Source: Bacilli bacterium (lineage in GTDB: Bacteria > Bacillota_I > Bacilli_A > RF39 > UBA660). From it: a DNA stretch of 64,000 nt. The stretch is from positions 6,046 to 70,045 of the forward strand of contig JAQUVS010000003.1 in the NCBI GenBank assembly GCA_028693275.1, in the 5' to 3' direction. The notes under the pieces were generated by a model. It saw only the letters and a program-made list of their open reading frames with translations, ran no database searches and was not told the DNA's origin. A program made the position numbers and the translations under genes. Below are positions 1-64,000 of this stretch, in pieces; within the stretch, counting starts at the first letter, position 1; the number at the start of each line of letters is the position of its first letter.

Positions 1-146
1 TTGATTTTGAAAATATTATAAATCAGCTAAATGATTAAAGAAAAAGATTATAAATAATCTTTTTTTCTTTATATTATATGGAATTTCTTGTATTTTATAT
101 TTATATTTGCTATGATAAGATTATGTATTTTAAAGGAGGACAATAT

Positions 147-1145
147 ATGAAGAAAATACTACCTTTGCTACTTATAACTACTTTATTCGTAACTGGTTGT
201 GGTGTAGCAAAACTTGAAAATGGTCAAGATGCTGTTGTTAAATTAAAAGGAGAAGATATCTCTGCTGATAAGCTATATGATCAATTAAAAGATAAGTATG
301 CAGTTAATGTACTTATTGATATGATTGATAAGCAAATTCTTGCTAAGGAATATAGTTCTGATGAAGTAAAAGAAGAAATAGAATCAAAAGTTCAATCACA
401 AATTGATAGTTGGTTAGAAAATTTCGGAGATGAAGCTACTTTATTAAAACAAACTTCTAGTTACTTTGGTGTAAGTACTATGGATGGATTAAGAGAATAT
501 CTTAATTTACAATTCTTAAGAACTAAGGCTGCTGAAGATTATGCTAAAACATTAGTAACTGATAAAGAAATTAAAAATTTCTATGATGAAACTATCTTTG
601 GAGACATTGAAGCAAGTCATATTTTAATTAAAGCAGATACTAAAGATGGTATGACTGATGAAGAAACTAAAGCTGCTGAAGCTAAAGCTTTAAAAGAAGC
701 TAAATCAATAATCGAAAAATTAAATAAAGGTGAAGATTTTGCTAAGTTAGCTAAAAAATATAGCGATGATGAAGGAAGCAAAGAAGATGGTGGAGAATTA
801 GGTTACTTCACACATGGTAAAATGGTTGCTGAATTCGAAGAAGCTGCAGTTGATTTAAAAGTTGGTAAATATACTACTGAACCTGTTAAGAGTTCATTTG
901 GTTACCATATAATTCTTAAAACTAATCAAAAAGAAAAAGCTTCTTTAGATAAAGTTAAGAGTGATATAATTGATGAAATTTCAGCTGATAAAATAGAAGC
1001 TGATTCTACTATAAATATTGATGCTATGGTTGAATTAAGAAAAGAATACAAAATTAGTTTTGAAGATTCTGACTTAAAGAAAAAGTATGAAGCATATATA
1101 GAAAGTTCAATTTCTAGTGCTAAAGAAACAGACGCAGCAAAATAA
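147..1145 (+). CDS. prsA: PrsA-like foldase lipoprotein (parvulin-type peptidyl-prolyl isomerase)
   Basis: RBS AAAGGAGGA ends 6 nt before ATG at 147; signal peptide plus lipobox LFVTGC; length and composition typical of PrsA; ORF-track start at 78 lacks RBS. Confidence 0.7.
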   Translation: MKKILPLLLITTLFVTGCGVAKLENGQDAVVKLKGEDISADKLYDQLKDKYAVNVLIDMIDKQILAKEYSSDEVKEEIESKVQSQIDSWLENFGDEATLLKQTSSYFGVSTMDGLREYLNLQFLRTKAAEDYAKTLVTDKEIKNFYDETIFGDIEASHILIKADTKDGMTDEETKAAEAKALKEAKSIIEKLNKGEDFAKLAKKYSDDEGSKEDGGELGYFTHGKMVAEFEEAAVDLKVGKYTTEPVKSSFGYHIILKTNQKEKASLDKVKSDIIDEISADKIEADSTINIDAMVELRKEYKISFEDSDLKKKYEAYIESSISSAKETDAAK

Positions 1146-1149
1146 AAAA

Positions 1150-1180
1150 ATAAGTACTTCATTAGAAGTACTTTTTATTT
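1150..1180. terminator. Bidirectional rho-independent terminator between prsA and recX
   Basis: hairpin AAGTACTTC-atta-GAAGTACTT flanked by A-run upstream and T-run downstream. Confidence 0.6.
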
Positions 1181-1912
1181 ATCATAAAAACCATTTTGAT
1201 ACATTTTTTGTTTTATTTTATATTCAAGTTCTTTATCTTTATATTTTTTTGATAATTTTTTTAATTGTTTTTCATATTCTTTTTTATATAAATCTTCATC
1301 ATTATAATTAAATTTTTCTAATGATGAAATTATCTTTTCTTTTTCATAACCTAAGTTTAGTAAGTACATTTCTATTTTTCTTTTTAAGATAACTCCTGAT
1401 TTATTTTTATTAATTTTTATCATTTTATTTATTATCTTGTCAATTCTTTCATATTGTAATTCATCAGAATAAACTTTAATCTTTTCAAGTATATTATCTT
1501 CAGAAAAACCATTTTGTTTTAATTCTTGTTTTATTTTTTCAGGGCCATATGAACTTAAATTTATTTTATCATGAATAAATGCTTCAATATAATGATTGTT
1601 ATTTAAGTACCCATTATTTTCTAGAATACTTGTAACTTCTTCAATATCTATATTGGAATATTCCTTTTTCTTTAGATATTCAGATATTTCTTTTTTACTT
1701 CTCATTTTTATAGAAATATACTTTAGAGCTACTTCATAAATTTCATATTTTTTGTTTTTTTCTATTAATTCATAAAGTACTTCATTTGATATTTCTTTAT
1801 TTATTATTAGTTTATATTCTAAAATTAAATCTTCATGTAGTCTATACTTTTTTTCATCAATATTTAGAATATACATTCCATTTCTACCTTTAGTGAATTT
1901 CTTGATTGTCAT
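1175..1912 (-). CDS. recX: RecX-family regulatory protein
   Basis: 245 aa with three-repeat helical architecture and RecX-like motifs (RSKKEISEYLKKK...GYLNNNHYIEAFI...GPEKIKQELKQNG). Confidence 0.6.
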   Translation of the reverse strand: MTIKKFTKGRNGMYILNIDEKKYRLHEDLILEYKLIINKEISNEVLYELIEKNKKYEIYEVALKYISIKMRSKKEISEYLKKKEYSNIDIEEVTSILENNGYLNNNHYIEAFIHDKINLSSYGPEKIKQELKQNGFSEDNILEKIKVYSDELQYERIDKIINKMIKINKNKSGVILKRKIEMYLLNLGYEKEKIISSLEKFNYNDEDLYKKEYEKQLKKLSKKYKDKELEYKIKQKMYQNGFYDK

Positions 1913-1963
1913 TAAATCACCTTCTTATAATTATATTATAACTAAAAAAAGATTAATATCAAA

Positions 1964-2164
1964 TTAATCTTTTTTTAAAGTCAATAAACCTTCTGAAACT
2001 TCTTCAAGAGCACGTCCAATATTTTTTCTTGATACATATTTATTAAGAGGCATTTGATAGTGAGATGTTCTTGACATTTCTTTACTTCTCTTGCTTGCAA
2101 TATGAACTAGTCTATATTTAGAGTCTATTGTATTCAACATTTTATCTATTGATGGATATATCAC
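1964..2164 (-). CDS. rpoZ: DNA-directed RNA polymerase subunit omega
   Basis: 66 aa; conserved omega motif DSKYRLVHIASKRSKEM. Confidence 0.8.
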   Translation of the reverse strand: MIYPSIDKMLNTIDSKYRLVHIASKRSKEMSRTSHYQMPLNKYVSRKNIGRALEEVSEGLLTLKKD

Positions 2165-2251
2165 TGTATCACCCTTCCCTATATTACTAGGATATATTTA
2201 TTTTTATTAATAGGCAAGGTATTTACAGTAATTAGACAATTATTTACATAA

Positions 2252-3559
2252 TTAAAATGGAAGTTTCATATTTCCGTTTGTAAATTGTTTCATCATTTTT
2301 TTCATTTGTTCAAATTGATTTAATAATTTATTTACATCTTGAACAGTTTGACCTGAACCCGATGCAATTCTTTGTTTTCTTGTTGCTTTTATCATGTCTG
2401 GATTTCTTCTTTCTTTAGGCGTCATTGATAATATTATAGCTTCTATATGAGCTAATTGTTTAGGATCTATATTTACATTTGATAAACCCATTTTTGATGC
2501 TCCAGGAATTAATTTAATTAAGTTTTCTAAAGGACCAAGTTTTTTTATTTGTTTCATATTCTTTAGAAAGTCTTCTAAATCAAATTTACCACTTTGCATT
2601 CTTTTTGCAGAATTCATAGCTTCTTTTTCATCTATTACTTCCTGAGCTTTTTCAACAAGAGATATAACATCTCCCATACCTATTATTCTTCCAGCCATTC
2701 TTTCAGGATCGAAACTTTCTAATCCATCCATTTTTTCACTTACACCAATAAATTTAATTGGTACATTTGTTAAGTGTCTTACTGATAAAGCAACTCCACC
2801 TCTTGTATCTCCGTCTAACTTAGTAAGAATAACACCAGTTAATGCTAAATTAGAATTGAAACCTTCAATAACATTAATAGCATCTTGTCCCATCATTGAA
2901 TCAATTACTAATAATTTTTCTTGAATAGAAAATTTTTCTTCAATCCCTTTTAGTTCATCCATTAAGTTTTCATCTATATGAAGTCTACCGGCAGTATCAA
3001 TTAATATATAGTTATGTCCGTTTTCCTTAGCATATTTTAAAGCATTTTCTATTATTTCAAGAGGATTTTTCTTTCCTTCTTCATAAACTTCTATACCTAA
3101 TTCTTTACCAATTTGTCTTAATTGATCAATTGCTGCTGGTCTATATATATCACATGCTACTAGTAAAGGTTTCTTACCATGTTTTTTTCTTAAGTAGTTA
3201 GCTAATTTACCTATAGTTGTTGTTTTACCACTTCCTTGAAGACCAACTAACATAAGCATAGCTGGATTCCCATCTGTGTTTATATATTTTTGTTCACCAC
3301 CAAGTAAGTTTGCTAATTCATCTTTTACGATTTTAACAAACATATCACCTGGTTTAATACTTTTGGCTACTTCTTCACCTAAAGCTTTTTCTTTTACGTT
3401 ATTTGTGAATTCTTTTACTACTTTATAGTTAACATCTGCTTCTAATAGAGCTAATCTTATTTCTCTCATCATTTCGCTGATGTTTTCTTCACTTATTTTT
3501 CCATATCCTTTGATTTTATCAATTGCGCTTTGCAATCTATCTCCTAGTGTTTCAAACAT
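2252..3559 (-). CDS. ffh: Signal recognition particle protein Ffh
   Basis: N domain MFETLGDRLQ..., GTPase motifs GLQGSGKTTT/DTAGR/TKLDG, Met-rich M domain at C-terminus. Confidence 0.95.
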   Translation of the reverse strand: MFETLGDRLQSAIDKIKGYGKISEENISEMMREIRLALLEADVNYKVVKEFTNNVKEKALGEEVAKSIKPGDMFVKIVKDELANLLGGEQKYINTDGNPAMLMLVGLQGSGKTTTIGKLANYLRKKHGKKPLLVACDIYRPAAIDQLRQIGKELGIEVYEEGKKNPLEIIENALKYAKENGHNYILIDTAGRLHIDENLMDELKGIEEKFSIQEKLLVIDSMMGQDAINVIEGFNSNLALTGVILTKLDGDTRGGVALSVRHLTNVPIKFIGVSEKMDGLESFDPERMAGRIIGMGDVISLVEKAQEVIDEKEAMNSAKRMQSGKFDLEDFLKNMKQIKKLGPLENLIKLIPGASKMGLSNVNIDPKQLAHIEAIILSMTPKERRNPDMIKATRKQRIASGSGQTVQDVNKLLNQFEQMKKMMKQFTNGNMKLPF

Positions 3560-3580
3560 AACAAAACCTCCTGTTGATTT

Positions 3581-5341
3581 TTATTTTTCTATATTTGTCC
3601 ATTTACTAACGACATTACAATTACTGCTTTGAGGAGCAGGATTAGGCATTTCTACTTTTACTATCATTGGTATTTTAAAAGCATTACCAAAGATTAAACA
3701 ATTACCTATTTGTAATGATTTTTGCTTTTCAATTATCTCATCAGTGATATTTGGAATCATTTTTGTAATATATTCTATATCTCTTGGATGACTCATTTTA
3801 AATATAATGAAATTAGAACATTGTGATAATACTGTTTCTGATAAATCTACTGGTCTTTGAGATATTAGATTTAATATTATACCATACTTTCTTCCTTCTT
3901 TTGATACTCTATCAAAAATATTATATCCAAATAGTCTTTCATCATCATCTTTTTGTACATATCTATGAGCTTCTTCTAAAAATAGATTAAAAGGTACACT
4001 TCCTCTTTCTATTTTTTTAGAAAAATCAAATAATAAATTAGTGAATATTTTTACTATTGCCTTAGCAAAGGCATCATCTATATCTTCTAAATTAATATTT
4101 AATATCTGATATTTTTTTCCATCTTTTATTATAAGATTAGATAGAAATTGATCTAATTTACAAAATTCTCTATAATCAAAAAATTTAGCATTTGGACCTA
4201 TTACTAATTCATGTAATTTTACTTTTAATGATATTGCATCTGCGTAAACATTATTATTACGTAACCAACCTTCTGAAATTAAAGCAAAGTTCAATGATTT
4301 TTCTAAATCTTTTAAATCAAATAATTTTTTTTGTTTTGGTTCATATGAAGATAATTCTGGAGATATATGATTATTTATATATTCAGTTAATAAAACTCTT
4401 TCAGCAAATTGATCTGTTGAGTCTATTAGAAAACATTCATGTAATTTTCTAGTATATCCTATTCCGTGAACTACTGCATTCATATTAAAGAAATCGGTAG
4501 GACAAATATTTAAGATAGAAAATATTTCATCTCTTTTACTTGATGTTCCTTGATTAGAATATAAAACTGTTAATATTGCTGTTGCTATTAAATGATTCTT
4601 ATATTTTTCTGATATATCATCTGATTGAGCAAAAATATTAGCTAATTTTAAAGTTTTTTCTATTATAGATATTTGAGTATGAGTATTAGCTGACAATATT
4701 AATGCTAAATCATTTACTCCAAGAAGCCATAAAGGTATTCTTAATAGATCTCCCTTATATGGACTATTTTCGTTAGTTGTTATAAAACGATAATTATAAT
4801 TAGGATTTATTTCATTTATTCTAGAGAATGAAGCATTATATTCACCTGTTGAATCAAATATTATAAAATTAGATCTATATGGAATAAAATTTGGAATATA
4901 AAATACATTTTGTAATAATCTTGCTACTCCACATGATTTACCACTACCAGTATTCCCAAAAATAGCCATATGATTACTAAATAAATCATTCATACTTGAA
5001 TATACTACTTTGTCATTATAGAACGGACTTTCCCCCATATTAATGAATCCATATTTGTTTTCCCCAACAATTAGTGGAAGTTCATTTTCTTCTAGTAATC
5101 TTATTGTTGCATCAGGATTTGGCTTTCTAAGTATTCCTCCAACAAAATTGTTATTAATAATTTCACCTAATAATCTTATTGTTGCTTCGTCTTTATTACA
5201 TTCTACTACTTCTCCAAGTAGTTTCTTACTATTGTCTTCAATTACTAAAGGCATGCTCATTATTTCAGGTTTTATTTCATTATTTTCAATTAAAGTTACT
5301 TTTATGCTTTTTTCAGCAATATTAATTATTTTACCAAACAT
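3581..5341 (-). CDS. HerA-like (DUF87) P-loop ATPase, paralog 2
   Basis: HAS-barrel-like N-terminus; Walker A FGNTGSGKSCGVAR; Walker B FLEEAHRY; ISQRP arginine-finger motif; about 55-60% identical to neighbour 5350..7113; RBS GGAGGA overlaps the neighbour's stop. Confidence 0.7.
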   Translation of the reverse strand: MFGKIINIAEKSIKVTLIENNEIKPEIMSMPLVIEDNSKKLLGEVVECNKDEATIRLLGEIINNNFVGGILRKPNPDATIRLLEENELPLIVGENKYGFINMGESPFYNDKVVYSSMNDLFSNHMAIFGNTGSGKSCGVARLLQNVFYIPNFIPYRSNFIIFDSTGEYNASFSRINEINPNYNYRFITTNENSPYKGDLLRIPLWLLGVNDLALILSANTHTQISIIEKTLKLANIFAQSDDISEKYKNHLIATAILTVLYSNQGTSSKRDEIFSILNICPTDFFNMNAVVHGIGYTRKLHECFLIDSTDQFAERVLLTEYINNHISPELSSYEPKQKKLFDLKDLEKSLNFALISEGWLRNNNVYADAISLKVKLHELVIGPNAKFFDYREFCKLDQFLSNLIIKDGKKYQILNINLEDIDDAFAKAIVKIFTNLLFDFSKKIERGSVPFNLFLEEAHRYVQKDDDERLFGYNIFDRVSKEGRKYGIILNLISQRPVDLSETVLSQCSNFIIFKMSHPRDIEYITKMIPNITDEIIEKQKSLQIGNCLIFGNAFKIPMIVKVEMPNPAPQSSNCNVVSKWTNIEK

Positions 5342-5349
5342 AAATCCTC

Positions 5350-7113
5350 CTACTCCTTAGCTATCCATCTGTTATAAACATCAGCATTACTACTTTCAGG
5401 TAATGGATCTGGTAATTCCATTCTAATAATTGTTGGAATTCTAAATGCCTTACCAAAAGCAACACAATTTCCTATTTGCAGAACTTTTTGTTTATCTACA
5501 ATTTCAGAATTTATGTTTGGAACCATTTTCTTTATGTATTCAACATCTCTAGGATGGTTCATTTTAAAAATTAAGAAATTAGAACATTGTGATATAACTG
5601 TATCTGAAATTTCTACTGGTCTTTGTGAGACAAAAGTCATTATTACTCCGTACTTTCTTCCTTCTTTCGAAATTCTTTCAAAGATATTATATCCTAATAA
5701 TTCTTTATCTCTATCTTCTTGTATATATCTATGTGATTCTTCTATTACAATATTAAATGGAATAGATCCTCTATTTTCTAGGTTTTTAGAAAATTCAAAT
5801 GTTATTCTACAAAATATTTTTACTAAAACTTTAGCAAAAGAATCATCTACATCTTCTAAGTTAAAATTTATTATTTGGAATTTTCTTCCATCTTCTGAAA
5901 ACAACATATCATGTAAGTATTCTCTTTTATCTATAAATTTGTCCAATTTAAAGAATCTAGAATATCCACCTATTACTAAATTATGAAGTTTAACTTTAAG
6001 AGTAATAGCATCACCATATGTATTCTTATTTCTTAGCCATCCTTCACTAATAAGAGTAAAGTTAAGGGCATCTTCCAAGTCTTCTAATGTAAAATAATGT
6101 AATCCTTTAGGTTCAAAAGTATCAAATTCTTCTTTTATGAATGAACCTATATATCTTGTTATTAATACACTTTCTGAAAACTGACCATTGGAATCAATGG
6201 CAAAACATTCTCTAAAATTTCTACTATAACCCACTCCTGTGATATCAGTTTCCAAATTAAGGTTATATGTATGGCATGATTCTAATATAGTAAAAATATC
6301 ATTTCTTTTACTCGCTGATGTTTCATTTGAATAAAGAATGCTCATTAAAGCTTTTGCGATAAGATGATCTTTAAAATCTTCTGTTTTTACATCAGGGGAA
6401 GCAAAGATATTAACTAATTGAACTGTTCTTTCAATTAGAGGAATTTGTGAGTGATTTGTTGCATTTAATAAAAGAGCAATATCATCTATACTTAATAACC
6501 AAAGAGGTATTTTTAGTTTTTCTACATCATCAACTATTTCACTACTTGTTGAATATAAATTATAGTGGTAATTTGGATTTATTTCATTTATTTTTGAAAA
6601 AGCTGTTTTATATTCTCCAGTTGAATCAAAAATTATAAAATTTGCATTAAATGGCAAAAACTCTGCTGTTTTAAAAACATTTTGGATTATTCTTGCTACA
6701 CCACATGATTTACCACTACCAGTATTTCCAAAAATAGCCATATGATTACTAAATAAATCATTTACCCTAGCTCTAATTGGATAACCATTATAAATCGGAC
6801 TATATCCTAGTAAAATTGAGTCTTTTGAATTTTCTGCAACTAAAAGAGAAAATTCTTCACTTGTTATTATTCTTACATTGGAGTTTAAACTTGGTTTTCT
6901 AATTATTCCACCTACAAAACCATTATTTACAATTTCTCCAAGAAATCTGGTACCTACAGTGTTTTCATCCATGTCTTCTATTTCGGCTATTATTTTTTTT
7001 TCTTCATCTTCAAACAAAACATGTAAATTCATTAAATCTTTATTTAATGAAAGAGCATCTGATATTTTTACTTTTGCACCAGTATCACTAATATATGTTA
7101 TTTTATCAAACAT
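5350..7113 (-). CDS. HerA-like (DUF87) P-loop ATPase, paralog 1
   Basis: Walker A FGNTGSGKSCGVAR; Walker B VIEESHRY; VSQRP motif; RBS AGGGGAA; starts 18 nt after ylxM stop. Confidence 0.7.
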   Translation of the reverse strand: MFDKITYISDTGAKVKISDALSLNKDLMNLHVLFEDEEKKIIAEIEDMDENTVGTRFLGEIVNNGFVGGIIRKPSLNSNVRIITSEEFSLLVAENSKDSILLGYSPIYNGYPIRARVNDLFSNHMAIFGNTGSGKSCGVARIIQNVFKTAEFLPFNANFIIFDSTGEYKTAFSKINEINPNYHYNLYSTSSEIVDDVEKLKIPLWLLSIDDIALLLNATNHSQIPLIERTVQLVNIFASPDVKTEDFKDHLIAKALMSILYSNETSASKRNDIFTILESCHTYNLNLETDITGVGYSRNFRECFAIDSNGQFSESVLITRYIGSFIKEEFDTFEPKGLHYFTLEDLEDALNFTLISEGWLRNKNTYGDAITLKVKLHNLVIGGYSRFFKLDKFIDKREYLHDMLFSEDGRKFQIINFNLEDVDDSFAKVLVKIFCRITFEFSKNLENRGSIPFNIVIEESHRYIQEDRDKELLGYNIFERISKEGRKYGVIMTFVSQRPVEISDTVISQCSNFLIFKMNHPRDVEYIKKMVPNINSEIVDKQKVLQIGNCVAFGKAFRIPTIIRMELPDPLPESSNADVYNRWIAKE

Positions 7114-7130
7114 AATAATTCCCCTATTCT

Positions 7131-7421
7131 TTAAATTAATTCTTCTATTTTATTCTTTTTTTCTTCTTCTATATTTTTAATAATTTTCATTATCTTTTCT
7201 TTTTTTTCTAGGAGTTTTAATTTCTCTTCATAGAAAAAAAGTTTTTCTTCTACACTCTTAATCTGTAAGTGTACTGCATTTCTACTTATTGAATTATTCT
7301 CAGCTATTTCCCCTAATGATAAATCATCAAAGTAATAGTTTTCAAAATATTCTCTTTGCTTATTTGTAAATAATTCTGAATAGTAATCATAAAGTTGATT
7401 TAGATATATTTTTTTATCCAT
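7131..7421 (-). CDS. ylxM: YlxM/UPF0122 small helix-turn-helix protein of the SRP operon
   Basis: 96 aa; sigma-70 region-4-like HTH LSLGEIAENNSISRNAVHLQIK; sits between ftsY and ffh as in Bacillus. Confidence 0.75.
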   Translation of the reverse strand: MDKKIYLNQLYDYYSELFTNKQREYFENYYFDDLSLGEIAENNSISRNAVHLQIKSVEEKLFFYEEKLKLLEKKEKIMKIIKNIEEEKKNKIEELI

Positions 7422-7429
7422 TTTATCAC

Positions 7430-8422
7430 CTACATCATTTCTTTAAAGAGACTATAAATATATTTTTCTATATCGAATGGTTGTAAATCTTCTTTTGTTT
7501 CACCAAGACCAATATATTTAACTGGAATATTTACTTCTTCTTTGATTGCTAAAACTATTCCACCTTTTGCTGTTCCATCTAATTTTGTTAAAACTATACC
7601 AGTTATATTTGTTATTTCTTTAAAACTTTTTGCTTGACTGATACCATTTTGACCAGTTGTAGCATCTATTACTAGTAATGTTTCATGAGGAGCATTAGGT
7701 ATTTTTGTTCCTATTACTTTGTTTATTTTTTCTAGTTCCTTCATTAGATTTGTTTTATTTTGTAATCTTCCAGCTGTATCTATTAAAATTATATCTGCAT
7801 TTTCTTTTATTGCATTATCTATTCCTTTAAAGACTACTGCTGCAGGATCTACTCCTTCAGTTTCCCCTGTAAATAATGTATTTGTTCTATTTGCCCATTC
7901 TTCTAATTGAGCTGTTGCTCCTGCTCTAAAAGTATCTCCGGCAACAAGCATAACTTTTTTCCCTTGTTCTTTAAATTTCCATGCCATTTTACCAATTGTT
8001 GTTGTCTTGCCTACTCCGTTAACTCCTACAAATAAAATTACTGTTGGTCCTTCATTATTTATATTTATTTTATTAACGATTACTTCGTCATTTACATAAA
8101 TTATAAACAACTCATCAACTATTATTTCTTTTAATTCAACAGGATCTGTTATGTGTTCCTTCTTACATCTATTTTTAATTCTTTCTATAAAATCCATTAC
8201 AGTTTTAACGCCTATATCAGACATTATCAATATTTCTTCTAGTTCTAGAAAATAATCTTCTGTAATTTTATCATATCTGTTTGTTAGATTTATCAGCTTG
8301 GATACAAAATTTTCTCTAGTTTTTGATAATCCCTTATCATAAATATTTATATCTTCTTTTTCTTTTGTTGTTATTGTATTTTCTTTTGAAAAAACATTTT
8401 TAATTTTATCAAATAATCCCAT
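7430..8422 (-). CDS. ftsY: SRP receptor FtsY (short form, no acidic A domain)
   Basis: NG domain with GVNGVGKTTTIGK, DTAGR, TKLDG; N-terminal amphipathic MGLFDKIKN. Confidence 0.9.
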   Translation of the reverse strand: MGLFDKIKNVFSKENTITTKEKEDINIYDKGLSKTRENFVSKLINLTNRYDKITEDYFLELEEILIMSDIGVKTVMDFIERIKNRCKKEHITDPVELKEIIVDELFIIYVNDEVIVNKININNEGPTVILFVGVNGVGKTTTIGKMAWKFKEQGKKVMLVAGDTFRAGATAQLEEWANRTNTLFTGETEGVDPAAVVFKGIDNAIKENADIILIDTAGRLQNKTNLMKELEKINKVIGTKIPNAPHETLLVIDATTGQNGISQAKSFKEITNITGIVLTKLDGTAKGGIVLAIKEEVNIPVKYIGLGETKEDLQPFDIEKYIYSLFKEMM

Positions 8423-8520
8423 ATTCCCTCCTGTTATCTTTAATTAATTGTTAATACTTTTATTATATCAAATATTATTTTAATTTACTATAAAACTAAA
8501 TTATTTTATTGAAGTTAAAT

Positions 8521-8553
8521 AAAAAAAGTAATCCTTTTTTTAGAATTACTTTT
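8521..8553 (-). terminator. Rho-independent terminator downstream of 8552..9238
   Basis: minus-strand hairpin AAGTAATTCT-aaaaaa-AGGATTACTT followed by T7. Confidence 0.5.
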
Positions 8554-9238
8554 ATATTATTTCTTTTGCCTTATGTTTAATTTTTGTTTTTTTTGAACTT
8601 AATCTATCTAAATCAATTATTTCACCTGTTGTAAAATCAACTAGAGGAATAGTTAAAGCATTGATTGATAGTAGCTCACTTACTTTTTTTATGATATCTA
8701 TATCATAATGAGATTCTACTTCATCTCTTGTCCAATTATAATCTTTTCTACTTTTAAAGGCTATTGCTTTTATATATCCCAAAGGAATTCTTTTATAAAC
8801 ATTAATAGTTCCATCTTTTCCTTTATGATGTGGTAACTCAAATAATATTTTTTCATCTATTACTAGTATTAATTCTTGAAGAAAACATTTATATGGATTT
8901 TGAATTGTTTCTTTTTTATCTTGATGGATACTTCTTTTTGGATGTTCTACTAAAGAAATAAAATCATATTCACTTTTACATGATGATAATTCTAAATTAA
9001 TATTTTTATTTTGACTTTTTATTTCATTATATGATAATATTTCTCCACTTTCAAAAATACTATTAAGTTTAAAGAAACTATTAACTAGTGGTATTTTTTG
9101 ATTTAATTCTATGTGAGATATAGTTTCTACTCCGTTTATTTTTACTGTTTGACTATTAAAATAAATCTTCTTATTTGTTATTCCGTGAAATAGATAATTT
9201 CTTAAATCTTTACTTGAATCTAAATATACTTTTTCCAT
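8552..9238 (-). CDS. Hypothetical protein (no recognisable domain)
   Basis: 228-aa ORF with its own terminator; no motif recognised by eye. Confidence 0.45.
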   Translation of the reverse strand: MEKVYLDSSKDLRNYLFHGITNKKIYFNSQTVKINGVETISHIELNQKIPLVNSFFKLNSIFESGEILSYNEIKSQNKNINLELSSCKSEYDFISLVEHPKRSIHQDKKETIQNPYKCFLQELILVIDEKILFELPHHKGKDGTINVYKRIPLGYIKAIAFKSRKDYNWTRDEVESHYDIDIIKKVSELLSINALTIPLVDFTTGEIIDLDRLSSKKTKIKHKAKEII

Positions 9239-9312
9239 ATTTGCTCCTTATTGGTGTATATTATAAAATACTAATTGTCTTTTAGCAATAGTCTTTTTAT
9301 AAATAATAATGG

Positions 9313-9348
9313 ACAAAAGTCCTTTTTTAGAGTATAATTTTATCGGTT
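9313..9348 (+). promoter_or_regulatory. Putative sigma-A promoter of rnj (TGGACA-17-TATAAT)
   Basis: -35 TGGACA, 17-nt spacer, -10 TATAAT about 40 nt upstream of rnj RBS. Confidence 0.4.
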
Positions 9349-9389
9349 AGTTCTTTTTGTATTAAAAATTAACTTTGAAAGGAGAAAAT

Positions 9390-11066
9390 ATGAAATTTAA
9401 TAAACCGGATGAAACTAAGTTTATAGTTCTTGGAGGTTTAGGTGAAGTTGGAAAAAACATGTATTGTGTAATGCATGAAGATGAAATAGTTATTATAGAT
9501 GCGGGGATTTCTTTCCCTGATGAAAGTGTATATGGGGTTGATTATGTTATACCTGATTATACTTTCTTAAAACAAAATCAAGATAAAATAAAAGCTTTAG
9601 TAATAACACATGGTCACGAGGACCATATAGGAGGGATTCCTTTTTTATTACAAAGTTTATCTATTCCAGCTATTTATGCGCCTAGACAAGCTAAAGAATT
9701 AATAGCTTTAAAACTAGAAGATAGAAATATTCGTTATGATTTTTTAAATGTATATGACGATACTACTATTTTAAATTTTAAGAATATTAAAATAGAATTT
9801 TTTAAAACAACCCATTCTATACCTGATTCTCATGGTATTTCAATTACTACAAAGAATGGAACAATTGTAACAACAGGAGACTTTAAGTTTGACTTTACTC
9901 CAATTGGTCCAATGGCTGATTTACACAAAATGGCAGAAATTGGGAAAAGAGGAGTAGATTTATTAATTAGTGATTCTACTAATGCCCTTAATGAAGGAAT
10001 TAGTACTAGTGAATCAAAAGTTGATGATGCTTTAAATGCTTTCTTTGATGATTATAAAGATAGTAGAATAATTATTGCTACTTTTGCTTCTAATATATAT
10101 AGATTGAAACATATTGTTGAAACTTGTCACAAATATGGAAGAAAAATTTGTGTATTTGGTAGAAGTATGGAAAATAACTTGAAGATATCTACAGGTGGCG
10201 GATATATTGAGCATGGAGATATATTAATTAATGCTGATGAAGCTAATAATTTGAAGCCAGGAGAAGTTTGTTTACTTTGCACTGGTTCTCAAGGGGAACC
10301 ACTAGCTGCTTTATCTAGAATATCTGATGGAACTCATAGACAAATAAAATTGAGACCTGATGATGTTGTAGTTTTCTCATCTTCACCAATTCCAGGTAAT
10401 GCTCTTAGTATTTCTAAGACAATAAATAAGCTTTACCTAAAGGGTGTTAAAGTATTTACTGCTAATAGCAATAATGATTTACATACTTCTGGTCATGCAA
10501 ACCAAGATGAATTGAAATTAATGATCAGACTTCTAATGCCTAAATTTGTAATGCCGTTCCATGGTGATTATAGAATGTTAAAGAAACATGCTGATGTAGC
10601 TATGGATTGTGGAGTTCCTAAGGAAAATACTTTTGTTATTGATAATGGTAATGTTCTTACATTATACAATCATGTAGTTACAAAAGATGAAGAAAAGGTT
10701 CAAGCAGGGGAAGTTTATATCGATGGAAACCGTATTGGTGAAATTGGTGGTGCTGTTTTAAAAGATAGAAAGATTATGTCAAACGATGGTATACTTGTTG
10801 TTATTGCTAACGTTGATATTGTAAATAGAAAAATATTAATAAAACCAAATATTACTACTAGAGGATTTGTACTTGTAAATGAAAATGAAGAACTAATCAA
10901 GAATATTGAAAAAATGTCTTATAATATTATTAATGATAGATTAACAAAATCTCATGATTCTATAATAGATATTAAATCAAAAGTTGCAAGTGAATTATCC
11001 CCTTATATAGAAAATATTACGGGAAGAAAACCAATTATTTCAACAATGATTGTGGAAATAAAGTAA
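9390..11066 (+). CDS. rnjA: Ribonuclease J (metallo-beta-lactamase/beta-CASP)
   Basis: HGHEDHIGG motif; beta-CASP region; RBS AAAGGAG before ATG at 9390. Confidence 0.9.
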   Translation: MKFNKPDETKFIVLGGLGEVGKNMYCVMHEDEIVIIDAGISFPDESVYGVDYVIPDYTFLKQNQDKIKALVITHGHEDHIGGIPFLLQSLSIPAIYAPRQAKELIALKLEDRNIRYDFLNVYDDTTILNFKNIKIEFFKTTHSIPDSHGISITTKNGTIVTTGDFKFDFTPIGPMADLHKMAEIGKRGVDLLISDSTNALNEGISTSESKVDDALNAFFDDYKDSRIIIATFASNIYRLKHIVETCHKYGRKICVFGRSMENNLKISTGGGYIEHGDILINADEANNLKPGEVCLLCTGSQGEPLAALSRISDGTHRQIKLRPDDVVVFSSSPIPGNALSISKTINKLYLKGVKVFTANSNNDLHTSGHANQDELKLMIRLLMPKFVMPFHGDYRMLKKHADVAMDCGVPKENTFVIDNGNVLTLYNHVVTKDEEKVQAGEVYIDGNRIGEIGGAVLKDRKIMSNDGILVVIANVDIVNRKILIKPNITTRGFVLVNENEELIKNIEKMSYNIINDRLTKSHDSIIDIKSKVASELSPYIENITGRKPIISTMIVEIK

Positions 11067-11118
11067 AATAAGAAAAGAGTAATTGTTGATAGAATTTACT
11101 ATCTAGTCAATTACTCTT
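11067..11118. terminator. Bidirectional terminator between rnj and 11119..11763
   Basis: hairpin AGAGTAATTG ... CAATTACTCT followed by T-run. Confidence 0.5.
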
Positions 11119-11763
11119 TTATTTTTCTTCTTCTATATCTAAAACTGTTATTGTTCTTGTTTGAGTTGTTATATTACCTGCAATATCTTCAGCGTTGTAT
11201 GTTACTGTATATGTTCCAGGAACTGAAGTATTGATTGTTAACGGGTCAGTTGTATATAGCTTACCTACTCCTGATTCTTTATCAGAAACTGTTACTCCTG
11301 TTCTTAACGAAAAAATTGAGTTTTTATAGATAGAATTTTGTTCTGGTAATTTTATTACTGGTGGAATTTTATCTATTTTTTTTATTTCTACATCTATCTT
11401 TTCACTAAGAAGATTTTTTGTATCTCTTACCATTATAGTAACATTTTGATTATCTGAAAAATCTTTTTTGTTTTCTTTTTGCCAAGTTTTTCCACCATCA
11501 AAAGAATATTCTTTTATAAGTTTTTTATCTTCATCAACAATTACTGTTAATTTTTCGTTAGACCACTTATCTTCTTCTATATAAGCGTTTGGTATTTTTA
11601 TATATGGAGTTTTTCTTTCGATATCTTCTAAATTTTTATTATAAAAATATAGGGAAGTCAAAACTATGGCAATAACAAATATTATACATGTTATTATAAT
11701 TGCTACAAGTTTAACATTCATACTTCTTGGTTTCTCAAATTCATCTGTGTACATTTTTATCAC
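11119..11763 (-). CDS. Membrane-anchored protein with C-terminal bacterial Ig-like domain
   Basis: N-terminal TM helix; C-terminal VPGTYTVTYNAEDIAGNITTQTRTITV Ig-like signature. Confidence 0.5.
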   Translation of the reverse strand: MIKMYTDEFEKPRSMNVKLVAIIITCIIFVIAIVLTSLYFYNKNLEDIERKTPYIKIPNAYIEEDKWSNEKLTVIVDEDKKLIKEYSFDGGKTWQKENKKDFSDNQNVTIMVRDTKNLLSEKIDVEIKKIDKIPPVIKLPEQNSIYKNSIFSLRTGVTVSDKESGVGKLYTTDPLTINTSVPGTYTVTYNAEDIAGNITTQTRTITVLDIEEEK

Positions 11764-11835
11764 TCCTACTATAAATATGATTATATCATATTGTTTTTTC
11801 TTCTACAACAAAGAAAAAAAGTAACAACGTTACTT

Positions 11836-13386
11836 TTATTTTGCTTCTTCTTGAACTCTAGTTTCTCTTATAACAGTTACTTTTATTGTTCCAGGATATT
11901 GCATTGTATTTTCTATTTCTTCTTTGATATCTCTTGCAATTTTGTGACTCTTAACATCATCTATTTCTTCAGGTTTAACAATAACTCTTAATTCTCTACC
12001 TGCTTGAACAGCAAATGTTTTTTCTACACCCTTAATATCATTTCCGATTTTTTCTAGTTGTTCTAATCTCTTTATGTAGTTTTCTAATGAATCATTTCTT
12101 GCTCCAGGTCTTGAAGCTGAAAGTGCATCAGCAATAGCTACTAATACAGAAATTATACTTGTCGCTTCTTTATCTCCGTGGTGAGATGCTATTGAATTTA
12201 CAACAACATCATGTTCACCATATTTTTTAGCTAAATCTATACCAATATCAACATGGCTTCCTTCTACTTCGTGGTCAATTGCTTTTCCTATATCATGAAG
12301 TAAACCTGCTCTTTTTGCTAAAGCAACATTTTCTCCTATTTCAGCAGCCATTATACCTGCTAAATTAGCAACTTCTATTGAATGTTGTAAAGCGTTTTGT
12401 CCAAAACTTGTTCTAAATTTAAGTTTACCAACTGTTTCAACAAGCACAGGATCAACTTTTGTGATTCCTAATTCAAATAAGGCTTCGTTTCCATATTCTA
12501 TTATTTTTGTCTTCATTTCTTTAGAAGTTTTATCATATAATTCTTCTATTCTTGTTGGATGAATTCTTCCATCTTTTAGTAATGTTTCAAGAGTTTGTCT
12601 AGCAATTTCTCTTCTTAATGGATCAAAACTAGATAAAACAACTGCTTCTGGAGTATCATCAATTATTAAGTCAACTCCTGTTATTGCTTCTATTGTTCTG
12701 ATATTTCTTCCTTCTCTACCTATTATTCTTCCTTTAAGATCATCATTAGGTAGATTAACTACTGTAATTGTTTGTTCATTAGCTATATCAGCTGCAAATT
12801 TTTGCATTGACATAACTAATAAGTCTTTTGCTTTTTTATCTGCTTCTAATTTTGCTTCGTTTTCTCTTTCTTTTATGTATGAAGCAATATCTATAGCCAT
12901 AGCTGCTTCAACTTTTTCCATAACAAGTTTTTCAGCTTGTTTTCTATCTATTTTAGATATTTCTTGTAATAATTCTAGTTGCTGTTGTTTTATTTCTTCC
13001 ACTTTTGCTTGTTCATTTTGGATATCTTTTTGTTTTTCAAAAATCTTTTCTTCTTTTTCATCAAGTGTCAATTCTCTTTTTTGATAAAGTTCATCACGTT
13101 TATCCATATTTTTTTCTCTTTGGATCAAACGTTCTTCAGCTTCTTTTAATTCTTGTTTTTTCTCTTTTAATTCTTTTTCAAATTCTATTTTTTGTTTATG
13201 AATCTCTTCTTTAGATTCTAAAACTGATTCTCTTTTTAATTTTTCAGAATCTTTTTTAGCCTTTTCTATAATATCTTCGGCTTTGTTTCCAGCATTTTTA
13301 ACTTTTAAAGAATATAGGACTGCTTTTGTCGTATATCCGGTACCTAATCCAACAATGACTAGCAGAGTGGTAATAAATATTTCCAT
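11836..13386 (-). CDS. rny: Ribonuclease Y (N-terminal TM, coiled coil, KH and HD domains)
   Basis: KH motif [13 protein letters not shown]; HD motif GLLHDIGKA; RBS GGAGGT. Confidence 0.9.
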
Positions 13387-13475
13387 ATTTTACCTCCATC
13401 TACTATGTTACTTAGTAACATCTAATTACATTTTAAGTTGCTTTTAGTAATAAGTCAAGAAAAAGGAAACTTACT

Positions 13476-13499
13476 GAAAAAAAAAGACAACTTTTGTTG
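13476..13499 (-). terminator. Terminator downstream of the pilin-like gene 13501..14742
   Basis: minus-strand hairpin AGACAAC-aaaa-GTTGTCT followed by T9. Confidence 0.5.
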
Positions 13500-13500
13500 T

Positions 13501-14742
13501 CTATAATCCTGAAGTTCTTGATGAATATGTTCCACCATAATGATTAAATATACCTAATGTTCTTGAAATTGAATAACCTGATGCATTGGTATTTTCTATT
13601 TTTCCACCATACTGATTTAATATTGCTGTTGCAACATTATTAGAAAATATTGTTGATGCATATGCTGTGTAATAATTTCCACTATAAATGTTCATTATAC
13701 CTGAATTTGTTATGATTGGACTTATAGCATCATTTCTATATACTTCAGTGTCATATAAATTCATAACTGACTTACCATTGTTACTATTCCAAATTGCAAC
13801 TGCAGAAGTTGTTGTGTTAGTTACTGTTACATCTTTTAAAGTCATTATAGAGTAATTTACTAAACTTTTTGTATATGTTGCAGTTACTGTATTTGTAATT
13901 ACTCCAGGCCCCTCAATAATCATATCACCATAATTCGTAATAGCATCCATTCCAACACCATCGATTTTGTGACCATTAAGTTTTAAAGTAATTATTTTCC
14001 CATTACTAACAGTAGCATTACCATTGTAATCTTTAGTCATATATATAATTGTTTCTTTATCTAATTCAGCAGCTGAAAAAGCATCATACATGGAATTATA
14101 ACCTACATTATTGACTTTAAAACTAAAAGTAGTTGGAGTAAAATCGATATTACAATTTTCATTTGAGTATACATCATCATGATTTAGTTTCCACTCTTTT
14201 GAGTTCCATGATTGGCCTATTTCAGATGAACAAGTTATTGTTTTTACATCATATAAATTACCATCTGGAGCAGTAGCTACAGCACTACTATCAATACTAT
14301 AAGTAATTAATACTTGTCTTTTACCTGTATCATTACAATCTGCTACAAATTCTCCTTCAAATAATTCGGGATTTTTATCTTCGTTTACGGTTACTATATT
14401 GTCACCATATTTTAAGACATAATCGACAACTTCATTATTTTTAACATAAACGCAACTATTTCCCTCTGGAGCTTCTCCCGTAATTGATACGGTCACCTCT
14501 TGGTTAGATAAATCATTAAGGGTATAACTTCCATCGGCAATTATGGCGCTGTCGCCGTTACTTTCTATTAAATACAATTTATCATTTGTTGCTTTCACAT
14601 ATTCTCTAGCTGAAATTAATAATGATTTTAACTCAGCTCTCTTTACTGTGTTCATGATTTCAGGAATAGCTATTAACATTATTGTACCTAATATAACAAT
14701 TACACCTAATATTTCAATTAAAGTAAATCCCTTTTTATTCAT
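13501..14742 (-). CDS. Type IV prepilin-like protein with large C-terminal beta-helix-like domain
   Basis: Class III signal MNKKG|FTLIEILGVIV (Glu at +5); C-terminal approx 180 aa of N/T/S-rich repeats typical of a parallel beta-helix. Confidence 0.6.
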   Translation of the reverse strand: MNKKGFTLIEILGVIVILGTIMLIAIPEIMNTVKRAELKSLLISAREYVKATNDKLYLIESNGDSAIIADGSYTLNDLSNQEVTVSITGEAPEGNSCVYVKNNEVVDYVLKYGDNIVTVNEDKNPELFEGEFVADCNDTGKRQVLITYSIDSSAVATAPDGNLYDVKTITCSSEIGQSWNSKEWKLNHDDVYSNENCNIDFTPTTFSFKVNNVGYNSMYDAFSAAELDKETIIYMTKDYNGNATVSNGKIITLKLNGHKIDGVGMDAITNYGDMIIEGPGVITNTVTATYTKSLVNYSIMTLKDVTVTNTTTSAVAIWNSNNGKSVMNLYDTEVYRNDAISPIITNSGIMNIYSGNYYTAYASTIFSNNVATAILNQYGGKIENTNASGYSISRTLGIFNHYGGTYSSRTSGL

Positions 14743-14811
14743 AAAATAGCCTCCAATTTTATAGTTACCTACTATATATAATTTTACACCATTTTTTATT
14801 TAAAGCAATAA

Positions 14812-15822
14812 TTATTTTGTTTTAATCAATATACCATAATATTCTCTTGTCTTTAATTCGATTTCTTCTGCTAATTTTTTATTGTCTTTTAAGATAAGTT
14901 TTACATTTTCTTTTCCTTGACCTAATTTTTCTCCATTATAAGAATACCATGCTCCTGATTTTTCTACTATTCCAGCATCTGAAGCTAAATCTACTAATTC
15001 ACCTTCTCTGCTTACTCCTTCTCCATACATTATATCAACTATAGCTGCTTTGAAAGGAGGGGCAACTTTATTCTTAACCACTTTTACAGTTGTTTTATTA
15101 CCAATTATTCCTTCTCCTATTTTTAGTGCTTCATTTCTTCTTACATCTAGTCTTATAGTTGAATAGAATTTCAATGCTCTTCCACCTGGAGTTGTTTCTG
15201 GATTACCAAACATAACCCCTACTTTTTCTCTTAATTGGTTGATAAAAATTGCTGTTGTTTTAGTTTTATTTATTGTTCCAGAAAGTTTTCTTAATGCTTG
15301 AGACATCAATCTTGCTTGAAGGCCAACATGGGAATCACCCATTTCTCCATCAATTTCTGCCTGAGGAACTAATGCTGCAACTGAATCTATAACAACTATA
15401 TTAACTGCTTCGCTTCTAACTAAAGCTTCGCATATTTCAAGTGCTTGTTCACCTGTATCTGGTTGAGCTAATAATAATTCATTTATATTTACTCCTAAAT
15501 TTTTGGCATAAACTGGATCAAGGGCATGTTCAGCATCTATAAACGCTGCTCTTCCACCTTGTTTTTGAACTTCAGCTATTGCATGAAGGGCAAATGTTGT
15601 TTTACCACTAGATTCTGGTCCGTATATTTCGATTATTCTTCCTTTAGGATATCCACCAACACCAAGTGCAATATCTAATGATATACTACCACTAGAAGTC
15701 ACATCAAGTTCCATATGTTTATTTTCTCCCAATCTCATTATTGAACCTTTACCAAATTGTTTTTCTATATCATTTAGTACTTGTTCTAATGCTTTATCTT
15801 TATCCGTTACTATTTTACTCAT
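14812..15822 (-). CDS. recA: Recombinase RecA
   Basis: Walker [10 protein letters not shown]; near-canonical RecA sequence throughout. Confidence 0.97.
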
Positions 15823-15847
15823 AAATCCTCCTAATATTTTGGCTTAC

Positions 15848-15901
15848 AAATATATGATAAACTATTTTTTTATAAAATGCAATACATTTTCGAACAAATG
15901 T
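15848..15901 (-). promoter_or_regulatory. recA promoter (TTGCAT-17-TATCAT) with adjacent Cheo/LexA-like box
   Basis: minus strand AAACATTTGTTCG, one mismatch to CGAAC-N4-GTTCG, immediately upstream of -35. Confidence 0.45.
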
Positions 15902-15990
15902 TTTATTTTGTTTTTAGTGTTTTTTTTCAACTAAAAAAGCAATTTCACCCTATTAAAATAAGATTTTATTGCTTTTTATTCTTTTAATTT

Positions 15991-16593
15991 TTATTTTTCG
16001 TTTGAAAAAATAATTTTTTTATTTAGATTAAAATATTCATATAGTGATATCAGTGACATAATTGTTGCAAAATACATGAAGAATAAATCAACTCTTATTC
16101 CGCTACCTATTAATTCAAACGGTAAGTTACTCGCAAAAATTAAAACCATACCAATCATTAAACTTGCTGTTTTTATTTTTCCTGATTTTATTGCAGCAAC
16201 TACTTTACCTTTACTAGCTGCTTCCATCTTTATTGCATTTACTACTATATCTCTTAAAATAATAATTACTGGAACTATTGCATTAATTCTTTGATCTGCT
16301 GCAAAAATAATTAATACCGAATTAACAAGTATTTTATCTGCTATTGCATCTAACATTTTACCTGTATCAGTTACTAAATTATCTCTTCTTGCTATATATC
16401 CATCTAAGAAATCTGTAAAACTTGCAATCATAAATAATATTCCTGCTATTATATATTTACTGCTTATAGCTACTCCTGAAATAATATATTCGGGGAATGT
16501 TAATCCTACTTCATAAAATGGGAATAGCATTAATATAATTATCATAATTGCCATTATTATTCTTACTATCGTTAATTTTGTTGGTAAATTCAT
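15991..16593 (-). CDS. pgsA: CDP-diacylglycerol--glycerol-3-phosphate 3-phosphatidyltransferase
   Basis: CDP-alcohol phosphatidyltransferase motif DFLDGYIARR; RBS GGAGGAA before ATG at 16593; the start overlaps the upstream stop by 1 nt (TAATG). Confidence 0.85.
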   Translation of the reverse strand: MNLPTKLTIVRIIMAIMIIILMLFPFYEVGLTFPEYIISGVAISSKYIIAGILFMIASFTDFLDGYIARRDNLVTDTGKMLDAIADKILVNSVLIIFAADQRINAIVPVIIILRDIVVNAIKMEAASKGKVVAAIKSGKIKTASLMIGMVLIFASNLPFELIGSGIRVDLFFMYFATIMSLISLYEYFNLNKKIIFSNEK

Positions 16594-17072
16594 TATCTTT
16601 CCTCCATAGTACAACAAATTGCTTTTAATTCTGAATTTATTGTGTTTTCATCATTTCCACAAATCATTATTACATAAGCTATTAACATTGTTACTGTTAA
16701 TATAAGTAATATCACTAATAGTGGAATTGTTTTTATTTTCTTCTTCTTTTTTACTGTGTATGGTGAAATTACTTCTTTTTCTTTTTTTACTACGCTCTTT
16801 AATTCCTTTAAATCTTCTAAGGAAATTTTTGATGTGTGTTCAAATAAAAAATCATTAAATTCATCTACTATTTTTTCTGAATCAAGCCCTAAATATTTTG
16901 CATATATTTTAACTATTTCTCTTAAAACATATACATCTTTAAAAGCTCTCACATTTCCTTCTTCTAGGTTTTCTAATTGAATAGCAGTAATATTTAAATC
17001 TTCTGCTGTTTCTTCAATACTAACACCATTTTTTATTCTAGTCTCTTTTAAATACTCTCCTATTTCTTTCAA
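16593..17072 (-). CDS. rodZ: RodZ/YmfM-like XRE-family HTH membrane protein
   Basis: N-terminal XRE HTH, single TM helix; TTG start with RBS AAGAGGTG; ymfM-pgsA-recA neighbourhood conserved with Bacillus. Confidence 0.6.
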   Translation of the reverse strand: MKEIGEYLKETRIKNGVSIEETAEDLNITAIQLENLEEGNVRAFKDVYVLREIVKIYAKYLGLDSEKIVDEFNDFLFEHTSKISLEDLKELKSVVKKEKEVISPYTVKKKKKIKTIPLLVILLILTVTMLIAYVIMICGNDENTINSELKAICCTMEER

Positions 17073-17099
17073 TATTACACCTCTTTAAATAAAAAAAAT

Positions 17100-17450
17100 A
17101 ATACTTTATAAGCCATGTTCTGTTCCTATTTCTAGGCGACAAACATCTATCTACCAATTTCTTGGTCCCTAACTTAGTTATTAGTTCCTTCGTTAGAGCT
17201 CCCCTACCATAATTTGGGTTTCTCACTCGTGGGGTTTACCGCGTTTCAATTAACCGTTTCCGATTAATATCGTCTCTGTGGCACTTTACAATTACTTTAA
17301 TCATATCCTAAGACTTAGATTATTTCATCGCCGTTAGCAAAGCTACCCAAGGTTATTTTTTCCCTTGGCACGAACATTAAAAACATTCCAGTTTTTGTGA
17401 GCATGGACTTTCCTCTATATTACTTGAATACAGCGTTTGTCAAAGTATTA
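17100..17450 (-). ncRNA. rnpB: RNase P RNA, type B
   Basis: minus strand carries GAGGAAAGTCCATGCTC (P4 5' strand) and ACAGAACATGGCTTAT (P4 3' strand); P1 pairing AATACTTT/AAAGTATT; located next to gpsB as in B. subtilis. Confidence 0.85.
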
Positions 17451-17771
17451 ATCATCTTTTCCGTAAACTATTTTTTCTAGATTTGAAACTCTTCTTAAAA
17501 TATCAATATTATTTACTTCTTTGTCTTCACTTCTTGCAATATCAATACTCATTTTAACATTTCTTAATTCTTGTTTTAATTTCATTACTTCATTCATTAA
17601 TTCTTCTTTTTCTTTAGTTAATTCTTTTATAATACCAAAGAAACCTTCATAATCATTAATAATTTGATCTAGAAATTGATCTACTTCTTTTAATCTGTAA
17701 CCTCTTGTATCAATCTTAAACTCTTTTTCTAATATGTCTTGAGTTGTTAAAGATATCTTATCTTGAAACAT
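17448..17771 (-). CDS. gpsB: Cell-cycle protein GpsB (DivIVA domain)
   Basis: 107 aa; DivIVA-like N-terminus LTTQDILEKEFKIDTRGYRLKEVDQFLDQI. Confidence 0.85.
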   Translation of the reverse strand: MFQDKISLTTQDILEKEFKIDTRGYRLKEVDQFLDQIINDYEGFFGIIKELTKEKEELMNEVMKLKQELRNVKMSIDIARSEDKEVNNIDILRRVSNLEKIVYGKDD

Positions 17772-17901
17772 ATTTTATCACCAATCCCTTATGTTATTAT
17801 TATTACAAATTAGTAAGTTTTTGTCAAATAGTTTTAAATTAGTAAATATTAAAATAGGATAGAAAAATATACTAATATATAGTATAATATTTAAAGGTGA
17901 T

Positions 17902-18480
17902 TTGATGAAATATCCTAAGGGGACAGTTAATATATGTAATAACACTAAAAATAATACTGTTTTTAGTAATAGAGGGATGTCTTTAGAAAAAGATATTAAT
18001 AGTACTAATAAATATTATTCTGATAATAGTATTGCTTTTATATATAAAAAACCTACTCCTATTAAGATATTAGAATTTGATAGGAAAACTGTTACTATTA
18101 AGAAAGCTGTTTTTGAAGCTCCATCTACCACTGATTATAATGGTTTATATAGAGGTAGGTATATTGATTTTGAGGCTAAAGAAACGGACAGTAAAGAAGG
18201 TTTCCCTTTAATTAATATTCATAAACATCAAATTAATCATATTAGAAATATAGTTAAATGTGGAGGTATTGCCTTTCTTATAATTAGATTAAATAGTTAT
18301 TCTAAGACTTTTGTTTTAGAGGGAAATGTTTTTATAGATTATATAGATAATAATTTATGTAAATATGTTCCTGTTGAATTATTTAATAATAAAGGACATG
18401 AAATTATGGAAAAGTATGCTCCTAGATTAGATTATCTTAAAATTATCGATAAAATATACGGAGGGATATTAGATGAGTAA
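17902..18480 (+). CDS. recU: Holliday junction resolvase RecU
   Basis: RecU family sequence; 8-nt overlap with ponA as in Bacillus. Confidence 0.85.
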   Translation: MMKYPKGTVNICNNTKNNTVFSNRGMSLEKDINSTNKYYSDNSIAFIYKKPTPIKILEFDRKTVTIKKAVFEAPSTTDYNGLYRGRYIDFEAKETDSKEGFPLINIHKHQINHIRNIVKCGGIAFLIIRLNSYSKTFVLEGNVFIDYIDNNLCKYVPVELFNNKGHEIMEKYAPRLDYLKIIDKIYGGILDE

Positions 18481-21403
18481 AAATAATAGTATAAAAGGAC
18501 AAGGAATTAAAAATAATAGCAGAACATATTCTGTAAATTCTAAAGGTAAGAAAAATCTTGCTAGTAAGAAAAATGTTACAGTTTATTCTTCAAGGGAAGC
18601 TGCTAAACGTAAGAAAAGAGGATTTTCTATAAAAAATATTGATAAAAGAATTATTATTGGAATATCTATAATCATAGGTATAGTTTTAATTCATTCTATT
18701 TTAGGAACTACTCTTACAGTAGGAATTATTGCTTTATTAGGAATAGTTTTTGGAATAACTAGACTTCTTGATAGAACTAAATCAATGAAGAAAAAGAGAA
18801 AGATCATTAATATAGTTCTTATTATCTTTTTAACACTTTGTATTACAGGAGTTATTGGAGTAAGTGGTTTTATATTTTATGTAATTAAATCAGCACCAGA
18901 CTTTAATGTTAGTCAATTAGAAGAAAAGGAATCTACTATAATTTATGATTCTGAGGGAAAAGAAATTGTTAAATTAGGGGCTGAGCTAAGAGAAAATATT
19001 AGTTATGATGAACTTCCTGAAGTATTTGTAGATGCTTTAGTATCTATAGAAGATTCAAGATTCTTTCAACATAATGGATTTGATGCTCCTAGATTTATTA
19101 AAGCATCATTAGGACAACTTGCTGGTAACAATGCTGCTGGTGGTGGTTCTACATTATCGATGCAAGTTATTAAAAATAGTTTTACTAATACTAAGTCTAG
19201 AGGTTTCCAAGGACTTGTAAGAAAGTTTACAGATATATATTTAGCTGTATTTAAATTGGAAAAGAATTTTACTAAAGAAGAAATAATAGAATTTTATGTA
19301 AATAATCACTTTTTATCAAGTAATGCTTATGGAGTGGAAGCTGCTTCACAAGTTTATTTCGGAAAAAGTGCAAGAGATATGAATTTAAGTGAAGCCGCTA
19401 TGATTGCTGGTATGTTTAAGGCTCCTTCTAATTATGATCCTTATTTATACCCAGATAAAACATATGCTAGAAGAGCACAAGTATTAAATCAAATGGTTAA
19501 TCATGGATATATTACAAGAGAAGAAGCAAATTTAGCTAATAGTGTTCCTATTACTTCACTTCTTGTTGGTAAAAGTACTACTAGATTAGCTTATCAAGGT
19601 TATATCGATACAGTTATTACGGAATTAAAAAATAAATATGGAATTGATCCTACTTCTACTCCTTTATTAATTTATACTAATATGGATAGAAGTAAACAAC
19701 AATCATTAGATGATATTTTTAACGGAAAAACATTTACTTGGGTTAATGATGTTGTTGAAAGTGGGGTAGCTGTTGTTGATAATTCAACAGGTAAATTAAT
19801 TGCTGTTGGTGCTGGTAGAAATAAAACTACTGCTCTATCTTATAACTTTGCAACTATGTCTAATAGACAAATTGGTTCTACAGCAAAACCGATATTCGAT
19901 TATGCTCCTGGTATGGAATATAATAACTGGAGTACTTATACGCAATTCGATGATTCGGAATACACATATTCTAATGGTGTAGCAATAAACAACTCTGATA
20001 GAACATATATGGGTCAAATAAGTTTAAGAACTGCTTTGGCACAATCAAGAAATATACCTGCATTGAAAGCTTTCCAAGCAGTTAGTAATAAAAAAATTGT
20101 GGATTTTGTTCAATCTTTAGGAATTACTCCTGAAATTAGTGGTGGAAAAATTCATGAAGCTCATGCTGTTGGTGCCTTTAATGGTGCTTCTCCTTTACAA
20201 ATGGCTGCTGCATATTCTGCATTTGCCAATGGAGGATATTATAATGAACCTTTAAGTGTTAATAAAATTATTTATAGAGATACTAAAGAAGAAGTTGTAT
20301 ATCAAGCTGAGAAAAAACAAGTAATGTCTGATTCAACTGCATTTATGATAACTGATTCATTAGTAACTGCTGTTAATTCGGGATTAAGTAATGGTGCTAA
20401 AGTAAATGGTGTTACATTGGCTGCTAAAACTGGTACTTCTAGTTTTGATGATACTACTAAGAAAAATTATAAATTACCAGATGATGCTGTTAATGATGCA
20501 TGGATAGTAGGATATGATCCTGATATTACAATAAGTATGTGGTACGGATATGAAAATATAAATAAAGACTATGTAAATAGAAGTGTTCCTGCAGTTATTC
20601 AAAGAGGAAAATTATATAGAGCCATTGGTAGTGCTTTGTTTACTAAAGATAATCAACAATTTAAAGTTCCTACTAGTGTTGTTAAAGTAGGAATAGAAAC
20701 AGGTTCTAATCCAGCATTATTACCTAGTGCTAATACTCCTGTTGATCAAATTACTTATGAATATTTTAAAAAAGGTACTGAGCCTACTGAGGTTTCTACT
20801 AAATATAAAAAATTAGATAACGTAACTAATTTAAAAGTTTCATATGATAGTTCAACTTCTAAAGTTAACTTAAGTTGGTCTAGTGTAAATGAACCAAGTG
20901 CTAATAGTAGTTATGGATCATTTGGATATAGAATCTACTATAATGGTGGATTAGTTGGATTTACTACAGAAAGTAGTTATAGTATAACTGCTACTACTAA
21001 TATGAGTGGTACTTATAGAGTAGTTACATGTTTTGAAAAATTCACTTCTAATCAAAGTGATGGAACAACATATGACTTACTTTATACTTCTAATAATGCA
21101 AATGATATATATACATTGAAATTAAATGGTTTAGCTAGTTATGTTGTAAATCCAAGTGGAAGTTATACTGATTCTGATCCTGCTGTAAGTTTATTACAAG
21201 GAACATTAGAAGTAGATGTTAATTTGGATACTAATTTAAAAACAACAGTTTCTTATAACAATGGAACTCCAGCTACAGTTAATGGAATTTTCTCATTAAA
21301 TGGAAGTTCAACTGCTATACCTACTGGGAAGTATGTACTTACTTATACTCTTACTTATAATAATAAAACTTATGTTAAGTCTAGAGTAATTTTAGTACAA
21401 TAA
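18473..21403 (+). CDS. ponA: Class A penicillin-binding protein PBP1A with about 250-aa C-terminal FN3/Ig-like extension
   Basis: GT51 motifs EDSRFFQHNGFD and GGSTLSMQ; transpeptidase STAKP, SRN, KTGT. Confidence 0.9.
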   Translation: MSKNNSIKGQGIKNNSRTYSVNSKGKKNLASKKNVTVYSSREAAKRKKRGFSIKNIDKRIIIGISIIIGIVLIHSILGTTLTVGIIALLGIVFGITRLLDRTKSMKKKRKIINIVLIIFLTLCITGVIGVSGFIFYVIKSAPDFNVSQLEEKESTIIYDSEGKEIVKLGAELRENISYDELPEVFVDALVSIEDSRFFQHNGFDAPRFIKASLGQLAGNNAAGGGSTLSMQVIKNSFTNTKSRGFQGLVRKFTDIYLAVFKLEKNFTKEEIIEFYVNNHFLSSNAYGVEAASQVYFGKSARDMNLSEAAMIAGMFKAPSNYDPYLYPDKTYARRAQVLNQMVNHGYITREEANLANSVPITSLLVGKSTTRLAYQGYIDTVITELKNKYGIDPTSTPLLIYTNMDRSKQQSLDDIFNGKTFTWVNDVVESGVAVVDNSTGKLIAVGAGRNKTTALSYNFATMSNRQIGSTAKPIFDYAPGMEYNNWSTYTQFDDSEYTYSNGVAINNSDRTYMGQISLRTALAQSRNIPALKAFQAVSNKKIVDFVQSLGITPEISGGKIHEAHAVGAFNGASPLQMAAAYSAFANGGYYNEPLSVNKIIYRDTKEEVVYQAEKKQVMSDSTAFMITDSLVTAVNSGLSNGAKVNGVTLAAKTGTSSFDDTTKKNYKLPDDAVNDAWIVGYDPDITISMWYGYENINKDYVNRSVPAVIQRGKLYRAIGSALFTKDNQQFKVPTSVVKVGIETGSNPALLPSANTPVDQITYEYFKKGTEPTEVSTKYKKLDNVTNLKVSYDSSTSKVNLSWSSVNEPSANSSYGSFGYRIYYNGGLVGFTTESSYSITATTNMSGTYRVVTCFEKFTSNQSDGTTYDLLYTSNNANDIYTLKLNGLASYVVNPSGSYTDSDPAVSLLQGTLEVDVNLDTNLKTTVSYNNGTPATVNGIFSLNGSSTAIPTGKYVLTYTLTYNNKTYVKSRVILVQ

Positions 21404-21440
21404 TAAAAAACCTCAATTAATTGAGGTTTTTCTTTTTTTC
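21404..21440. terminator. Bidirectional terminator between ponA and nth
   Basis: hairpin AAACCTCAATTAATTGAGGTTT followed by T-run. Confidence 0.6.
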
Positions 21441-22055
21441 TATACATATTTCTTTTAGTTCACAATCTATACAGTTAGGTTTTATTGCCTTACAGTAATA
21501 TCTTCCAAACATAACTAATTGGTGATGAAATCTTGACCAATTTTCTTTTTTTATTTTTTTAGTTAGTTTTAATTCTACAATTTCCACATTATCGTCTTTA
21601 TTGGCTATTTTAAGACGTTTTGAGACTCTTTCTACATGTGTATCAACTGCAATTCTAGGTATCTTATAAAATTCGCTTAAAAAGACATTTATTGTCTTTC
21701 TTCCTACACCTGGCATCTCTAATAATTTATTATCTTCTATTGGAACAATACTATTATATTTATCTACTAAGATTGTAGCTATTTCCTTAATAAAAATAGC
21801 TTTTTTCTTATATGTTCCAATTATTCTTATAATCTTTTCTAAGTCTTCTAAGTTAGCATCTTTTAATTCATTTAAAGACTTATATTTATTAAAGAGAATC
21901 TTTGTAACTTCGTTTACTCTTTTATCTGTTGTTTGAGCACTTAAAACAATAGCTATTAATAACTCATAATCTTTTTGATATTCTAATTCACAAACAGGAT
22001 TAGGGATTATTTTATCTAGATAATTTTCTATTTTAGTTATTTTATTCATCTTCAT
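21417..22055 (-). CDS. nth: Endonuclease III
   Basis: HhH-GPD motif LLEMPGVGRKTINVFL; C-terminal 4Fe-4S cysteines C-x6-C-x2-C-x5-C; start chosen at MKMNK. Confidence 0.85.
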   Translation of the reverse strand: MKMNKITKIENYLDKIIPNPVCELEYQKDYELLIAIVLSAQTTDKRVNEVTKILFNKYKSLNELKDANLEDLEKIIRIIGTYKKKAIFIKEIATILVDKYNSIVPIEDNKLLEMPGVGRKTINVFLSEFYKIPRIAVDTHVERVSKRLKIANKDDNVEIVELKLTKKIKKENWSRFHHQLVMFGRYYCKAIKPNCIDCELKEICIEKKKNLN

Positions 22056-22710
22056 CAAACCAATCAAAATCAAAGTATTCTTCTTTTTCTTTTTTTGTTT
22101 GTTCTTCTCTAAATTTAGATTTACTTTTTTCTACATCTTCTTTTGTCTTAAATCCTTTTTTAGTCCATTCATAAATAATTTTATCCATGTATCTTAAATT
22201 ACTTACTCCATTAAAAACTGTTTCTTTTAGAGCTTCTTCTATAAGTTCTTCTTTTACTCCACCATCTAGCCAAGCTTTTATTATTTCAAATTCTATTGGG
22301 CTTAATGGTCGGCAGAAACCTTTTTCAATTGACTTAAATATATCAATTGTTTCTTCCTTATTACTAATATTATTTATTTCATCTATTGTTATTGATGATA
22401 ATTTCTCATAAAAAGGTTTTAACGTTATATATTCTTCTCTTATGTTTCTATCATTTTTTATTATTTCTAGATTTAATAATTGTTTTTCTTTTAAAACCGA
22501 TACCATTTCCATAACTTTATATACATCCATATTTAAATCTTCTGAAATGAAAGCTGCATCAAATAGGAACCTTTCATTAATATTTGTTAAGTATATTAGA
22601 AATATATAAGTTTCAAAGTCTAAATCAAATTTATCTCTGTTTTTATATAAATATTTAGAAATAACAAAATTCCCTGATTTCATTAGGTCCATCAATTTCT
22701 TTGTTTTCAT
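22042..22710 (-). CDS. dnaD: Replication initiation/membrane attachment protein DnaD
   Basis: DnaD-type C-terminal domain; conserved dnaD-nth arrangement. Confidence 0.7.
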   Translation of the reverse strand: MKTKKLMDLMKSGNFVISKYLYKNRDKFDLDFETYIFLIYLTNINERFLFDAAFISEDLNMDVYKVMEMVSVLKEKQLLNLEIIKNDRNIREEYITLKPFYEKLSSITIDEINNISNKEETIDIFKSIEKGFCRPLSPIEFEIIKAWLDGGVKEELIEEALKETVFNGVSNLRYMDKIIYEWTKKGFKTKEDVEKSKSKFREEQTKKEKEEYFDFDWFDEDE

Positions 22711-22735
22711 TAATACACCACCTTTTTTCTAAATA

Positions 22736-23833
22736 TTATAACATATTATTATAAGTATTTATAATATAATCTTTAATTATATATCTGTCGTTTTCTAATT
22801 TTCCTGTTACTATTTTATATTCTATATCATTTATAATATTTTTTAGATATGAACCTGGTTCTTTATTTAAAATATCTGCTATTTCTATTGGAAATATATC
22901 TATATCTTTTTTGTTTTTTATTGGGAGATTTTTATATGTTTCATTAATATTTTTTTTATCCATATTTTTAATATCACAAACTATTAACGTAATATATAAA
23001 CCAAATTCATATATAAAATATTTATCTATATCTCTATTTAGGGCATCTCTTATTTTTTTTATGTTTTCTTTTTCTACTTTATTAAATGGATATTTATCTG
23101 AATATTCTAATTGAGCCCAAATACCATTTATATCGTTTACTGGAATTATTTTATCTATATTTTTAATTTCTAAAACTTCTCCTAGATTAAATCTGTTTAT
23201 CATTTTTATTCCATCTAGGGAGTTTTTTGATAGAAATATTTTTTGTAGTTCTTCTTTTTTTCTTTGATAAGATAAATTTTTAAGTAAATTTTTATTATTG
23301 ATAATTGCATCTTCTATTTCTATACTTAGTGTAAATTTTAAGGTAGTAGCTATTCTAATTGCTCTTAATATTCTTAATGAATCTTGATTAAATTTATAAT
23401 TACTATCTCCTACTACCTTTAAAATCTTATTTTCCAAGTCTTTTTTACCATCAAGAAGATCTATAATATTTTTATCTTTATCCATACAAATAGTATTAAT
23501 AGTAAAGTCTCTTCTTAATAGGTCCGTTTTTAAATCATCTATATATTCTATTTCATCTGGTTTTCTATTATTTAAGTAAGATAGTTCTTTTCTAAAAGTT
23601 GTTATTTCAAATCTTATATCTTTATATGTTAATGTTACTGAACCATATTCTTCTGGTGGCAAACAAGACTCTTTAAAGATATTTCTTAAATCTACTGCTC
23701 TTGCATTTGTACAAATATCAACATCATTAGATTCAATACCTAAAATATAGTCTCTTACAAATCCACCAACTATATAGGCTTCAAAGCCTGCATCATTTAT
23801 TTTTTTTAATAATTTTAATGAAGTTTCTAACAT
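22736..23833 (-). CDS. cca: CCA-adding tRNA nucleotidyltransferase
   Basis: PolyA-polymerase head GGFVRDY...DVDICT. Confidence 0.8.
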   Translation of the reverse strand: MLETSLKLLKKINDAGFEAYIVGGFVRDYILGIESNDVDICTNARAVDLRNIFKESCLPPEEYGSVTLTYKDIRFEITTFRKELSYLNNRKPDEIEYIDDLKTDLLRRDFTINTICMDKDKNIIDLLDGKKDLENKILKVVGDSNYKFNQDSLRILRAIRIATTLKFTLSIEIEDAIINNKNLLKNLSYQRKKEELQKIFLSKNSLDGIKMINRFNLGEVLEIKNIDKIIPVNDINGIWAQLEYSDKYPFNKVEKENIKKIRDALNRDIDKYFIYEFGLYITLIVCDIKNMDKKNINETYKNLPIKNKKDIDIFPIEIADILNKEPGSYLKNIINDIEYKIVTGKLENDRYIIKDYIINTYNNML

Positions 23834-23951
23834 ATTATCACCACCTTTATTATACCATATATAGGTATGTTATTTTTTTAGTAAAAGTAATTTAATAGTA
23901 AAATTATGTATATAAATACCAAAAAAAAAAGCCAAAAGGCTTTTTCTTTTT

Positions 23952-24227
23952 TTATTTATTAACTGCGTCTTTTAATGCTGAACCAGCTTTGAAAGCTACA
24001 GCATTTCTTGCTGCTATTTTAACTGTTGCTCCTGTTTGAGGATTACGTCCTTCACGAGCAGCTCTTTTTGAAACACCGAATGTTCCAAAACCAACTAGTG
24101 GTACTTTGTCTCCCTTAACTAATGCTTCAGTAATTACATCGAATACTGCATCGATTGAACGTGTTGCATCTGCTTTAGTAAGACCTGTCTTTTCAGCTAC
24201 TGCTTCTACTAATTCTACTTTTTTCAT
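23952..24227 (-). CDS. hup: DNA-binding protein HU
   Basis: 91 aa, canonical HU sequence GFGTFGVSKRAAREGRNPQTG. Confidence 0.95.
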   Translation of the reverse strand: MKKVELVEAVAEKTGLTKADATRSIDAVFDVITEALVKGDKVPLVGFGTFGVSKRAAREGRNPQTGATVKIAARNAVAFKAGSALKDAVNK

Positions 24228-24345
24228 TTAAAAACCTCCATTTTTAATTTAAGCACATTATGCTTACATATATAAATTATCACGTTTTTATTATAAAATC
24301 AACAATTTTGCGTAGAAATACTAGTTTTATTACTTATTTTTATTA

Positions 24346-25653
24346 TTATTCTTCATTTTTGTTCTTAAAGATTATTTCTATTGGGGTTCCTTCAAAATCA
24401 AAGTTTTCTCTTAGTTTATTTTCTAGATATCTTTCATAAGAAAAATGAACTAAATTTTTACTATTTACTTGGAAGATAAATCTAGGAGGTTTAGTCCCTT
24501 TTTGGTTAACAAAATAAATTTTTAATCTTTTACCTTTATATGAAGGTGGGATATTAAGTGCATAGGCATCCATTATTACTCTATTTAAAACACTTGTCTT
24601 TATTTCTCTGTTTATATTTTCTTTTACTTTTACTACTTCTGGCATAATAGTGTGAATTCTTTTTTTAGTTGTAGCCGATGTAAATACTATTGGAGCATAT
24701 GTTAAGAATTGAAATTCTGATCTTACTAACTTAGTGTATTCTTTAATATCCATATCAGTTACAGTATCCCATTTATTTACTACAATTATTAGACCCTTAC
24801 CTTTTTCTAGTGCATATGAAGCAATATGTTTATCGTGTTCAATTATTCCTTCTTCTGCTGAAATTACAAGTAAGCATATATCACTTCTATCAATAGCTTT
24901 TAAACTTCTAAGTAAACTATATTTTTCTATTGATTCAAATACTCTACCTTTTTTTCTCATACCTGCAGTATCTATAATAACGAATTCTTCTTTATTGTAT
25001 GAAAAAACTGTATCTATAGAATCTCTAGTAGTTCCTGCTACATCACTAACGATTACTCTTTCTTCATTTAAAAGAGCATTTACTAAACTGCTTTTACCTA
25101 CATTTGGTCTTCCTATTAGTGATATTTTTAGTCTGTCATCTTCTTCTACATCTTCATATTCTCTAAAATCTTTTACTATTTCATCTAAAAGTTCATAGAA
25201 ACCAATATTATGTTCAGCTGATACAGGAATATAAGTATCAAATCCTAATTCATAGAAATCATATAAATGTTCTTTTGATAATTTATTATCAATCTTATTT
25301 ATAGCAACGATTACTCTTTTGTCACTTTTTCTAAGTAGATCTCTTACAACTAAATCATTAGAAGTAATACCATCTATTCCATCTACGACAAAAACAACAA
25401 CATCGCTTTCTTTTATAGCTATTTCTGCCTGAACTTTTATTTCACTGTTAAAAATATCTTCTGAAACATCTATTCCACCAGTATCTATTACATTAAAACG
25501 ATAATCATTGTAATTTCCTTCGCTATATAGTCTATCTCTTGTTACACCAGGAGTATCTTCTATAATTGCTATTTTCTTTCCTACTATTTTGTTGAAAATA
25601 GTACTTTTTCCTACGTTTGGTCTCCCTACTAGGGCTATAGTCGGTATTCTCAT
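24346..25653 (-). CDS. der: Ribosome-biogenesis GTPase Der/EngA (tandem GTPase domains)
   Basis: two G1 motifs GRPNVGKS, C-terminal KH-like domain; RBS AAGAGGTGG before ATG at 25653. Confidence 0.9.
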   Translation of the reverse strand: MRIPTIALVGRPNVGKSTIFNKIVGKKIAIIEDTPGVTRDRLYSEGNYNDYRFNVIDTGGIDVSEDIFNSEIKVQAEIAIKESDVVVFVVDGIDGITSNDLVVRDLLRKSDKRVIVAINKIDNKLSKEHLYDFYELGFDTYIPVSAEHNIGFYELLDEIVKDFREYEDVEEDDRLKISLIGRPNVGKSSLVNALLNEERVIVSDVAGTTRDSIDTVFSYNKEEFVIIDTAGMRKKGRVFESIEKYSLLRSLKAIDRSDICLLVISAEEGIIEHDKHIASYALEKGKGLIIVVNKWDTVTDMDIKEYTKLVRSEFQFLTYAPIVFTSATTKKRIHTIMPEVVKVKENINREIKTSVLNRVIMDAYALNIPPSYKGKRLKIYFVNQKGTKPPRFIFQVNSKNLVHFSYERYLENKLRENFDFEGTPIEIIFKNKNEE

Positions 25654-25725
25654 TAGTCCCACCTCTTTTTCTCGTTAGTATTATAACAAAAAAAAGTAAA
25701 TAAAGATAGACTCTATTTACTTTTG

Positions 25726-26328
25726 TTAAAATGTTTCTATTACTAAATCTTCTAACTTCTTTAATACTTCATCTTTACCTTGTTTTGTTACGCTTGAGAA
25801 TAATATAAGATCATCACCCATAACTAGGTCGATAGTATCTTTTATCATTTTCAAGTTTTTATCTTTTTTGCTTCCACCAACTTTATCAACTTTGGTTGCA
25901 ATAATTGTTACTGGAATATTGTAGTACTTTAAGAAATTATACATAATTACATCATCTTCTGTTGGTTTTAATCTAAAATCAATTAACATGAAGACTCTTC
26001 TTAATTCGTCTCTTTTTTCTAAGTACTCTTCTATCATTTTACCAAATTTTTCTTGAGTTTTTTTATCTACAGATGCATAACCATAACCAGGTACATCTAC
26101 AAAATAAAAACTATTATTTATAAGATAGAAGTTAAGTGTTTGTGTTTTACCAGGTCTACTAGATATTCTAGCAATATTTTTTCTATTACACATAGCATTG
26201 ATAAAACTACTCTTTCCTACATTACTTCTTCCTACTAACATAAATTCTGGAAATGATGTTTCTGGATATTGACTTCTACGAACTGCTATTAGCGGTTCTT
26301 TTACGTCTACTATTTTCAATTTAAACAC
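25726..26328 (-). CDS. engB: Ribosome-biogenesis GTPase EngB/YsxC
   Basis: G1 GRSNVGKSS; EngB family length. Confidence 0.85.
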   Translation of the reverse strand: MFKLKIVDVKEPLIAVRRSQYPETSFPEFMLVGRSNVGKSSFINAMCNRKNIARISSRPGKTQTLNFYLINNSFYFVDVPGYGYASVDKKTQEKFGKMIEEYLEKRDELRRVFMLIDFRLKPTEDDVIMYNFLKYYNIPVTIIATKVDKVGGSKKDKNLKMIKDTIDLVMGDDLILFSSVTKQGKDEVLKKLEDLVIETF

Positions 26329-26330
26329 CC

Positions 26331-27284
26331 CTATTCAAAGTTTTCTTTGATATATTTTTCACATTCTCTATCTAGATCGTTTATTAATAATTTAGCTTCT
26401 TCCATAGATGACACTCTTGCACCTGAGGCAAATCTATGTCCTCCACCTCTATAATTTTCAGCTACTTTATTAATTTCTGGTCCTCTAGACCTAATACTTA
26501 TTTTAATAGTATCATTTTTATTATCTTCTGAGATTGTTAACCATACTAAGATATCTTCAATATAATTAAAATTATTTACAATATTGCCTGCAGAAGATGA
26601 ATCTACATTAAATTTATTTATGATAGTGTTAGTTATTTCTATATAACCTACACCATTTTCTGTTACTTGCATATTTTGACTTATATATCCTTGGAATCTT
26701 ATTTCACTTAAAGGTCTCATATACAAATCTGAATATAATGCTGGTAAATCCAGATTATAATCTTTTACTATTTGAGATACAATTTTAAATGTTGATGCTG
26801 TTGAGTTTTGAAATAAAAATCTATTTGTATCAGATACTAATCCTTGGAATAATTTTCCAATTATTTCTTTATCTCTTTTTAATTTAGTATTATAGATCAT
26901 TTCAATTATCAATTGGCATGTTGATGATGATTCTTCATTCATAATTTCTATATCACAAAATTTTTCCACAAAAGGATGATGATCTATTTTAATAGAATAA
27001 GAATAATTAATACCTTCTATCCCATCTACTCTTCTTTTATCAGGAGTATCTAAAACTATAAGTAAAGTTGGTTCTTCTGTTGGTTCATACTTATCTAATT
27101 TTCCTAAATAAGTAAACTTAGTAGAACCATTACCTATGGCATATACTTTTTTGTTTGGGAAAGTTTTAATTATTGAATCTCTTAAGGCTATTTGACTAGC
27201 CATTGCATCAGGATCAACACCAATGTGTCTAGCAATAACGATATTATTATATTTTTTTATTGCCTTGTATACTTTTTTATACAT
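26331..27284 (-). CDS. nrnA: DHH/DHHA1 phosphoesterase (NrnA-like nanoRNase/pAp phosphatase)
   Basis: N-terminal DHH region HIGVDPDAM; DHHA1 motif GGGHRFASGA. Confidence 0.7.
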   Translation of the reverse strand: MYKKVYKAIKKYNNIVIARHIGVDPDAMASQIALRDSIIKTFPNKKVYAIGNGSTKFTYLGKLDKYEPTEEPTLLIVLDTPDKRRVDGIEGINYSYSIKIDHHPFVEKFCDIEIMNEESSSTCQLIIEMIYNTKLKRDKEIIGKLFQGLVSDTNRFLFQNSTASTFKIVSQIVKDYNLDLPALYSDLYMRPLSEIRFQGYISQNMQVTENGVGYIEITNTIINKFNVDSSSAGNIVNNFNYIEDILVWLTISEDNKNDTIKISIRSRGPEINKVAENYRGGGHRFASGARVSSMEEAKLLINDLDRECEKYIKENFE

Positions 27285-27300
27285 ATAAATTCTTCCTATT

Positions 27301-28479
27301 CTATTTTATTAAACTAAGAGTATTTTCAGCTATCATTAATTCTTCATCAGTAGGTACAACATATACTTTTACTTTTGAATCTTTTTTAGATATTTCTCTT
27401 ATTTCTCCTCTTACATTGTTCTTTTCTTCATCTAATGTAATTCCTAAACAAGCTAATTTATCAACAATCATTTTTCTAACTAAAACAGCATTTTCTCCTA
27501 CTCCAGCAGTCAAACAAATAACATCTGCTCCTTCTAATTCTACATAGTAACTAGATATATAATTAACAATTGTTCTTACATATTTTTCTAATGTTATTTT
27601 TGCTTGTTCATTGTTTTCATTTATAGCATTTTCTATATCTCTACAATCACTTGATAATTGTGACATTCCAAGTAATCCTGATTTTTTATTTAATATATCT
27701 ATTACTTCAGATGCATTTAATCCTTCTTTTTCCATAATATAAGGGATAATTGATGGATCTATATCTCCACTTCTTGTTCCCATCATTACACCTGCTAATG
27801 GAGTAAATCCCATTGTTGTATTAACGCATTTTCCGTTTTTAACAGCAGAAATAGAAGCCCCAGATCCTATATGGCAAATAATTGCTTTTAGATCTTCTGT
27901 ACCTAGAATTTCTGATATTTTTTTAGTTATATAAGCATGGCTTGTTCCATGAAAACCAAATTTTCTAACACCATAATTTGTATACCATTCATATGGAACT
28001 GGATACAAATAATTTACTTTTTCCATTGTTTGGTGGAAAGCAGTATCAAAAACAGCAACCATTTTAACTTCTGGAAGGGCTTTTTTAATTGCTTCTATTC
28101 CTAAAACATTAGCTGGATTATGAAGTGGTGCAAAATCAGAGAATTTTCTTATATCTTCAATTATGTCATCAGTAATTACTACTGATCTGTTATATTTATC
28201 AGAACCATGAACAACTCTATGACCAACACCATCGATTTCATCAAGGGAATCGATTATATTTAAAGCTATTAATTTTTCAAGCATTACTTCTACCGCAACT
28301 GTGTGATTTGGCATTTCTACTTCTTCTCTTATTTTATCTCCATTATATTTAATTGTATAAAAACTATTTGGTATTCCTACCCTTTCAAAGTATCCAGATG
28401 CAATAACTTCTTTAGTATTCATATCAAATAAACTAAATTTAAGTGAACTGCTTCCTGCATTTATTGACATTATTTTCAT
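27301..28479 (-). CDS. ackA: Acetate kinase
   Basis: Acetokinase signatures INAGSSSLKF and VHGG-type region; 392 aa. Confidence 0.9.
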   Translation of the reverse strand: MKIMSINAGSSSLKFSLFDMNTKEVIASGYFERVGIPNSFYTIKYNGDKIREEVEMPNHTVAVEVMLEKLIALNIIDSLDEIDGVGHRVVHGSDKYNRSVVITDDIIEDIRKFSDFAPLHNPANVLGIEAIKKALPEVKMVAVFDTAFHQTMEKVNYLYPVPYEWYTNYGVRKFGFHGTSHAYITKKISEILGTEDLKAIICHIGSGASISAVKNGKCVNTTMGFTPLAGVMMGTRSGDIDPSIIPYIMEKEGLNASEVIDILNKKSGLLGMSQLSSDCRDIENAINENNEQAKITLEKYVRTIVNYISSYYVELEGADVICLTAGVGENAVLVRKMIVDKLACLGITLDEEKNNVRGEIREISKKDSKVKVYVVPTDEELMIAENTLSLIK

Positions 28480-28544
28480 ATTTAACTACCTCATCTCTAT
28501 ATTATATATTATACTATATTTATTTTTTATTTCAAACAATTATA

Positions 28545-29732
28545 TTATAAAAGATCTTGATAATTATTTTTATCTTTTTCTCTTATTGTTATTGTCTTAA
28601 TATTTTTCATAACTGTATTTATTTGTTCTTCAAAATCAAATTTTTCTTCATTAATAAGACATTCTTCTAATGTAGGATTTATAACTGGATGTTTTGGAAC
28701 AAATACTGTACAGCAATCTTCAAATGGAAGGATACTTGTTTCATAAGTATCTATTTTTCTTGCTATATCTATTATTTCTAATTTATCTAAACAGGCTACT
28801 GGTCTAATTACAGGCATATTTGTTACTTCATTTATTACTGACATACTATGTAGTGTTTGTGAAGCCACTTGTCCTATTGATTCACCATTAGATATTACTA
28901 AAGCCTTTTTTCTTTTTGCTAATCTTTCAGTTATTCTATACATCATTCTTCTCATAATAGTTATTGTATAATCTGGATTACAATTCTTATATATTGATTC
29001 TTGAATTTCTGTAAAAGGAATAATATGTACATCTATTTTATTACAATATTTAGATAATTTTTTAGCTAGTGAAAGAACTTTGTCTCTTGCTTCTAATGAT
29101 GTATGTGGAATTGCTTCAAAGTATATACAATCTAATTTTACACCTCTTTTTAGCATTAAATATCCAGCTACAGGTGAATCTATTCCTCCACTTAACATTA
29201 ATATTGACTTAGGTTGTGTACCAACAGGATATCCTCCTAAACCAGCATAACTATTAGTATAAATATATGTGAATTCTGGTAATATTTCTATATTAACAAG
29301 TAAGTCAGGATTGTGAACATCTACTTTAACATTATTAACATTTTTTAAAATTAATCCACCTATTACATTATTAAAATCCATGCTATTTATTTCAAATCTT
29401 TTATCACTTCTTTTAGTATTTACTTTAAATGTATCAAAAGATATATTTTTAATAGCATCTAAAACACTTTCTTTAATAGTTTCTTGATCTGATGATACTT
29501 TATAAGCTACATGATACTTATGTATTCCGAATACTTCGTTGATCTTACTTAAAATTATTTTTAAGTCTTTATCTTCAAATTCAATATACATTCTAGAAAT
29601 ATCTTTTTTTATATTTACTTGATAATCTTGCAATTTGTTCTTAATATTTTCATATAGTACTTTTATAAAAAAGTTTCTATTTCCTTTTTTTGTTGTTAAT
29701 TCTCCATATTTAATTAATATTACTCTGTTCAT
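28545..29732 (-). CDS. thiI: tRNA 4-thiouridine synthase ThiI
   Basis: THUMP region, PP-loop SGGIDSPVA; RBS TGAGGT before second ATG (29732). Confidence 0.85.
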   Translation of the reverse strand: MNRVILIKYGELTTKKGNRNFFIKVLYENIKNKLQDYQVNIKKDISRMYIEFEDKDLKIILSKINEVFGIHKYHVAYKVSSDQETIKESVLDAIKNISFDTFKVNTKRSDKRFEINSMDFNNVIGGLILKNVNNVKVDVHNPDLLVNIEILPEFTYIYTNSYAGLGGYPVGTQPKSILMLSGGIDSPVAGYLMLKRGVKLDCIYFEAIPHTSLEARDKVLSLAKKLSKYCNKIDVHIIPFTEIQESIYKNCNPDYTITIMRRMMYRITERLAKRKKALVISNGESIGQVASQTLHSMSVINEVTNMPVIRPVACLDKLEIIDIARKIDTYETSILPFEDCCTVFVPKHPVINPTLEECLINEEKFDFEEQINTVMKNIKTITIREKDKNNYQDLL

Positions 29733-29805
29733 AATATACCTCATTTCTTAATGACTTAGATATTATAACAAAAAAATAAGTATATTTCTATACTTATTGT
29801 TTTTA

Positions 29806-31518
29806 TTACTTATTATAAAAGGCCATTATTTTTTTACTAATACCTGGTTCTATTGTATTAAGAGTATTTGTAGTTACTTCTAAAGCACCTTTATAATTAC
29901 CTTTGTAATATAAGTTTTCTGCTTGACTTAGACCTAAATCAACACTGTTATATGTACTTCTATATCTATTTCCATAAACAATAGCAATTTCTGTCATTTT
30001 AGCAGTTTTTATCATGTCATTAGTAGTATTAAATAATTTTAAAACTAAATCTCTTGCTGTATCAACTCTTGTATTTAAAGTTTTTATAACTATTGGTTTT
30101 TTACCTAACTCTTTAATTATTTCAAGAATTGCTTCATTAGCTTCTGATAACTCTATAAAATAATTATTAGTAATGATAGGTAATTTATAACTTCTTATTT
30201 TTGATTTACATTGATTTAATATTTCTTGGATTTCATCTAATTGTTCTCTTGCTCTTTGCTCATCATCATACATGCTTCCTAAAGATTTAAGTGATATTTC
30301 TACTTCATCATCTAATTTAATTAAAGTTTCTATTAAATTCGATATTTCTATATTTAATTTACTATAAGACATCTCATTTTTACTTAATGTTACTGATAGA
30401 AGTTTATAATCACTATTTAAATATTTTAATTTTTCATTTATATCATGCATAACTTTAATATCTTTTTCTTTTAGATCATACATATTTTTAATATCATCTA
30501 ATTGATCCATAATATCTTTTACTGTTTTATTTAATTTTTTTAATTTAGATTGAAATTCTTTGTTAGTTGTTTCAAATTCTTTTTTAGCGACTTTTTCTAA
30601 GTCAAATTCATTAAAGATAGAGTCTAAATAATCAAGAATTGTTTTTAATTCAAACATACATTCTTCTAAATTTAAGACTTTGATTCTGTCCATAATATTA
30701 TTTACTTTTTTAGATACTTCTTCCATATTAGATTTAATATCTAAATGTCCAAGAAAAAAACCTTTTTCTGTCATTTCTTTTTCTGTTTCTATTATTAGTT
30801 CTATCTTTTTTGGAAGTAATTTTTCAGCTAGTAGAACTAAATTAGGAACTTCATCTACGACTATTCCTATATGATCAATCATATTATCAAGAGCTTTAAC
30901 TATATGGACTACTTCATCATACTCATTATTTTCCATGATGATTTCAAAATCTTGAAACCTTTTTTCTATATTTTCGAATTGTAGTTCAATAACATCTTTG
31001 ATTCCTTCGTAATCATTTTTATTATTATTAAATGAATTAAATAATTCTCTATATTTGGCTTTTAATTTAATTACTATGTTTCTATATTTTTCTTCACTTA
31101 ATGTTATTTCTTTTATTTCATTTAGTAATTCGTCGGCTGAAGTTTTTGCTTTATAAAGTTCAAGTTCTGCCTTAGCTATCTTATGATTAATGTTTTTTGT
31201 TAATTTTTCTTTAGAATGAAGATCTATTTCTATAATTAAATCATTTATTTGACTAATTCTATCGTTTTTTATGGTGTTAAATCTATTTTGCCAACTTTTA
31301 TACTTTTCCTCCATCTTTTCATTTTTAACAATTGATTCTACTTTTGATAATTCAGATAAAACAGGTGTAGAAGCTACTATGTTTTTTGTTTTGTCTAAAT
31401 TTTCTATTTGTTTTTTTATTGTCTTATATTTTTGTTTTTGAATGAAAACCAAAGATATTGTTATTAATACTGCTAAAGATATTACCATTATTAATATAAA
31501 CCATGCTCCTTCTGTCAC
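29806..31518 (-). CDS. ezrA: Septation ring formation regulator EzrA
   Basis: N-terminal TM helix then approx 540-aa coiled coil; GTG start 31518 with RBS AAGGAGGA. Confidence 0.8.
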   Translation of the reverse strand: MTEGAWFILIMVISLAVLITISLVFIQKQKYKTIKKQIENLDKTKNIVASTPVLSELSKVESIVKNEKMEEKYKSWQNRFNTIKNDRISQINDLIIEIDLHSKEKLTKNINHKIAKAELELYKAKTSADELLNEIKEITLSEEKYRNIVIKLKAKYRELFNSFNNNKNDYEGIKDVIELQFENIEKRFQDFEIIMENNEYDEVVHIVKALDNMIDHIGIVVDEVPNLVLLAEKLLPKKIELIIETEKEMTEKGFFLGHLDIKSNMEEVSKKVNNIMDRIKVLNLEECMFELKTILDYLDSIFNEFDLEKVAKKEFETTNKEFQSKLKKLNKTVKDIMDQLDDIKNMYDLKEKDIKVMHDINEKLKYLNSDYKLLSVTLSKNEMSYSKLNIEISNLIETLIKLDDEVEISLKSLGSMYDDEQRAREQLDEIQEILNQCKSKIRSYKLPIITNNYFIELSEANEAILEIIKELGKKPIVIKTLNTRVDTARDLVLKLFNTTNDMIKTAKMTEIAIVYGNRYRSTYNSVDLGLSQAENLYYKGNYKGALEVTTNTLNTIEPGISKKIMAFYNK

Positions 31519-31596
31519 TTGTCTATCCTCCTTTACTATAACTATTATGATTATATACAAAAAAGAAAGAAAAATCTACATATTTGTTGACTTTAT

Positions 31597-31625
31597 TTGT
31601 TTTTTTTAATATAATTTAACTTGCA
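31597..31625 (+). promoter_or_regulatory. Consensus sigma-A promoter of rpsD (TTGACT-17-TATAAT)
   Basis: -35 TTGACT, 17-nt spacer, -10 TATAAT; about 150-nt leader before rpsD (autoregulatory S4 leader expected). Confidence 0.6.
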
Positions 31626-31783
31626 TATTCATTGAACAGCAATATTTAAAATTTATTAACGTGTTCTCTATGGAATTAGTAACCTTGGCTGTTAGGGTGA
31701 AAAAAATTAAAGAGGACTCCCTAGTAAATATTTAAATATATCTTCAATGGTTATGAATATCGAACATTGAAGGAGGTAATAAA

Positions 31784-32386
31784 ATGTCAAGATATACAGG
31801 TCCTAGTTTTAAACAAGCTAGAAGAACTGGATTCTCAGTTCTAGAGACAGGTAAAGATTTAGCTAAACGTCCATACAGACCAGGTCAACATGGACAAGCT
31901 CGTGCTGGAAAACTTTCTAACTACGGGGAACAATTAAAAGAAAAACAAAAAGTAAGATTCATGTATGGATTAAACGAAAGACAATTTAGAAAAACTTTTG
32001 AAGAAGCTTCTAAATTAAAAGGTATTCATGGGGAAAACTTCTTAAGATTATTAGAATCAAGATTAGATAACTTAGTATACCGTTTAGGATTTGCAAGTAC
32101 TCGTCGTGCTGCAAGACAATTAGTTAATCATGGACACATAACAGTAGATGGAGCTAAAGTAGATATTCCATCTTATAGAGTAAAGGTTGGTTCAACAATT
32201 TCACTTAAAGAAAATTCAAAAGACCATCCTGCTGCTAAAAATGCTTTAGAAGCTACTACTAAGAGAGCAGAATTTGTTACATTTGATGCAAATAAAAATG
32301 AAGGTAAATATGTAAGATTACCTGAAAGAAATGAATTAAATATGGACATTAACGAATCTCTAATAGTTGAATTCTATAACAGATAA
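31784..32386 (+). CDS. rpsD: 30S ribosomal protein S4
   Basis: canonical S4 sequence [16 protein letters not shown]...; RBS GGAGG. Confidence 0.97.
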
Positions 32387-32387
32387 A

Positions 32388-32420
32388 AATTTGCAACCAA
32401 TTTGGTTGCTTTTTTTTGTG
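32388..32420 (+). terminator. rpsD terminator
   Basis: hairpin GCAACCAAATTGGTTGC followed by T8. Confidence 0.6.
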
Positions 32421-32455
32421 CTTTTATTTATAATTTATATGATATGGAGGTTTAG

Positions 32456-33418
32456 ATGAAGATAAAAAAATTGAATAAATATGGATTTACTTTAATTGAA
32501 TTACTTGCTGTTATAGTAATCCTTGGAGTAATAATGGTAATTGCAATACCTTTTATTACAGGTTATATAGAACGTAGTAAAAAAGATGCATTTGATGTTT
32601 CAGCATATAATATACTTGATGCTGGGAGTAAATTTTATGTCAGTGAGATGGATTATATAGATGGAATAGCTTCTGGAAAGATTTCTTTTGAAATAATAAA
32701 TAAAGAATTAGTTGGAATAGATGGAAATACTAAGAAAATAGATTTCAAGGGTACTTTACCTGATTTTGGTAAAATGCAAATTAATAGTAGTGGAGATATT
32801 GAATTATCTCTTTGTGATAAAACTTTTTGTGCTTGTAAGGCATTTACTGATAATAAAATTATTATGCAAGAAGATAATTGTTTTGTTAATAGTGAAACAG
32901 GTAATGTTGAGACAACTACTGAACCTACTACTAATACTTCTAGTACAATTACTGGAACTATAATTAGTTTTTTAAGTACTTCTACTCCTGAGGGCTATGT
33001 TAAATGTGATGGAACTATTTATAATATAGTTGATTATCCAAAGCTAGCTAATTTCATAAAAAATCAATATGGTAGTTTTAGCTTTTTTGGAGGAGATGGA
33101 ACAAATACATTTGCTGTTCCCAATATTAACGATAGGTATTTAAAAGGTTCATCTAATCCTGGTCAATATGAAAATGCGGGATTACCAGAAATATCAGGTA
33201 CTTTATCACCTAGTAGTGATGTTGGTTTTAGAAGTAATGCTTCAAGTTATGGTGGTTCTTTTTATGCTACAACTACTAAAAGAAACTTTGTCTCATCTGG
33301 AGTATCAGAACAAACATCAGTTGTAGGATTTAAAGCATCTCTTTCAAGTCCTATTTATGGTAGTTCTTCTACTGTAACTCCAAATAATTTTTCAGTGGTT
33401 TTTTATATTAAGTATTAA
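32456..33418 (+). CDS. Type IV prepilin-like protein fused to C-terminal phage tail-collar (MdpB-like) domain, copy A
   Basis: Class III signal KYG|FTLIELLAVIV; tail-collar signature YVKCDGTIYNIVDYPKLANFI...GGDGTNTFAVPNINDRYLKG; C-terminal TVTPNNFSVVFYIKY. Confidence 0.65.
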   Translation: MKIKKLNKYGFTLIELLAVIVILGVIMVIAIPFITGYIERSKKDAFDVSAYNILDAGSKFYVSEMDYIDGIASGKISFEIINKELVGIDGNTKKIDFKGTLPDFGKMQINSSGDIELSLCDKTFCACKAFTDNKIIMQEDNCFVNSETGNVETTTEPTTNTSSTITGTIISFLSTSTPEGYVKCDGTIYNIVDYPKLANFIKNQYGSFSFFGGDGTNTFAVPNINDRYLKGSSNPGQYENAGLPEISGTLSPSSDVGFRSNASSYGGSFYATTTKRNFVSSGVSEQTSVVGFKASLSSPIYGSSSTVTPNNFSVVFYIKY

Positions 33419-33419
33419 A

Positions 33420-33447
33420 AAAAAGAGAAAAGGTAAACTTTTCTCTT
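33420..33447. terminator. Bidirectional terminator between convergent pilin-like genes
   Basis: hairpin AGAGAAAAG-gtaaa-CTTTTCTCT with A/T runs on both sides. Confidence 0.55.
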
Positions 33448-34404
33448 TTAATATTTTATAAAATATAATACCGATACATTTTCAGGTGTTACAGTTGTTG
33501 ATTTTCCATATATTGGATTGGATAAGCTTGCATCAAATAGCGCATCAATAACACCGTATCCTCCACTTCCAACAGGACTTCTTGATGTTCCGTTATAGAA
33601 TGCCCCGGTTCTTCCGATCCAAGAAATAGTACTTCCTAAACCTCCTGTTATATTAGGTAAGCCCGCTTCTTCAAGTGTTCCGGCAACAGTTGCTCCTTTT
33701 AAAAATTTATTTACATAATTTGGTAGATTAAATGTCGTTGTTCCGTCTCCTGAACCATATTTTGTTCCTATAATATCAAATAAATTTTTATATGTTGTTC
33801 TAGATATTTCTCTACCGTCGCAAAGGATATATCCTGAAGGAACAGTTGGAGCAGCACTAGCAAAAATAGTTCCTATTGGAGTTGAGTCACTTTTTGCGGA
33901 TAACTCATTTACCTTTTGCTGTAATTCTATAACTAGATTAGTTAATTCTTGATTATTATATTCTGTTATAGTTGCTTCACTACCAAGATATATTGCACTT
34001 GTTCCTAATGGTATATTACAATTTTCTCCACTAACAGTTGTTACTTCTTTGTCACTATAGTTTTTATATGCAGTATACTTACCATTATTTATACATACTG
34101 CTACATTTCCTAATCTATCTACAAGCATAGAACCATCTTCTATTTTTCCTTTGTATTCTAATCTTTCACCATCTGGTGTTGTTAAATTTCCATTTACTAA
34201 ATCAAATCTTTGACTAGTATCTACTTCTTTTTCTGTATAATACCAACTAAGGACATCAATTATTCCATATGCACTTTTTTCTACTGATTTTAAATTAGCT
34301 TTAACTATATAATTGGTTACCATAGGTATAGATATTGTTGAAATAATTGTTACAATTAAAATAACTGCAAGTAATTCTATTAATGTAAATCCCTTTTTAT
34401 TCAT
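33448..34404 (-). CDS. Type IV prepilin-like protein fused to C-terminal phage tail-collar (MdpB-like) domain, copy B
   Basis: MNKKG|FTLIELLAVILIV; tail-collar signature GTIFASAAPTVPSGYILCDGREISRTTYKNLFDIIGTKYGSGDGTTTFNLPNYVNKFLKG; C-terminal TVTPENVSVLYFIKY. Confidence 0.65.
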   Translation of the reverse strand: MNKKGFTLIELLAVILIVTIISTISIPMVTNYIVKANLKSVEKSAYGIIDVLSWYYTEKEVDTSQRFDLVNGNLTTPDGERLEYKGKIEDGSMLVDRLGNVAVCINNGKYTAYKNYSDKEVTTVSGENCNIPLGTSAIYLGSEATITEYNNQELTNLVIELQQKVNELSAKSDSTPIGTIFASAAPTVPSGYILCDGREISRTTYKNLFDIIGTKYGSGDGTTTFNLPNYVNKFLKGATVAGTLEEAGLPNITGGLGSTISWIGRTGAFYNGTSRSPVGSGGYGVIDALFDASLSNPIYGKSTTVTPENVSVLYFIKY

Positions 34405-34412
34405 AAATCCTC

Positions 34413-35639
34413 CTAAAGATATTTGTAAAGGAAATATTTTTTCTTTCCTTTTCTTACTACAATGTATTTATTATCTATTGTTAAATTTTTATCTACTATT
34501 TTGTCTAAGTCCATTATTTTATTACCATTGATAGTAATTGTACCAGCTGTAATAAATTCTCTAGCTTCTCTTTTACTTGTTGCTATATTGTTATTTACTA
34601 GGAAGTCAACAATGTTTATATCCTCAGATATATTAGAGATATTTTCATTTTTGAAAACTTCTTCTATCTCTTCTATTGTTAACTCATTAATATTTCCATT
34701 AAATAAGATATTTGTTAATCTTAGGGCTTTTTGATATTCTAGGTCACCATGGATATCTGTTATTATCTCTTTTGCAAGAATTTTTTGGGCATCTCTATAT
34801 TCAGGATGTTCTTTATGTTTTAATTCTATTTCATCTATTTGTTCTTTTGTTAAAAATGTTAATTTTTTTAAATAAGAAATTATCATAGAATCTTCTAAGT
34901 TTATTAGATATTGATATAACTCGTAGCTTGATGTTTTATTTTTATCTAACCATAATGCGTTTCCTTCAGTTTTTCCAAATTTAACACCGTTTGAATCTGT
35001 TACTAGAGGCATTACCATCCCGTATGCTTCTTTTCCTAGTTTCTTTCTTATTAATTCTATTCCAGAAGTTATGTTTCCCCATTGGTCTGAACCTGCTACT
35101 TGTAGTGTACAATTTCTATTTTCGTATAAGTACATAAAATCTAAGGCTTGTAAAATCATATAAGAAAATTCAGCATAAGTTATTCCTGTTTCTAATCTTG
35201 ATTTAACTTTATCTTTTGCTAACATATAGTTGATATTAAAGTATTTTCCATAATCTCTTAAAAAATCTATAACATTAATATCTTTAGTCCAATCCCAATT
35301 ATTCACTACTTCAAAGCCAAAAATTCTTTCAGCTTGTTCTTTTAATCCTTTAAAATTCTTGTCTACTTCTTCTTTTGAAATCATTGGTCTTTCAGATGTA
35401 GGTTTTGGATCTCCAATTAATCCTGTTGCTCCACCTACAAGTAATATTGGATGATGATTTCCTTTAGCCAATCTTTTTGATATTAAAAAAGAAGAATAAT
35501 GTCCAATATGCATTGAATCTGCTGTTGGATCTGTTCCTATATAAAAAGTTAGTCCTCCATTGTTGATTTTTTCAATTAATGATTCATCACTTATATCTTG
35601 AACTAAACCTCTCCATTTTAAATCTTCAAATAAATTCAT
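34413..35639 (-). CDS. tyrS: Tyrosyl-tRNA synthetase
   Basis: HIGH (MHIGHYSS), KFGKT (KMSKS equivalent), C-terminal S4-like domain. Confidence 0.95.
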   Translation of the reverse strand: MNLFEDLKWRGLVQDISDESLIEKINNGGLTFYIGTDPTADSMHIGHYSSFLISKRLAKGNHHPILLVGGATGLIGDPKPTSERPMISKEEVDKNFKGLKEQAERIFGFEVVNNWDWTKDINVIDFLRDYGKYFNINYMLAKDKVKSRLETGITYAEFSYMILQALDFMYLYENRNCTLQVAGSDQWGNITSGIELIRKKLGKEAYGMVMPLVTDSNGVKFGKTEGNALWLDKNKTSSYELYQYLINLEDSMIISYLKKLTFLTKEQIDEIELKHKEHPEYRDAQKILAKEIITDIHGDLEYQKALRLTNILFNGNINELTIEEIEEVFKNENISNISEDINIVDFLVNNNIATSKREAREFITAGTITINGNKIMDLDKIVDKNLTIDNKYIVVRKGKKKYFLYKYL

Positions 35640-35651
35640 TTTTACCTCCTT

Positions 35652-35860
35652 ATAATAAAAAAAGACTATTCATCACATAAGGACGAATAATCGCGGTACC
35701 ACCTTAATTCATAGAAATATCCTATGCACTTGATACTATAAAGCGTTACCTTTTAAGCTCCAAAAATGTAATTCACAATTATTCCATGTTTATTTTCACC
35801 TACCATAAACTCTCTATGTATGAATTATAATTACTACTATTTTTCTTCATTGCTAATGAT
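35652..35860 (-). promoter_or_regulatory. T-box riboswitch leader of tyrS (Tyr specifier UAC)
   Basis: minus strand shows AGAGAG box, specifier ...GAAUUACAUU..., T-box AATTAAGGTGGTACCGCG, and terminator ATTATTCGTCC-ttat-GTGATGAATA followed by T7. Confidence 0.8.
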
Positions 35861-35882
35861 ATATATAATATCATATATATTA

Positions 35883-36281
35883 TTATTTTTCTAGTTTTTC
35901 TAGTATTTCTTTAACTACTTCAGCTGTTTTTTCTTTTAAATCATTAGCTGCTTTTTGAACAACTGGTGTACCTTTTTCTACTGCTAATTCTACTATTTCT
36001 TCAGTTTTATTTTTAATATCTTTAGCTTTTTCTTTTGCTATTTTTAAAACTTTTTCTTTATTTAAATCTTCTAATTCACTTTTTATTTCTTCAATCTTAT
36101 TTTCTAGATCATCTTTTACTTCTTCTAAATCTATTTCTTGAATTTTATTTTTAAGTTCATCAAATTTCTTAGCTAATTGTTTTCTTGTTTCGCTTCCTTT
36201 TGCAGGTGCAAATAATAATGCTAATCCTGCTCCAATTGCAGCTCCAAGAATAAACTTACCTGTTCCTTTTTTACTCATCAT
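35883..36281 (-). CDS. YtxH-like protein
   Basis: N-terminus MMSKKGTGKFILGAAIGAGLALLFAPAKGSETRKQL matches the YtxH family; coiled-coil C-terminus. Confidence 0.5.
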   Translation of the reverse strand: MMSKKGTGKFILGAAIGAGLALLFAPAKGSETRKQLAKKFDELKNKIQEIDLEEVKDDLENKIEEIKSELEDLNKEKVLKIAKEKAKDIKNKTEEIVELAVEKGTPVVQKAANDLKEKTAEVVKEILEKLEK

Positions 36282-36558
36282 CTTCACTCTCTTTCTTCTT
36301 CTTTTTTTTAAATAGACCACCTAAAAATGATAGTGTTCCATCTACGAAAGTATCACTTATTGAAGATACAACATCTGTTGTTCTATCAATGATACTAAAT
36401 AAACTATTTAATGATTTTGTCTTTTTTTCAACATCATCTAATATTTCTTTTGTTTGATCAACTGCTTTAATTAATTTTATTCCTAAAACTATTAAAACTG
36501 TTAATAATACTATACCAAGAATATATAGAAGTACTAATAATATTTCCATTAGTTCCAT
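36271..36558 (-). CDS. DUF948/YtxG-like small membrane protein
   Basis: N-terminal TM helix then helical domain; ytxG-ytxH order as in B. subtilis. Confidence 0.5.
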   Translation of the reverse strand: MELMEILLVLLYILGIVLLTVLIVLGIKLIKAVDQTKEILDDVEKKTKSLNSLFSIIDRTTDVVSSISDTFVDGTLSFLGGLFKKKKKKESEDDE

Positions 36559-36559
36559 A

Positions 36560-37498
36560 TTATTCCTCCTCTTTATACATTGAATCTATAAGATCAAATA
36601 AATTGTCTTCTAGTTTTTCATTTTCTGAAGCATCTTTTTCTAAAACTATTTCTTCTTCATCTTCTTCTATATCAAAATCAATATTGTCTTCTTCTATTTC
36701 TTCGTCTTCTTTAATATCTTCTATACTTGGAGTAGTTCTTACTCTTCTGCCAGTATATTTTTCGTGTTTAGCATCCTTATAATCTACATTATATTCTAAA
36801 CCTAAATCTTCAAAGTACTCTTCAGCATCAGCTAAAGTTACTTTTTCTACTGCTGGTGTAGTATCTACTTCGTTCATATCATAAAGAAGATTATCTTCAT
36901 AATTATCTACTTCTTCTACTGGTTCTTCTTTTTTTTCATTTAAATTTGTTAAACCTAAATCGTATGATAAATCTCCAAAAGCTTTTTCTCTTATTGAATC
37001 TAGATCAACATTTTTTCTTGATACATAGCTACTTGTTGGTTTAACACTCTTCTCTAATATTTCATCCTTTTTATAGTTTTTATCTAAAACTCCATAAATT
37101 GGTGAAATAATAGGCGTTGGTTGAAATTTTTTTGTATGTTCTTTTGTAGTAACTGTTTGAGAATATGTTTGTGAATAAGATGAATTACCATAAGGTTTAG
37201 ATGGTCTTTCATAAGTTGTTGTAGTAACTTCTTCTTTTTCTATAAAATCATCATCTTCAAAATATTTAATTTTAGTTGTTTCTTTTAAAATGTCTTTATC
37301 TGACATTATTTCTATTTCTTCTTTTTCCTCAATAATTGGTTCTTCTATTACTTCTTCAGCAACCGGAGCTACCTTTTTTTCTTCATAAATCTTTCTTGCC
37401 ACTACTTCACGTGGTTGTTTCTTTTCTTTTTGAGGTATTTCCTCTTCTACATATTCTTCTTCAAAGAATGTATTTTTAATTTTATCTAATAATCCCAT
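36560..37498 (-). CDS. Acidic (D/E-rich) low-complexity protein with N-terminal amphipathic MGLLDKIKN motif
   Basis: 312-aa ORF, more than 30% D+E; N-terminus nearly identical to the FtsY N-terminus. Confidence 0.45.
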   Translation of the reverse strand: MGLLDKIKNTFFEEEYVEEEIPQKEKKQPREVVARKIYEEKKVAPVAEEVIEEPIIEEKEEIEIMSDKDILKETTKIKYFEDDDFIEKEEVTTTTYERPSKPYGNSSYSQTYSQTVTTKEHTKKFQPTPIISPIYGVLDKNYKKDEILEKSVKPTSSYVSRKNVDLDSIREKAFGDLSYDLGLTNLNEKKEEPVEEVDNYEDNLLYDMNEVDTTPAVEKVTLADAEEYFEDLGLEYNVDYKDAKHEKYTGRRVRTTPSIEDIKEDEEIEEDNIDFDIEEDEEEIVLEKDASENEKLEDNLFDLIDSMYKEEE

Positions 37499-37510
37499 AA
37501 GAACACCATC

Positions 37511-38176
37511 CTACTCCGTTTCTTCTATTTCTATACTATTTTCATCAGGTAATTCACCTGAAGTATCTTCATAAGTACCATATTGTTCCACATAATCAAG
37601 AAAATTTCCTGTTTCTCTTTTTGATGTAAAAATATCATATACTTCCTCATTATAATTAAGGTTATTTGAACCAATTAATGAACCTATTATTAATTCATTA
37701 TATTTTATACTATTTAATATAATTGCTGAGTTTAATACTATATTATTAATGTCTTCATATTCTACATATGCTTCTATCTTTGCAAAATTGTACATAAATT
37801 CAATAAAATATTTATTGTAAACTTTATTTATTTCTAAATATCCTTTTTTGTTACCTATCTTAATTTCTTTAGAATAGAAACCTTTTTCATTTGTGCTATA
37901 AGTATTATCAACTTTATTATAGTATGAAATTATATCTACATATAAATATATTTTACTTTTATTGTAATATAAAATTGAATTTCTATCTGTTTTTGACTTT
38001 AAACTTATACCTTTTGGTAAATAATATTTATAGCCCTCTAATGACATGTTATTCATTTTTATTTTTTCATTTAATACTTTATTAGTTATTTCATCAATAC
38101 TTAAATTATCTGTTCTTACTATTTGACATCCTGTTATAAAAAAAACAGCAAAGAGTAATACCATTATTTTCTTCAT
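37511..38176 (-). CDS. Hypothetical lipoprotein
   Basis: signal peptide with lipobox FFITGC. Confidence 0.5.
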   Translation of the reverse strand: MKKIMVLLFAVFFITGCQIVRTDNLSIDEITNKVLNEKIKMNNMSLEGYKYYLPKGISLKSKTDRNSILYYNKSKIYLYVDIISYYNKVDNTYSTNEKGFYSKEIKIGNKKGYLEINKVYNKYFIEFMYNFAKIEAYVEYEDINNIVLNSAIILNSIKYNELIIGSLIGSNNLNYNEEVYDIFTSKRETGNFLDYVEQYGTYEDTSGELPDENSIEIEETE

Positions 38177-38230
38177 AATTCACCTACTCTTATATTATTA
38201 TATCAAAAATATTAATAAATAAAAATCTTT

Positions 38231-38866
38231 TTAATTATTTTTCTTTATTATCGCTTTTAGTCTGTATATCGGAAGATTTAATTTAACAAACTTATCCTCA
38301 AATTCTGTGGATATATTCTCTGTTAAATCATCTTTATATATGTCTAAAGATATTTCTTCTATCTCATATTTATATGTTGTTAACGATACTATAGAATACT
38401 CAAATAAATTCCTATTATCAGTTTTTTGAATAATTATATTATCATTTTTAAAAATATTTTTATATTTATCTAAAAATTGATGTGAAGTTAATCTTCTATC
38501 TTGATGTCTCTTTTTAGGCCATGGATCAGAGAAATTAAGGTAAATTACATCAATTTCTTTATCAAAAATATCTTCTATTTCCATTGCATTCATTCTTATC
38601 ATTCTTAAATTAGGTAATTCTTCTACCTTTTCTAAGGCTCTTGCTATCACACTATCATATTTTTCTATACCAATAAAGTTAATATCAGGATACTTAATAG
38701 CATTTTCGATGATAAACTTTCCTTTACCCATACCTATTTCTATATGTATAGGATTGTTATTCTTAAATACTTTATTCCAATTACCTTTATTTTTATTTGG
38801 ATTTTCTTCTAATGATTTTGCTTGTTTCATTATTTCATCTTTGTTTTTTACATTTCTTAGTCTCAT
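38231..38866 (-). CDS. trmB: tRNA (guanine46-N7)-methyltransferase
   Basis: TrmB motifs EIGMGKGKF and NFSDPWPKKRH. Confidence 0.85.
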   Translation of the reverse strand: MRLRNVKNKDEIMKQAKSLEENPNKNKGNWNKVFKNNNPIHIEIGMGKGKFIIENAIKYPDINFIGIEKYDSVIARALEKVEELPNLRMIRMNAMEIEDIFDKEIDVIYLNFSDPWPKKRHQDRRLTSHQFLDKYKNIFKNDNIIIQKTDNRNLFEYSIVSLTTYKYEIEEISLDIYKDDLTENISTEFEDKFVKLNLPIYRLKAIIKKNN

Positions 38867-38970
38867 CTTATCACCTTTATATATTATACATTAAAAGCCT
38901 TTATAAAGTAAATAAGGCTTTTTATTTTATTAAATAATGGTATAATATTAATTAGAAAGGCTATGATAGT

Positions 38971-40266
38971 ATGAAGTTTATAACTGATATTGATATAGAA
39001 AAATATGAAGATTTTGTTTCAAGTAACAAAGAAAAATCACATTTCTTACAAAGTAGTTTTTGGGGAAATTTTAGTCAAAAAGAGAAAAGAATGATACCTC
39101 ACTATGTGGGTATTACTGATGATAATGATAAATTATTAGCTAGTGCACTATTACTTGAGAAGAAGTTACCTCTTGGTTTTAGTTATTTTTATTCTCCTAG
39201 GGGATATGTAATGGATTTTAATGATGATAAATTACTTAGTTTTTTTACTAATAATATTAAGACATTTGTTAAAAATAAAAAAGGGATATTTATTAAAATT
39301 GATCCCGATTTAATAATAAATAAATGGGATAAAGATGATAATCATATTGATTTAGATAATGATTATAAGAAAATTTTTGATAATTTGATTTTTTTAGGAT
39401 ACAAACATAAAGGATTTACTAAAAACTTTGAAACTAATCAACCTAGATATACTTTTAGAATAGATTTTAGTAATAAAACGGCAGAAGAAATTTTAGATAA
39501 TTTTTCTAAGACTACTAAACAAAGAATTAAAAAAGCAAAAGACTTAAATGTAAATGTCTTTATAGGTGATGAAAGTAATATTCATGATTTTTATAAGTTA
39601 ATGGAAATTACAGAAAACAGAAAAGATTTTGTTTCCCATAACGAAGAATATTACAAAGTATTATATGATATTTTGAAGAAAGAAGATAAATGTAATATTT
39701 TTTTGGGTGAGGTTAATATAAAAGAAATTATAGATAAGTATTTATTGGAAGTTAAGGATATAGATTTAGAACTAGAAGATTTAAGTAAGGAACTTAATTT
39801 AAGTAAAACAAAAAATACTAGAAAAAAAGAAATTGAAAAAAGAAAAGAAAAACTATTAACAGATATTAGTAATTATAAAAATTTATCAACAGAATATGGG
39901 GATAGAATTATTACTAATGCTCACTTTATAGTTGAATATGGGGATAAAGCATGGGTTTTATATGCTGGTAACCATAATATTTTAACTGAAGTTTGTGGAA
40001 ATTATTTAACATATAGTAATCATATTGAATACTATAAGAATAAAGGTATTAAGATATATGATCAATTTGGAACAATTGGGGATTTAAATAATAAAGAATT
40101 ATTTGGACTTCATGATTTTAAGAAAAAATTTGGTGGAGATTATATAGAATTTATTGGAGAATTTGATTTAATAACTAATAAGTTTATGTATTTTGTTTTT
40201 GTTAACTTAATTCCTTTTTATAGAAATATGGTTAAGAAGATAGCTAAAAGGAGGAAAATAAAATGA
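38971..40266 (+). CDS. FemAB-family peptidoglycan interpeptide-bridge aminoacyltransferase, paralog 1
   Basis: FemABX N-terminal pattern (FLQSSFWGNF...YSPRG), central coiled-coil insertion, C-terminal GNAT-like half. Confidence 0.75.
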   Translation: MKFITDIDIEKYEDFVSSNKEKSHFLQSSFWGNFSQKEKRMIPHYVGITDDNDKLLASALLLEKKLPLGFSYFYSPRGYVMDFNDDKLLSFFTNNIKTFVKNKKGIFIKIDPDLIINKWDKDDNHIDLDNDYKKIFDNLIFLGYKHKGFTKNFETNQPRYTFRIDFSNKTAEEILDNFSKTTKQRIKKAKDLNVNVFIGDESNIHDFYKLMEITENRKDFVSHNEEYYKVLYDILKKEDKCNIFLGEVNIKEIIDKYLLEVKDIDLELEDLSKELNLSKTKNTRKKEIEKRKEKLLTDISNYKNLSTEYGDRIITNAHFIVEYGDKAWVLYAGNHNILTEVCGNYLTYSNHIEYYKNKGIKIYDQFGTIGDLNNKELFGLHDFKKKFGGDYIEFIGEFDLITNKFMYFVFVNLIPFYRNMVKKIAKRRKIK

Positions 40267-41594
40267 AATTAATAGTACTTAACGAAGAAGAATTTAATCT
40301 TTTCGCTAGTAAACATCCTCAAGCATCTTTTTATCAAACTACTGATTGGGGTCACTTGAAGAAAACAAATGGATGGGATATGCACCTTGTTGGTTTTAAA
40401 GATGATAACAATTCCATAGTAGCTGCAACAATGCTTCTTTTTAAAACTACTCCAATTAAGATGAATATGATTTATTCTCCTAGAGGTTTTTTAATTGATT
40501 TTGATAATTTGGAATTATTGAAAGAGTTTACTAAAGAAATTGTTAATTATGCTAAGAAAAATAAAGGAATATTTATAAAATTAGATCCTTATATTATGTA
40601 CAAAGAAAGAGATATTGATGGTAATATTGTAAATGATGGAGTTAATAACGAAAAGGCTTTCAAAAACTTAATTAATTGTAAATATAAGCATTTTGGTTTT
40701 AACTTAATGCAGGATGCTCTTCAACCTAGATTTATTTTTGTTACTAAGACAAAGAATAGAACTATTGATGAAGTTATGAGTGAGATGGATTCTAAGACTA
40801 GACAAATTATTAGAAAAAATGAGAGATTATGCATTAAAACAAGAGAAATTGGTTATGATGAACTTGATAAATTCAAAGATATAATGCAACATACTGGAGA
40901 TAGAAGAGATTTTATTGATAGACCTTTAAAGTATTATCAAAATATGTATAGTAATCTTTCTAAGTCTGGAATTATTAAAATACTTTTAGCTGAGTTAGAT
41001 ACTGTTTCTTTGATTGAAAGTCTTAATAAAGAAATTGATGAATTAAAAAAAGATTACGATGACAGAAAATATAAATATGATAACGGTATTAATAAGATGA
41101 ATATAGATAAATTTAATTTAAAACAGAAGGAAGTAACAACAAATATTGAAAGAGTTAATAAGAAACTCGATGAAGTTTTAACTTTACAAAAAGAAAATGG
41201 AGAGATAATTACTCTTGGAGGAATATTATTTTTAATCCATGGTGGTGAAGTTTTATCTTTAGTTGGTGGTTCATATAAAAAGTTTATGGAATATCAATCT
41301 GCTTATACTATTCACTGGGCTGGTGTAAAAATGGCCATTGAAGGTAATTATGATAGATATAATTTCTACGGTATAACAGGTGACTTTAATCCTTCAAATC
41401 CTTTACTTGGTCTTTATTTATTTAAGAAAAGTTTTGGTGGAGTAGTTGTAGAATTAATTGGAGAGTTTGACCTTATAGTTAATAAACCCTTATATATTGG
41501 GTATAAAATAGCATTCGGATTATACCATTTTCTAAAAAATGGTTATTCAAGACTTATAAAGGTTGTTAAAATTGTTTTTTCAAAGCAAAAATAA
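40263..41594 (+). CDS. FemAB-family aminoacyltransferase, paralog 2
   Basis: FYQTTDWGHLK...YSPRGF; coiled-coil arm; 4-nt overlap with paralog 1. Confidence 0.75.
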   Translation: MKLIVLNEEEFNLFASKHPQASFYQTTDWGHLKKTNGWDMHLVGFKDDNNSIVAATMLLFKTTPIKMNMIYSPRGFLIDFDNLELLKEFTKEIVNYAKKNKGIFIKLDPYIMYKERDIDGNIVNDGVNNEKAFKNLINCKYKHFGFNLMQDALQPRFIFVTKTKNRTIDEVMSEMDSKTRQIIRKNERLCIKTREIGYDELDKFKDIMQHTGDRRDFIDRPLKYYQNMYSNLSKSGIIKILLAELDTVSLIESLNKEIDELKKDYDDRKYKYDNGINKMNIDKFNLKQKEVTTNIERVNKKLDEVLTLQKENGEIITLGGILFLIHGGEVLSLVGGSYKKFMEYQSAYTIHWAGVKMAIEGNYDRYNFYGITGDFNPSNPLLGLYLFKKSFGGVVVELIGEFDLIVNKPLYIGYKIAFGLYHFLKNGYSRLIKVVKIVFSKQK

Positions 41595-41595
41595 G

Positions 41596-41620
41596 CATAT
41601 AAATGCTTATTTTTTTATTT
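41596..41620. terminator. Bidirectional terminator between femAB-2 and the sigma gene
   Basis: hairpin AAGCATATAAATGCTT followed by T7. Confidence 0.5.
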
Positions 41621-42375
41621 TATAATCTTTTTGTATTTATTTTGTCTGATTTTATAAACAAAACAACAAATAAAATCAAACTTATTACTGAAAGAATTAA
41701 TAAAAGGATATTTAAATCAAAGATTGGATTTGAACTACCTAATTTTGCCGTTTCTAGTACGAAACTATCATTAAGTGGGACACTCCTATCTGTAGGTATT
41801 TCTAGTGCCTTACTTCTATATATTAAACTTACTGTAGATATTATAAAAGTAGAGAATAATCCAGTTAGTACTGTTCTTAATTTTTTGATTGATGTGTTAT
41901 ATTTCCACATAACTGTTCCTATTGGAATATTTAACATATCTGAAATTTCTTTATGACTCAATCCACATATTATTTTTAATGTTACTATCTGTCTTTGTTG
42001 TTCATTTAATGAGTTTATTAAATGATTACAAGAATCCATATCAACTAAAGTTTCTATAGACTTATCAAGAACAGGTATTTCACTTATGTCGTCGATTGAT
42101 ATTTCTTTTTTTTCTTTTCTTAATAACTGTAATGTTTCATTCTTAACAACTTTGTACAACCAACTAAGTTCATTTTTTGTTGGATATTTATTTGAATTTA
42201 GTTTATATAAGTTAAGCATTGTATTTTGGATTGCATCCTTGCTTATTTCATCATCTCTACATATTGAAAATGCAACACCATACATTACTCTAAAGTAATT
42301 ATCATATAGTAATTTAAATCCATATGAATCATAATTTTTTAATAATTCAAATATTGTACTTAGTTTTATATTCAT
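41620..42375 (-). CDS. ECF-type sigma-70 factor fused to a C-terminal two-TM membrane anchor
   Basis: region 2 (DAIQNTMLNLYK, WLYKVVKNETLQLLRK) and region 4 (LSHKEISDMLNIPIGTVMWKYNTSIKKLR), then two predicted TM helices; ATG at 42375 lies 1 nt after the upstream stop. Confidence 0.7.
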   Translation of the reverse strand: MNIKLSTIFELLKNYDSYGFKLLYDNYFRVMYGVAFSICRDDEISKDAIQNTMLNLYKLNSNKYPTKNELSWLYKVVKNETLQLLRKEKKEISIDDISEIPVLDKSIETLVDMDSCNHLINSLNEQQRQIVTLKIICGLSHKEISDMLNIPIGTVMWKYNTSIKKLRTVLTGLFSTFIISTVSLIYRSKALEIPTDRSVPLNDSFVLETAKLGSSNPIFDLNILLLILSVISLILFVVLFIKSDKINTKRL

Positions 42376-42376
42376 G

Positions 42377-43615
42377 TTATTCACCACTTATTCCATTACT
42401 TACATGTACTTCTATATTTTCATTTATTGTAACAAATTCATTATATTTAGAAGTCCAAACGATTGTTCCCTTTTCTTTTTCTGAATTAATATACTTGACC
42501 GTATAAGTAAATTTTAAACCTTTTTGATTATACTCATAGAAGACTTTTGCTAATTCACTTTCACTTGTTCCAATCAAACTATTAAAATATGGTTTACCTA
42601 AAGAATAAATTAATTCAACCTTATTATCTGTTTCTAATTTTCTAGTACCAGCTTTAACAGATTGAGAAATTAATTGACCATAGCCAACGTTCATATTATA
42701 TAGTAATCTAATTTTAATATCAAGTTTGCTATTTAATGTTGAGGCGTTTTCGCTTGTTACACCATAGAAATTAGGGATTGTAATACCCTTACCTCCTGAT
42801 ACATTTAATTTTAATTTAGTTTCTATTGTTATTAAATCACCCATTTTTACTGATTGACTTGTTACTCTTCCGATTTCATATTTGTCATTTATAACATCAG
42901 TATAATTACAAATTATATTATTTTCAGTACACCACTTAGTAACATCCTCTTTTGATTTATCTATTAAGTTTGGTACTTCAATTTTTTTGTCATATTCAAC
43001 ATTTCCCTTAGAAATTACAATTTCTAGACTGTCACTTCTTGTAAAATTATTTTCATCCGTTGTAGCACTGGAAAAGGTATATTTTATTAACTTACCTTTT
43101 TCTATTTTTATAGAATTTTCTTCTGTGATTACTGTACATGTTAACTTATTCTTATCTATCCATTCTTTTATCTGTCTACCAGTCATGTTACTTAAATCTG
43201 GTACTTTTATTTTTTCTGATGGATCATTTCCTTTACTTATTATTATTTTAAAAGTAGAATTTTTATTTATTTTTTTTCCTGGTTTTATACTTTGTTTGAT
43301 AACAAAGTCTTCTAATATTTTATCATCATATTTTTCTTCTTCTATTAATTGTATTTTATTTTTATCTGCCCATTTTTTTGCTATAGAAGATAATTGATTA
43401 TTAAAGTCTGGTACTTCTACTTTAGATATATTGATATAAATAAATAATGATACAAGAGCTAATAATAAACCTAATGATACTTGGATTATTATTTTTTTCT
43501 TCTTTCTATTAGAATACTTTTGATCCTTTTCTATATCATATTCTACTTCTTTTATTCCTGTTTTTCTTTTGATATCTTTTTCTTCTTCTGTGAAGTTATC
43601 TAAAAAACTATTCAT
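42377..43615 (-). CDS. Kinase-less membrane protein with 4-5 extracellular PASTA repeats
   Basis: 40-aa cytoplasmic N-terminus, one TM, repeated units beginning VPD/VPN/IPN and ending ISKG/VSGG; start ATG overlaps the ABC ATPase stop (ATGAATAG). Confidence 0.7.
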   Translation of the reverse strand: MNSFLDNFTEEEKDIKRKTGIKEVEYDIEKDQKYSNRKKKKIIIQVSLGLLLALVSLFIYINISKVEVPDFNNQLSSIAKKWADKNKIQLIEEEKYDDKILEDFVIKQSIKPGKKINKNSTFKIIISKGNDPSEKIKVPDLSNMTGRQIKEWIDKNKLTCTVITEENSIKIEKGKLIKYTFSSATTDENNFTRSDSLEIVISKGNVEYDKKIEVPNLIDKSKEDVTKWCTENNIICNYTDVINDKYEIGRVTSQSVKMGDLITIETKLKLNVSGGKGITIPNFYGVTSENASTLNSKLDIKIRLLYNMNVGYGQLISQSVKAGTRKLETDNKVELIYSLGKPYFNSLIGTSESELAKVFYEYNQKGLKFTYTVKYINSEKEKGTIVWTSKYNEFVTINENIEVHVSNGISGE

Positions 43616-44285
43616 CTTTCTTTAGTATTCCTTTCTCAAGTATTAAAGTAACATCAGATTTTTTAGCAATTTCTTTGGAATGAGTAACCATTATTACACA
43701 TTTTTTATGCTCATGGGCTAAACTTGCAAATAGTTTAACTATTTCTTCTGACATTTCTTGATCTAAATTACCTGTTGGTTCATCTGCTAAAATCAGATTA
43801 ACATCTGTAGATAGTGCTCTTGCTATTGCAACTCTTTGTTGTTCACCACCTGATAATTTATTTATAGTTCTATTTCCTTTTATACTGTCTATTCCTACAT
43901 ATTTTAGGAGATTTTTTGCAACTGTTTCTTTATTTTCTGGTAATTTATTATTTGTAATACTCATTGCTACTAGAATGTTTTCTATTCCTGTCATATATGG
44001 AATTAAGTTGTAACTTTGAAAAATAATTCCTACTTTATTTCTACGATAATTATCTAATCCTATTTGTCTTATATTTATATTTTCATAATTTATTTGTCCA
44101 CTTTTTTGTTCTTCTAGGGCTGATATTAAAGATAGAAAGGTCGTTTTCCCACTTCCACTTTCACCTAAAATTGTATAAAATTTACCCTTTTCAAAATCGT
44201 ATGTTATATCCTTTAAAATGTGCCTTATTATATCTCCATCTTGATAAAAATAACTTAAATTTGAAACGCTTAATATATTTTCCAT
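43608..44285 (-). CDS. ABC transporter ATP-binding protein (MacB/FtsE-like)
   Basis: Walker A GESGSGKTT, signature LSGGEQQRVAIARAL, Walker B ILADEPTGNLD; RBS AAGGAGGT. Confidence 0.9.
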   Translation of the reverse strand: MENILSVSNLSYFYQDGDIIRHILKDITYDFEKGKFYTILGESGSGKTTFLSLISALEEQKSGQINYENINIRQIGLDNYRRNKVGIIFQSYNLIPYMTGIENILVAMSITNNKLPENKETVAKNLLKYVGIDSIKGNRTINKLSGGEQQRVAIARALSTDVNLILADEPTGNLDQEMSEEIVKLFASLAHEHKKCVIMVTHSKEIAKKSDVTLILEKGILKKDE

Positions 44286-44295
44286 ATTTACCTCC

Positions 44296-45723
44296 TTACA
44301 TTAATATCTTTCTTGGATTTATTTTTAAAGTGTAATATATTGGTAATAAAGTAGATAGAGTTACACTACCTAAGCAAACTATATATATTATAAATATGGT
44401 ATTTATATCTAAACTAACACTATATTTACTCATTATTTCTTTTTTATCTATATTATTTTGATATCCAAATTCATCATATGAAATATTATCTTCTTTAGAA
44501 CTAGAAGATATTTCATTATCTAACATCTTATTTGAAATGTTTTTTGCTAATAGATTACCACTGAATATAGATATTGATACTGCTAGTAAAGATATTATTA
44601 TTGTCTCTAAAAGAACTTGGATAGCTATATTCATTTTATATTCTCCTAAAGCTAAATATATACCTATTTCATGTTTTCTTTCTCTAAAAAATAATACTGT
44701 TATTAATCCTATTATTATTATTGAAGCTATTATTGATGCATACATTATAAAGTTAGATAAGCTTTGCATATTTTGCATTGGTCCTATAGTTTTATTATAT
44801 AATTCAGAGTTATCAGTAAATTTATATCCTGTTAACAATTTTTTTATGTTTTCATTTTTAAAGTCATCTAATTCATTTATATTTTTTAAATTAAATGTTG
44901 CTTTTATATCGAAACTATCATAATCTTCTATATTTAATTCATCATAAGAAGTTATTATTTTATTATGTATAAATTCCATAGTTTTATTAGGCATATAAAT
45001 GTAATCTACTAATGGGTTATACTCTTCTACTATTTTCCCATCTTCGTCTTTAATTAGGTTTGTTTTAGCTTCAAAGATTCCAATTACTTTGTATTCTTCC
45101 TTTATAGATTTTAAAATTTTAAAATCTACTCCTGAATAATCTTCTATATTTTTACCTAAAGTTATTGTTGAACCTACTTTTAGATTATTCTTTTTTGCTA
45201 ACTCTTTTGAAATGATTACTACATTATTTCCTTTTTCTATATCATCTTTTGTATATGTTTTTCCATCTATTATGTTAAATTTATCTAAAGTTATCTCTCT
45301 TATTATAGTACTATTTGATCCAATAATAGAAAAACTATTTTCCTGTCCTATAATAGATATTTTATCCTCAAGACTTGATGTTCTAAATAAAATGTTTTCA
45401 TTTACTAGTTTTAATGTAGTACTTTGTAAATTATAATTGTAAGAATAATAATAATCTTTTATATATGTTGATTTTCCTATTTGATTGATTTGCTTTTCTG
45501 TTAATTTTTCTGGTTCTTTATCAGTTATTTTTTCATAATCTAATTCTATTTTTATTTCTACTGGCATTTTTTCTGTGATAGATTTCTCCGTGTTTGCTAA
45601 AGCTTTTTTAACAGATATAGATCCTGCTATGACATTACTAATTAATAATATTGCCAAAAATAGTATTAATGATTTCCCTTTCCTTCTTATTATACTTGTG
45701 TAACTTCTTCTAAAAAAATTCAT
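44296..45723 (-). CDS. FtsX/MacB-type ABC permease with large extracytoplasmic domain
   Basis: N-terminal TM, approx 290-aa extracellular domain, three C-terminal TM helices; RBS GGGAG. Confidence 0.75.
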   Translation of the reverse strand: MNFFRRSYTSIIRRKGKSLILFLAILLISNVIAGSISVKKALANTEKSITEKMPVEIKIELDYEKITDKEPEKLTEKQINQIGKSTYIKDYYYSYNYNLQSTTLKLVNENILFRTSSLEDKISIIGQENSFSIIGSNSTIIREITLDKFNIIDGKTYTKDDIEKGNNVVIISKELAKKNNLKVGSTITLGKNIEDYSGVDFKILKSIKEEYKVIGIFEAKTNLIKDEDGKIVEEYNPLVDYIYMPNKTMEFIHNKIITSYDELNIEDYDSFDIKATFNLKNINELDDFKNENIKKLLTGYKFTDNSELYNKTIGPMQNMQSLSNFIMYASIIASIIIIGLITVLFFRERKHEIGIYLALGEYKMNIAIQVLLETIIISLLAVSISIFSGNLLAKNISNKMLDNEISSSSKEDNISYDEFGYQNNIDKKEIMSKYSVSLDINTIFIIYIVCLGSVTLSTLLPIYYTLKINPRKILM

Positions 45724-45838
45724 ATAAATCTCCCTTCTTTTTTTTAGATTTATCCCCCTATATATTTAGATGCAAAAAGGTGGATATTTTATTGGTTTTT
45801 AGATAAAAAAAAGAACAAATTTATTTTGTCCTTATATT

Positions 45839-47092
45839 TTATCTTCTAATTAAGTTTTTTATCTTCTTTATTAATTTATATATATAATAAAAGTTAGATA
45901 TCTTTAATTCAAATTGACCTATATATTCTATAACATTACCAGTGAATCCTTTTTTAAATTCATAAATACCATAGTATTTATTTTCTTTATTGAAGTCACC
46001 TGTTATACCATAAAAATTACAGTATTTAAAATTTTCTTGGTATGCATCTTTTATATGTTTATCATACATTGCATACTTTGGAGTGAAGCTCTTATATTCT
46101 TCTAATACTCCACTTGATAACGTTAAGTATTCATTCCCTGATTTTATTGATAATAGGCATCCTATATCTTTACCATTAGGATTCTCTTCCTTAAATTTTT
46201 TAGCTTTATCTAATTCTAATTGATATTTGTCTAAAAGCTTATCTGAAGTTTCTTTTTGATTTAGTAGCTTACTACCTACATTATCTTTATTTAGTTTTTC
46301 AATAATAATTTTATTATTTTCTAGTTCATTATTATATAATTCAAGAGTACTATTGTAGTAGATCGTTGGATCTAAATATGCTATATATATAGTCATGAGA
46401 TTACTCATGTTTTTATACATATTTTGATAATATTTTAGACTTCTATGAAAGAAGTCTTTTCTTTTAGATGTTAATTCAAATATTTCTGTTAGAGTTGGTA
46501 AATCTTCTATTTTACCTTTTCTTACTTGAAGACCTTTTTTATAACAAGAGTCTATATTTTTTCTTGTACTTTTTGAAAATTTTTGTTTTTTTGTTTCATA
46601 GTCTTCATCTAATTCTAATCTATATGCCCATCTTGCTTGAAGTGAATCTAAATAAATATTGAAACCAAAATGTTTATAATTTAATTTTTTTAGATTAGCT
46701 ATAGTAAAATCATCTTTATCATCATTTATTATTTCACCTTCACTACTTCTAGTTCTATAGATAACATTTGGATCAATAGTTAAGATGAATCCATTATTTT
46801 TCTTTATATATTTCTTTAATTCTTCTGTAAAAAAAGATAATAATTCATAGTTATGATAATCCAAAATCATTCCCCTAGGAGAATAAAAAATACTTTTATT
46901 TAAAATTGTTTTTGTTTCTAATAATAGAGATGTAGCTATTACTTTACCATCTTTTTTTATACCAACAAGATGAGGAATATCATTACTTTCTTTTTTTAAA
47001 TTACCTAGTTCTATTGTTTGCATGAAAGAGGTTTGACTATTATTACTTAAAAATTCATTATATTCATCTTTATTTAAAATCTCAAATTTCAT
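45839..47092 (-). CDS. FemAB-family aminoacyltransferase, paralog 3
   Basis: SFMQTIELGNLK...YSPRG; coiled-coil insertion; followed by short terminator GGACAAA/TTTGTTC + T8. Confidence 0.75.
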   Translation of the reverse strand: MKFEILNKDEYNEFLSNNSQTSFMQTIELGNLKKESNDIPHLVGIKKDGKVIATSLLLETKTILNKSIFYSPRGMILDYHNYELLSFFTEELKKYIKKNNGFILTIDPNVIYRTRSSEGEIINDDKDDFTIANLKKLNYKHFGFNIYLDSLQARWAYRLELDEDYETKKQKFSKSTRKNIDSCYKKGLQVRKGKIEDLPTLTEIFELTSKRKDFFHRSLKYYQNMYKNMSNLMTIYIAYLDPTIYYNSTLELYNNELENNKIIIEKLNKDNVGSKLLNQKETSDKLLDKYQLELDKAKKFKEENPNGKDIGCLLSIKSGNEYLTLSSGVLEEYKSFTPKYAMYDKHIKDAYQENFKYCNFYGITGDFNKENKYYGIYEFKKGFTGNVIEYIGQFELKISNFYYIYKLIKKIKNLIRR

Positions 47093-47096
47093 ATTA

Positions 47097-48737
47097 TTAC
47101 CTCTTTTTTCTTATTATTTTACTTATAAATTTATTAACTAATTCTTTTCCAAATATTCCAACTAGTACTCTATTTTTTAGATTTATTAAAACAAATATTC
47201 CTCCACCAACAATTGTATATAGTAATATTATTGGGATATTTAATAATCTATTAGTTTGATCTAATGGAATAACAAACTTCATTGATAAAAGAACTAAACT
47301 CATTATTATTACTGATACTATGATTTTAATTGTTTTATTAAGTGTGTCTTCATACTCTACTTTGTACTTACTATGTAAGAAGGCTAAACATATAATTACA
47401 CATATAAGGTATCCTAAAATTGTTGCTGTTGTTGCTCCATGATATGCTGGAATTCCTAATTTATGAAATCCATATACTAAAGGGGCATTGAAGATTACTT
47501 TTACTAATAATCCTGTAATTAGTGATATAAAGACAACTTTGTATTCTTTTAATACCTGAGTAATTGTAATTGTTGCTGTAAATAAAGTTGTTGCTAATGC
47601 AGTATAAATATAATAACTGAAAACATCTGTTCCTAATTTACTATATCCATAAAATATATCCCATACTGGTTGAGCTAAGATGCTTAAGCCAACTGTCATT
47701 GGTAATACTAAAAAGATTATTACTTGAATAGTTTGATTTATTTTTTTTCTAACATCAACTATGTCATTTTTAACAAAACTTCTAGTTAAATTTGGTATTA
47801 AACTTACCATTACTCCTGTTGCTATTGAGATAACTATCATAGTTAATTTAGAACCCCAAGTTGAAAATATACTTATTACTGATTCTGCTGTTGTTACCTT
47901 AAAAGATAGGTCATTAACTAATATTTTTACTAACATAACTACATCTACTGATGTATAAAGTGACTTAAATATATCTATCATTATAAAAGGGAAAGCATAT
48001 ATTAAAATTTTTCTTAATATTTGTTTATCAGAAATAAATGGTTCTTCTGTATTTGTGTTATTTTTTTCAAGTAATTCCTTGTGTTTATTGGATTTTCTTA
48101 CAAGGTATAACCAAGAAATGATGGCTCCTATTGTTGCAGAAAAGACTGATATACCTACTGTTGTTTTTAATGATAAGTTAAATACTTTTAATGATAAATA
48201 ACTTCCTAAAACTATAATTATTACTCTTACTAATTGTTCAAGTACTTGGGATACTGATGTTGGAGTAATAAATCTATGTCCTTGTAAGTACCCTCTGTAT
48301 ATACTTAATATTGGTACTATTAATATTGCTGTTGATATTACTCTAATAACAAATGTAATATCTTGGATTGAATTTCCACCTTCTACATTTCCTATTATTA
48401 AAATAGCTAATGGTTTTGCAAAGATCATTAAAATTAAGAAAGAAAATACTCCCATAATTGTTAATGCTTTTTTACCAATACTAAAAGCTCTTTCTTTTGC
48501 ATTATAATATCCTAAAACATTATATTCACTTATTATTTTACTCATTGCTAAAGGTATTCCTGCTGATGATATTCCTAAAAATATTGAATATATCGAATAG
48601 GCATATCCGTATAGTGCTCCACCTTGATTTCCAATTATTGCATAAAATGGAATAACATATATAATTCCTAAAATCTTACTTAATACAATACCCATTGTTG
48701 CTATAAATGCACCTTGGATAAACGAATTTTTTTTCAT
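47097..48737 (-). CDS. MurJ/MviN-family flippase (YtgP/SpoVB-like polysaccharide biosynthesis protein)
   Basis: 546 aa, about 14 TM helices; N-terminus LSKILGIIYVIPFYAIIGNQGGALYGYAY resembles B. subtilis YtgP. Confidence 0.75.
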   Translation of the reverse strand: MKKNSFIQGAFIATMGIVLSKILGIIYVIPFYAIIGNQGGALYGYAYSIYSIFLGISSAGIPLAMSKIISEYNVLGYYNAKERAFSIGKKALTIMGVFSFLILMIFAKPLAILIIGNVEGGNSIQDITFVIRVISTAILIVPILSIYRGYLQGHRFITPTSVSQVLEQLVRVIIIVLGSYLSLKVFNLSLKTTVGISVFSATIGAIISWLYLVRKSNKHKELLEKNNTNTEEPFISDKQILRKILIYAFPFIMIDIFKSLYTSVDVVMLVKILVNDLSFKVTTAESVISIFSTWGSKLTMIVISIATGVMVSLIPNLTRSFVKNDIVDVRKKINQTIQVIIFLVLPMTVGLSILAQPVWDIFYGYSKLGTDVFSYYIYTALATTLFTATITITQVLKEYKVVFISLITGLLVKVIFNAPLVYGFHKLGIPAYHGATTATILGYLICVIICLAFLHSKYKVEYEDTLNKTIKIIVSVIIMSLVLLSMKFVIPLDQTNRLLNIPIILLYTIVGGGIFVLINLKNRVLVGIFGKELVNKFISKIIRKKR

Positions 48738-48800
48738 CTCGTCACTTCCTATACCATATATATAATATCATATATTTCCTTTAAAAAAAATAAAAAGTGG

Positions 48801-51635
48801 CTATTTAGCCACTATGTTTACTATTCTATTTTTAATTACTATTACTTTTACTATTTCTTTTTCTTCTAAATGTTTTTGTACATTTGAGTCACTTAAAGCT
48901 TTTTCTTTTATTTCTTCTTCAGTATCATTAATTGCACAAATAATAGTTCCTCTTAATTTACCATTTACTTGAACAGCTATTTCTTTTTCTTCATCTATTA
49001 TTTTTTCTTCATCATATGTTGGCCATGCTGATTCACATAAAGGATTTCCTAAATGATTAATTTCATTTAATTCTTCTGTTATATGAGGAGCTATAGGATT
49101 TAATAAAGTAAGTAGTGTTCTATAGTCTTTTTGACTTATTTCTTCTTTATCAGTCATTTCATTAGTTAATATCATTAAAGCAGAAACTGCTGTGTTAAAT
49201 TTCATATTATCTATGTCTTCTGTGACTTTTTTTATTGTTTTATTAATTATCTTTTCTAAAGAAGATGAGTATTCATCTGAGTTATTTAATTTGTCTTGTA
49301 ATTTAATAACTTTATCTAAGAATCTTCTACAACCATTTAGACTTTGTTCGCTCCAAGCAGCTTCTTTTTCATAGTCTCCTATAAACATTTCATAGCATCT
49401 TAGTGCATCTGCTCCTTGTTTTTTTACAACGTCATCGGGATTTATAACATTACCCTTAGACTTAGACATTTTTTCTCCACCTTCACCAAGAATCATTCCG
49501 TGGGCTACTCTTGTCTTAAAAGGTTCTTTGTAAGGAACTAATCCAATGTTATATAGGAATTGATTCCAGAAACGAGCATATAATAAGTGTCTTGTAGCAT
49601 GTTCCATTCCACCATTATACCAATCAAGTTGTCCCCAATAATTCAATGCTTCTTTTGAAACAAATTCTTTATCATTTTTAGGATCCATGTATCTTAACCA
49701 GTACCAAGAAGATCCAGCCCAGTTAGGCATTGTATCTGTTTCTCTTTTAGCTGGTTTTCCGCATTTAGGACATGTTGTATTTACCCAACTTTCTATTTTA
49801 GCAAGTGGACTTTCACCATCATCTGTTGGTTCATACTCAGCTACATCTGGTAATAAAACAGGAAGGTCTTCTTCTTTAACTGGAACCCATCCACATTCAT
49901 CACAACATACTAAAGGTATTGGTTCTCCCCAGAATCTTTGTCTTGTAAATATCCAATCTTGTAATTTATAATTTGTTTTCTTATAACCGATTCCTTCTTT
50001 TTCTAAATACTCTAACATTTTATTTATAGATTCTTTTTTATTTGTTAAACCATTTAAGATACCAGAATTAACCATTTTGCCGTCTCCAGCATAATAATTA
50101 TTTTCTGCTAGTAAATTTCTGAATGTAGTAATATGTAATTCATCTTTTACTTCTTTTTCTATTATTTCTCTTGATACCCATTCAATTTCAAATTTACCTT
50201 TTTCGTCTTCATCAAGATTATTTGTTTCTTTCTTATCAGAAATAAGTTTAAATAATAATCCAATACTTTCTATTTCATAAGCTTTATTCTTATTATAAGC
50301 AAAATAATGATGATTAATTGGACTAATTTCTTTGATAAATCTAATATCTGTGTATCCAGTTTCTTCTTTTATTTCTCTTACAGCTGTTTCTAATGCAGTC
50401 TCATTATCTTTTCTTGTTCCCCCAATAAATAATCTTCCACCTAATTCTTTCCAATTAAGAGTTAAATATTTATTATTTTCTTCGTCATAAATAACTGCTA
50501 CTATACTATTTTTTTGTTCTTCATTTTCTCTTTGTTCACCAGTTATTTGTTCTATAACAGGGATTATTTCTATATTAAATTTACTTGCAAATTCATAGTC
50601 TCTATCATCATGTGCTGGAACAGCCATAATAGCTCCTGTTCCATAGTTCATCATAACATAATCTGAAATATAAATAGGAATTTCTTTATTTGTAATAGGA
50701 TTAATAGCTGTTAATCCATCAATTCTCACACCAGTTTTTTCTTTTGTCATATTTAATCTTTCAAATTCTGTTTTGAAATTTGTTTTTTCTCTATAATCTA
50801 TTATTTCATTCATGTTGTTTATTATTCCACTATATAGGTCTATATATGGATGTTCTGGGGCTATTACCATGAAAGTAACTCCATATAAAGTATCTGGTCT
50901 TGTTGTATATACTTTTAATTTTTCATCTATTTCTTTAATTTTAAAATCTACTTCTGCTCCTGTTGATTTTCCTATCCAATTGATTTGAGCAGTTTTTATT
51001 CTTTCTTGGAAGTCAGTCTCATCTAAACCTGTTATTAAGTCTTCTGCATAGTCTGACATTCTTAGTACCCATTGGTCTTTTTCTTTTTGAACTACAACTG
51101 ATCCACATCTTTCACAAGTTCCTCCGCTAGAATCTTCATTTGATAAACCTGTTTTACAATTAGGGCACCAGTTTATACTTTTTTTAGCTTTATATGCCAT
51201 ATCGTGTTCATAAAATTTAATAAATTGCCATTGAGTCCATTTATAGTATTCTGGATCAGTAGTAGAAAATTCTCTACTCCAATCAAATGAAATACCAAGA
51301 TCTTTTATTTGTCCCTTAAATGTTTTTATGTTTTCAGCTACTGCTTCTTTAGGATGAATATGATTTTTAATAGCATATTGTTCTGCTGGAGCCCCAAAAG
51401 CATCCCATCCCATTGGAAATAATACATTATATCCCATCATTCTTTTCTTTCTTGCCATTGTATCAATTGCTGTATAGCTTCTTACATGACCAACATGTAA
51501 TCCAGATCCAGATGGATATGGAAATTCTACAAGATAAAAATATTTTTCCTTATCACTATTATTTTTTGCAACAAAAGTATTATTATCATCCCAATATTTT
51601 TGCCATTTTTTTTCTATATCATTTATTGTCATCAT
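48801..51635 (-). CDS. leuS: Leucyl-tRNA synthetase carrying an inserted Nudix hydrolase domain
   Basis: HVGH and KMSKS motifs, CP1 editing domain; about 150 extra residues including a perfect Nudix box between ...IPVIEQI and AGDGKMVNSG; terminator hairpin AGTGGCTAAATAGCCACT + T-run at the 3' end. Confidence 0.95.
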   Translation of the reverse strand: MMTINDIEKKWQKYWDDNNTFVAKNNSDKEKYFYLVEFPYPSGSGLHVGHVRSYTAIDTMARKKRMMGYNVLFPMGWDAFGAPAEQYAIKNHIHPKEAVAENIKTFKGQIKDLGISFDWSREFSTTDPEYYKWTQWQFIKFYEHDMAYKAKKSINWCPNCKTGLSNEDSSGGTCERCGSVVVQKEKDQWVLRMSDYAEDLITGLDETDFQERIKTAQINWIGKSTGAEVDFKIKEIDEKLKVYTTRPDTLYGVTFMVIAPEHPYIDLYSGIINNMNEIIDYREKTNFKTEFERLNMTKEKTGVRIDGLTAINPITNKEIPIYISDYVMMNYGTGAIMAVPAHDDRDYEFASKFNIEIIPVIEQITGEQRENEEQKNSIVAVIYDEENNKYLTLNWKELGGRLFIGGTRKDNETALETAVREIKEETGYTDIRFIKEISPINHHYFAYNKNKAYEIESIGLLFKLISDKKETNNLDEDEKGKFEIEWVSREIIEKEVKDELHITTFRNLLAENNYYAGDGKMVNSGILNGLTNKKESINKMLEYLEKEGIGYKKTNYKLQDWIFTRQRFWGEPIPLVCCDECGWVPVKEEDLPVLLPDVAEYEPTDDGESPLAKIESWVNTTCPKCGKPAKRETDTMPNWAGSSWYWLRYMDPKNDKEFVSKEALNYWGQLDWYNGGMEHATRHLLYARFWNQFLYNIGLVPYKEPFKTRVAHGMILGEGGEKMSKSKGNVINPDDVVKKQGADALRCYEMFIGDYEKEAAWSEQSLNGCRRFLDKVIKLQDKLNNSDEYSSSLEKIINKTIKKVTEDIDNMKFNTAVSALMILTNEMTDKEEISQKDYRTLLTLLNPIAPHITEELNEINHLGNPLCESAWPTYDEEKIIDEEKEIAVQVNGKLRGTIICAINDTEEEIKEKALSDSNVQKHLEEKEIVKVIVIKNRIVNIVAK

Positions 51636-51993
51636 TTTTATCATTTCTCTCTTTCTTTATTATGTTTGCAAGGATGTTAAACGAAACTAAAATTATAGGT
51701 ATTAATATTACAAATCCTACTATCATTTGTAGTACAGGATTTTCTATTACAGAAATAATAGTTACTACGATAGATACATCTAAAGCAACCATTTTTGCTA
51801 TTTTTTCCATTACTTTTTTACCATTAATCTTAGATAAATCTAGTTTATATTTGTATACTAAAAACTGTAATTCTATAGGTGTTTTCTTTTTATCACTCTT
51901 TTTATATTTTCTAACATAAAGTATATAGTATAAAAAATATACACTTAAAAATGTGAGTAAGAATAAAATACCTTTGTCATATAAATCTTTCAT
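51619..51993 (-). CDS. Small two-TM membrane protein encoded between the leuS T-box leader and leuS
   Basis: RBS GGAGGAGAGG 7 nt before ATG 51993; two hydrophobic helices with a basic loop; 3' end overlaps the leuS start. Confidence 0.45.
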   Translation of the reverse strand: MKDLYDKGILFLLTFLSVYFLYYILYVRKYKKSDKKKTPIELQFLVYKYKLDLSKINGKKVMEKIAKMVALDVSIVVTIISVIENPVLQMIVGFVILIPIILVSFNILANIIKKERNDKNDDNK

Positions 51994-52014
51994 AATAAAC
52001 CTCTCCTCCATAAA

Positions 52015-52211
52015 AAAAGATTATTCATCACATAAGGACGAATAATCGCGGTACCACCTTAATTCATAGAAATATTTTCTATGCACTTAAATCTTTAACG
52101 CTGAAGAGCGTTGTACTTAATTAGAAAGCAAGTTCATATAATAATATTCTTAGTTTTCACCATCCACTAAGTCTCTTGAAATATTATTTATACTAATACT
52201 CTTTCAGGTAC
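52015..52211 (-). promoter_or_regulatory. T-box riboswitch leader of leuS (Leu specifier CUU)
   Basis: minus strand shows AGAGA box, specifier ...UGAACUUGC..., T-box AATTAAGGTGGTACCGCG, terminator identical to the tyrS leader, T-run. Confidence 0.8.
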
Positions 52212-52218
52212 AAGTTAT

Positions 52219-52247
52219 TGATATTATATTAAATTTGTTCAATATAT
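52219..52247 (-). promoter_or_regulatory. Putative promoter of the leuS T-box leader (TTGAAT-17-TATAAT)
   Basis: minus-strand -35 TTGAAT and -10 TATAAT with 17-nt spacer, overlapping the GH31 gene stop. Confidence 0.45.
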
Positions 52248-54643
52248 TCAAGTAATTTTAAGAATAATTTAATATATTCCTTAGAAAGTCCATATCTTTT
52301 TAGTTTTCTAACTTCGATTCTTTTCTTTTTAACTGAAATACTACTAAATACAATAACTGATATTTTTTCTTTTAAAACAGTATTTATCGGTAAATCTGAT
52401 AAAATACTATCTATATCATCATTTATAACTCTTATTGCATCTATTTCTATATTTGTTCCTTTACAGTTAATTGTTACTTGTCCTACTGTTGGTACTTTTT
52501 TTAATTCTACAATAAAGTCATTATCATATACATAAGATTTAGTTTCAATAACAGTATCATTGTAGTATGCTGTTACTTTTTCTGCTTTTTTAGTATTTCT
52601 AAATTTTATTTTATAATCTCTAAACTCTGGAACAATACCATTTTTTCCATCTATTGATCTAATTATTACAGTATAATTACTTGGTAAATAATTATAATCT
52701 ATTGATGTAGAAAGATGATATCCTTCTTTATATAAGGAAGTTATTCCATCGTCTTCATATAAATTATATGTATTATTTTGTCCTGGGAAAACATGTATTT
52801 CCATTTCCTTTGGACTATTAGTATTATTGTTTTCAATATCTTTTGCTAAAGGGATGATTGCTCCATTTTTTACAAAGTATGGGTAGTCTTCATCTTTATA
52901 GAAAGAAATGTATCCTTTATTACCAGGGAATTTCTTACCTGTTTTAAAATCATACCAAGTACCTTCTGGAATAAAGAATTTATGAACTGTCCTATTCATC
53001 AATAAATCTTTTTTATTTAATATGGGAGCTACCATTATTTCTTCACCAAGATAATATTGATTACTATAATTAACATCATCATAAGTCCATGGTAATGAGT
53101 GGTATAATGGCCTAATTAATGGCATACCAAATTTATGATATCTATAAGATTCTGTGTATAAATAAGGAATTAGTTTATGTCTTAAACTTAGATAATCTCT
53201 TGCTACTTCTAAAGTTTTTACATCCCATCTCCATGGTTCTCTTTTATAATATTTTCCTCTTGATGCAGAGAATCTTAATATAGGTGAAAAAGTAGCTAAC
53301 TGTATTGATCTAATATATAATTCTGCTTCTTCTACTCCACCAAAATTTCCTGCTACATCATAACTCCAGAAAGATACCCCTATATTTGAAGAAATTTGAT
53401 TATACATAGGTATTTTTCTTAAAATTTCCCAACTTACTAAAGTTTTACCTGAATAAGAAATCGGATATCTATGAGAAGCTATTAAAGAATTTCTAGCTAA
53501 TATTAATTCTCTTTTACTTTTATCCTTTAAAGTATCATATGTATAATAATGATTTAGTAACCATAAATTTTTAGTGTCTTTATCATTTTCTTTCCAATCA
53601 TTCCAAAAAAAGTCTATTCCTTTTGATTCTAATGGATTAATTATATTTTTAAAATATGAATTTAGTAAACTATAATTTTTTACATCAAAGGCTATTGTTT
53701 TACCATCTGATATTCCAAATTCATTTGCAACTGATTGATAATTTTCTTCATCTTTACCTATTCCTTCAATAGGATTAATATTAAGACCAACTCTTATATT
53801 TTTAGTGTGAAGATCCTTTAGTAAATTTTCTGGTTCTTTTATTAAATCATTATTAAAGGTAAATCCTGTTTTTTTCTTAGTATTATCTTCATTAATTGTT
53901 TTATGCCAAGCTTCATCAAATAATAAAACTGATAATGGTATTCCTTTTTTAGTAAAATCCTCTAATAATTCATTTATATCATCATTAGTATATTCGTAAT
54001 CTCTACTCCACCAATTACCCAGAGCATATCTTGGTATTAATGGGGGAAATCCTGTTAGTTTAAAGTAGTCTTGAAGAGCTAAATAAAAATCCTTGTTATA
54101 CATAAATAAATATGTATCAATACCTTTAGTTGTTTTTTCTGTTAATTCTCCTGATTCATTAAATAGCATTGAATTACTATCATCAATTGATGCAAATCCA
54201 TCTAATGAGTATAGTCCATTTCTTTGTTTTCTATCATTATCTGTTCCATCAAAAGATACATAATTACCTTTATAATTTCTTACTTCAGGATGATTATAAT
54301 GCCAAACTTTATCAGTTTCTTTTAAAGAAATTCTTAAATTACTTAATGGAAGCATCTTACCACCATCAAAATTCTTTTCTTTTGTGTATTCTAATCTAAA
54401 ATATTTTGTATCTATTTGAAGATACCTATCATCTTCTTTTACTTCAAAGACAGGAGGGTTAAAGTTTCTATTGATAACTAATTGAGTTAAATTATCATTA
54501 AATATTCCTTCTTGGCTATATTCAAGTCTTATTAGTCTTTCAGTAAGAACTGTTATTCTATATTTTTGTCCTTGAAAAATACAATCTTTTTTAGACTTAC
54601 CGTTTTCTAAATTTAATTTGAAGTGTTCCCCTAAATTACTCAT
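52229..54643 (-). CDS. Glycoside hydrolase family 31 alpha-glucosidase (no signal peptide)
   Basis: 804 aa; GH31 catalytic region including the WNDW motif (FWNDWKEND...) and a downstream catalytic-acid segment. Confidence 0.85.
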   Translation of the reverse strand: MSNLGEHFKLNLENGKSKKDCIFQGQKYRITVLTERLIRLEYSQEGIFNDNLTQLVINRNFNPPVFEVKEDDRYLQIDTKYFRLEYTKEKNFDGGKMLPLSNLRISLKETDKVWHYNHPEVRNYKGNYVSFDGTDNDRKQRNGLYSLDGFASIDDSNSMLFNESGELTEKTTKGIDTYLFMYNKDFYLALQDYFKLTGFPPLIPRYALGNWWSRDYEYTNDDINELLEDFTKKGIPLSVLLFDEAWHKTINEDNTKKKTGFTFNNDLIKEPENLLKDLHTKNIRVGLNINPIEGIGKDEENYQSVANEFGISDGKTIAFDVKNYSLLNSYFKNIINPLESKGIDFFWNDWKENDKDTKNLWLLNHYYTYDTLKDKSKRELILARNSLIASHRYPISYSGKTLVSWEILRKIPMYNQISSNIGVSFWSYDVAGNFGGVEEAELYIRSIQLATFSPILRFSASRGKYYKREPWRWDVKTLEVARDYLSLRHKLIPYLYTESYRYHKFGMPLIRPLYHSLPWTYDDVNYSNQYYLGEEIMVAPILNKKDLLMNRTVHKFFIPEGTWYDFKTGKKFPGNKGYISFYKDEDYPYFVKNGAIIPLAKDIENNNTNSPKEMEIHVFPGQNNTYNLYEDDGITSLYKEGYHLSTSIDYNYLPSNYTVIIRSIDGKNGIVPEFRDYKIKFRNTKKAEKVTAYYNDTVIETKSYVYDNDFIVELKKVPTVGQVTINCKGTNIEIDAIRVINDDIDSILSDLPINTVLKEKISVIVFSSISVKKKRIEVRKLKRYGLSKEYIKLFLKLLEYIEQI

Positions 54644-54655
54644 TTTTAATTCCTC

Positions 54656-56005
54656 CTATAATTGATTTTCGTATGCTCCTATTAATGATAAGAATAAAGT
54701 ATTTTCTCTTGCTAAATTATACATATTTTGTACTTCTATTTCTGTTAAATCTTCTAATCTTTTTGAATTAGCTAATTCTTCTAAAGTTATTTCTTTTCCT
54801 TTAGATAAAGTAGACGAACCTTTTATATTTAAAGTTCCTGATATACCTAAGGTATTTGGAGTAGAAATATCTATCTTTATATTTTGAGTTGTTTCTAAAG
54901 ATTCCTCTTTTACTGTTGTTTCAGTTTTAATTGTTGTAGAAACACTTTCTTTTTGACCATCTTCAGTTTCCATTTCTAGATTTAAGTTAAACTCATTTTT
55001 ATCATAGTTTCCTGTAATAGTTATTATATCTGAAATATATCCATTAAGCTCTTTATCTTTTGATGTTAGACTAAATAAATTATTTTCTGTTTCTGAACTA
55101 TAAAGATTAATTGTTTTTCTGTTTTCATTTCTAAAATAAGATAATTTATAAGATACTAAGTCTATTTCACTCATTACAACTTTATTAAATCCACTATAGT
55201 AAACATTATAGAAGAATATTACTTCATCGTTATCTTTATAAGATTCAATACTTTTTATTATTTCATCATATGTTTTAGCAGAATCTTTTTCTTCTATTTG
55301 GAAATTATTACATATAACTTTGTTTAACTCTTTATTATTGTTTACCTTTTCAAAAAACTTAGACATATAAGTATATATGTTTGATTTTTTTACTGCGTAA
55401 GAAAGTTTAGTAAAGCTAACATCTTCGCTTCCTTCAATTGCAGCAGGTTCTTTTGTTATTTCATCATCTTTTGTATTTTCAATTAAAGTTTCTTTGATAG
55501 CATTCATCATTAACTTATAATCTTCTTCATTAATAGTTGTTTTTTCTAGTAATGATTGAAATTCTAATTCTGTAGATAAAAGTGTTTCTGTTATTCCTTC
55601 TATACCTACATAAATATTATTATTAGCTAAATATGATTTTACATTTGCTGTTCCTATTCCATCTTTATTAATTGTTGCTAATAATTTTGTTATCTCTTTT
55701 TCTCTGTTTTCATTTAATTCTAGATTTAAATCTAACTTATTAAAAGGAAGAAGAGAAATATTTTCGTTTGTTATTTCTAATTTTGATAATAAATTTAAAT
55801 TTTTATTTTCTTTTATAAAATTTGATACAGGATTTTCATCATCTACGTAATTGCTTACATTAGTGAATAAATTATTAATATCTGCTAATATTATATTTTT
55901 TGGTAGTGATACTATGTGTAATCCTGCTACTATTAATCCTACTGATACCAAAAACATAATGATTGACATTACTAAAAGTCTTTTTTTTGTACTATTATTT
56001 TTCAT
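54656..56005 (-). CDS. Membrane-anchored hypothetical protein
   Basis: N-terminal TM helix then 420-aa low-complexity extracellular region; 13 nt upstream of the GH31 gene. Confidence 0.45.
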   Translation of the reverse strand: MKNNSTKKRLLVMSIIMFLVSVGLIVAGLHIVSLPKNIILADINNLFTNVSNYVDDENPVSNFIKENKNLNLLSKLEITNENISLLPFNKLDLNLELNENREKEITKLLATINKDGIGTANVKSYLANNNIYVGIEGITETLLSTELEFQSLLEKTTINEEDYKLMMNAIKETLIENTKDDEITKEPAAIEGSEDVSFTKLSYAVKKSNIYTYMSKFFEKVNNNKELNKVICNNFQIEEKDSAKTYDEIIKSIESYKDNDEVIFFYNVYYSGFNKVVMSEIDLVSYKLSYFRNENRKTINLYSSETENNLFSLTSKDKELNGYISDIITITGNYDKNEFNLNLEMETEDGQKESVSTTIKTETTVKEESLETTQNIKIDISTPNTLGISGTLNIKGSSTLSKGKEITLEELANSKRLEDLTEIEVQNMYNLARENTLFLSLIGAYENQL

Positions 56006-56098
56006 TTTTAAACCTCTTTCTATTATAAGTAAATTGTATCAACAAAAACTTTAAATTGCAATAAATATCCGTGATATAATATAGTTGGTGATGTAAAT

Positions 56099-57259
56099 AT
56101 GAAAAGAGCAATTGTTCTATCTGGTGGCGGTGGAAAAGGAGCCTATCAGATAGGTGTTATTAAAGGTTTTAAAAAACTAAGAATAAAATACGATATAGTT
56201 ACAGGTACTTCTGTTGGTGCCCTTAATGGGGCTATTATTGCTCAAAAAGATTATAGAAAAGCTGTTAGATTATGGAAAGAAATGAACTTTGATGTAATAT
56301 TTAGTAAAGAAGATTTAGAAAAGTATAATAATGCTTCTACTACAAAAGATATGGTTAGTATGTTTATGAATAATATATTATCTGGAGGAATGGAAGTTTC
56401 TAATTTAGAAAATTTATTATTAAATAAGATTAAGTTTAAGAAATTATTAAAGAGTAAAATAGATTTTGGATTTGTTGTATATAACCTTAGTAAACTTAAA
56501 GGTATGTATATTACTAAAGAAATGATCAATAAAGATAATTGTGTAGATTATCTAATTGCTTCTGCTTCTTGTTATCCTTTTTTTAGAAAGAAAAAAATTT
56601 CTAACCAATATTTTATAGATGGTGGTTTATATGATAATTTACCTATCGATCTAGCTATTGAGCTTGGAGCTGATGAAATTATTGCAGTTAATTTGAATGC
56701 TCCAGGTATTATAAGAAAGTATAACGGAGATAATATTATTAATATAACAGCAAGAAATAAACTTGGTTCTTTTTTAGAATTTGATAAAGATAAGTCATTG
56801 AAAGCTATTAAATATGGATATAATGATACTTTAAAAGTATATAAAAAATTACTTGGTAATAAATTTGCTTTTAGAAATGTTAGTAATTCATCTATTGATA
56901 AATATATTTTTAATATTTCTAACACTTTAAATGAATATGGGCTTAAAAGTATAAATAATATAGATTTCTTTAAAGGCCTTGATAAATTAGGTTATCTTTT
57001 TGATTTTAGAGATGAGAAGATATATAAAATTAGAAAGTTTATTAAAAAATCAATAAAAATTGCGTTAAGTTCTGATGATATTAGTATCAAAAGTTTTAAA
57101 TTAACAGAAAATAAGTCAATTATTCCTAATAAGATAAGTATTATTAAATTTTTCTATATACAACTACTTAATAAGAACAGGAAGGAAATAAATAAGTGGA
57201 ATACAATATTTAAAAACGAATTTGTTATAGCAACTTATTTATATAGCATGGTGAAATAA
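56099..57259 (+). CDS. Patatin-like phospholipase
   Basis: oxyanion hole GGGGKG, nucleophile elbow GTSVG, catalytic DGG. Confidence 0.8.
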   Translation: MKRAIVLSGGGGKGAYQIGVIKGFKKLRIKYDIVTGTSVGALNGAIIAQKDYRKAVRLWKEMNFDVIFSKEDLEKYNNASTTKDMVSMFMNNILSGGMEVSNLENLLLNKIKFKKLLKSKIDFGFVVYNLSKLKGMYITKEMINKDNCVDYLIASASCYPFFRKKKISNQYFIDGGLYDNLPIDLAIELGADEIIAVNLNAPGIIRKYNGDNIINITARNKLGSFLEFDKDKSLKAIKYGYNDTLKVYKKLLGNKFAFRNVSNSSIDKYIFNISNTLNEYGLKSINNIDFFKGLDKLGYLFDFRDEKIYKIRKFIKKSIKIALSSDDISIKSFKLTENKSIIPNKISIIKFFYIQLLNKNRKEINKWNTIFKNEFVIATYLYSMVK

Positions 57260-58717
57260 TTGATTAATAGATATAATAATACTAATAATAATAAAAGATA
57301 TTATACTCTTGATTATTATTATAAAAATAAATATAAAAATAAAATTGCTAAAATTAGTTTAAATGGTGGTTTTACTTGTCCTAATAAAGACGGAAGTAGA
57401 GGTACAGGTGGTTGCATTTATTGTTCTAAACTTGGTAGTGGTGATTTTGCAGGTAGTCTTAGAAATTCATTAATTGAACAGTTTTATGAAGTTAAAGAAA
57501 AGATGGATATGAAGTGGCCAGGTTGTTTTTACATAGGTTATTTTCAAGCAAATACTAATACCTATGCCAAAGTTGATGTGTTGAAACAAAAATACGAACC
57601 AATATTAGAATTAGATAAAGTTGTTGGACTTGCAATAGCTACTAGACCAGATGCCATTAATGATGAATGTTTGGAATACTTAGATGATTTAAATAAGAGA
57701 ACTAATTTAACTATTGAACTTGGTTTACAGAGTATTCATGAAGAAACTACAAATTTTATTAATAGAGGCCATGATTTAACTTGTTTTGTTGAAATGGTTA
57801 AAAAGCTTAGAGATAAAAATATAGAAGTTGTAGTTCACATAATAAATGGTTTTCCAAATGAAACTAAGGAAATGATGATTGAAACAATTAAATTTATTAA
57901 TAAGCTTGATATTCAAGGAATAAAAATTCATATGTTACATGTTATTAAAAACACAAAATTAGAAGATATATACATGAGAGATAAATTTCATCTTTTAACA
58001 AAGGAAGAATATGTAGATATTGTTTGTGATCAAATTGAAATTCTTAATAAAGGTATTGTTATTCATAGAGTTACAGGAGATGCAGATAAAGATGAGTTAA
58101 TTTCTCCTATCTGGACATTGAAAAAGCTTGATGTTATTGATGCTATTGATATGGAATTAGAAAAAAGAGGTACATATCAAGGATTTAATGAATCAATACT
58201 TAATAGAGTTAGAGAACGAATGGATAAATATGTTAAATATAAAGATATTGTTATTGATGCTACGTTAGGAAATGGGAAAGATGCTTTATTTCTTGTTAAC
58301 AAAGTAAAAGATGGTTATTTATTTGGTTTTGATATTCAGGAACAAGCAATAGAGAATACTAAAGAGTTATTAAAAGATAAGACAAATTATCAATTATTTA
58401 ATATTGGTCACGAAAATATGCTTAACATTTTAGAAAATTATAAAGGTAAAATAAGTCTTATTAATTTTAATCTTGGTTTTTTACCTAAAGGAGATAAAAG
58501 TATTACAACTAAATGGGAAACTACAATGAAAGCAATTGAAGATTCTCTTGTTCTTCTTAATAATAAAGGTAGAATTCTAATTACTATTTATCCTGGACAT
58601 CCAGAAGGAAAAATAGAGAAAGAAATGATTTTAAAAACATATAAAAATAAAATTATTAATTATTATTATAATGATGATAAAGAGAACTCTCCATTTTTAA
58701 TTGAACTAGGAAAATAG
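57260..58717 (+). CDS. Fusion of radical-SAM TIGR01212 protein (YtqA/MnmL-like) and SAM-dependent methyltransferase (YtqB/MnmM-like)
   Basis: N-terminal KISLNGGFTCPNKDGSRGTGGCIYC radical-SAM region; C-terminal approx 170 aa with DATLGNGKDALFL Rossmann MTase motif; TTG start directly after the patatin stop. Confidence 0.7.
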   Translation: MINRYNNTNNNKRYYTLDYYYKNKYKNKIAKISLNGGFTCPNKDGSRGTGGCIYCSKLGSGDFAGSLRNSLIEQFYEVKEKMDMKWPGCFYIGYFQANTNTYAKVDVLKQKYEPILELDKVVGLAIATRPDAINDECLEYLDDLNKRTNLTIELGLQSIHEETTNFINRGHDLTCFVEMVKKLRDKNIEVVVHIINGFPNETKEMMIETIKFINKLDIQGIKIHMLHVIKNTKLEDIYMRDKFHLLTKEEYVDIVCDQIEILNKGIVIHRVTGDADKDELISPIWTLKKLDVIDAIDMELEKRGTYQGFNESILNRVRERMDKYVKYKDIVIDATLGNGKDALFLVNKVKDGYLFGFDIQEQAIENTKELLKDKTNYQLFNIGHENMLNILENYKGKISLINFNLGFLPKGDKSITTKWETTMKAIEDSLVLLNNKGRILITIYPGHPEGKIEKEMILKTYKNKIINYYYNDDKENSPFLIELGK

Positions 58718-58808
58718 TATACATTACATGTGTAAAGTAAAAATATATTTTTATTAATATCAGTTGTTAACTGGTATTTTTTTGTTATACTTAAAAAAAG
58801 GAGGATTT

Positions 58809-59900
58809 ATGAATCGTAAAATAAGAATTGTTCAATATGGAACAGGGAAAATGTCTATTTATACTATGAGATATGCTATTGAAAAAGGAGCTGAAATCGT
58901 TGGTGCAATAGACGTTAATCCTGATATTATTGGAAAAGATGTTGGTGAGGTTATTGGTTTAGGTAAAACTGGAGTATTAGTTTCTAGCGCTGAAAACGCT
59001 AAGGAATTACTAACTAGTCTTAAACCTGATGCTTGTATTGTTACAACAATGAGTCTTTTAAATGATCTAGAAAATCCATTAATGATGTGTGCTGAATTAG
59101 GAATTAATGCTATTACAACTTGTGAAGAAGCATTTTATTCATTTAATTCAAATCCAGTTTTAACTGAAAAAGTTAATCAATTAGCAAAAAAGAATGATTG
59201 TACTATTGCCGGTAGTGGATATCAAGATATTTTTTGGGGTTCTCTAGTAAGTGATTTAGCTGCTTCTACACATAAGATTACTAAAATTAAAGGTAGTTCT
59301 TGGTATAATGTAGAAGAATACGGAATTGCTTTAGCTAAGGCTCATGGAGCAGGATTAACTATTGAAGAATTTAATAAAGAAATAGCAAGTGCCGATGCTA
59401 TTTCAGATGAAGATAGAAATACCTTAATTAATTCTGGTAGTTTTTTACCTTCTTATATGTGGAACGTTAACGGTTGGCTATGTAAGAAGTTAGGATTAAC
59501 AGTTAAAACTCAAACACAAAGATGTGTTCCTCAAACTCATACTGAAGATATTGATTCTTCTACATTGGGAATGACTATTAAGTCAGGAATGGCTACAGGA
59601 ATGAGTGCTGTTGTTACAACTGAAACAGAAGAAGGAATAACTCTTGAAACTGAATGTGTTGGTAAAGTTTATTCTAGTGAAGAATTTGATATTAACGAGT
59701 GGACAGTAATGGGAGAACCAGAAACTACTCTTGTGATAAAGAGACCATCAACAGTAGAATTGACTTGTGCAACTGTTGTTAATAGAATACCAGACCTTAT
59801 AAATGCAAGAAGCGGTTTCATTGCTACTTGCGAAATGGATGAATTAAAATATAGACCTAAATCATTAGAAAAATATGTTAATGAACTTCCAATTATATAA
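58809..59900 (+). CDS. NAD(P)-dependent dehydrogenase with DapB-like N-terminal fold (amine dehydrogenase / 2,4-diaminopentanoate dehydrogenase-like)
   Basis: RBS AAAGGAGGA before ATG 58809; Rossmann N-terminus KIRIVQYGTGKMS. Confidence 0.45.
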   Translation: MNRKIRIVQYGTGKMSIYTMRYAIEKGAEIVGAIDVNPDIIGKDVGEVIGLGKTGVLVSSAENAKELLTSLKPDACIVTTMSLLNDLENPLMMCAELGINAITTCEEAFYSFNSNPVLTEKVNQLAKKNDCTIAGSGYQDIFWGSLVSDLAASTHKITKIKGSSWYNVEEYGIALAKAHGAGLTIEEFNKEIASADAISDEDRNTLINSGSFLPSYMWNVNGWLCKKLGLTVKTQTQRCVPQTHTEDIDSSTLGMTIKSGMATGMSAVVTTETEEGITLETECVGKVYSSEEFDINEWTVMGEPETTLVIKRPSTVELTCATVVNRIPDLINARSGFIATCEMDELKYRPKSLEKYVNELPII

Positions 59901-59901
59901 A

Positions 59902-59940
59902 AATAGAGAGCTAAATTAAGCTCTCTATTTTTTTATTTTT
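59902..59940. terminator. Bidirectional terminator
   Basis: hairpin AATAGAGAGCT-aaatta-AGCTCTCTATT followed by T-run; overlaps the stop of 59925..60524. Confidence 0.6.
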
Positions 59941-60524
59941 ATTAAGTTATCTCCAAAACATATATTTATATCATAATTATCAAGTGTAGTTTGTTTATCA
60001 ATCTCAGTTATTAACCATATATTTTCTGTTTGGTTAGGTTTAATACTAACAATTGTTGTTAATCTATTGAGTACTCCTTCTTTCTTTAATTGAAGAACTG
60101 TTGTACTATTATAATTTTTTTCTTCATTATTTAAAATGATATTTGGTTTACAAAGTGTAGAACCATCTCCATCTAGTTCTAAGGAATTCAATTCTATACT
60201 ACCAATATTATTCATTGTAAGATCAATTTTTAAGTATTTTTTACCTAAATTATTTTCATATTTTACTACATTTGTATATTGAGGTAATGGTGCCTCTATT
60301 TTATCTTCTATTGATATACTATTTATAGTTACATTAGCAGCTATTTCTTCATCGTTATATATTCCTTTTATAGTTTTATTAGTATTAAGTGCTAATTGAG
60401 AATATTTTTCAACATCATCTGATGCATATGAAGTTGAATTACTACTACTTATTACTATATATACTCCTAGTAATAGTAAAGTTAAAACAATTATGGAAGT
60501 TCCTAAATATTTTATTATTTTCAT
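59925..60524 (-). CDS. Hypothetical secreted/membrane-anchored protein
   Basis: N-terminal hydrophobic signal anchor; 4-nt overlap with fhs. Confidence 0.4.
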   Translation of the reverse strand: MKIIKYLGTSIIVLTLLLLGVYIVISSSNSTSYASDDVEKYSQLALNTNKTIKGIYNDEEIAANVTINSISIEDKIEAPLPQYTNVVKYENNLGKKYLKIDLTMNNIGSIELNSLELDGDGSTLCKPNIILNNEEKNYNSTTVLQLKKEGVLNRLTTIVSIKPNQTENIWLITEIDKQTTLDNYDINICFGDNLIKIKK

Positions 60525-62101
60525 GATAAACCTCTTATATTACCATCTTCATCTATTTTTATTAACTCATAATTTGGATTTTCTGGTAGTCCTGGCATTG
60601 TTATAATATCATTTAAATATACAACAATCATTTTTGCTCCGTTTAGTACTTCTATCTTATTAACTTTTATTTCATCTTCAGAAATTTTATATTGTTTTTT
60701 AGCTATACAAATTGGATAATTATATTTATCTAAATCTTTCATTTGATTTTCAATATTATCTTCATAAATTATATTTGAATTATTATAGATATTTTTACAA
60801 ATGGATTCTATTTTCTCTTTTGTAGTTAGATTATTATCATATAAATAATTAAAATCATTTTCTTTTTTAGATAATTCAATTACCTTTTTTGCTAATTTAA
60901 TAGAACCTTTTCCACCTAATGTATATGATTCACATATTTCAAAAGCTACTTTTTGTTTTTTACATAAATCTCTAATACTTTTTATTTCTATTTTAGTATC
61001 TGTACTATATTTATTTAAAGTTACAATTATATTATTTTGAAATTGTTTTAATATTTTAATATGGGCTTCTAAGTTTTTAAGTCCTTTTTTTAATTCTCTA
61101 TGGTGTTTCTTTAAAATGTCTTCTTTTTTTATTCCAGCATGATATTTTAAAGCTTTTGTAGTTACTACTAAAACTGTTACATCGGGTTTAATATTAGCTA
61201 TTTTACATTTGATGTTATAAAATTTTTCTGCGCCTAAATCAGAACCAAATCCAGCTTCTGTTATTACATAATCAGAAATATCTAATCCTATTTTTGTAGC
61301 CATTATGCTACTACAACCATGGGCAATATTTGCAAAGGGTCCTCCATGGATTATGATTGGATTATTTTCTAAACTTTGTACTAAGTTAGGATGGAAAGCT
61401 TCTTTTAGAATAACTGCTAAAGAATCATCAATATTTAAATCTTTTGCATAGATTGGTTCTTCTTTATCGTTATATCCTACTATTATATTCTTTAATCTGT
61501 TATGTAAATCATTAAAGTCATTTGCTAGAGTAAAAATAGCCATAATTTCACTTGCTGCGGTTATTGTAAAAGTTGTTTTTTTATTATTTATTTCTACTTC
61601 TCTTAAACTTCTATCATTAACATCAAGACATCTTTTTACAGAGACTTTCTTTATATTTAATTTATTACCATTATATATATGATTATCAACAGCTGCACAA
61701 AGAAGGTTATTTGCGGAAGTTATTGCATCTATATCTCCATTTAATCTTAGATTTATATCAGCCATTGGATTAGCTTGAGAATATCCTCCTCCAGTAGCAC
61801 ATCCTTTAAAACCAAATACAGGTCCTCTAGAGGGTTCTCTTAGTGAAACTATAGATTTATACTCCATAGTATTAATTGCATCGTTTAATCCTATTGTAAC
61901 AGTTGTTTTACCTTCTCCATAAGGACTTGGACTAATTGCTGTTACTAGAATTAGTTTACCATCTTTAGATTTAGTATGATTTTTTATTTTACCTTTATAT
62001 TTTCCATATAATTCTATATCATCTTCCTCTAAATTGATTTTCTTACCTATTTCAGTTATTGGTAACATTATTGCATTTTTGCTTATATCAAGATCATTCA
62101 T
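60521..62101 (-). CDS. fhs: Formate--tetrahydrofolate ligase
   Basis: conserved FTHFS blocks LILVTAISPSPYGEGKTT and REPSRGPVFGFKGCATGGGYSQ. Confidence 0.85.
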   Translation of the reverse strand: MNDLDISKNAIMLPITEIGKKINLEEDDIELYGKYKGKIKNHTKSKDGKLILVTAISPSPYGEGKTTVTIGLNDAINTMEYKSIVSLREPSRGPVFGFKGCATGGGYSQANPMADINLRLNGDIDAITSANNLLCAAVDNHIYNGNKLNIKKVSVKRCLDVNDRSLREVEINNKKTTFTITAASEIMAIFTLANDFNDLHNRLKNIIVGYNDKEEPIYAKDLNIDDSLAVILKEAFHPNLVQSLENNPIIIHGGPFANIAHGCSSIMATKIGLDISDYVITEAGFGSDLGAEKFYNIKCKIANIKPDVTVLVVTTKALKYHAGIKKEDILKKHHRELKKGLKNLEAHIKILKQFQNNIIVTLNKYSTDTKIEIKSIRDLCKKQKVAFEICESYTLGGKGSIKLAKKVIELSKKENDFNYLYDNNLTTKEKIESICKNIYNNSNIIYEDNIENQMKDLDKYNYPICIAKKQYKISEDEIKVNKIEVLNGAKMIVVYLNDIITMPGLPENPNYELIKIDEDGNIRGLS

Positions 62102-63899
62102 ATTTTGACCTCCTTTTAATAATTAATTTTATTAAAATTATTAAGATAAAATATACAATTTCTATTGTTAAGTAAATAAATATATTTTTAATATCTATTA
62201 AGTAAAGTATAAACAAGAATATTTTCAATAATATATATGTCAAAATATTAGTTTTTATTCCTATGGAATATTTTTTACTTGCTATAAATAATTGTTTTAT
62301 TTTATTTAACCTATTTTCTAATAAGATTATATCATACTTTTTAAGATCATTTTTATTTTTATAGTAACCAAAAGATATATCTACATTTTCTATGATATTT
62401 TTATCTTTTTCTATATCACCAATGTAACCAGTTAAACCCTTAGAGTTTTCATTAATATAATTTAACCAGAATATTTTGTCTTTTTCTTGCAAATTAGAGT
62501 ATTTTTCTTTGATATTTAATTCACTACTTATAGCATTAACTATTCTTTCGTTATCTCCAGAAAAGATTATTGTTTTTATATTTGAATTCTTATTAAAGTT
62601 TTTTATATCTTCTATAACATTTTTTCTTATCTTATCACTAATTTCTATATGTCCTAATAATTCATTATCAACAACTAAATAAATTATTGTTGCTACTTTC
62701 TTAATTTTATTAATAGGAATATTATTTTCTTGCATATAATAACTATTTCCAATTAAGACATTTTTACCCTCTATTTTTACTTTTATTCCTAAGCCTTCTG
62801 TAAATGTATAGTTTTTAATTATTTTTTTATTTATCTTTTGATCATAATAATTCTTAATAGTTATTGCTATATCATTATCACAGTTGAACTCTCCATGTAA
62901 TAAATAATAGAAAAATTTGTCATAGTCTTTAGTTACTACTTTATCTATAGTTAAAATATTTTCAGTTATTATTCCTTTTTTTCTAAAGATAAGGTTCTTA
63001 ATTTTAGAAATTTTATTTATAACATTTATTTTGCTAACAAGTATTTTATTTTTTAATTGATAATTAAAGTAATTTATATAAAGATTTTGAATAAATGTTA
63101 AAATTAGTTTATTATCACTAATTAATAATAAGATCATTATATCTTTTAAATATTCTTTTTCTATATAACTTTCTGTAAGAATAGGGATTATAATATACAT
63201 AGAAACTATAAACTTAACAATAATAGAATAAACTTTACTAAATGTCATAATTTTTTTTAAATTTCTATCATATTCTAAAATTGAATCATATAATTCTTTA
63301 TATGATGAATCTTTATAATCTTCAGTGACTTCAACAGTTATTTTATCCCCAATATTTGTGGATAGAAAGTTTATTCTGTTATCTTTTTCTTTAGTTGATA
63401 TTTTATTATTGTTTAGAAAATTATCTTTTATAAATGCTTTATCTGAAACTAAAATACAATTAAAAGGAATTAATTGATTTTTTAATATTTCTAGATACGT
63501 ATTTTTTTTGATCTTATTGATATTTATTTCTTTAATATTATTTTTTCTAAGAGTAATAATAGTTTTGGTACTAATAATTTTCTTGTATAAATTATTTTTA
63601 TTTTTATTATCTATTATTAGAGTAATTGCTGTATAAAAAATTAGTAAAATATTTAATTGTGCTAGATCCTTTTCTATTAATAAAATTATTATTAAAGGAA
63701 TAATTATTGTATTATTATAATTATATATTTGCTTATCTTTTATACTTTTTATTAATATGTTTAGGACAGTTTTTCCTAATATTATTATACTTATGATAGT
63801 TAATATATTATTCATAAGTGGGTATCCTTTAAATAAAAGAGATACGAGGAATAATTCTATTGCTAAGAGGATAGTTGTTTGTTTTTTTATATTATTCAT
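62094..63899 (-). CDS. Degenerate P1B-type ATPase homolog (catalytic motifs lost)
   Basis: N/P-domain block alignment to heavy-metal ATPases (…TIIFSGDNERIVNAISSELNI… and GYIGDIEKDKN spaced 47 aa apart), but DKTGT is RKKGI, TGES is absent, GDGxND is GDIEKD; multiple TM helices. Confidence 0.5.
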   Translation of the reverse strand: MNNIKKQTTILLAIELFLVSLLFKGYPLMNNILTIISIIILGKTVLNILIKSIKDKQIYNYNNTIIIPLIIILLIEKDLAQLNILLIFYTAITLIIDNKNKNNLYKKIISTKTIITLRKNNIKEININKIKKNTYLEILKNQLIPFNCILVSDKAFIKDNFLNNNKISTKEKDNRINFLSTNIGDKITVEVTEDYKDSSYKELYDSILEYDRNLKKIMTFSKVYSIIVKFIVSMYIIIPILTESYIEKEYLKDIMILLLISDNKLILTFIQNLYINYFNYQLKNKILVSKINVINKISKIKNLIFRKKGIITENILTIDKVVTKDYDKFFYYLLHGEFNCDNDIAITIKNYYDQKINKKIIKNYTFTEGLGIKVKIEGKNVLIGNSYYMQENNIPINKIKKVATIIYLVVDNELLGHIEISDKIRKNVIEDIKNFNKNSNIKTIIFSGDNERIVNAISSELNIKEKYSNLQEKDKIFWLNYINENSKGLTGYIGDIEKDKNIIENVDISFGYYKNKNDLKKYDIILLENRLNKIKQLFIASKKYSIGIKTNILTYILLKIFLFILYLIDIKNIFIYLTIEIVYFILIILIKLIIKRRSKYE

Positions 63900-63956
63900 G
63901 TTATCACCAATCTCCTTATATAAATTATATATTTTTACTGATTAAAAGGCAAATAA

Positions 63957-63980
63957 AAGCGTAGATTAATTCATCTACGC
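63957..63980 (-). terminator. Terminator of a minus-strand gene lying beyond the window end
   Basis: perfect 9-bp stem AGCGTAGAT-taattc-ATCTACGCT followed on the minus strand by TTTTATTTGCCTTTT. Confidence 0.4.
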
Positions 63981-64000
63981 TATCATTAATTTGCTAATAT

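What the first reader, a model, noticed from the sequence alone, without database searches (positions are those of the whole stretch)
42377..43615. Multi-PASTA membrane protein without kinase or transpeptidase domain
The 412-aa protein has a short cytoplasmic N-terminus, one TM helix, and then four or five tandem units of about 65-70 aa. Each unit starts with VPD/VPN/IPN and ends in I/VSKG or SGG, which is the classical PASTA beta3-alpha signature. No catalytic domain is present. The approximately 40-aa basic cytoplasmic tail is the only portion available for intracellular signalling, possibly contacting the sigma factor N-terminal domain or the ABC ATPase.
Basis: partly seen in the sequence, partly recalled or inferred. 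Interest (0 to 1): 0.55.

Follow-up and report, generated by a model that had tools for sequence, protein, structure and literature searches.

The report
PASTA-repeat partner of a MacB-type ABC transporter
This gene encodes a membrane protein made only of cell-wall-binding PASTA repeats; it belongs to a large uncharacterised family that is almost always encoded directly behind a MacB/FtsX-type ABC transporter, so it looks like the transporter's third subunit, not a stand-alone sensor.

Summary
Window 42377-43615 (minus strand) is a 412-aa ORF with a 41-aa cytoplasmic tail, one TM helix, four PASTA units that each pass Pfam's threshold, and a fifth divergent PASTA-like unit. It has no kinase or transpeptidase domain. 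AlphaFold and Foldseek put it closest to the PrkC and PknB ectodomains.

The main result comes from comparison. The protein belongs to a large family: 633 clusters at 50% identity with E<=1e-30, including cultured Enterococcus, Vagococcus, Sutcliffiella and Culicoidibacter, annotated only as 'PASTA domain-containing protein'. In 35 of 38 loci with enough flank, across Bacilli and Clostridia down to about 30% identity, the gene follows a 4-TM MacB/FtsX-type permease and an ABC ATPase. In 30 of those loci the start overlaps the ATPase stop by the same 8 nt.

The tail is not simply basic. It carries an N-terminal motif (M-S-[SD]-F-L-x-x-F), found in 137 of 177 relatives.

The adjacent regulator varies: a membrane-tethered ECF sigma here, sigma/anti-sigma pairs, two-component systems, or none. 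The sigma link is therefore lineage-specific wiring.

Best reading: a non-catalytic PASTA subunit of a type VII ABC mechanotransducer acting on the cell wall. No paper describing this module was found. It is a new variant of known kinds, of moderate to high interest.

The parts
45764..45795 (-). Conserved bipartite motif CCAATAAAA-N12-TGCAT(C/T)(C/T)AAATA, about 40 nt upstream of the permease ATG. Candidate promoter for the operon, possibly read by the operon's own ECF sigma.
   Evidence: Invariant blocks at fixed spacing in all 5 loci of the sigma-2TM clade, within otherwise diverged AT-rich spacers. One match in the window against 0 expected in 100 shuffles. Function is inferred.
44296..45723 (-). 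MacB/FtsX-type (type VII) ABC permease, 475 aa. It has 4 TM helices and a roughly 280-aa extracytoplasmic domain between TM1 and TM2.
   Evidence: Pfam FtsX 5.8e-11 and MacB_PCD 2.7e-9. Hydropathy gives 4 TM helices. A profile of 12 orthologues hits MacB 5lil (1.9e-6), Spr0695 5xu1 (9e-6), the YknZ ectodomain 5f9q and FtsX 8idb.
43608..44285 (-). ABC ATPase (nucleotide-binding domain), 225 aa. Its stop codon overlaps the PASTA gene's start by 8 nt.
   Evidence: Pfam ABC_tran 8.2e-32. Best NCBIfam matches are MacB-clade ATPases (lactococcin-972-group, DevA, LolD, FtsE), all below their cut-offs. The junction reads GATGAATAG.
42377..43615 (-). The finding: a 412-aa bitopic protein with 4 PASTA units plus 1 PASTA-like unit and no catalytic domain.
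43580..43615 (-). Residues 1-12, the conserved N-terminal cytoplasmic motif M-N-S-F-L-D-N-F-T-E-E-E (family consensus M-S-[SD]-F-L-x-x-F). Predicted disordered, so probably a short docking peptide.
   Evidence: S2, F3, L4, F7 and E9 are at least 90% conserved in A1. F3, L4 and F7 are at least 90% conserved in the 30-56% identity set A2. The motif is present in 137 of 177 relatives. pLDDT is below 50 for residues 1-29.
43430..43492 (-). Transmembrane helix, residues 42-62, preceded by a KKKK run (N-terminus inside).
   Evidence: Hydropathy. AlphaFold predicts a helix over residues 31-62.
43223..43420 (-). PASTA unit 1 (residues 66-131).
   Evidence: 44.8 bits, E=1.2e-11. Secondary structure is beta-alpha-beta-beta-beta.
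42998..43210 (-). PASTA unit 2 (residues 136-206), with a conserved inserted loop N-F-T-R-S-D (189-194).
   Evidence: 24.8 bits. N189, F190, R192 and D194 are invariant in A1. R192 is invariant and D194 at least 90% conserved in A2.
42788..42982 (-). PASTA unit 3 (residues 212-276).
   Evidence: 33.5 bits. 99.7% hhalign probability against unit 1.
42596..42787 (-). PASTA unit 4 (residues 277-340). Its helix is reduced to one turn in the model.
   Evidence: 26.6 bits. Secondary structure from DSSP.
42392..42595 (-). Unit 5 (residues 341-408), a divergent PASTA-like C-terminal domain and the most conserved part of the family. In longer relatives the unit 4 + unit 5 pair is duplicated in tandem.
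   Evidence: 13.2 bits, E=0.087. Full-length hhalign alignment to units 1-3 at 61-72% probability. Same beta-alpha-beta-beta-beta order at pLDDT about 74-87. Dense invariant columns 336-405. Duplications seen in P0124-P0130.
41620..42375 (-). ECF-type sigma factor, 251 aa from the ATG that lies 1 nt after the PASTA stop (255 aa from the GTG at 42387). Its sigma-4 region runs directly into a C-terminal 2-TM hairpin (about 41647-41874) and a conserved C-terminal tail, KSDKINTK here.
   Evidence: Pfam Sigma70_r2, r4 and r4_2. NCBIfam sigma70-ECF at 66.9 bits, above its 42.9 cut-off. TM helices at 172-190 and 219-252. Junction sequence. 115 homologous clusters of mostly 240-270 aa; hydropathy finds two TM helices in 78 and one in 37, and the C-terminal motif is seen in the sequences inspected.

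Best explanation
The 412-aa protein is the dedicated third component of a MacB/FtsX-type (type VII, mechanotransmission) ABC system, encoded as permease, then ATPase, then PASTA protein.

Proposed anatomy:
- A short disordered cytoplasmic tail whose conserved N-terminal peptide (SFLxxF) docks on the cytoplasmic face of the transporter, either the ATPase or the basic N-terminal helix of the permease.
- One TM helix that packs against the permease.
- An elongated string of four PASTA domains plus a specialised C-terminal PASTA-like domain, reaching into the wall and binding peptidoglycan or lipid II-type ligands.

Proposed action: ATP binding and hydrolysis move the permease's large outer domain. 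The PASTA subunit either targets this machine to sites of nascent wall or is itself moved by it. Cytoplasmic ATP turnover would thereby be coupled to an event in the wall, such as remodelling or removal of a wall-bound molecule.

In this genome the three genes are translationally coupled to a fourth: an ECF sigma factor held at the membrane by its own 2-TM hairpin. A conserved promoter-like motif precedes the operon. The module is therefore probably an autoregulated envelope-stress unit in this lineage.

What is shown: the domain content, the family, the invariant gene linkage, the conserved motifs and the variable regulators. What is inferred: complex formation, where the motif docks, the ligand, and the sigma circuit.
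For: - Domain identity: Pfam PASTA E=2.1e-32, four units each above threshold. AlphaFold mean pLDDT 83.5 with five alpha/beta units. Top Foldseek hits are the PrkC/Stk1 ectodomain 3py9 (3.5e-13), 3m9g, PknB 2kui and 5e12, then PBP2x and PBP1 PASTA domains.
- Family size: 633 clusters at 50% identity with E<=1e-30, mostly 400-560 aa and matching the full profile in one stretch.
- Linkage: 35 of 38 loci with at least 2.3 kb of upstream sequence have the ATPase immediately upstream and the permease before it. 30 of them share an identical 8-nt overlap.
- Breadth of linkage: it holds in Sutcliffiella horikoshii, Enterococcus ureasiticus, Culicoidibacter larvae, Vagococcus, Oscillospiraceae and two long multi-PASTA classes, at about 30-36% identity.
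- Exceptions: the three loci without the transporter are deletion variants. In L039 and L036 the ORF starts at the juxtamembrane Lys run, so the N-terminal motif and the transporter were lost together.
- Cytoplasmic motif: conserved in 137 of 177 relatives although the linker between it and the membrane varies from about 20 to about 170 aa.
- Permease class: it matches MacB, Spr0695, YknZ and FtsX.
- Regulators differ between clades while the three-gene core does not.
- Operon structure here: a 10-nt gap, an 8-nt overlap and a 1-nt gap between the four genes. The upstream motif is conserved.
Against:
- No ligand can be inferred from sequence. PASTA domains differ in whether and what they bind (general knowledge).
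- In one gut species the permease is split or the whole module is deleted in some strains, so the system is dispensable there.
- The candidate promoter has no canonical ECF AAC...CGT signature, and nothing links it experimentally to this sigma.
- A Wukongibacter homologue of the sigma factor is not next to an ABC-PASTA module.
Confidence: 0.62

Rival explanations
1. Sensor or anti-sigma reading. The PASTA ectodomain senses muropeptides or lipid II, and the cytoplasmic tail binds and controls the downstream ECF sigma factor. The ABC transporter is only a regulon member.
For: The sigma gene starts 1 nt after the PASTA stop. This sigma has no sensory domain of its own, only a 2-TM hairpin with a loop of about 30 aa, so it needs a partner to sense anything. 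A second clade also carries a sigma/anti-sigma pair at the locus.
Against: The tail is 41 aa and has no anti-sigma domain hit. The sigma factors of the two clades are barely related (24% identity, E=0.003). In the second clade a separate single-pass protein sits in the anti-sigma position. Many members have a two-component system or no regulator nearby, yet keep the N-terminal motif. The sigma family also occurs without the module.
Confidence: 0.12
2. Bce-like resistance and flux-sensing module. The transporter frees lipid II-cycle intermediates from wall-active antimicrobials such as bacitracin, lantibiotics or lactococcin-972-like peptides. The PASTA array presents lipid II to it. Transport activity is relayed within the membrane to the tethered sigma factor (or, in other lineages, to the kinase), which induces the operon.
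For: Envelope-stress regulators (ECF sigma, OmpR-type two-component systems) recur beside the core. A BceAB-like ATPase with a 789-aa permease lies next to the module in L019, L022 and L032. The ATPase's best NCBIfam match is the lactococcin-972-group model, although at 182 bits it is below the 254.85-bit cut-off. In the window the operon sits among three FemAB genes and a MurJ-like flippase. Strain-level loss fits an accessory resistance trait.
Against: The permease is the 4-TM MacB type, not the 10-TM BceB type. The neighbouring kinases have outer loops of about 50-150 aa (L034 and L051 about 120-150 aa, L050 about 50 aa), whereas BceS-type intramembrane-sensing kinases, from general knowledge, have almost none. 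In Vagococcus, L054 and L055 the module lies in housekeeping surroundings with no regulator. The FemAB/MurJ neighbourhood is not conserved in other loci.
Confidence: 0.25
3. Remnant or stand-alone wall anchor. The protein is a PASTA kinase ectodomain that lost its kinase, now acting alone as a peptidoglycan-binding scaffold or decoy. Its position behind the ABC genes has no functional meaning.
For: The closest sequence and structure matches are PASTA kinase ectodomains. Truncated copies persist without the ABC genes in some strains.
Against: The gene order and the 8-nt overlap are kept across orders and classes at about 30% identity. The cytoplasmic motifs are conserved and unlike a kinase linker. 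The fifth unit is strongly conserved. None of this is expected of a decaying remnant.
Confidence: 0.05

Closest known systems
PASTA Ser/Thr kinases (PrkC/Stk1 of Bacillus and Staphylococcus, PknB of Mycobacterium, StkP of Streptococcus)
   Same: Same topology: N-terminus inside, a single TM helix, then a linear array of 3-5 extracellular PASTA domains. These are the best sequence hits (3m9g 5.4e-9; NF033483 positions 313-523) and the best fold hits (3py9, 2kui, 5e12).
   Different: There is no kinase domain. The cytoplasmic part is 41 aa with an N-terminal SFLxxF motif. The gene lies behind a MacB-type ABC pair, not in a kinase/phosphatase operon. The last unit is a divergent, family-specific domain.
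Class B penicillin-binding proteins with C-terminal PASTA domains (PBP2x, S. aureus PBP1, SpoVD, PBP2B)
   Same: The PASTA fold (Foldseek hits 7o4c, 5oau, 2z2l at 1e-5 to 1e-6) and its location outside the membrane.
   Different: There is no transpeptidase or dimerisation domain. This protein has five units rather than two, and the units follow the TM helix directly.
Type VII ABC mechanotransducers with extracytoplasmic partners: FtsEX with PcsB, CwlO, EnvC or RipC (and the SweCD cofactors), MacAB-TolC, YknWXYZ, LolCDE
   Same: A 4-TM FtsX/MacB-fold permease with a large outer domain plus a separate ATPase, and a genetically linked partner that works outside the membrane.
   Different: The partner is a bitopic PASTA-repeat protein, not a coiled-coil hydrolase activator or a membrane-fusion protein. 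The gene order is permease, ATPase, partner. The FtsE and FtsX models score far below their cut-offs.
BceAB-BceRS-type antimicrobial peptide sensing and detoxification modules
   Same: An ABC transporter of the FtsX superfamily encoded with an envelope-stress regulator that may depend on the transporter for sensing.
   Different: The permease has 4 TM helices, not 10. Here the regulator is a membrane-tethered ECF sigma factor. There is an extra PASTA subunit, and many family members have no regulator at all.
ECF sigma factors with regulatory C-terminal extensions (Casas-Pastor et al. 2021, PMC7826278)
   Same: [quoted passage not shown]
   Different: The extension is a 2-TM hairpin with a conserved C-terminal tail (KSDKINTK here). 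That paper's main text mentions TM-containing extensions only for ECF263, with 5 or 7 helices, and never mentions PASTA.

Membership tests
PASTA domain (Pfam PF03793) | Sequence profile match at or above the gathering score | tested here: met
   Whole protein: 111.3 bits, E=2.1e-32. Units 1-4 scanned individually: 44.8, 24.8, 33.5 and 26.6 bits, all above 23.2. Unit 5: 13.2 bits, below threshold.
PASTA domain (Pfam PF03793) | Small alpha/beta fold (one helix packed on a three-stranded sheet), arranged as beads on a string | tested here: met
   AlphaFold mean pLDDT 83.5 with five units; four have a full helix and unit 4 has one helical turn. The 31 best Foldseek PDB hits are all PASTA domains.
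PASTA domain (Pfam PF03793) | Binding of beta-lactams, muropeptides, lipid II or peptidoglycan | not testable with these tools
   Needs binding assays with the purified ectodomain.
PASTA Ser/Thr kinase (NCBIfam NF033483, Stk1/PknB family) | N-terminal Hanks-type kinase domain | tested here: not met
   129.7 bits against a 450-bit cut-off; only model positions 313-523 of 563 are matched. No Pkinase hit in Pfam. The cytoplasmic part is 41 aa.
Class B PBP with PASTA domains | Transpeptidase and PBP dimerisation domains | tested here: not met
   PASTA is the only Pfam family hit.
Membrane-bound anti-sigma factor | Cytoplasmic anti-sigma domain, and conserved pairing with a cognate sigma gene | tested here: not met
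   Residues 1-65 give no anti-sigma family hit. Sigma adjacency is absent or of a different kind in most clades.
Type VII (MacB/FtsX) ABC transporter (applies to the two upstream genes) | FtsX-fold 4-TM permease with a large domain between TM1 and TM2, plus an ABC ATPase | tested here: met
   Pfam FtsX, MacB_PCD and ABC_tran. Four TM helices. Profile hits to MacB, Spr0695, YknZ and FtsX structures.
FtsEX proper | Equivalog-level match to FtsE and FtsX, with ftsE-ftsX gene order | tested here: not met
   FtsE TIGR02673: 166.8 bits, below the 264.85 cut-off. FtsX_actino: 18.9 bits, far below 250. The gene order is permease then ATPase.
BceAB-type transporter | 10-TM permease with its large outer domain between TM7 and TM8, paired with an intramembrane-sensing kinase | tested here: not met
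   The permease has 4 TM helices. The regulator here is a sigma factor. Kinases in related loci have outer loops of about 50-150 aa.
The uncharacterised 'SFLxxF-PASTA5' family defined here | N-terminal SFLxxF motif, one TM helix, four PASTA units and a conserved divergent C-terminal unit, encoded directly after a MacB-type permease and ATPase | tested here: met
   All of these features are present in the window protein.

The most novel reading that the evidence does not exclude
The permease-ATPase-PASTA trio is a widespread, so far unrecognised FtsEX-like machine of Bacillota. It would use ATP hydrolysis to couple the cytoplasm to peptidoglycan or lipid II through a PASTA-repeat subunit. That would make it a third functional class of PASTA proteins beside kinases and PBPs. 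It would be plugged into different envelope-stress regulators in different lineages, including a membrane-tethered ECF sigma factor that depends on the complex for its signal.
Probability: 0.35. Interest if true: 0.78.

Novelty: new variant of a known kind. Interest (0 to 1): 0.6.

Why it matters
PASTA domains are studied almost entirely as the sensor ends of Ser/Thr kinases and class B PBPs. A large third class, hard-wired to a MacB/FtsX-type ABC system, would link two active fields: wall sensing by PASTA domains and mechanotransmission by type VII ABC transporters.

It would also give a concrete, testable candidate for how some Gram-positive bacteria sense or handle wall precursors and wall-active antibiotics. 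Cultured hosts (Enterococcus ureasiticus, Vagococcus, Sutcliffiella horikoshii, Culicoidibacter larvae) make genetics possible.

There is a practical point as well: some database entries for this family are mis-annotated as serine/threonine kinases.

Tried and rejected
- Complex prediction. I built a paired, linker-joined alignment (PASTA N-terminus + permease + ATPase, 14 loci) to test whether the tail docks on the transporter.
- The genome-contig scan gave only 3 loci. Synteny therefore rests on metagenome loci and exact look-ups.
- Literature. Searches combining 'PASTA domain' with ECF sigma + ABC transporter, anti-sigma, FtsX, MacB, 'PASTA domain-containing protein' + ABC transporter, and domain-architecture terms found nothing describing this module. 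The ECF reclassification paper does not mention PASTA.
- PADLOC. Hits to PD-T4-6 fall on the C-terminal part of those models (positions 314-489 of 547). I judged them to be shared PASTA repeats, not evidence of phage defence.
- Anti-sigma reading: rejected as the general explanation (see rivals).
- Canonical promoters. I looked for an ECF AAC-N16/17-CGT promoter upstream of the operon and found none. The sigma-70-like scan found fewer sites than the shuffles (35 against 47.8) and is uninformative in 26% GC DNA.
- A resemblance between the downstream half of the promoter motif and the Sutcliffiella upstream region (TGCATCCTAAATA) has different spacing. I treat it as unexplained.
Full report
1. 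THE OBSERVATION

The coordinates 42377-43615 hold a complete ORF on the minus strand, ATG to TAA, 412 aa. The plus strand is full of stop codons. The window has 25.8% G+C. It carries a class B RNase P RNA and two T-box leaders, which points to a low-GC member of the Bacillota.

Hydropathy finds one TM helix at about residues 42-62. The sequence KKKK precedes it, so the N-terminus is cytoplasmic. Pfam reports only PASTA (PF03793), at E=2.1e-32 with four stretches.

I cut the protein into six pieces and scanned each:
- Units 1-4 (residues 66-135, 136-211, 212-277, 278-340) each pass the 23.2-bit gathering score, at 44.8, 24.8, 33.5 and 26.6 bits.
- The C-terminal piece (341-412) scores 13.2 bits (E=0.087).
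- The N-terminal 65 residues match nothing relevant.

Profile-profile comparison on an alignment of 27 diverse relatives gives 96.5-99.7% probability among units 1-4. Unit 5 aligns at full length to units 1-3 at 61-72% probability (E about 1e-4), and not at all to unit 4 (0.3% probability, E=0.24).

An AlphaFold model built from 30 homologues has mean pLDDT 83.5:
- residues 1-29 are disordered;
- residues 31-62 form a helix;
- five successive alpha/beta units follow;
- unit 5 has the same beta-alpha-beta-beta-beta order as units 1-3;
- unit 4 has only one helical turn.

The 31 best Foldseek matches in the PDB are all PASTA domains. They are led by the S. aureus PrkC/Stk1 ectodomain (3py9, 3.5e-13; 3m9g) and M. 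tuberculosis PknB (2kui, 5e12), followed by PBP2x and PBP1. Sequence search of the PDB agrees (3m9g, 5.4e-9).

No kinase or transpeptidase is present. The NCBIfam PASTA-kinase model is matched only over its positions 313-523, at 129.7 bits against a 450-bit cut-off.

- the gene is on the minus strand;
- the repeat count is four true PASTA units plus one divergent unit;
- the tail is not simply basic (12 K/R against 10 D/E).

2. SURROUNDINGS IN THE WINDOW

Four minus-strand genes are packed together:
- a 475-aa permease (44296-45723; Pfam FtsX and MacB_PCD; four TM helices with about 280 aa between TM1 and TM2);
- a 225-aa ABC ATPase (43608-44285);
- the PASTA gene;
- an ECF-type sigma factor.

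The ATPase stop and the PASTA start overlap by 8 nt (GATGAATAG). The most plausible sigma start is the ATG at 42375, 1 nt after the PASTA stop, which gives 251 aa.

The sigma factor is unusual. Its sigma-4 region runs straight into two TM helices (172-190 and 219-252), which are separated by about 30 aa and followed by a short tail.

A profile of 12 orthologous permeases hits MacB (5lil, 1.9e-6), S. pneumoniae Spr0695 (5xu1), the YknZ ectodomain (5f9q) and FtsX (8idb). The transporter therefore belongs to the type VII (mechanotransmission) class. It is not FtsEX proper and not a Bce-type transporter.

Three FemAB-family genes and a MurJ-like flippase flank the operon. This neighbourhood is not kept in other genomes.

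3. THE FAMILY

The first homology search found 320 proteins, all PASTA-only. The 120 listed are 403-449 aa and 46-87% identical to the query. One of them was seen on 180 to 225 contigs of gut metagenomes.

A full scan of 1.84 billion representatives with the family profile gave 7419 hits. Of these, 633 have E<=1e-30, and most are 400-560 aa and match the whole profile in one stretch.

A profile search for named members found Culicoidibacter larvae, Sutcliffiella horikoshii and S. halmapala, Enterococcus ureasiticus, Vagococcus carniphilus and V. salmoninarum, Granulicatella balaenopterae and an Oscillospiraceae MAG. They are annotated only as 'PASTA domain-containing protein', or wrongly as a Ser/Thr kinase.

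Two features define the family beyond the repeats:
- Unit 5 is the most conserved region (dense invariant columns 336-405). In longer relatives the unit 4 + unit 5 pair is duplicated two to four times.
- The extreme N-terminus carries the motif M-S-[SD]-F-L-x-x-F, often continued as ...x-x-x-x-Y. F3, L4 and F7 are at least 90% conserved in a set that is only 30-56% identical to the query. A loose pattern finds the motif in 137 of 177 relatives, usually at residue 3. Most of the relatives that lack it are giant surface proteins, fragments or near-variants.

Between the motif and the membrane lies a low-complexity linker of about 20 to 170 aa. A second conserved patch, E-[VI]-x-x-D-x-x-Y-x-x-K-K, sits next to the TM helix.

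A conserved short peptide at the end of a disordered linker of variable length is what one expects of a docking motif. That reading is an inference.

4. GENE LINKAGE

I collected 56 related loci and scored their ORFs against the window's proteins.

Of 38 loci with at least 2.3 kb upstream of the PASTA gene, 35 have the ATPase immediately upstream with the permease before it. In 30 of them the overlap is the same 8 nt.

The linkage holds in all eight divergent members that I looked up individually:
- Sutcliffiella, E. ureasiticus, C. larvae and Oscillospiraceae;
- an 809-aa member with duplicated units, a 742-aa long multi-PASTA member, a JGI metagenome member and Vagococcus.

The three exceptions are deletion variants within one gut species. 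In two of them (L039, L036) the ORF now starts at the juxtamembrane MKKKKKQK, so the N-terminal motif, the transporter and the regulator were removed together. The third (L043) retains only a permease remnant fused to the C-terminal part of the PASTA gene. Other strains of that species have a split permease (L006, L014).

The regulator varies:
- a sigma factor with a 2-TM hairpin, downstream of the PASTA gene (window, L008-L013, L041);
- a barely related 183-aa sigma (24% identity, E=0.003) plus a single-pass 206-aa protein, upstream (L003, L005, L007, L016 and others);
- a further sigma/anti-sigma-like pair in L004;
- an OmpR-type response regulator plus histidine kinase, upstream (L034, E. 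ureasiticus, C. larvae);
- a BceAB-like transporter alongside (L019, L022, L032);
- no regulator, in housekeeping surroundings: Vagococcus between glyS and dnaG-rpoD, L055 beside rplL, and L054 beside pyrG.

The sigma-2TM family is itself sizeable: 115 clusters, mostly 240-270 aa, with a conserved tail F-[KI]-x-S-D-[KR]-I-P-T-K in the sequences inspected. Hydropathy finds two TM helices in 78 of them and one in 37. Its Wukongibacter member is not next to an ABC-PASTA module.

The constant unit is therefore permease-ATPase-PASTA. The sigma link is wiring specific to this lineage.

5. A CANDIDATE PROMOTER

In the five loci of the sigma-2TM clade, the spacer upstream of the permease is diverged apart from two blocks at fixed spacing: CCAATAAAA-N12-TGCAT(C/T)(C/T)AAATA. 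In the window this lies at 45764-45795, about 40 nt upstream of the ATG. It occurs once, against 0 expected by chance.

It does not look like a sigma-70 promoter or a canonical ECF promoter. I propose it as the promoter of an autoregulated operon. That is an inference.

6. MECHANISM

Shown:
- the domain content and topology;
- a large family with conserved cytoplasmic motifs and a specialised last domain;
- near-invariant, translationally coupled linkage to a type VII ABC pair;
- interchangeable regulators.

Inferred:
- The three proteins form one complex.
- The N-terminal peptide docks on the cytoplasmic face of the transporter. Its acidic character and the basic N-terminal helix of the permease (MNFFKRS..RRKGKS) suggest one possible pairing.
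- The PASTA string binds peptidoglycan or lipid II-type ligands, as related PASTA domains do (general knowledge of PrkC, PknB, StkP and PBP2x).
- ATP-driven movement of the permease's outer domain is coupled to that binding.

Whether the output is wall remodelling (FtsEX-like), removal of a wall-bound antimicrobial (Bce-like), or signalling to the tethered sigma factor cannot be decided here. The housekeeping contexts favour a constitutive wall function. The regulator-rich contexts and the strain-level loss favour a stress or resistance role. I give 0.62 to the general 'third subunit of a type VII ABC machine' statement and 0.25 to the specific Bce-like version.

7. COMPARISON AND NOVELTY

The protein meets the tests for the PASTA domain. 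It fails the tests for PASTA kinase, class B PBP and anti-sigma factor. Its neighbours meet the test for MacB/FtsX-type ABC transporters and fail those for FtsEX proper and BceAB.

Six literature searches found no description of a PASTA protein partnered with an ABC transporter. The ECF reclassification paper does not mention PASTA. Absence from this library is not proof of absence from the literature.

I rate the finding as a new variant of known kinds, with interest 0.6.

Noticed in passing
window 48801-51644 (-): The leucyl-tRNA synthetase (947 aa) carries a NUDIX domain (Pfam PF00293, 40.2 bits, above the 21.1 cut-off) at residues 380-495. It is inserted directly after the editing-domain match (residues 222-377), and the Nudix box GGTRKDNETALETAVREIKEETGY is visible. 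This is an unusual synthetase-Nudix fusion.
   Followed up: no
window 41620-42375 (-), about 41647-41874 for the hairpin; relatives P0300-P0414: The ECF sigma factor is fused at its C-terminus to a 2-TM hairpin and a conserved tail (F-[KI]-x-S-D-[KR]-I-P-T-K in the sequences inspected). It represents a family of 115 clusters, mostly 240-270 aa, in Clostridia and Bacilli; hydropathy finds two TM helices in 78 and one in 37. The main text of the ECF reclassification paper mentions TM extensions only with 5 or 7 helices. The Wukongibacter member lies in a different context.
   Followed up: partly
window 45764-45795 (-): Conserved bipartite motif CCAATAAAA-N12-TGCATYYAAATA upstream of the operon, in five related loci. 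It is unlike sigma-70 or canonical ECF promoters. The Sutcliffiella locus has TGCATCCTAAATA next to its ribosome-binding site but with different upstream spacing. This is unexplained.
   Followed up: partly
window 38971-40266 (+), 40263-41594 (+), 45839-47092 (-), 47097-48737 (-): Three FemAB-family peptidyltransferase genes and a MurJ/Polysacc_synt-type flippase surround the operon. The neighbourhood is wall-precursor themed, but it is not conserved in other loci.
   Followed up: partly
window 17104-17448 (-), 35676-35859 (-), 52031-52212 (-): A class B RNase P RNA and two T-box leaders, one of them upstream of the LeuRS gene.
   Followed up: no
L006, L014, L015, L020, L021, L031, L036, L039, L043: Within one abundant gut species the module varies between strains. 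Some have a split permease and have lost the sigma/anti-sigma pair. Others carry a deletion that leaves a PASTA ORF starting at MKKKKKQK, with no N-terminal motif and no ABC genes.
   Followed up: partly
P0124-P0130, P0272-P0274 (relatives); P0131, P0142, P0149, P0154, P0160, P0166, P0299: Longer relatives repeat the unit 4 + unit 5 pair two to four times. A separate class of 740-1019 aa has 9 or more PASTA units and an N-terminal K-S-[FY]-L-[DE]-S motif followed by 'PESF'. The one member of that class that I looked up (P0299) is also behind a MacB-type ABC pair.
   Followed up: partly
window 36560-37498 (-), 37511-38176 (-), 54656-56005 (-): Three sizeable ORFs with no Pfam match: a 312-aa highly acidic protein, a 221-aa protein whose N-terminus looks like a lipoprotein signal (ends ...ITGC), and a 449-aa protein.
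   Followed up: no

What the first reader, a model, noticed from the sequence alone, without database searches (positions are those of the whole stretch)
62094..63899. P1B-type ATPase homolog retaining the fold-level block structure but lacking every catalytic motif
The C-terminal half aligns block-by-block with the N and P domains of heavy-metal P-type ATPases (…GLGIKVKIEGKNVLIGNSYYMQEN…, …TIIFSGDNERIVNAISSELNI…, and GYIGDIEKDKN 47 aa downstream). The phosphorylation motif DKTGT reads RKKGI, the actuator TGES motif is absent, and GDGxND reads GDIEKD. There are no N-terminal metal-binding domains. The ORF is intact at 601 aa, has multiple TM helices, and overlaps fhs by 8 nt. It is therefore either a recently decaying gene or a non-catalytic membrane pseudo-enzyme.
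Basis: partly seen in the sequence, partly recalled or inferred. Interest (0 to 1): 0.5.

Follow-up and report, generated by a model that had tools for sequence, protein, structure and literature searches.

The report
Dead metal-pump homolog coupled to fhs
This gene encodes a membrane protein that keeps the full shape of a heavy-metal-pumping ATPase but has lost the residues needed to pump; it is kept under strong selection and, in every related lineage examined, sits directly in front of the folate enzyme gene fhs, so it looks like a repurposed "pseudo-pump" of a kind I could not find described.

Summary
ORF 62094..63899 (-) is an intact 601-aa P1B-type ATPase homolog (TIGR01525 E=2.6e-39; ZntA top fold hit, E=3e-32). 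DKTGT reads RKKGI, TGES reads NNNK, CPC reads SDN, HP reads ND and GDGxND reads GDIEKD. It has no HMA domain and overlaps fhs by 8 nt.

It is not decaying. Two 601-aa orthologs (69-71% identity) share every degenerate motif. dN/dS is 0.15-0.19 overall and 0.02-0.06 in the P-domain core, which is tighter than fhs (0.10).

It belongs to a rare, unnamed clade of about 25 representative clusters of dead, HMA-less P1B-like proteins from uncultured low-GC Bacilli. The clade has gained its own signature (YSNL...FW): F477-W478 is in 19-20 of 20 members and 0 of 171 canonical pumps.

In 8 of 8 sub-lineages (25-38% identity) the gene lies directly upstream of an apparently intact FTHFS gene, with spacing of -23 to +9 nt. 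None of 7 canonical relatives, and neither of 2 independently degenerate homologs, does so.

Best reading: a non-pumping, membrane-anchored P/N-domain module co-expressed with FTHFS, probably acting by binding. The pseudoenzyme status is well supported. The FTHFS-linked mechanism is an inference.

The parts
62094..63899 (-). CDS of the degenerate P1B-type ATPase homolog (601 aa plus stop), the first gene of the operon
63570..63899 (-). Residues 1-110: TM helices MA, MB, M1, M2. No HMA domain precedes them.
   Evidence: AF2 secondary structure; dN/dS 0.21-0.25
63306..63569 (-). Residues 111-198: A (actuator)-domain beta structure. TGES is replaced by NNNK (residues 163-166 = 63402-63413).
   Evidence: dN/dS 0.15-0.22
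63045..63305 (-). Residues 199-285: M3-M4. The M4 CPC metal site is replaced by S-D-N (residues 261-263 = 63111-63119).
62700..63044 (-). Residues 286-400: first half of the P domain plus the N domain. RKKGI replaces DKTGT (306-310 = 62970-62984) and HP becomes ND. E337, G371 and G384-N385 are retained.
   Evidence: dN/dS 0.10-0.15
62307..62699 (-). Residues 401-531: P-domain core, the most constrained part. It holds SGDN (447-450), the clade signature YSNL...K475..F477-W478 (467-478 = 62466-62501) and GDIEKD (494-499 = 62403-62420).
   Evidence: 88-94% identity among orthologs and dN/dS 0.02-0.06; FW in 19-20/20 clade members vs 0/171 canonical
62097..62306 (-). Residues 532-601: M5-M6 and a basic C-terminal tail. 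M5 K559 and M6 E580 are kept. The last codons (K-R-R-S-K-Y-E) contain the fhs Shine-Dalgarno AAAGGAGG (62109-62116) and the fhs ATG (62099-62101).
63924..63952 (-). Promoter-like site TTGCCT-17-TATAAT, joint-best score (10/12) in the region scanned and the one placed just upstream of the ATG. It is followed by SD AAGGAG (63912-63917) and the ATG at 63899.
   Evidence: consensus match only
63958..63981 (-). Terminator-like hairpin plus T-run that ends the upstream gene. That gene is an S41/CtpB-like peptidase in the orthologous loci and lies outside this window.
60521..62101 (-). fhs (formate-tetrahydrofolate ligase, 526 aa), overlapping the upstream gene by 8 nt. It looks catalytically intact.
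   Evidence: NF010030 660 bits vs cutoff 652; full-length alignment to PDB 7xzn at E=3e-152 with GEGKTT, HGGPFANIAHG, EAGFGSDLGAEKF and MPGLP intact
59925..60524 (-). orf199: third gene of the apparent operon, overlapping fhs by 4 nt. It has an N-terminal TM/signal anchor and no family hit, and is present only in the window's own sub-lineage.
59899..59932 (.). Bidirectional terminator-like hairpin that closes the pATPase-fhs-orf199 unit

Best explanation
The gene encodes a conserved, catalytically inert descendant of an HMA-less Zn/Cd-type (P1B) ATPase. It keeps the 8-helix membrane domain and the A, P and N domains as a scaffold. It has lost the aspartyl-phosphate nucleophile (D->R), the A-domain TGES dephosphorylation loop, the M4 CPC metal site, the N-domain HP and most of the Mg2+-binding hinge, so it cannot run an E1/E2 pumping cycle. 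It is transcribed from its own promoter as the first gene of a pATPase-fhs(-orf199) operon, with the fhs ribosome-binding site embedded in its last codons. The functional part is the cytoplasmic P/N module, especially the P-domain core carrying the clade-specific YSNL...FW patch. The membrane domain mainly serves as an anchor. The most likely mode of action is binding: the module docks or regulates a partner, most plausibly the co-translated FTHFS, and may still sense a nucleotide or phosphate ligand. Shown: homology, fold, motif loss, purifying selection, clade membership, and the invariant fhs adjacency. Inferred: catalytic inactivity, the operon, and the role of the P domain as the functional surface. 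Speculative: physical or functional coupling to FTHFS.
For: Homology and fold. Motif loss shared by all three orthologs. Purifying selection: dN/dS 0.15-0.19 against fhs 0.10 and orf199 0.13-0.16; by domain, P core 0.02-0.06, N/P1 0.10-0.15, A 0.15-0.22, TM 0.26-0.30. Wider clade: the exhaustive profile search places degenerate ~570-610-aa proteins as the best hits after the protein's own cluster. An NJ tree puts 20 of them in one clade made up only of degenerate members. Gained signature: F477 in 20/20 and W478 in 19/20 clade members vs 0/171 canonical. All invariant clade residues lie in the P/N domains and none in the TM or A domains. Gene context: FTHFS lies immediately downstream on the same strand, with spacing of -23 to +9 nt, in 8/8 sub-lineages. 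It is absent next to 7/7 canonical relatives, one of which follows an ArsR-type repressor, and next to 2 non-FW degenerate homologs. Operon signals. The partner FTHFS looks intact. Retained nucleotide- and phosphate-pocket residues (E337, G371, G384-N385, K307, S447, D449, K475).
Against: There is no experimental or expression data. Inactivity is inferred from sequence only. The family loci share other neighbours (S41 peptidase, DUF421, a DAP-dehydrogenase-like gene), so all members probably descend from one bacterial lineage, and part of the fhs adjacency could be inherited synteny and not functional coupling. A co-fold of the pair could not be run. No riboswitch or shared regulator ties the gene to folate metabolism. 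The NJ tree is crude and long-branch attraction is possible, although the FW signature argues against it. The TM helices are still under purifying selection (omega about 0.3) and a K(M5)/acidic(M6) pair is kept in about half of the members, so a membrane-level function is not excluded.
Confidence: 0.5

Rival explanations
1. It is a conserved pseudoenzyme, but its function is unrelated to FTHFS. The adjacency would be an operon arrangement inherited within one uncultured Bacilli lineage, and the protein would do something else at the membrane, such as envelope or proteostasis scaffolding alongside the nearby S41 peptidase or ClpB-like genes.
For: Partial synteny beyond the pair is conserved: S41 peptidase upstream in at least 5 lineages, and DUF421 or a DAP-dehydrogenase-like gene downstream in several. 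No regulatory RNA links it to one-carbon metabolism.
Against: Between lineages only about 50% identical in housekeeping proteins, the flanks have been reshuffled (ClpB-like and small ORFs inserted upstream; orf199, PGK, DUF421 or RsmB downstream), yet the pATPase-fhs junction stays at -23 to +9 nt in 8/8. Independently degenerate P1B homologs are not next to fhs.
Confidence: 0.28
2. The dead pump has become a passive conduit or facilitator, for formate or for a cation that FTHFS needs. The membrane domain would be the functional part and would supply the downstream enzyme.
For: A transporter-then-enzyme operon makes sense. All 8 TM helices are retained with confident modelling. TM omega of about 0.26-0.30 is still purifying. 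An M5 Lys/Arg is kept in 13/20 members and an M6 acidic residue in about 11/20.
Against: No TM residue is invariant or nearly invariant across the clade. The M4 site is replaced by unrelated residues in each sub-lineage. The TM/A half is the fastest-evolving part, undetectable by BLAST between most lineages, while the cytoplasmic P core is the most constrained.
Confidence: 0.12
3. It is still an active, highly divergent transporter that uses non-canonical chemistry.
For: The fold, the SGDN motif, K475, D495/D499 and the N-domain glycine motifs are retained. Some clade members keep Glu at the nucleophile position and an HP motif.
Against: In the window protein the nucleophile is Arg, and TGES, CPC, HP and the hinge Asn are all gone at once. 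Across the clade the nucleophile position varies (E, R, T, S, A, N, I, D), which is incompatible with a conserved catalytic role. All curated P-type ATPase HMM cutoffs are missed by a wide margin, for example 135 vs 346 bits.
Confidence: 0.04
4. It is a recently decaying gene or strain-specific pseudogene that happens to be still open.
For: Multiple motif losses; local GC of 17-20%; a 'hypothetical protein' label in NCBI.
Against: Three orthologs have identical length and no frameshifts at dS of about 1, with dN/dS 0.15-0.19 (0.02-0.06 in the P core). The degenerate motifs are identical in all three, and the clade is old and diversified.
Confidence: 0.02

Closest known systems
P1B-2 (Zn/Cd/Pb) ATPases such as ZntA and CadA; the nearest sequences are HMA-less ~606-aa Bacilli pumps (P0004-P0006)
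   Same: Same 8-TM + A/P/N architecture. It is the best sequence and fold match. The retained M5 Lys and M6 acidic residue correspond to the canonical M5 Lys and the M6 'ADVG' Asp; I recall these as K693 and D714 of ZntA, but that numbering is from memory and was not checked here. SGDN, K475 and the N-domain glycine motifs are also shared.
   Different: The nucleophile Asp, TGES, CPC, HP and the intact GDGxND are all missing. There is no ArsR-type repressor or metal-resistance context as seen for P0004. It is coupled to fhs instead and has the gained YSNL...FW signature.
KdpB in KdpFABC (a P1A ATPase that works only as part of a complex)
   Same: A structurally related small prokaryotic P-type ATPase (Foldseek E of about 1e-25). 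It is a precedent, from general knowledge, for a P-type ATPase whose role is defined by a partner protein and not by its own ion path alone.
   Different: KdpB is catalytically active with an intact DKTGT and partners a channel-like subunit. Here the protein is inert and the candidate partner is a soluble folate enzyme. No complex has been shown.
HAD-superfamily pseudophosphatases, and P4-ATPase-like domains fused to apicomplexan guanylate cyclases (recalled from general knowledge, not verified here)
   Same: The concept of a HAD or P-type fold kept for binding or regulation after catalytic residues are lost.
   Different: Different subfamilies, organisms and architectures. No bacterial P1B example turned up in the literature searches.
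Other degenerate P1B-like proteins of low-GC Firmicutes seen here (L004 Erysipelotrichaceae ORF 26..1975; P0184)
   Same: They also lack DKTGT, TGES, CPC and GDGxND while keeping an intact ORF and the fold-level blocks.
   Different: They lack the FW signature, fall outside the clade and are not next to fhs. They look like independent losses.

Membership tests
P1B-type (heavy-metal) P-type ATPase | Overall architecture: 8 TM helices (MA, MB, M1-M6) with A, P and N cytoplasmic domains | tested here: met
   AF2 model pLDDT 81. Foldseek top hits are ZntA, CopA, ATP7B and CadA at E of 1e-25 to 1e-32. Full-length HMM alignment.
P1B-type (heavy-metal) P-type ATPase | DKTGT motif with the phosphorylated Asp | tested here: not met
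   It reads R306-K-K-G-I, and is identical in all 3 orthologs.
P1B-type (heavy-metal) P-type ATPase | A-domain TGE(S) dephosphorylation loop | tested here: not met
   It aligns to N163-N-N-K; no TGE occurs anywhere in the protein.
P1B-type (heavy-metal) P-type ATPase | M4 CPx/xPC metal-binding motif | tested here: not met
   It reads S261-D-N.
P1B-type (heavy-metal) P-type ATPase | GDGxND hinge (Mg2+/phosphate ligands) and TGDN | tested here: inconclusive
   GDIEKD keeps G494, D495 and D499 but loses the second Gly and the Asn. SGDN is retained.
P1B-type (heavy-metal) P-type ATPase | N-domain HP dipeptide plus GxG nucleotide pocket | tested here: inconclusive
   HP becomes N-D. E337, G369xG371 and G384-N385 are retained.
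P1B-type (heavy-metal) P-type ATPase | Score above curated family cutoffs (TIGR01525, TIGR01512, Pfam E1-E2_ATPase and Hydrolase) | tested here: not met
   135.5 vs 346 bits; 91.9 vs 313.5; 26 vs 28.1; 25.6 vs 26.4.
P1B-type (heavy-metal) P-type ATPase | ATP-driven metal transport | not testable with these tools
   Needs biochemistry.
Pseudoenzyme (general definition) | Clear homology to an enzyme family, with loss of essential catalytic residues | tested here: met
Pseudoenzyme (general definition) | Maintained by purifying selection and conserved in several lineages | tested here: met
   dN/dS 0.15-0.19 overall and 0.02-0.06 in the P core; a clade of about 25 representative clusters.
Pseudoenzyme (general definition) | Experimentally shown lack of catalysis | not testable with these tools
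   Inference only.
fhs-linked 'FW' clade of dead P1B-like proteins (defined here) | F477-W478 two to three residues after the conserved Lys, plus the Y467-S468-N-L motif | tested here: met
   Present in the window protein. 19-20/20 clade members vs 0/171 canonical.
fhs-linked 'FW' clade of dead P1B-like proteins (defined here) | About 570-610 aa, no HMA domain, with TGES, CPC, nucleophile Asp and GDGxND all absent together | tested here: met
fhs-linked 'FW' clade of dead P1B-like proteins (defined here) | FTHFS gene immediately downstream on the same strand | tested here: met
   8-nt overlap in the window; 8/8 sub-lineages.

The most novel reading that the evidence does not exclude
The FW-clade protein is a dedicated membrane partner of formate-tetrahydrofolate ligase. 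It would be a pump fossil whose nucleophile-less P-domain pocket and FW patch recruit or regulate FTHFS at the membrane, for example by sensing ATP/ADP or an acyl-phosphate such as formyl phosphate, or by coupling formate entry to 10-formyl-THF synthesis. That would be the first bacterial pseudo-P-type ATPase with a defined non-transport role and a previously unknown layer of control of one-carbon metabolism.
Probability: 0.2. Interest if true: 0.8.

Novelty: new variant of a known kind. Interest (0 to 1): 0.62.

Why it matters
P-type ATPases are a textbook case of a strictly conserved catalytic cycle. Seven full-text searches of the held literature library turned up no description of a bacterial pseudo-P-type ATPase. 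Here there is a clear case: an entire clade has kept the fold for a long time without the chemistry. The strongest constraint lies on the cytoplasmic P domain, and the gene is invariantly coupled to a central one-carbon enzyme. If the coupling is functional, it points to an unknown way of organising or regulating formate assimilation in an uncultured group of low-GC Bacilli, and it provides a natural 'catalysis-free' P-type scaffold for studying what else the fold can do. Practically, it warns annotators that weak P-type ATPase or HAD hits in these genomes should not be read as metal transporters.

Tried and rejected
1. GTDB genome scan with the ortholog alignment. The tool picked poor N-terminal patterns and returned only a canonical pump (L003) and an unrelated degenerate homolog (L004), so no taxonomy was gained.
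2. Deep word-indexed search with the clade alignment. It returned only relatives of the first sequence and no new clade members.
3. Search with P0207. It found a few more members but no source names. The taxonomy of the clade beyond NCBI's 'Bacilli bacterium' label remains unknown.
4. Metagenome contig scan. The first attempt failed for lack of a conserved stretch. The second returned only canonical pumps, which I used as negative controls.
5. Cluster look-up for names: none.
6. AFDB fold library: unavailable.
8. Riboswitch or leader search upstream of the pair in the window and 9 loci: nothing.
9. Literature searches for pseudo or degenerate P-type ATPases, FUPA families and an fhs/P-type ATPase operon: nothing relevant.
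10. YN00 dN/dS failed numerically for most pairs, so NG86 values are reported. dS is near 1, so the absolute omega values are approximate.
11. Considered and rejected: pseudogene, alternative genetic code artefact (neighbouring ORFs are intact under table 11), and active pump.
Full report
**Observation**

It overlaps the downstream fhs gene (60521..62101) by 8 nt.

The relationship to heavy-metal P-type ATPases is not a chance resemblance:
- NCBIfam TIGR01525 aligns residues 85-568 at E=2.6e-39.
- ZntA (PDB 4umv) aligns residues 111-588 at E=5.6e-13.
- An AlphaFold2 model (pLDDT 81, pTM 0.70) shows eight TM helices, a beta-rich A domain and a P/N module.
- The best structural matches in the PDB are ZntA, CopA, ATP7B and CadA, at E of 1e-25 to 3e-32.

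Every curated cutoff is missed (135 vs 346 bits for TIGR01525; Pfam E1-E2_ATPase 26 vs 28.1; Hydrolase 25.6 vs 26.4). That is why NCBI labels the protein 'hypothetical'.

**Motif status**

From the residue-level alignments:

| Canonical motif | Window protein | Residues |
|---|---|---|
| FDKTGT | FRKKGI | R306 at the nucleophile position |
| TGES | NNNK | 163-166 |
| CPC (M4) | S-D-N | 261-263 |
| HP (N domain) | N-D | 342-343 |
| GDGIND | GDIEKD | 494-499 |

There is no HMA domain. SGDN, the conserved Lys K475, G494/D495/D499, and N-domain E337, G369xG371 and G384-N385 are all retained.

**Not a decaying gene**

Among 5.8 billion clustered proteins there are two close orthologs, P0002 (71% identity) and P0003 (69%), both exactly 601 aa. 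They carry the same degenerate motifs letter for letter and sit in the same context: S41 peptidase, this gene, fhs with an 8-nt overlap, then orf199.

Pairwise Nei-Gojobori dN/dS at dS of about 0.8-1.2:
- this gene: 0.15-0.19
- fhs: 0.10
- orf199: 0.13-0.16

By domain:
- P-domain core (residues 401-531): 0.02-0.06, tighter than fhs itself
- N/P1: 0.10-0.15
- A domain: 0.15-0.22
- TM helices: 0.26-0.30

So the protein is maintained by selection, and most strongly in the half of the P domain that no longer has a nucleophile to serve.

**A wider clade**

An exhaustive profile search of 1.84 billion representatives scored the protein's own cluster at 1145 bits, then dropped to 221 bits. Most of the best-scoring hits after its own cluster are themselves degenerate. 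They are 570-610-aa, HMA-less proteins in which TGES, CPC, the Asp nucleophile and GDGxND are all missing together. The nucleophile position reads E (most often), R, T, S, A, N or I.

A distance tree places 20 of them, including the window protein, in one clade made up only of degenerate members. Long-branch attraction is a concern. However, the clade also shares gained residues that canonical pumps lack:
- F477 in 20/20 and W478 in 19/20, against 0/171 canonical sequences.
- Invariant Y467-S468 and S447.

Five shorter fragments carry the same FW signature, giving about 25 of the top 150 representative clusters. Every invariant or near-invariant position of the clade lies in the P or N domain, and none in the TM helices or A domain. 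Between sub-lineages the TM/A half is usually undetectable by BLAST, while the P core keeps 33-44% identity. Members are rare (1-6 sequences per 90% cluster), all from metagenomes or MAGs, and unnamed.

**Gene context**

I looked up contigs for seven further sub-lineages (25-38% identical to the window family). In every one the degenerate gene is immediately upstream of an FTHFS gene on the same strand:

| Sub-lineage | Spacing to fhs |
|---|---|
| window family | -8 nt |
| P0091 | 0 nt |
| P0067 | -14 nt |
| P0207 | -23 nt |
| P0063 | +9 nt |
| P0058 | -8 nt |
| P0213 | +7 nt |
| P0130 | +2 nt |

Controls:
- The nearest canonical relative, P0004, follows an ArsR/HTH_5 repressor, the classic metal-efflux arrangement, and is nowhere near fhs.
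- Six further canonical relatives are not next to fhs either.
- Two independently degenerate, non-FW homologs (the L004 ORF and P0184) are not next to fhs.

The partner FTHFS proteins are somewhat short (493-541 aa). The three scored reach or come close to the curated FTHFS equivalog cutoff (660, 675 and 610 bits vs 652). The window FTHFS aligns full-length to solved FTHFS structures with the P-loop and other hallmark segments intact, so it looks like a working enzyme.

In the window itself:
- A terminator-like hairpin (63981-63958) ends the upstream gene.
- A promoter-like site with the joint-best score in the region (63952-63924) and an AAGGAG Shine-Dalgarno precede the ATG.
- The fhs Shine-Dalgarno AAAGGAGG lies inside the last codons (K-R-R) of the ATPase homolog.
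- The next terminator is the bidirectional hairpin after orf199 (59899-59932).

This is the layout of a co-transcribed, translationally coupled operon.

**Caveat on the linkage**

The family loci share other neighbours: the S41 peptidase upstream, and DUF421 and a DAP-dehydrogenase-like gene downstream. The clade was therefore probably inherited vertically in one bacterial lineage, and part of the adjacency may be historical. Two points argue against that being the whole story. The lineages are only about 50% identical in S41 and FTHFS. The flanks have been reshuffled, with ClpB-like and small ORFs inserted upstream and different genes downstream, while the pair itself is never separated. No riboswitch precedes the pair in any locus.

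**Mechanism**

What is shown:
- the fold and the motif losses
- the selection pattern
- clade membership
- the fhs pairing

What is inferred:
- The protein cannot form an aspartyl-phosphate or bind a soft metal in M4, so it does not pump.
- The cytoplasmic P/N module is the functional part and the membrane domain mostly an anchor.
- The FW pair occupies positions two to three residues after the conserved Lys. These positions are polar in real pumps, and here they form a new aromatic surface suited to binding.

What is speculative:
- The partner is the co-translated FTHFS.
- The retained pocket residues (K307, S447, D449, K475; N-domain E337, G371, G384-N385) still bind a nucleotide or phosphate-bearing ligand.

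I put about 0.9 on 'conserved catalytically inert P1B derivative', about 0.5 on a functional link with FTHFS, and about 0.3-0.4 on docking or regulation as the specific mode.

Rivals:
- Pseudoenzyme with a role unrelated to fhs: about 0.28.
- Passive conduit for formate or a cation: about 0.12. It is disfavoured because no TM residue is conserved across the clade.
- Divergent active pump: about 0.04.
- Decaying pseudogene: about 0.02, refuted.

**Comparison with known systems**

The protein is homologous to Zn/Cd-type P1B ATPases and shares their fold. It fails the family's defining catalytic features, so I do not file it as a P1B ATPase in the functional sense. Seven full-text searches found no description of a dead bacterial P-type ATPase or of an fhs/P-type ATPase pairing. 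This is absence in the held library only. I classify it as a new variant of a known kind: a pseudoenzyme branch of the P1B family with its own signature and genomic association.

**Limits**

- The co-fold could not be run.
- The taxonomy of the clade is unresolved beyond 'Bacilli'.
- dS is near saturation, so the omega values are approximate.
- The tree is distance-based.
- Nothing here is experimental.

Noticed in passing
window 48801..51644 (-): The 947-aa LeuRS has a significant Pfam NUDIX hit (PF00293, E=4.3e-10, 40 bits vs cutoff 21) at residues 380-495, directly after the CP1 editing domain (222-377). That is an unusual insertion for a leucyl-tRNA synthetase. A T-box leader lies upstream at 52031-52212.
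   Followed up: no
L004 26..1975 (+) (CAMFRJ010000160.1, MAG uncultured Erysipelotrichaceae): A different 649-aa degenerate P1B-like ORF: 'DRFDGI' for DKTGT, 'IDGSDV' for TGES, 'MAGSNAY' for CPC, 'GDCDKD' for GDGIND. It has an N-terminal extension, no FW signature and no fhs neighbour, so it looks like an independent loss of catalysis.
   Followed up: partly
L022 4798..6648 and L023 5001..6851 (P0184): A third type of degenerate P1B homolog (VFTKTGIIT; AGNYKTDEE for GDGxND; no FW). It sits in a cell-surface/polysaccharide-type cluster (CARDB, DUF5305, epimerase, UDPGP, sulfatase) and not next to fhs. Dead P1B homologs seem to have arisen repeatedly in low-GC Firmicutes.
   Followed up: partly
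P0083 (774 aa; no locus fetched): An FW-clade member whose N-terminal TM/A region is replaced by about 360 aa that, by eye, resemble a secreted glycoside hydrolase (GH84-like; no domain search was run). This is either a real fusion or an assembly chimera.
   Followed up: no
window 58764..59900 (+); L006 14108..15184; L019 6953..8029; L021 6903..7991: The DAP-dehydrogenase-like gene (DapB_N/DAP_DH_C) near the operon is 73-75% identical between lineages whose FTHFS and S41 peptidase are only about 50% identical. It is either unusually constrained or was recently exchanged.
   Followed up: no
window 59925..60524 (-): orf199 overlaps the end of fhs by 4 nt, has an N-terminal membrane anchor and no hit in Pfam or NCBIfam. 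It is conserved (77-81% identity, dN/dS 0.13-0.16) only in the window's own sub-lineage, as a lineage-specific third gene of the operon.
   Followed up: partly
window 60521..62101 (-) and partner genes in L005-L021: The FTHFS proteins paired with the dead pump are all shorter than the ~557-aa canonical enzyme (493-541 aa). In the window protein this comes from several loop deletions. Three were scored and sit around the curated equivalog cutoff (610-675 vs 652 bits).
   Followed up: partly
window 3581..5341 and 5350..7113 (-): Two tandem ~586-aa paralogs with HerA/DUF87-type ATPase domains (FtsK/TrwB-like P-loop).
   Followed up: no
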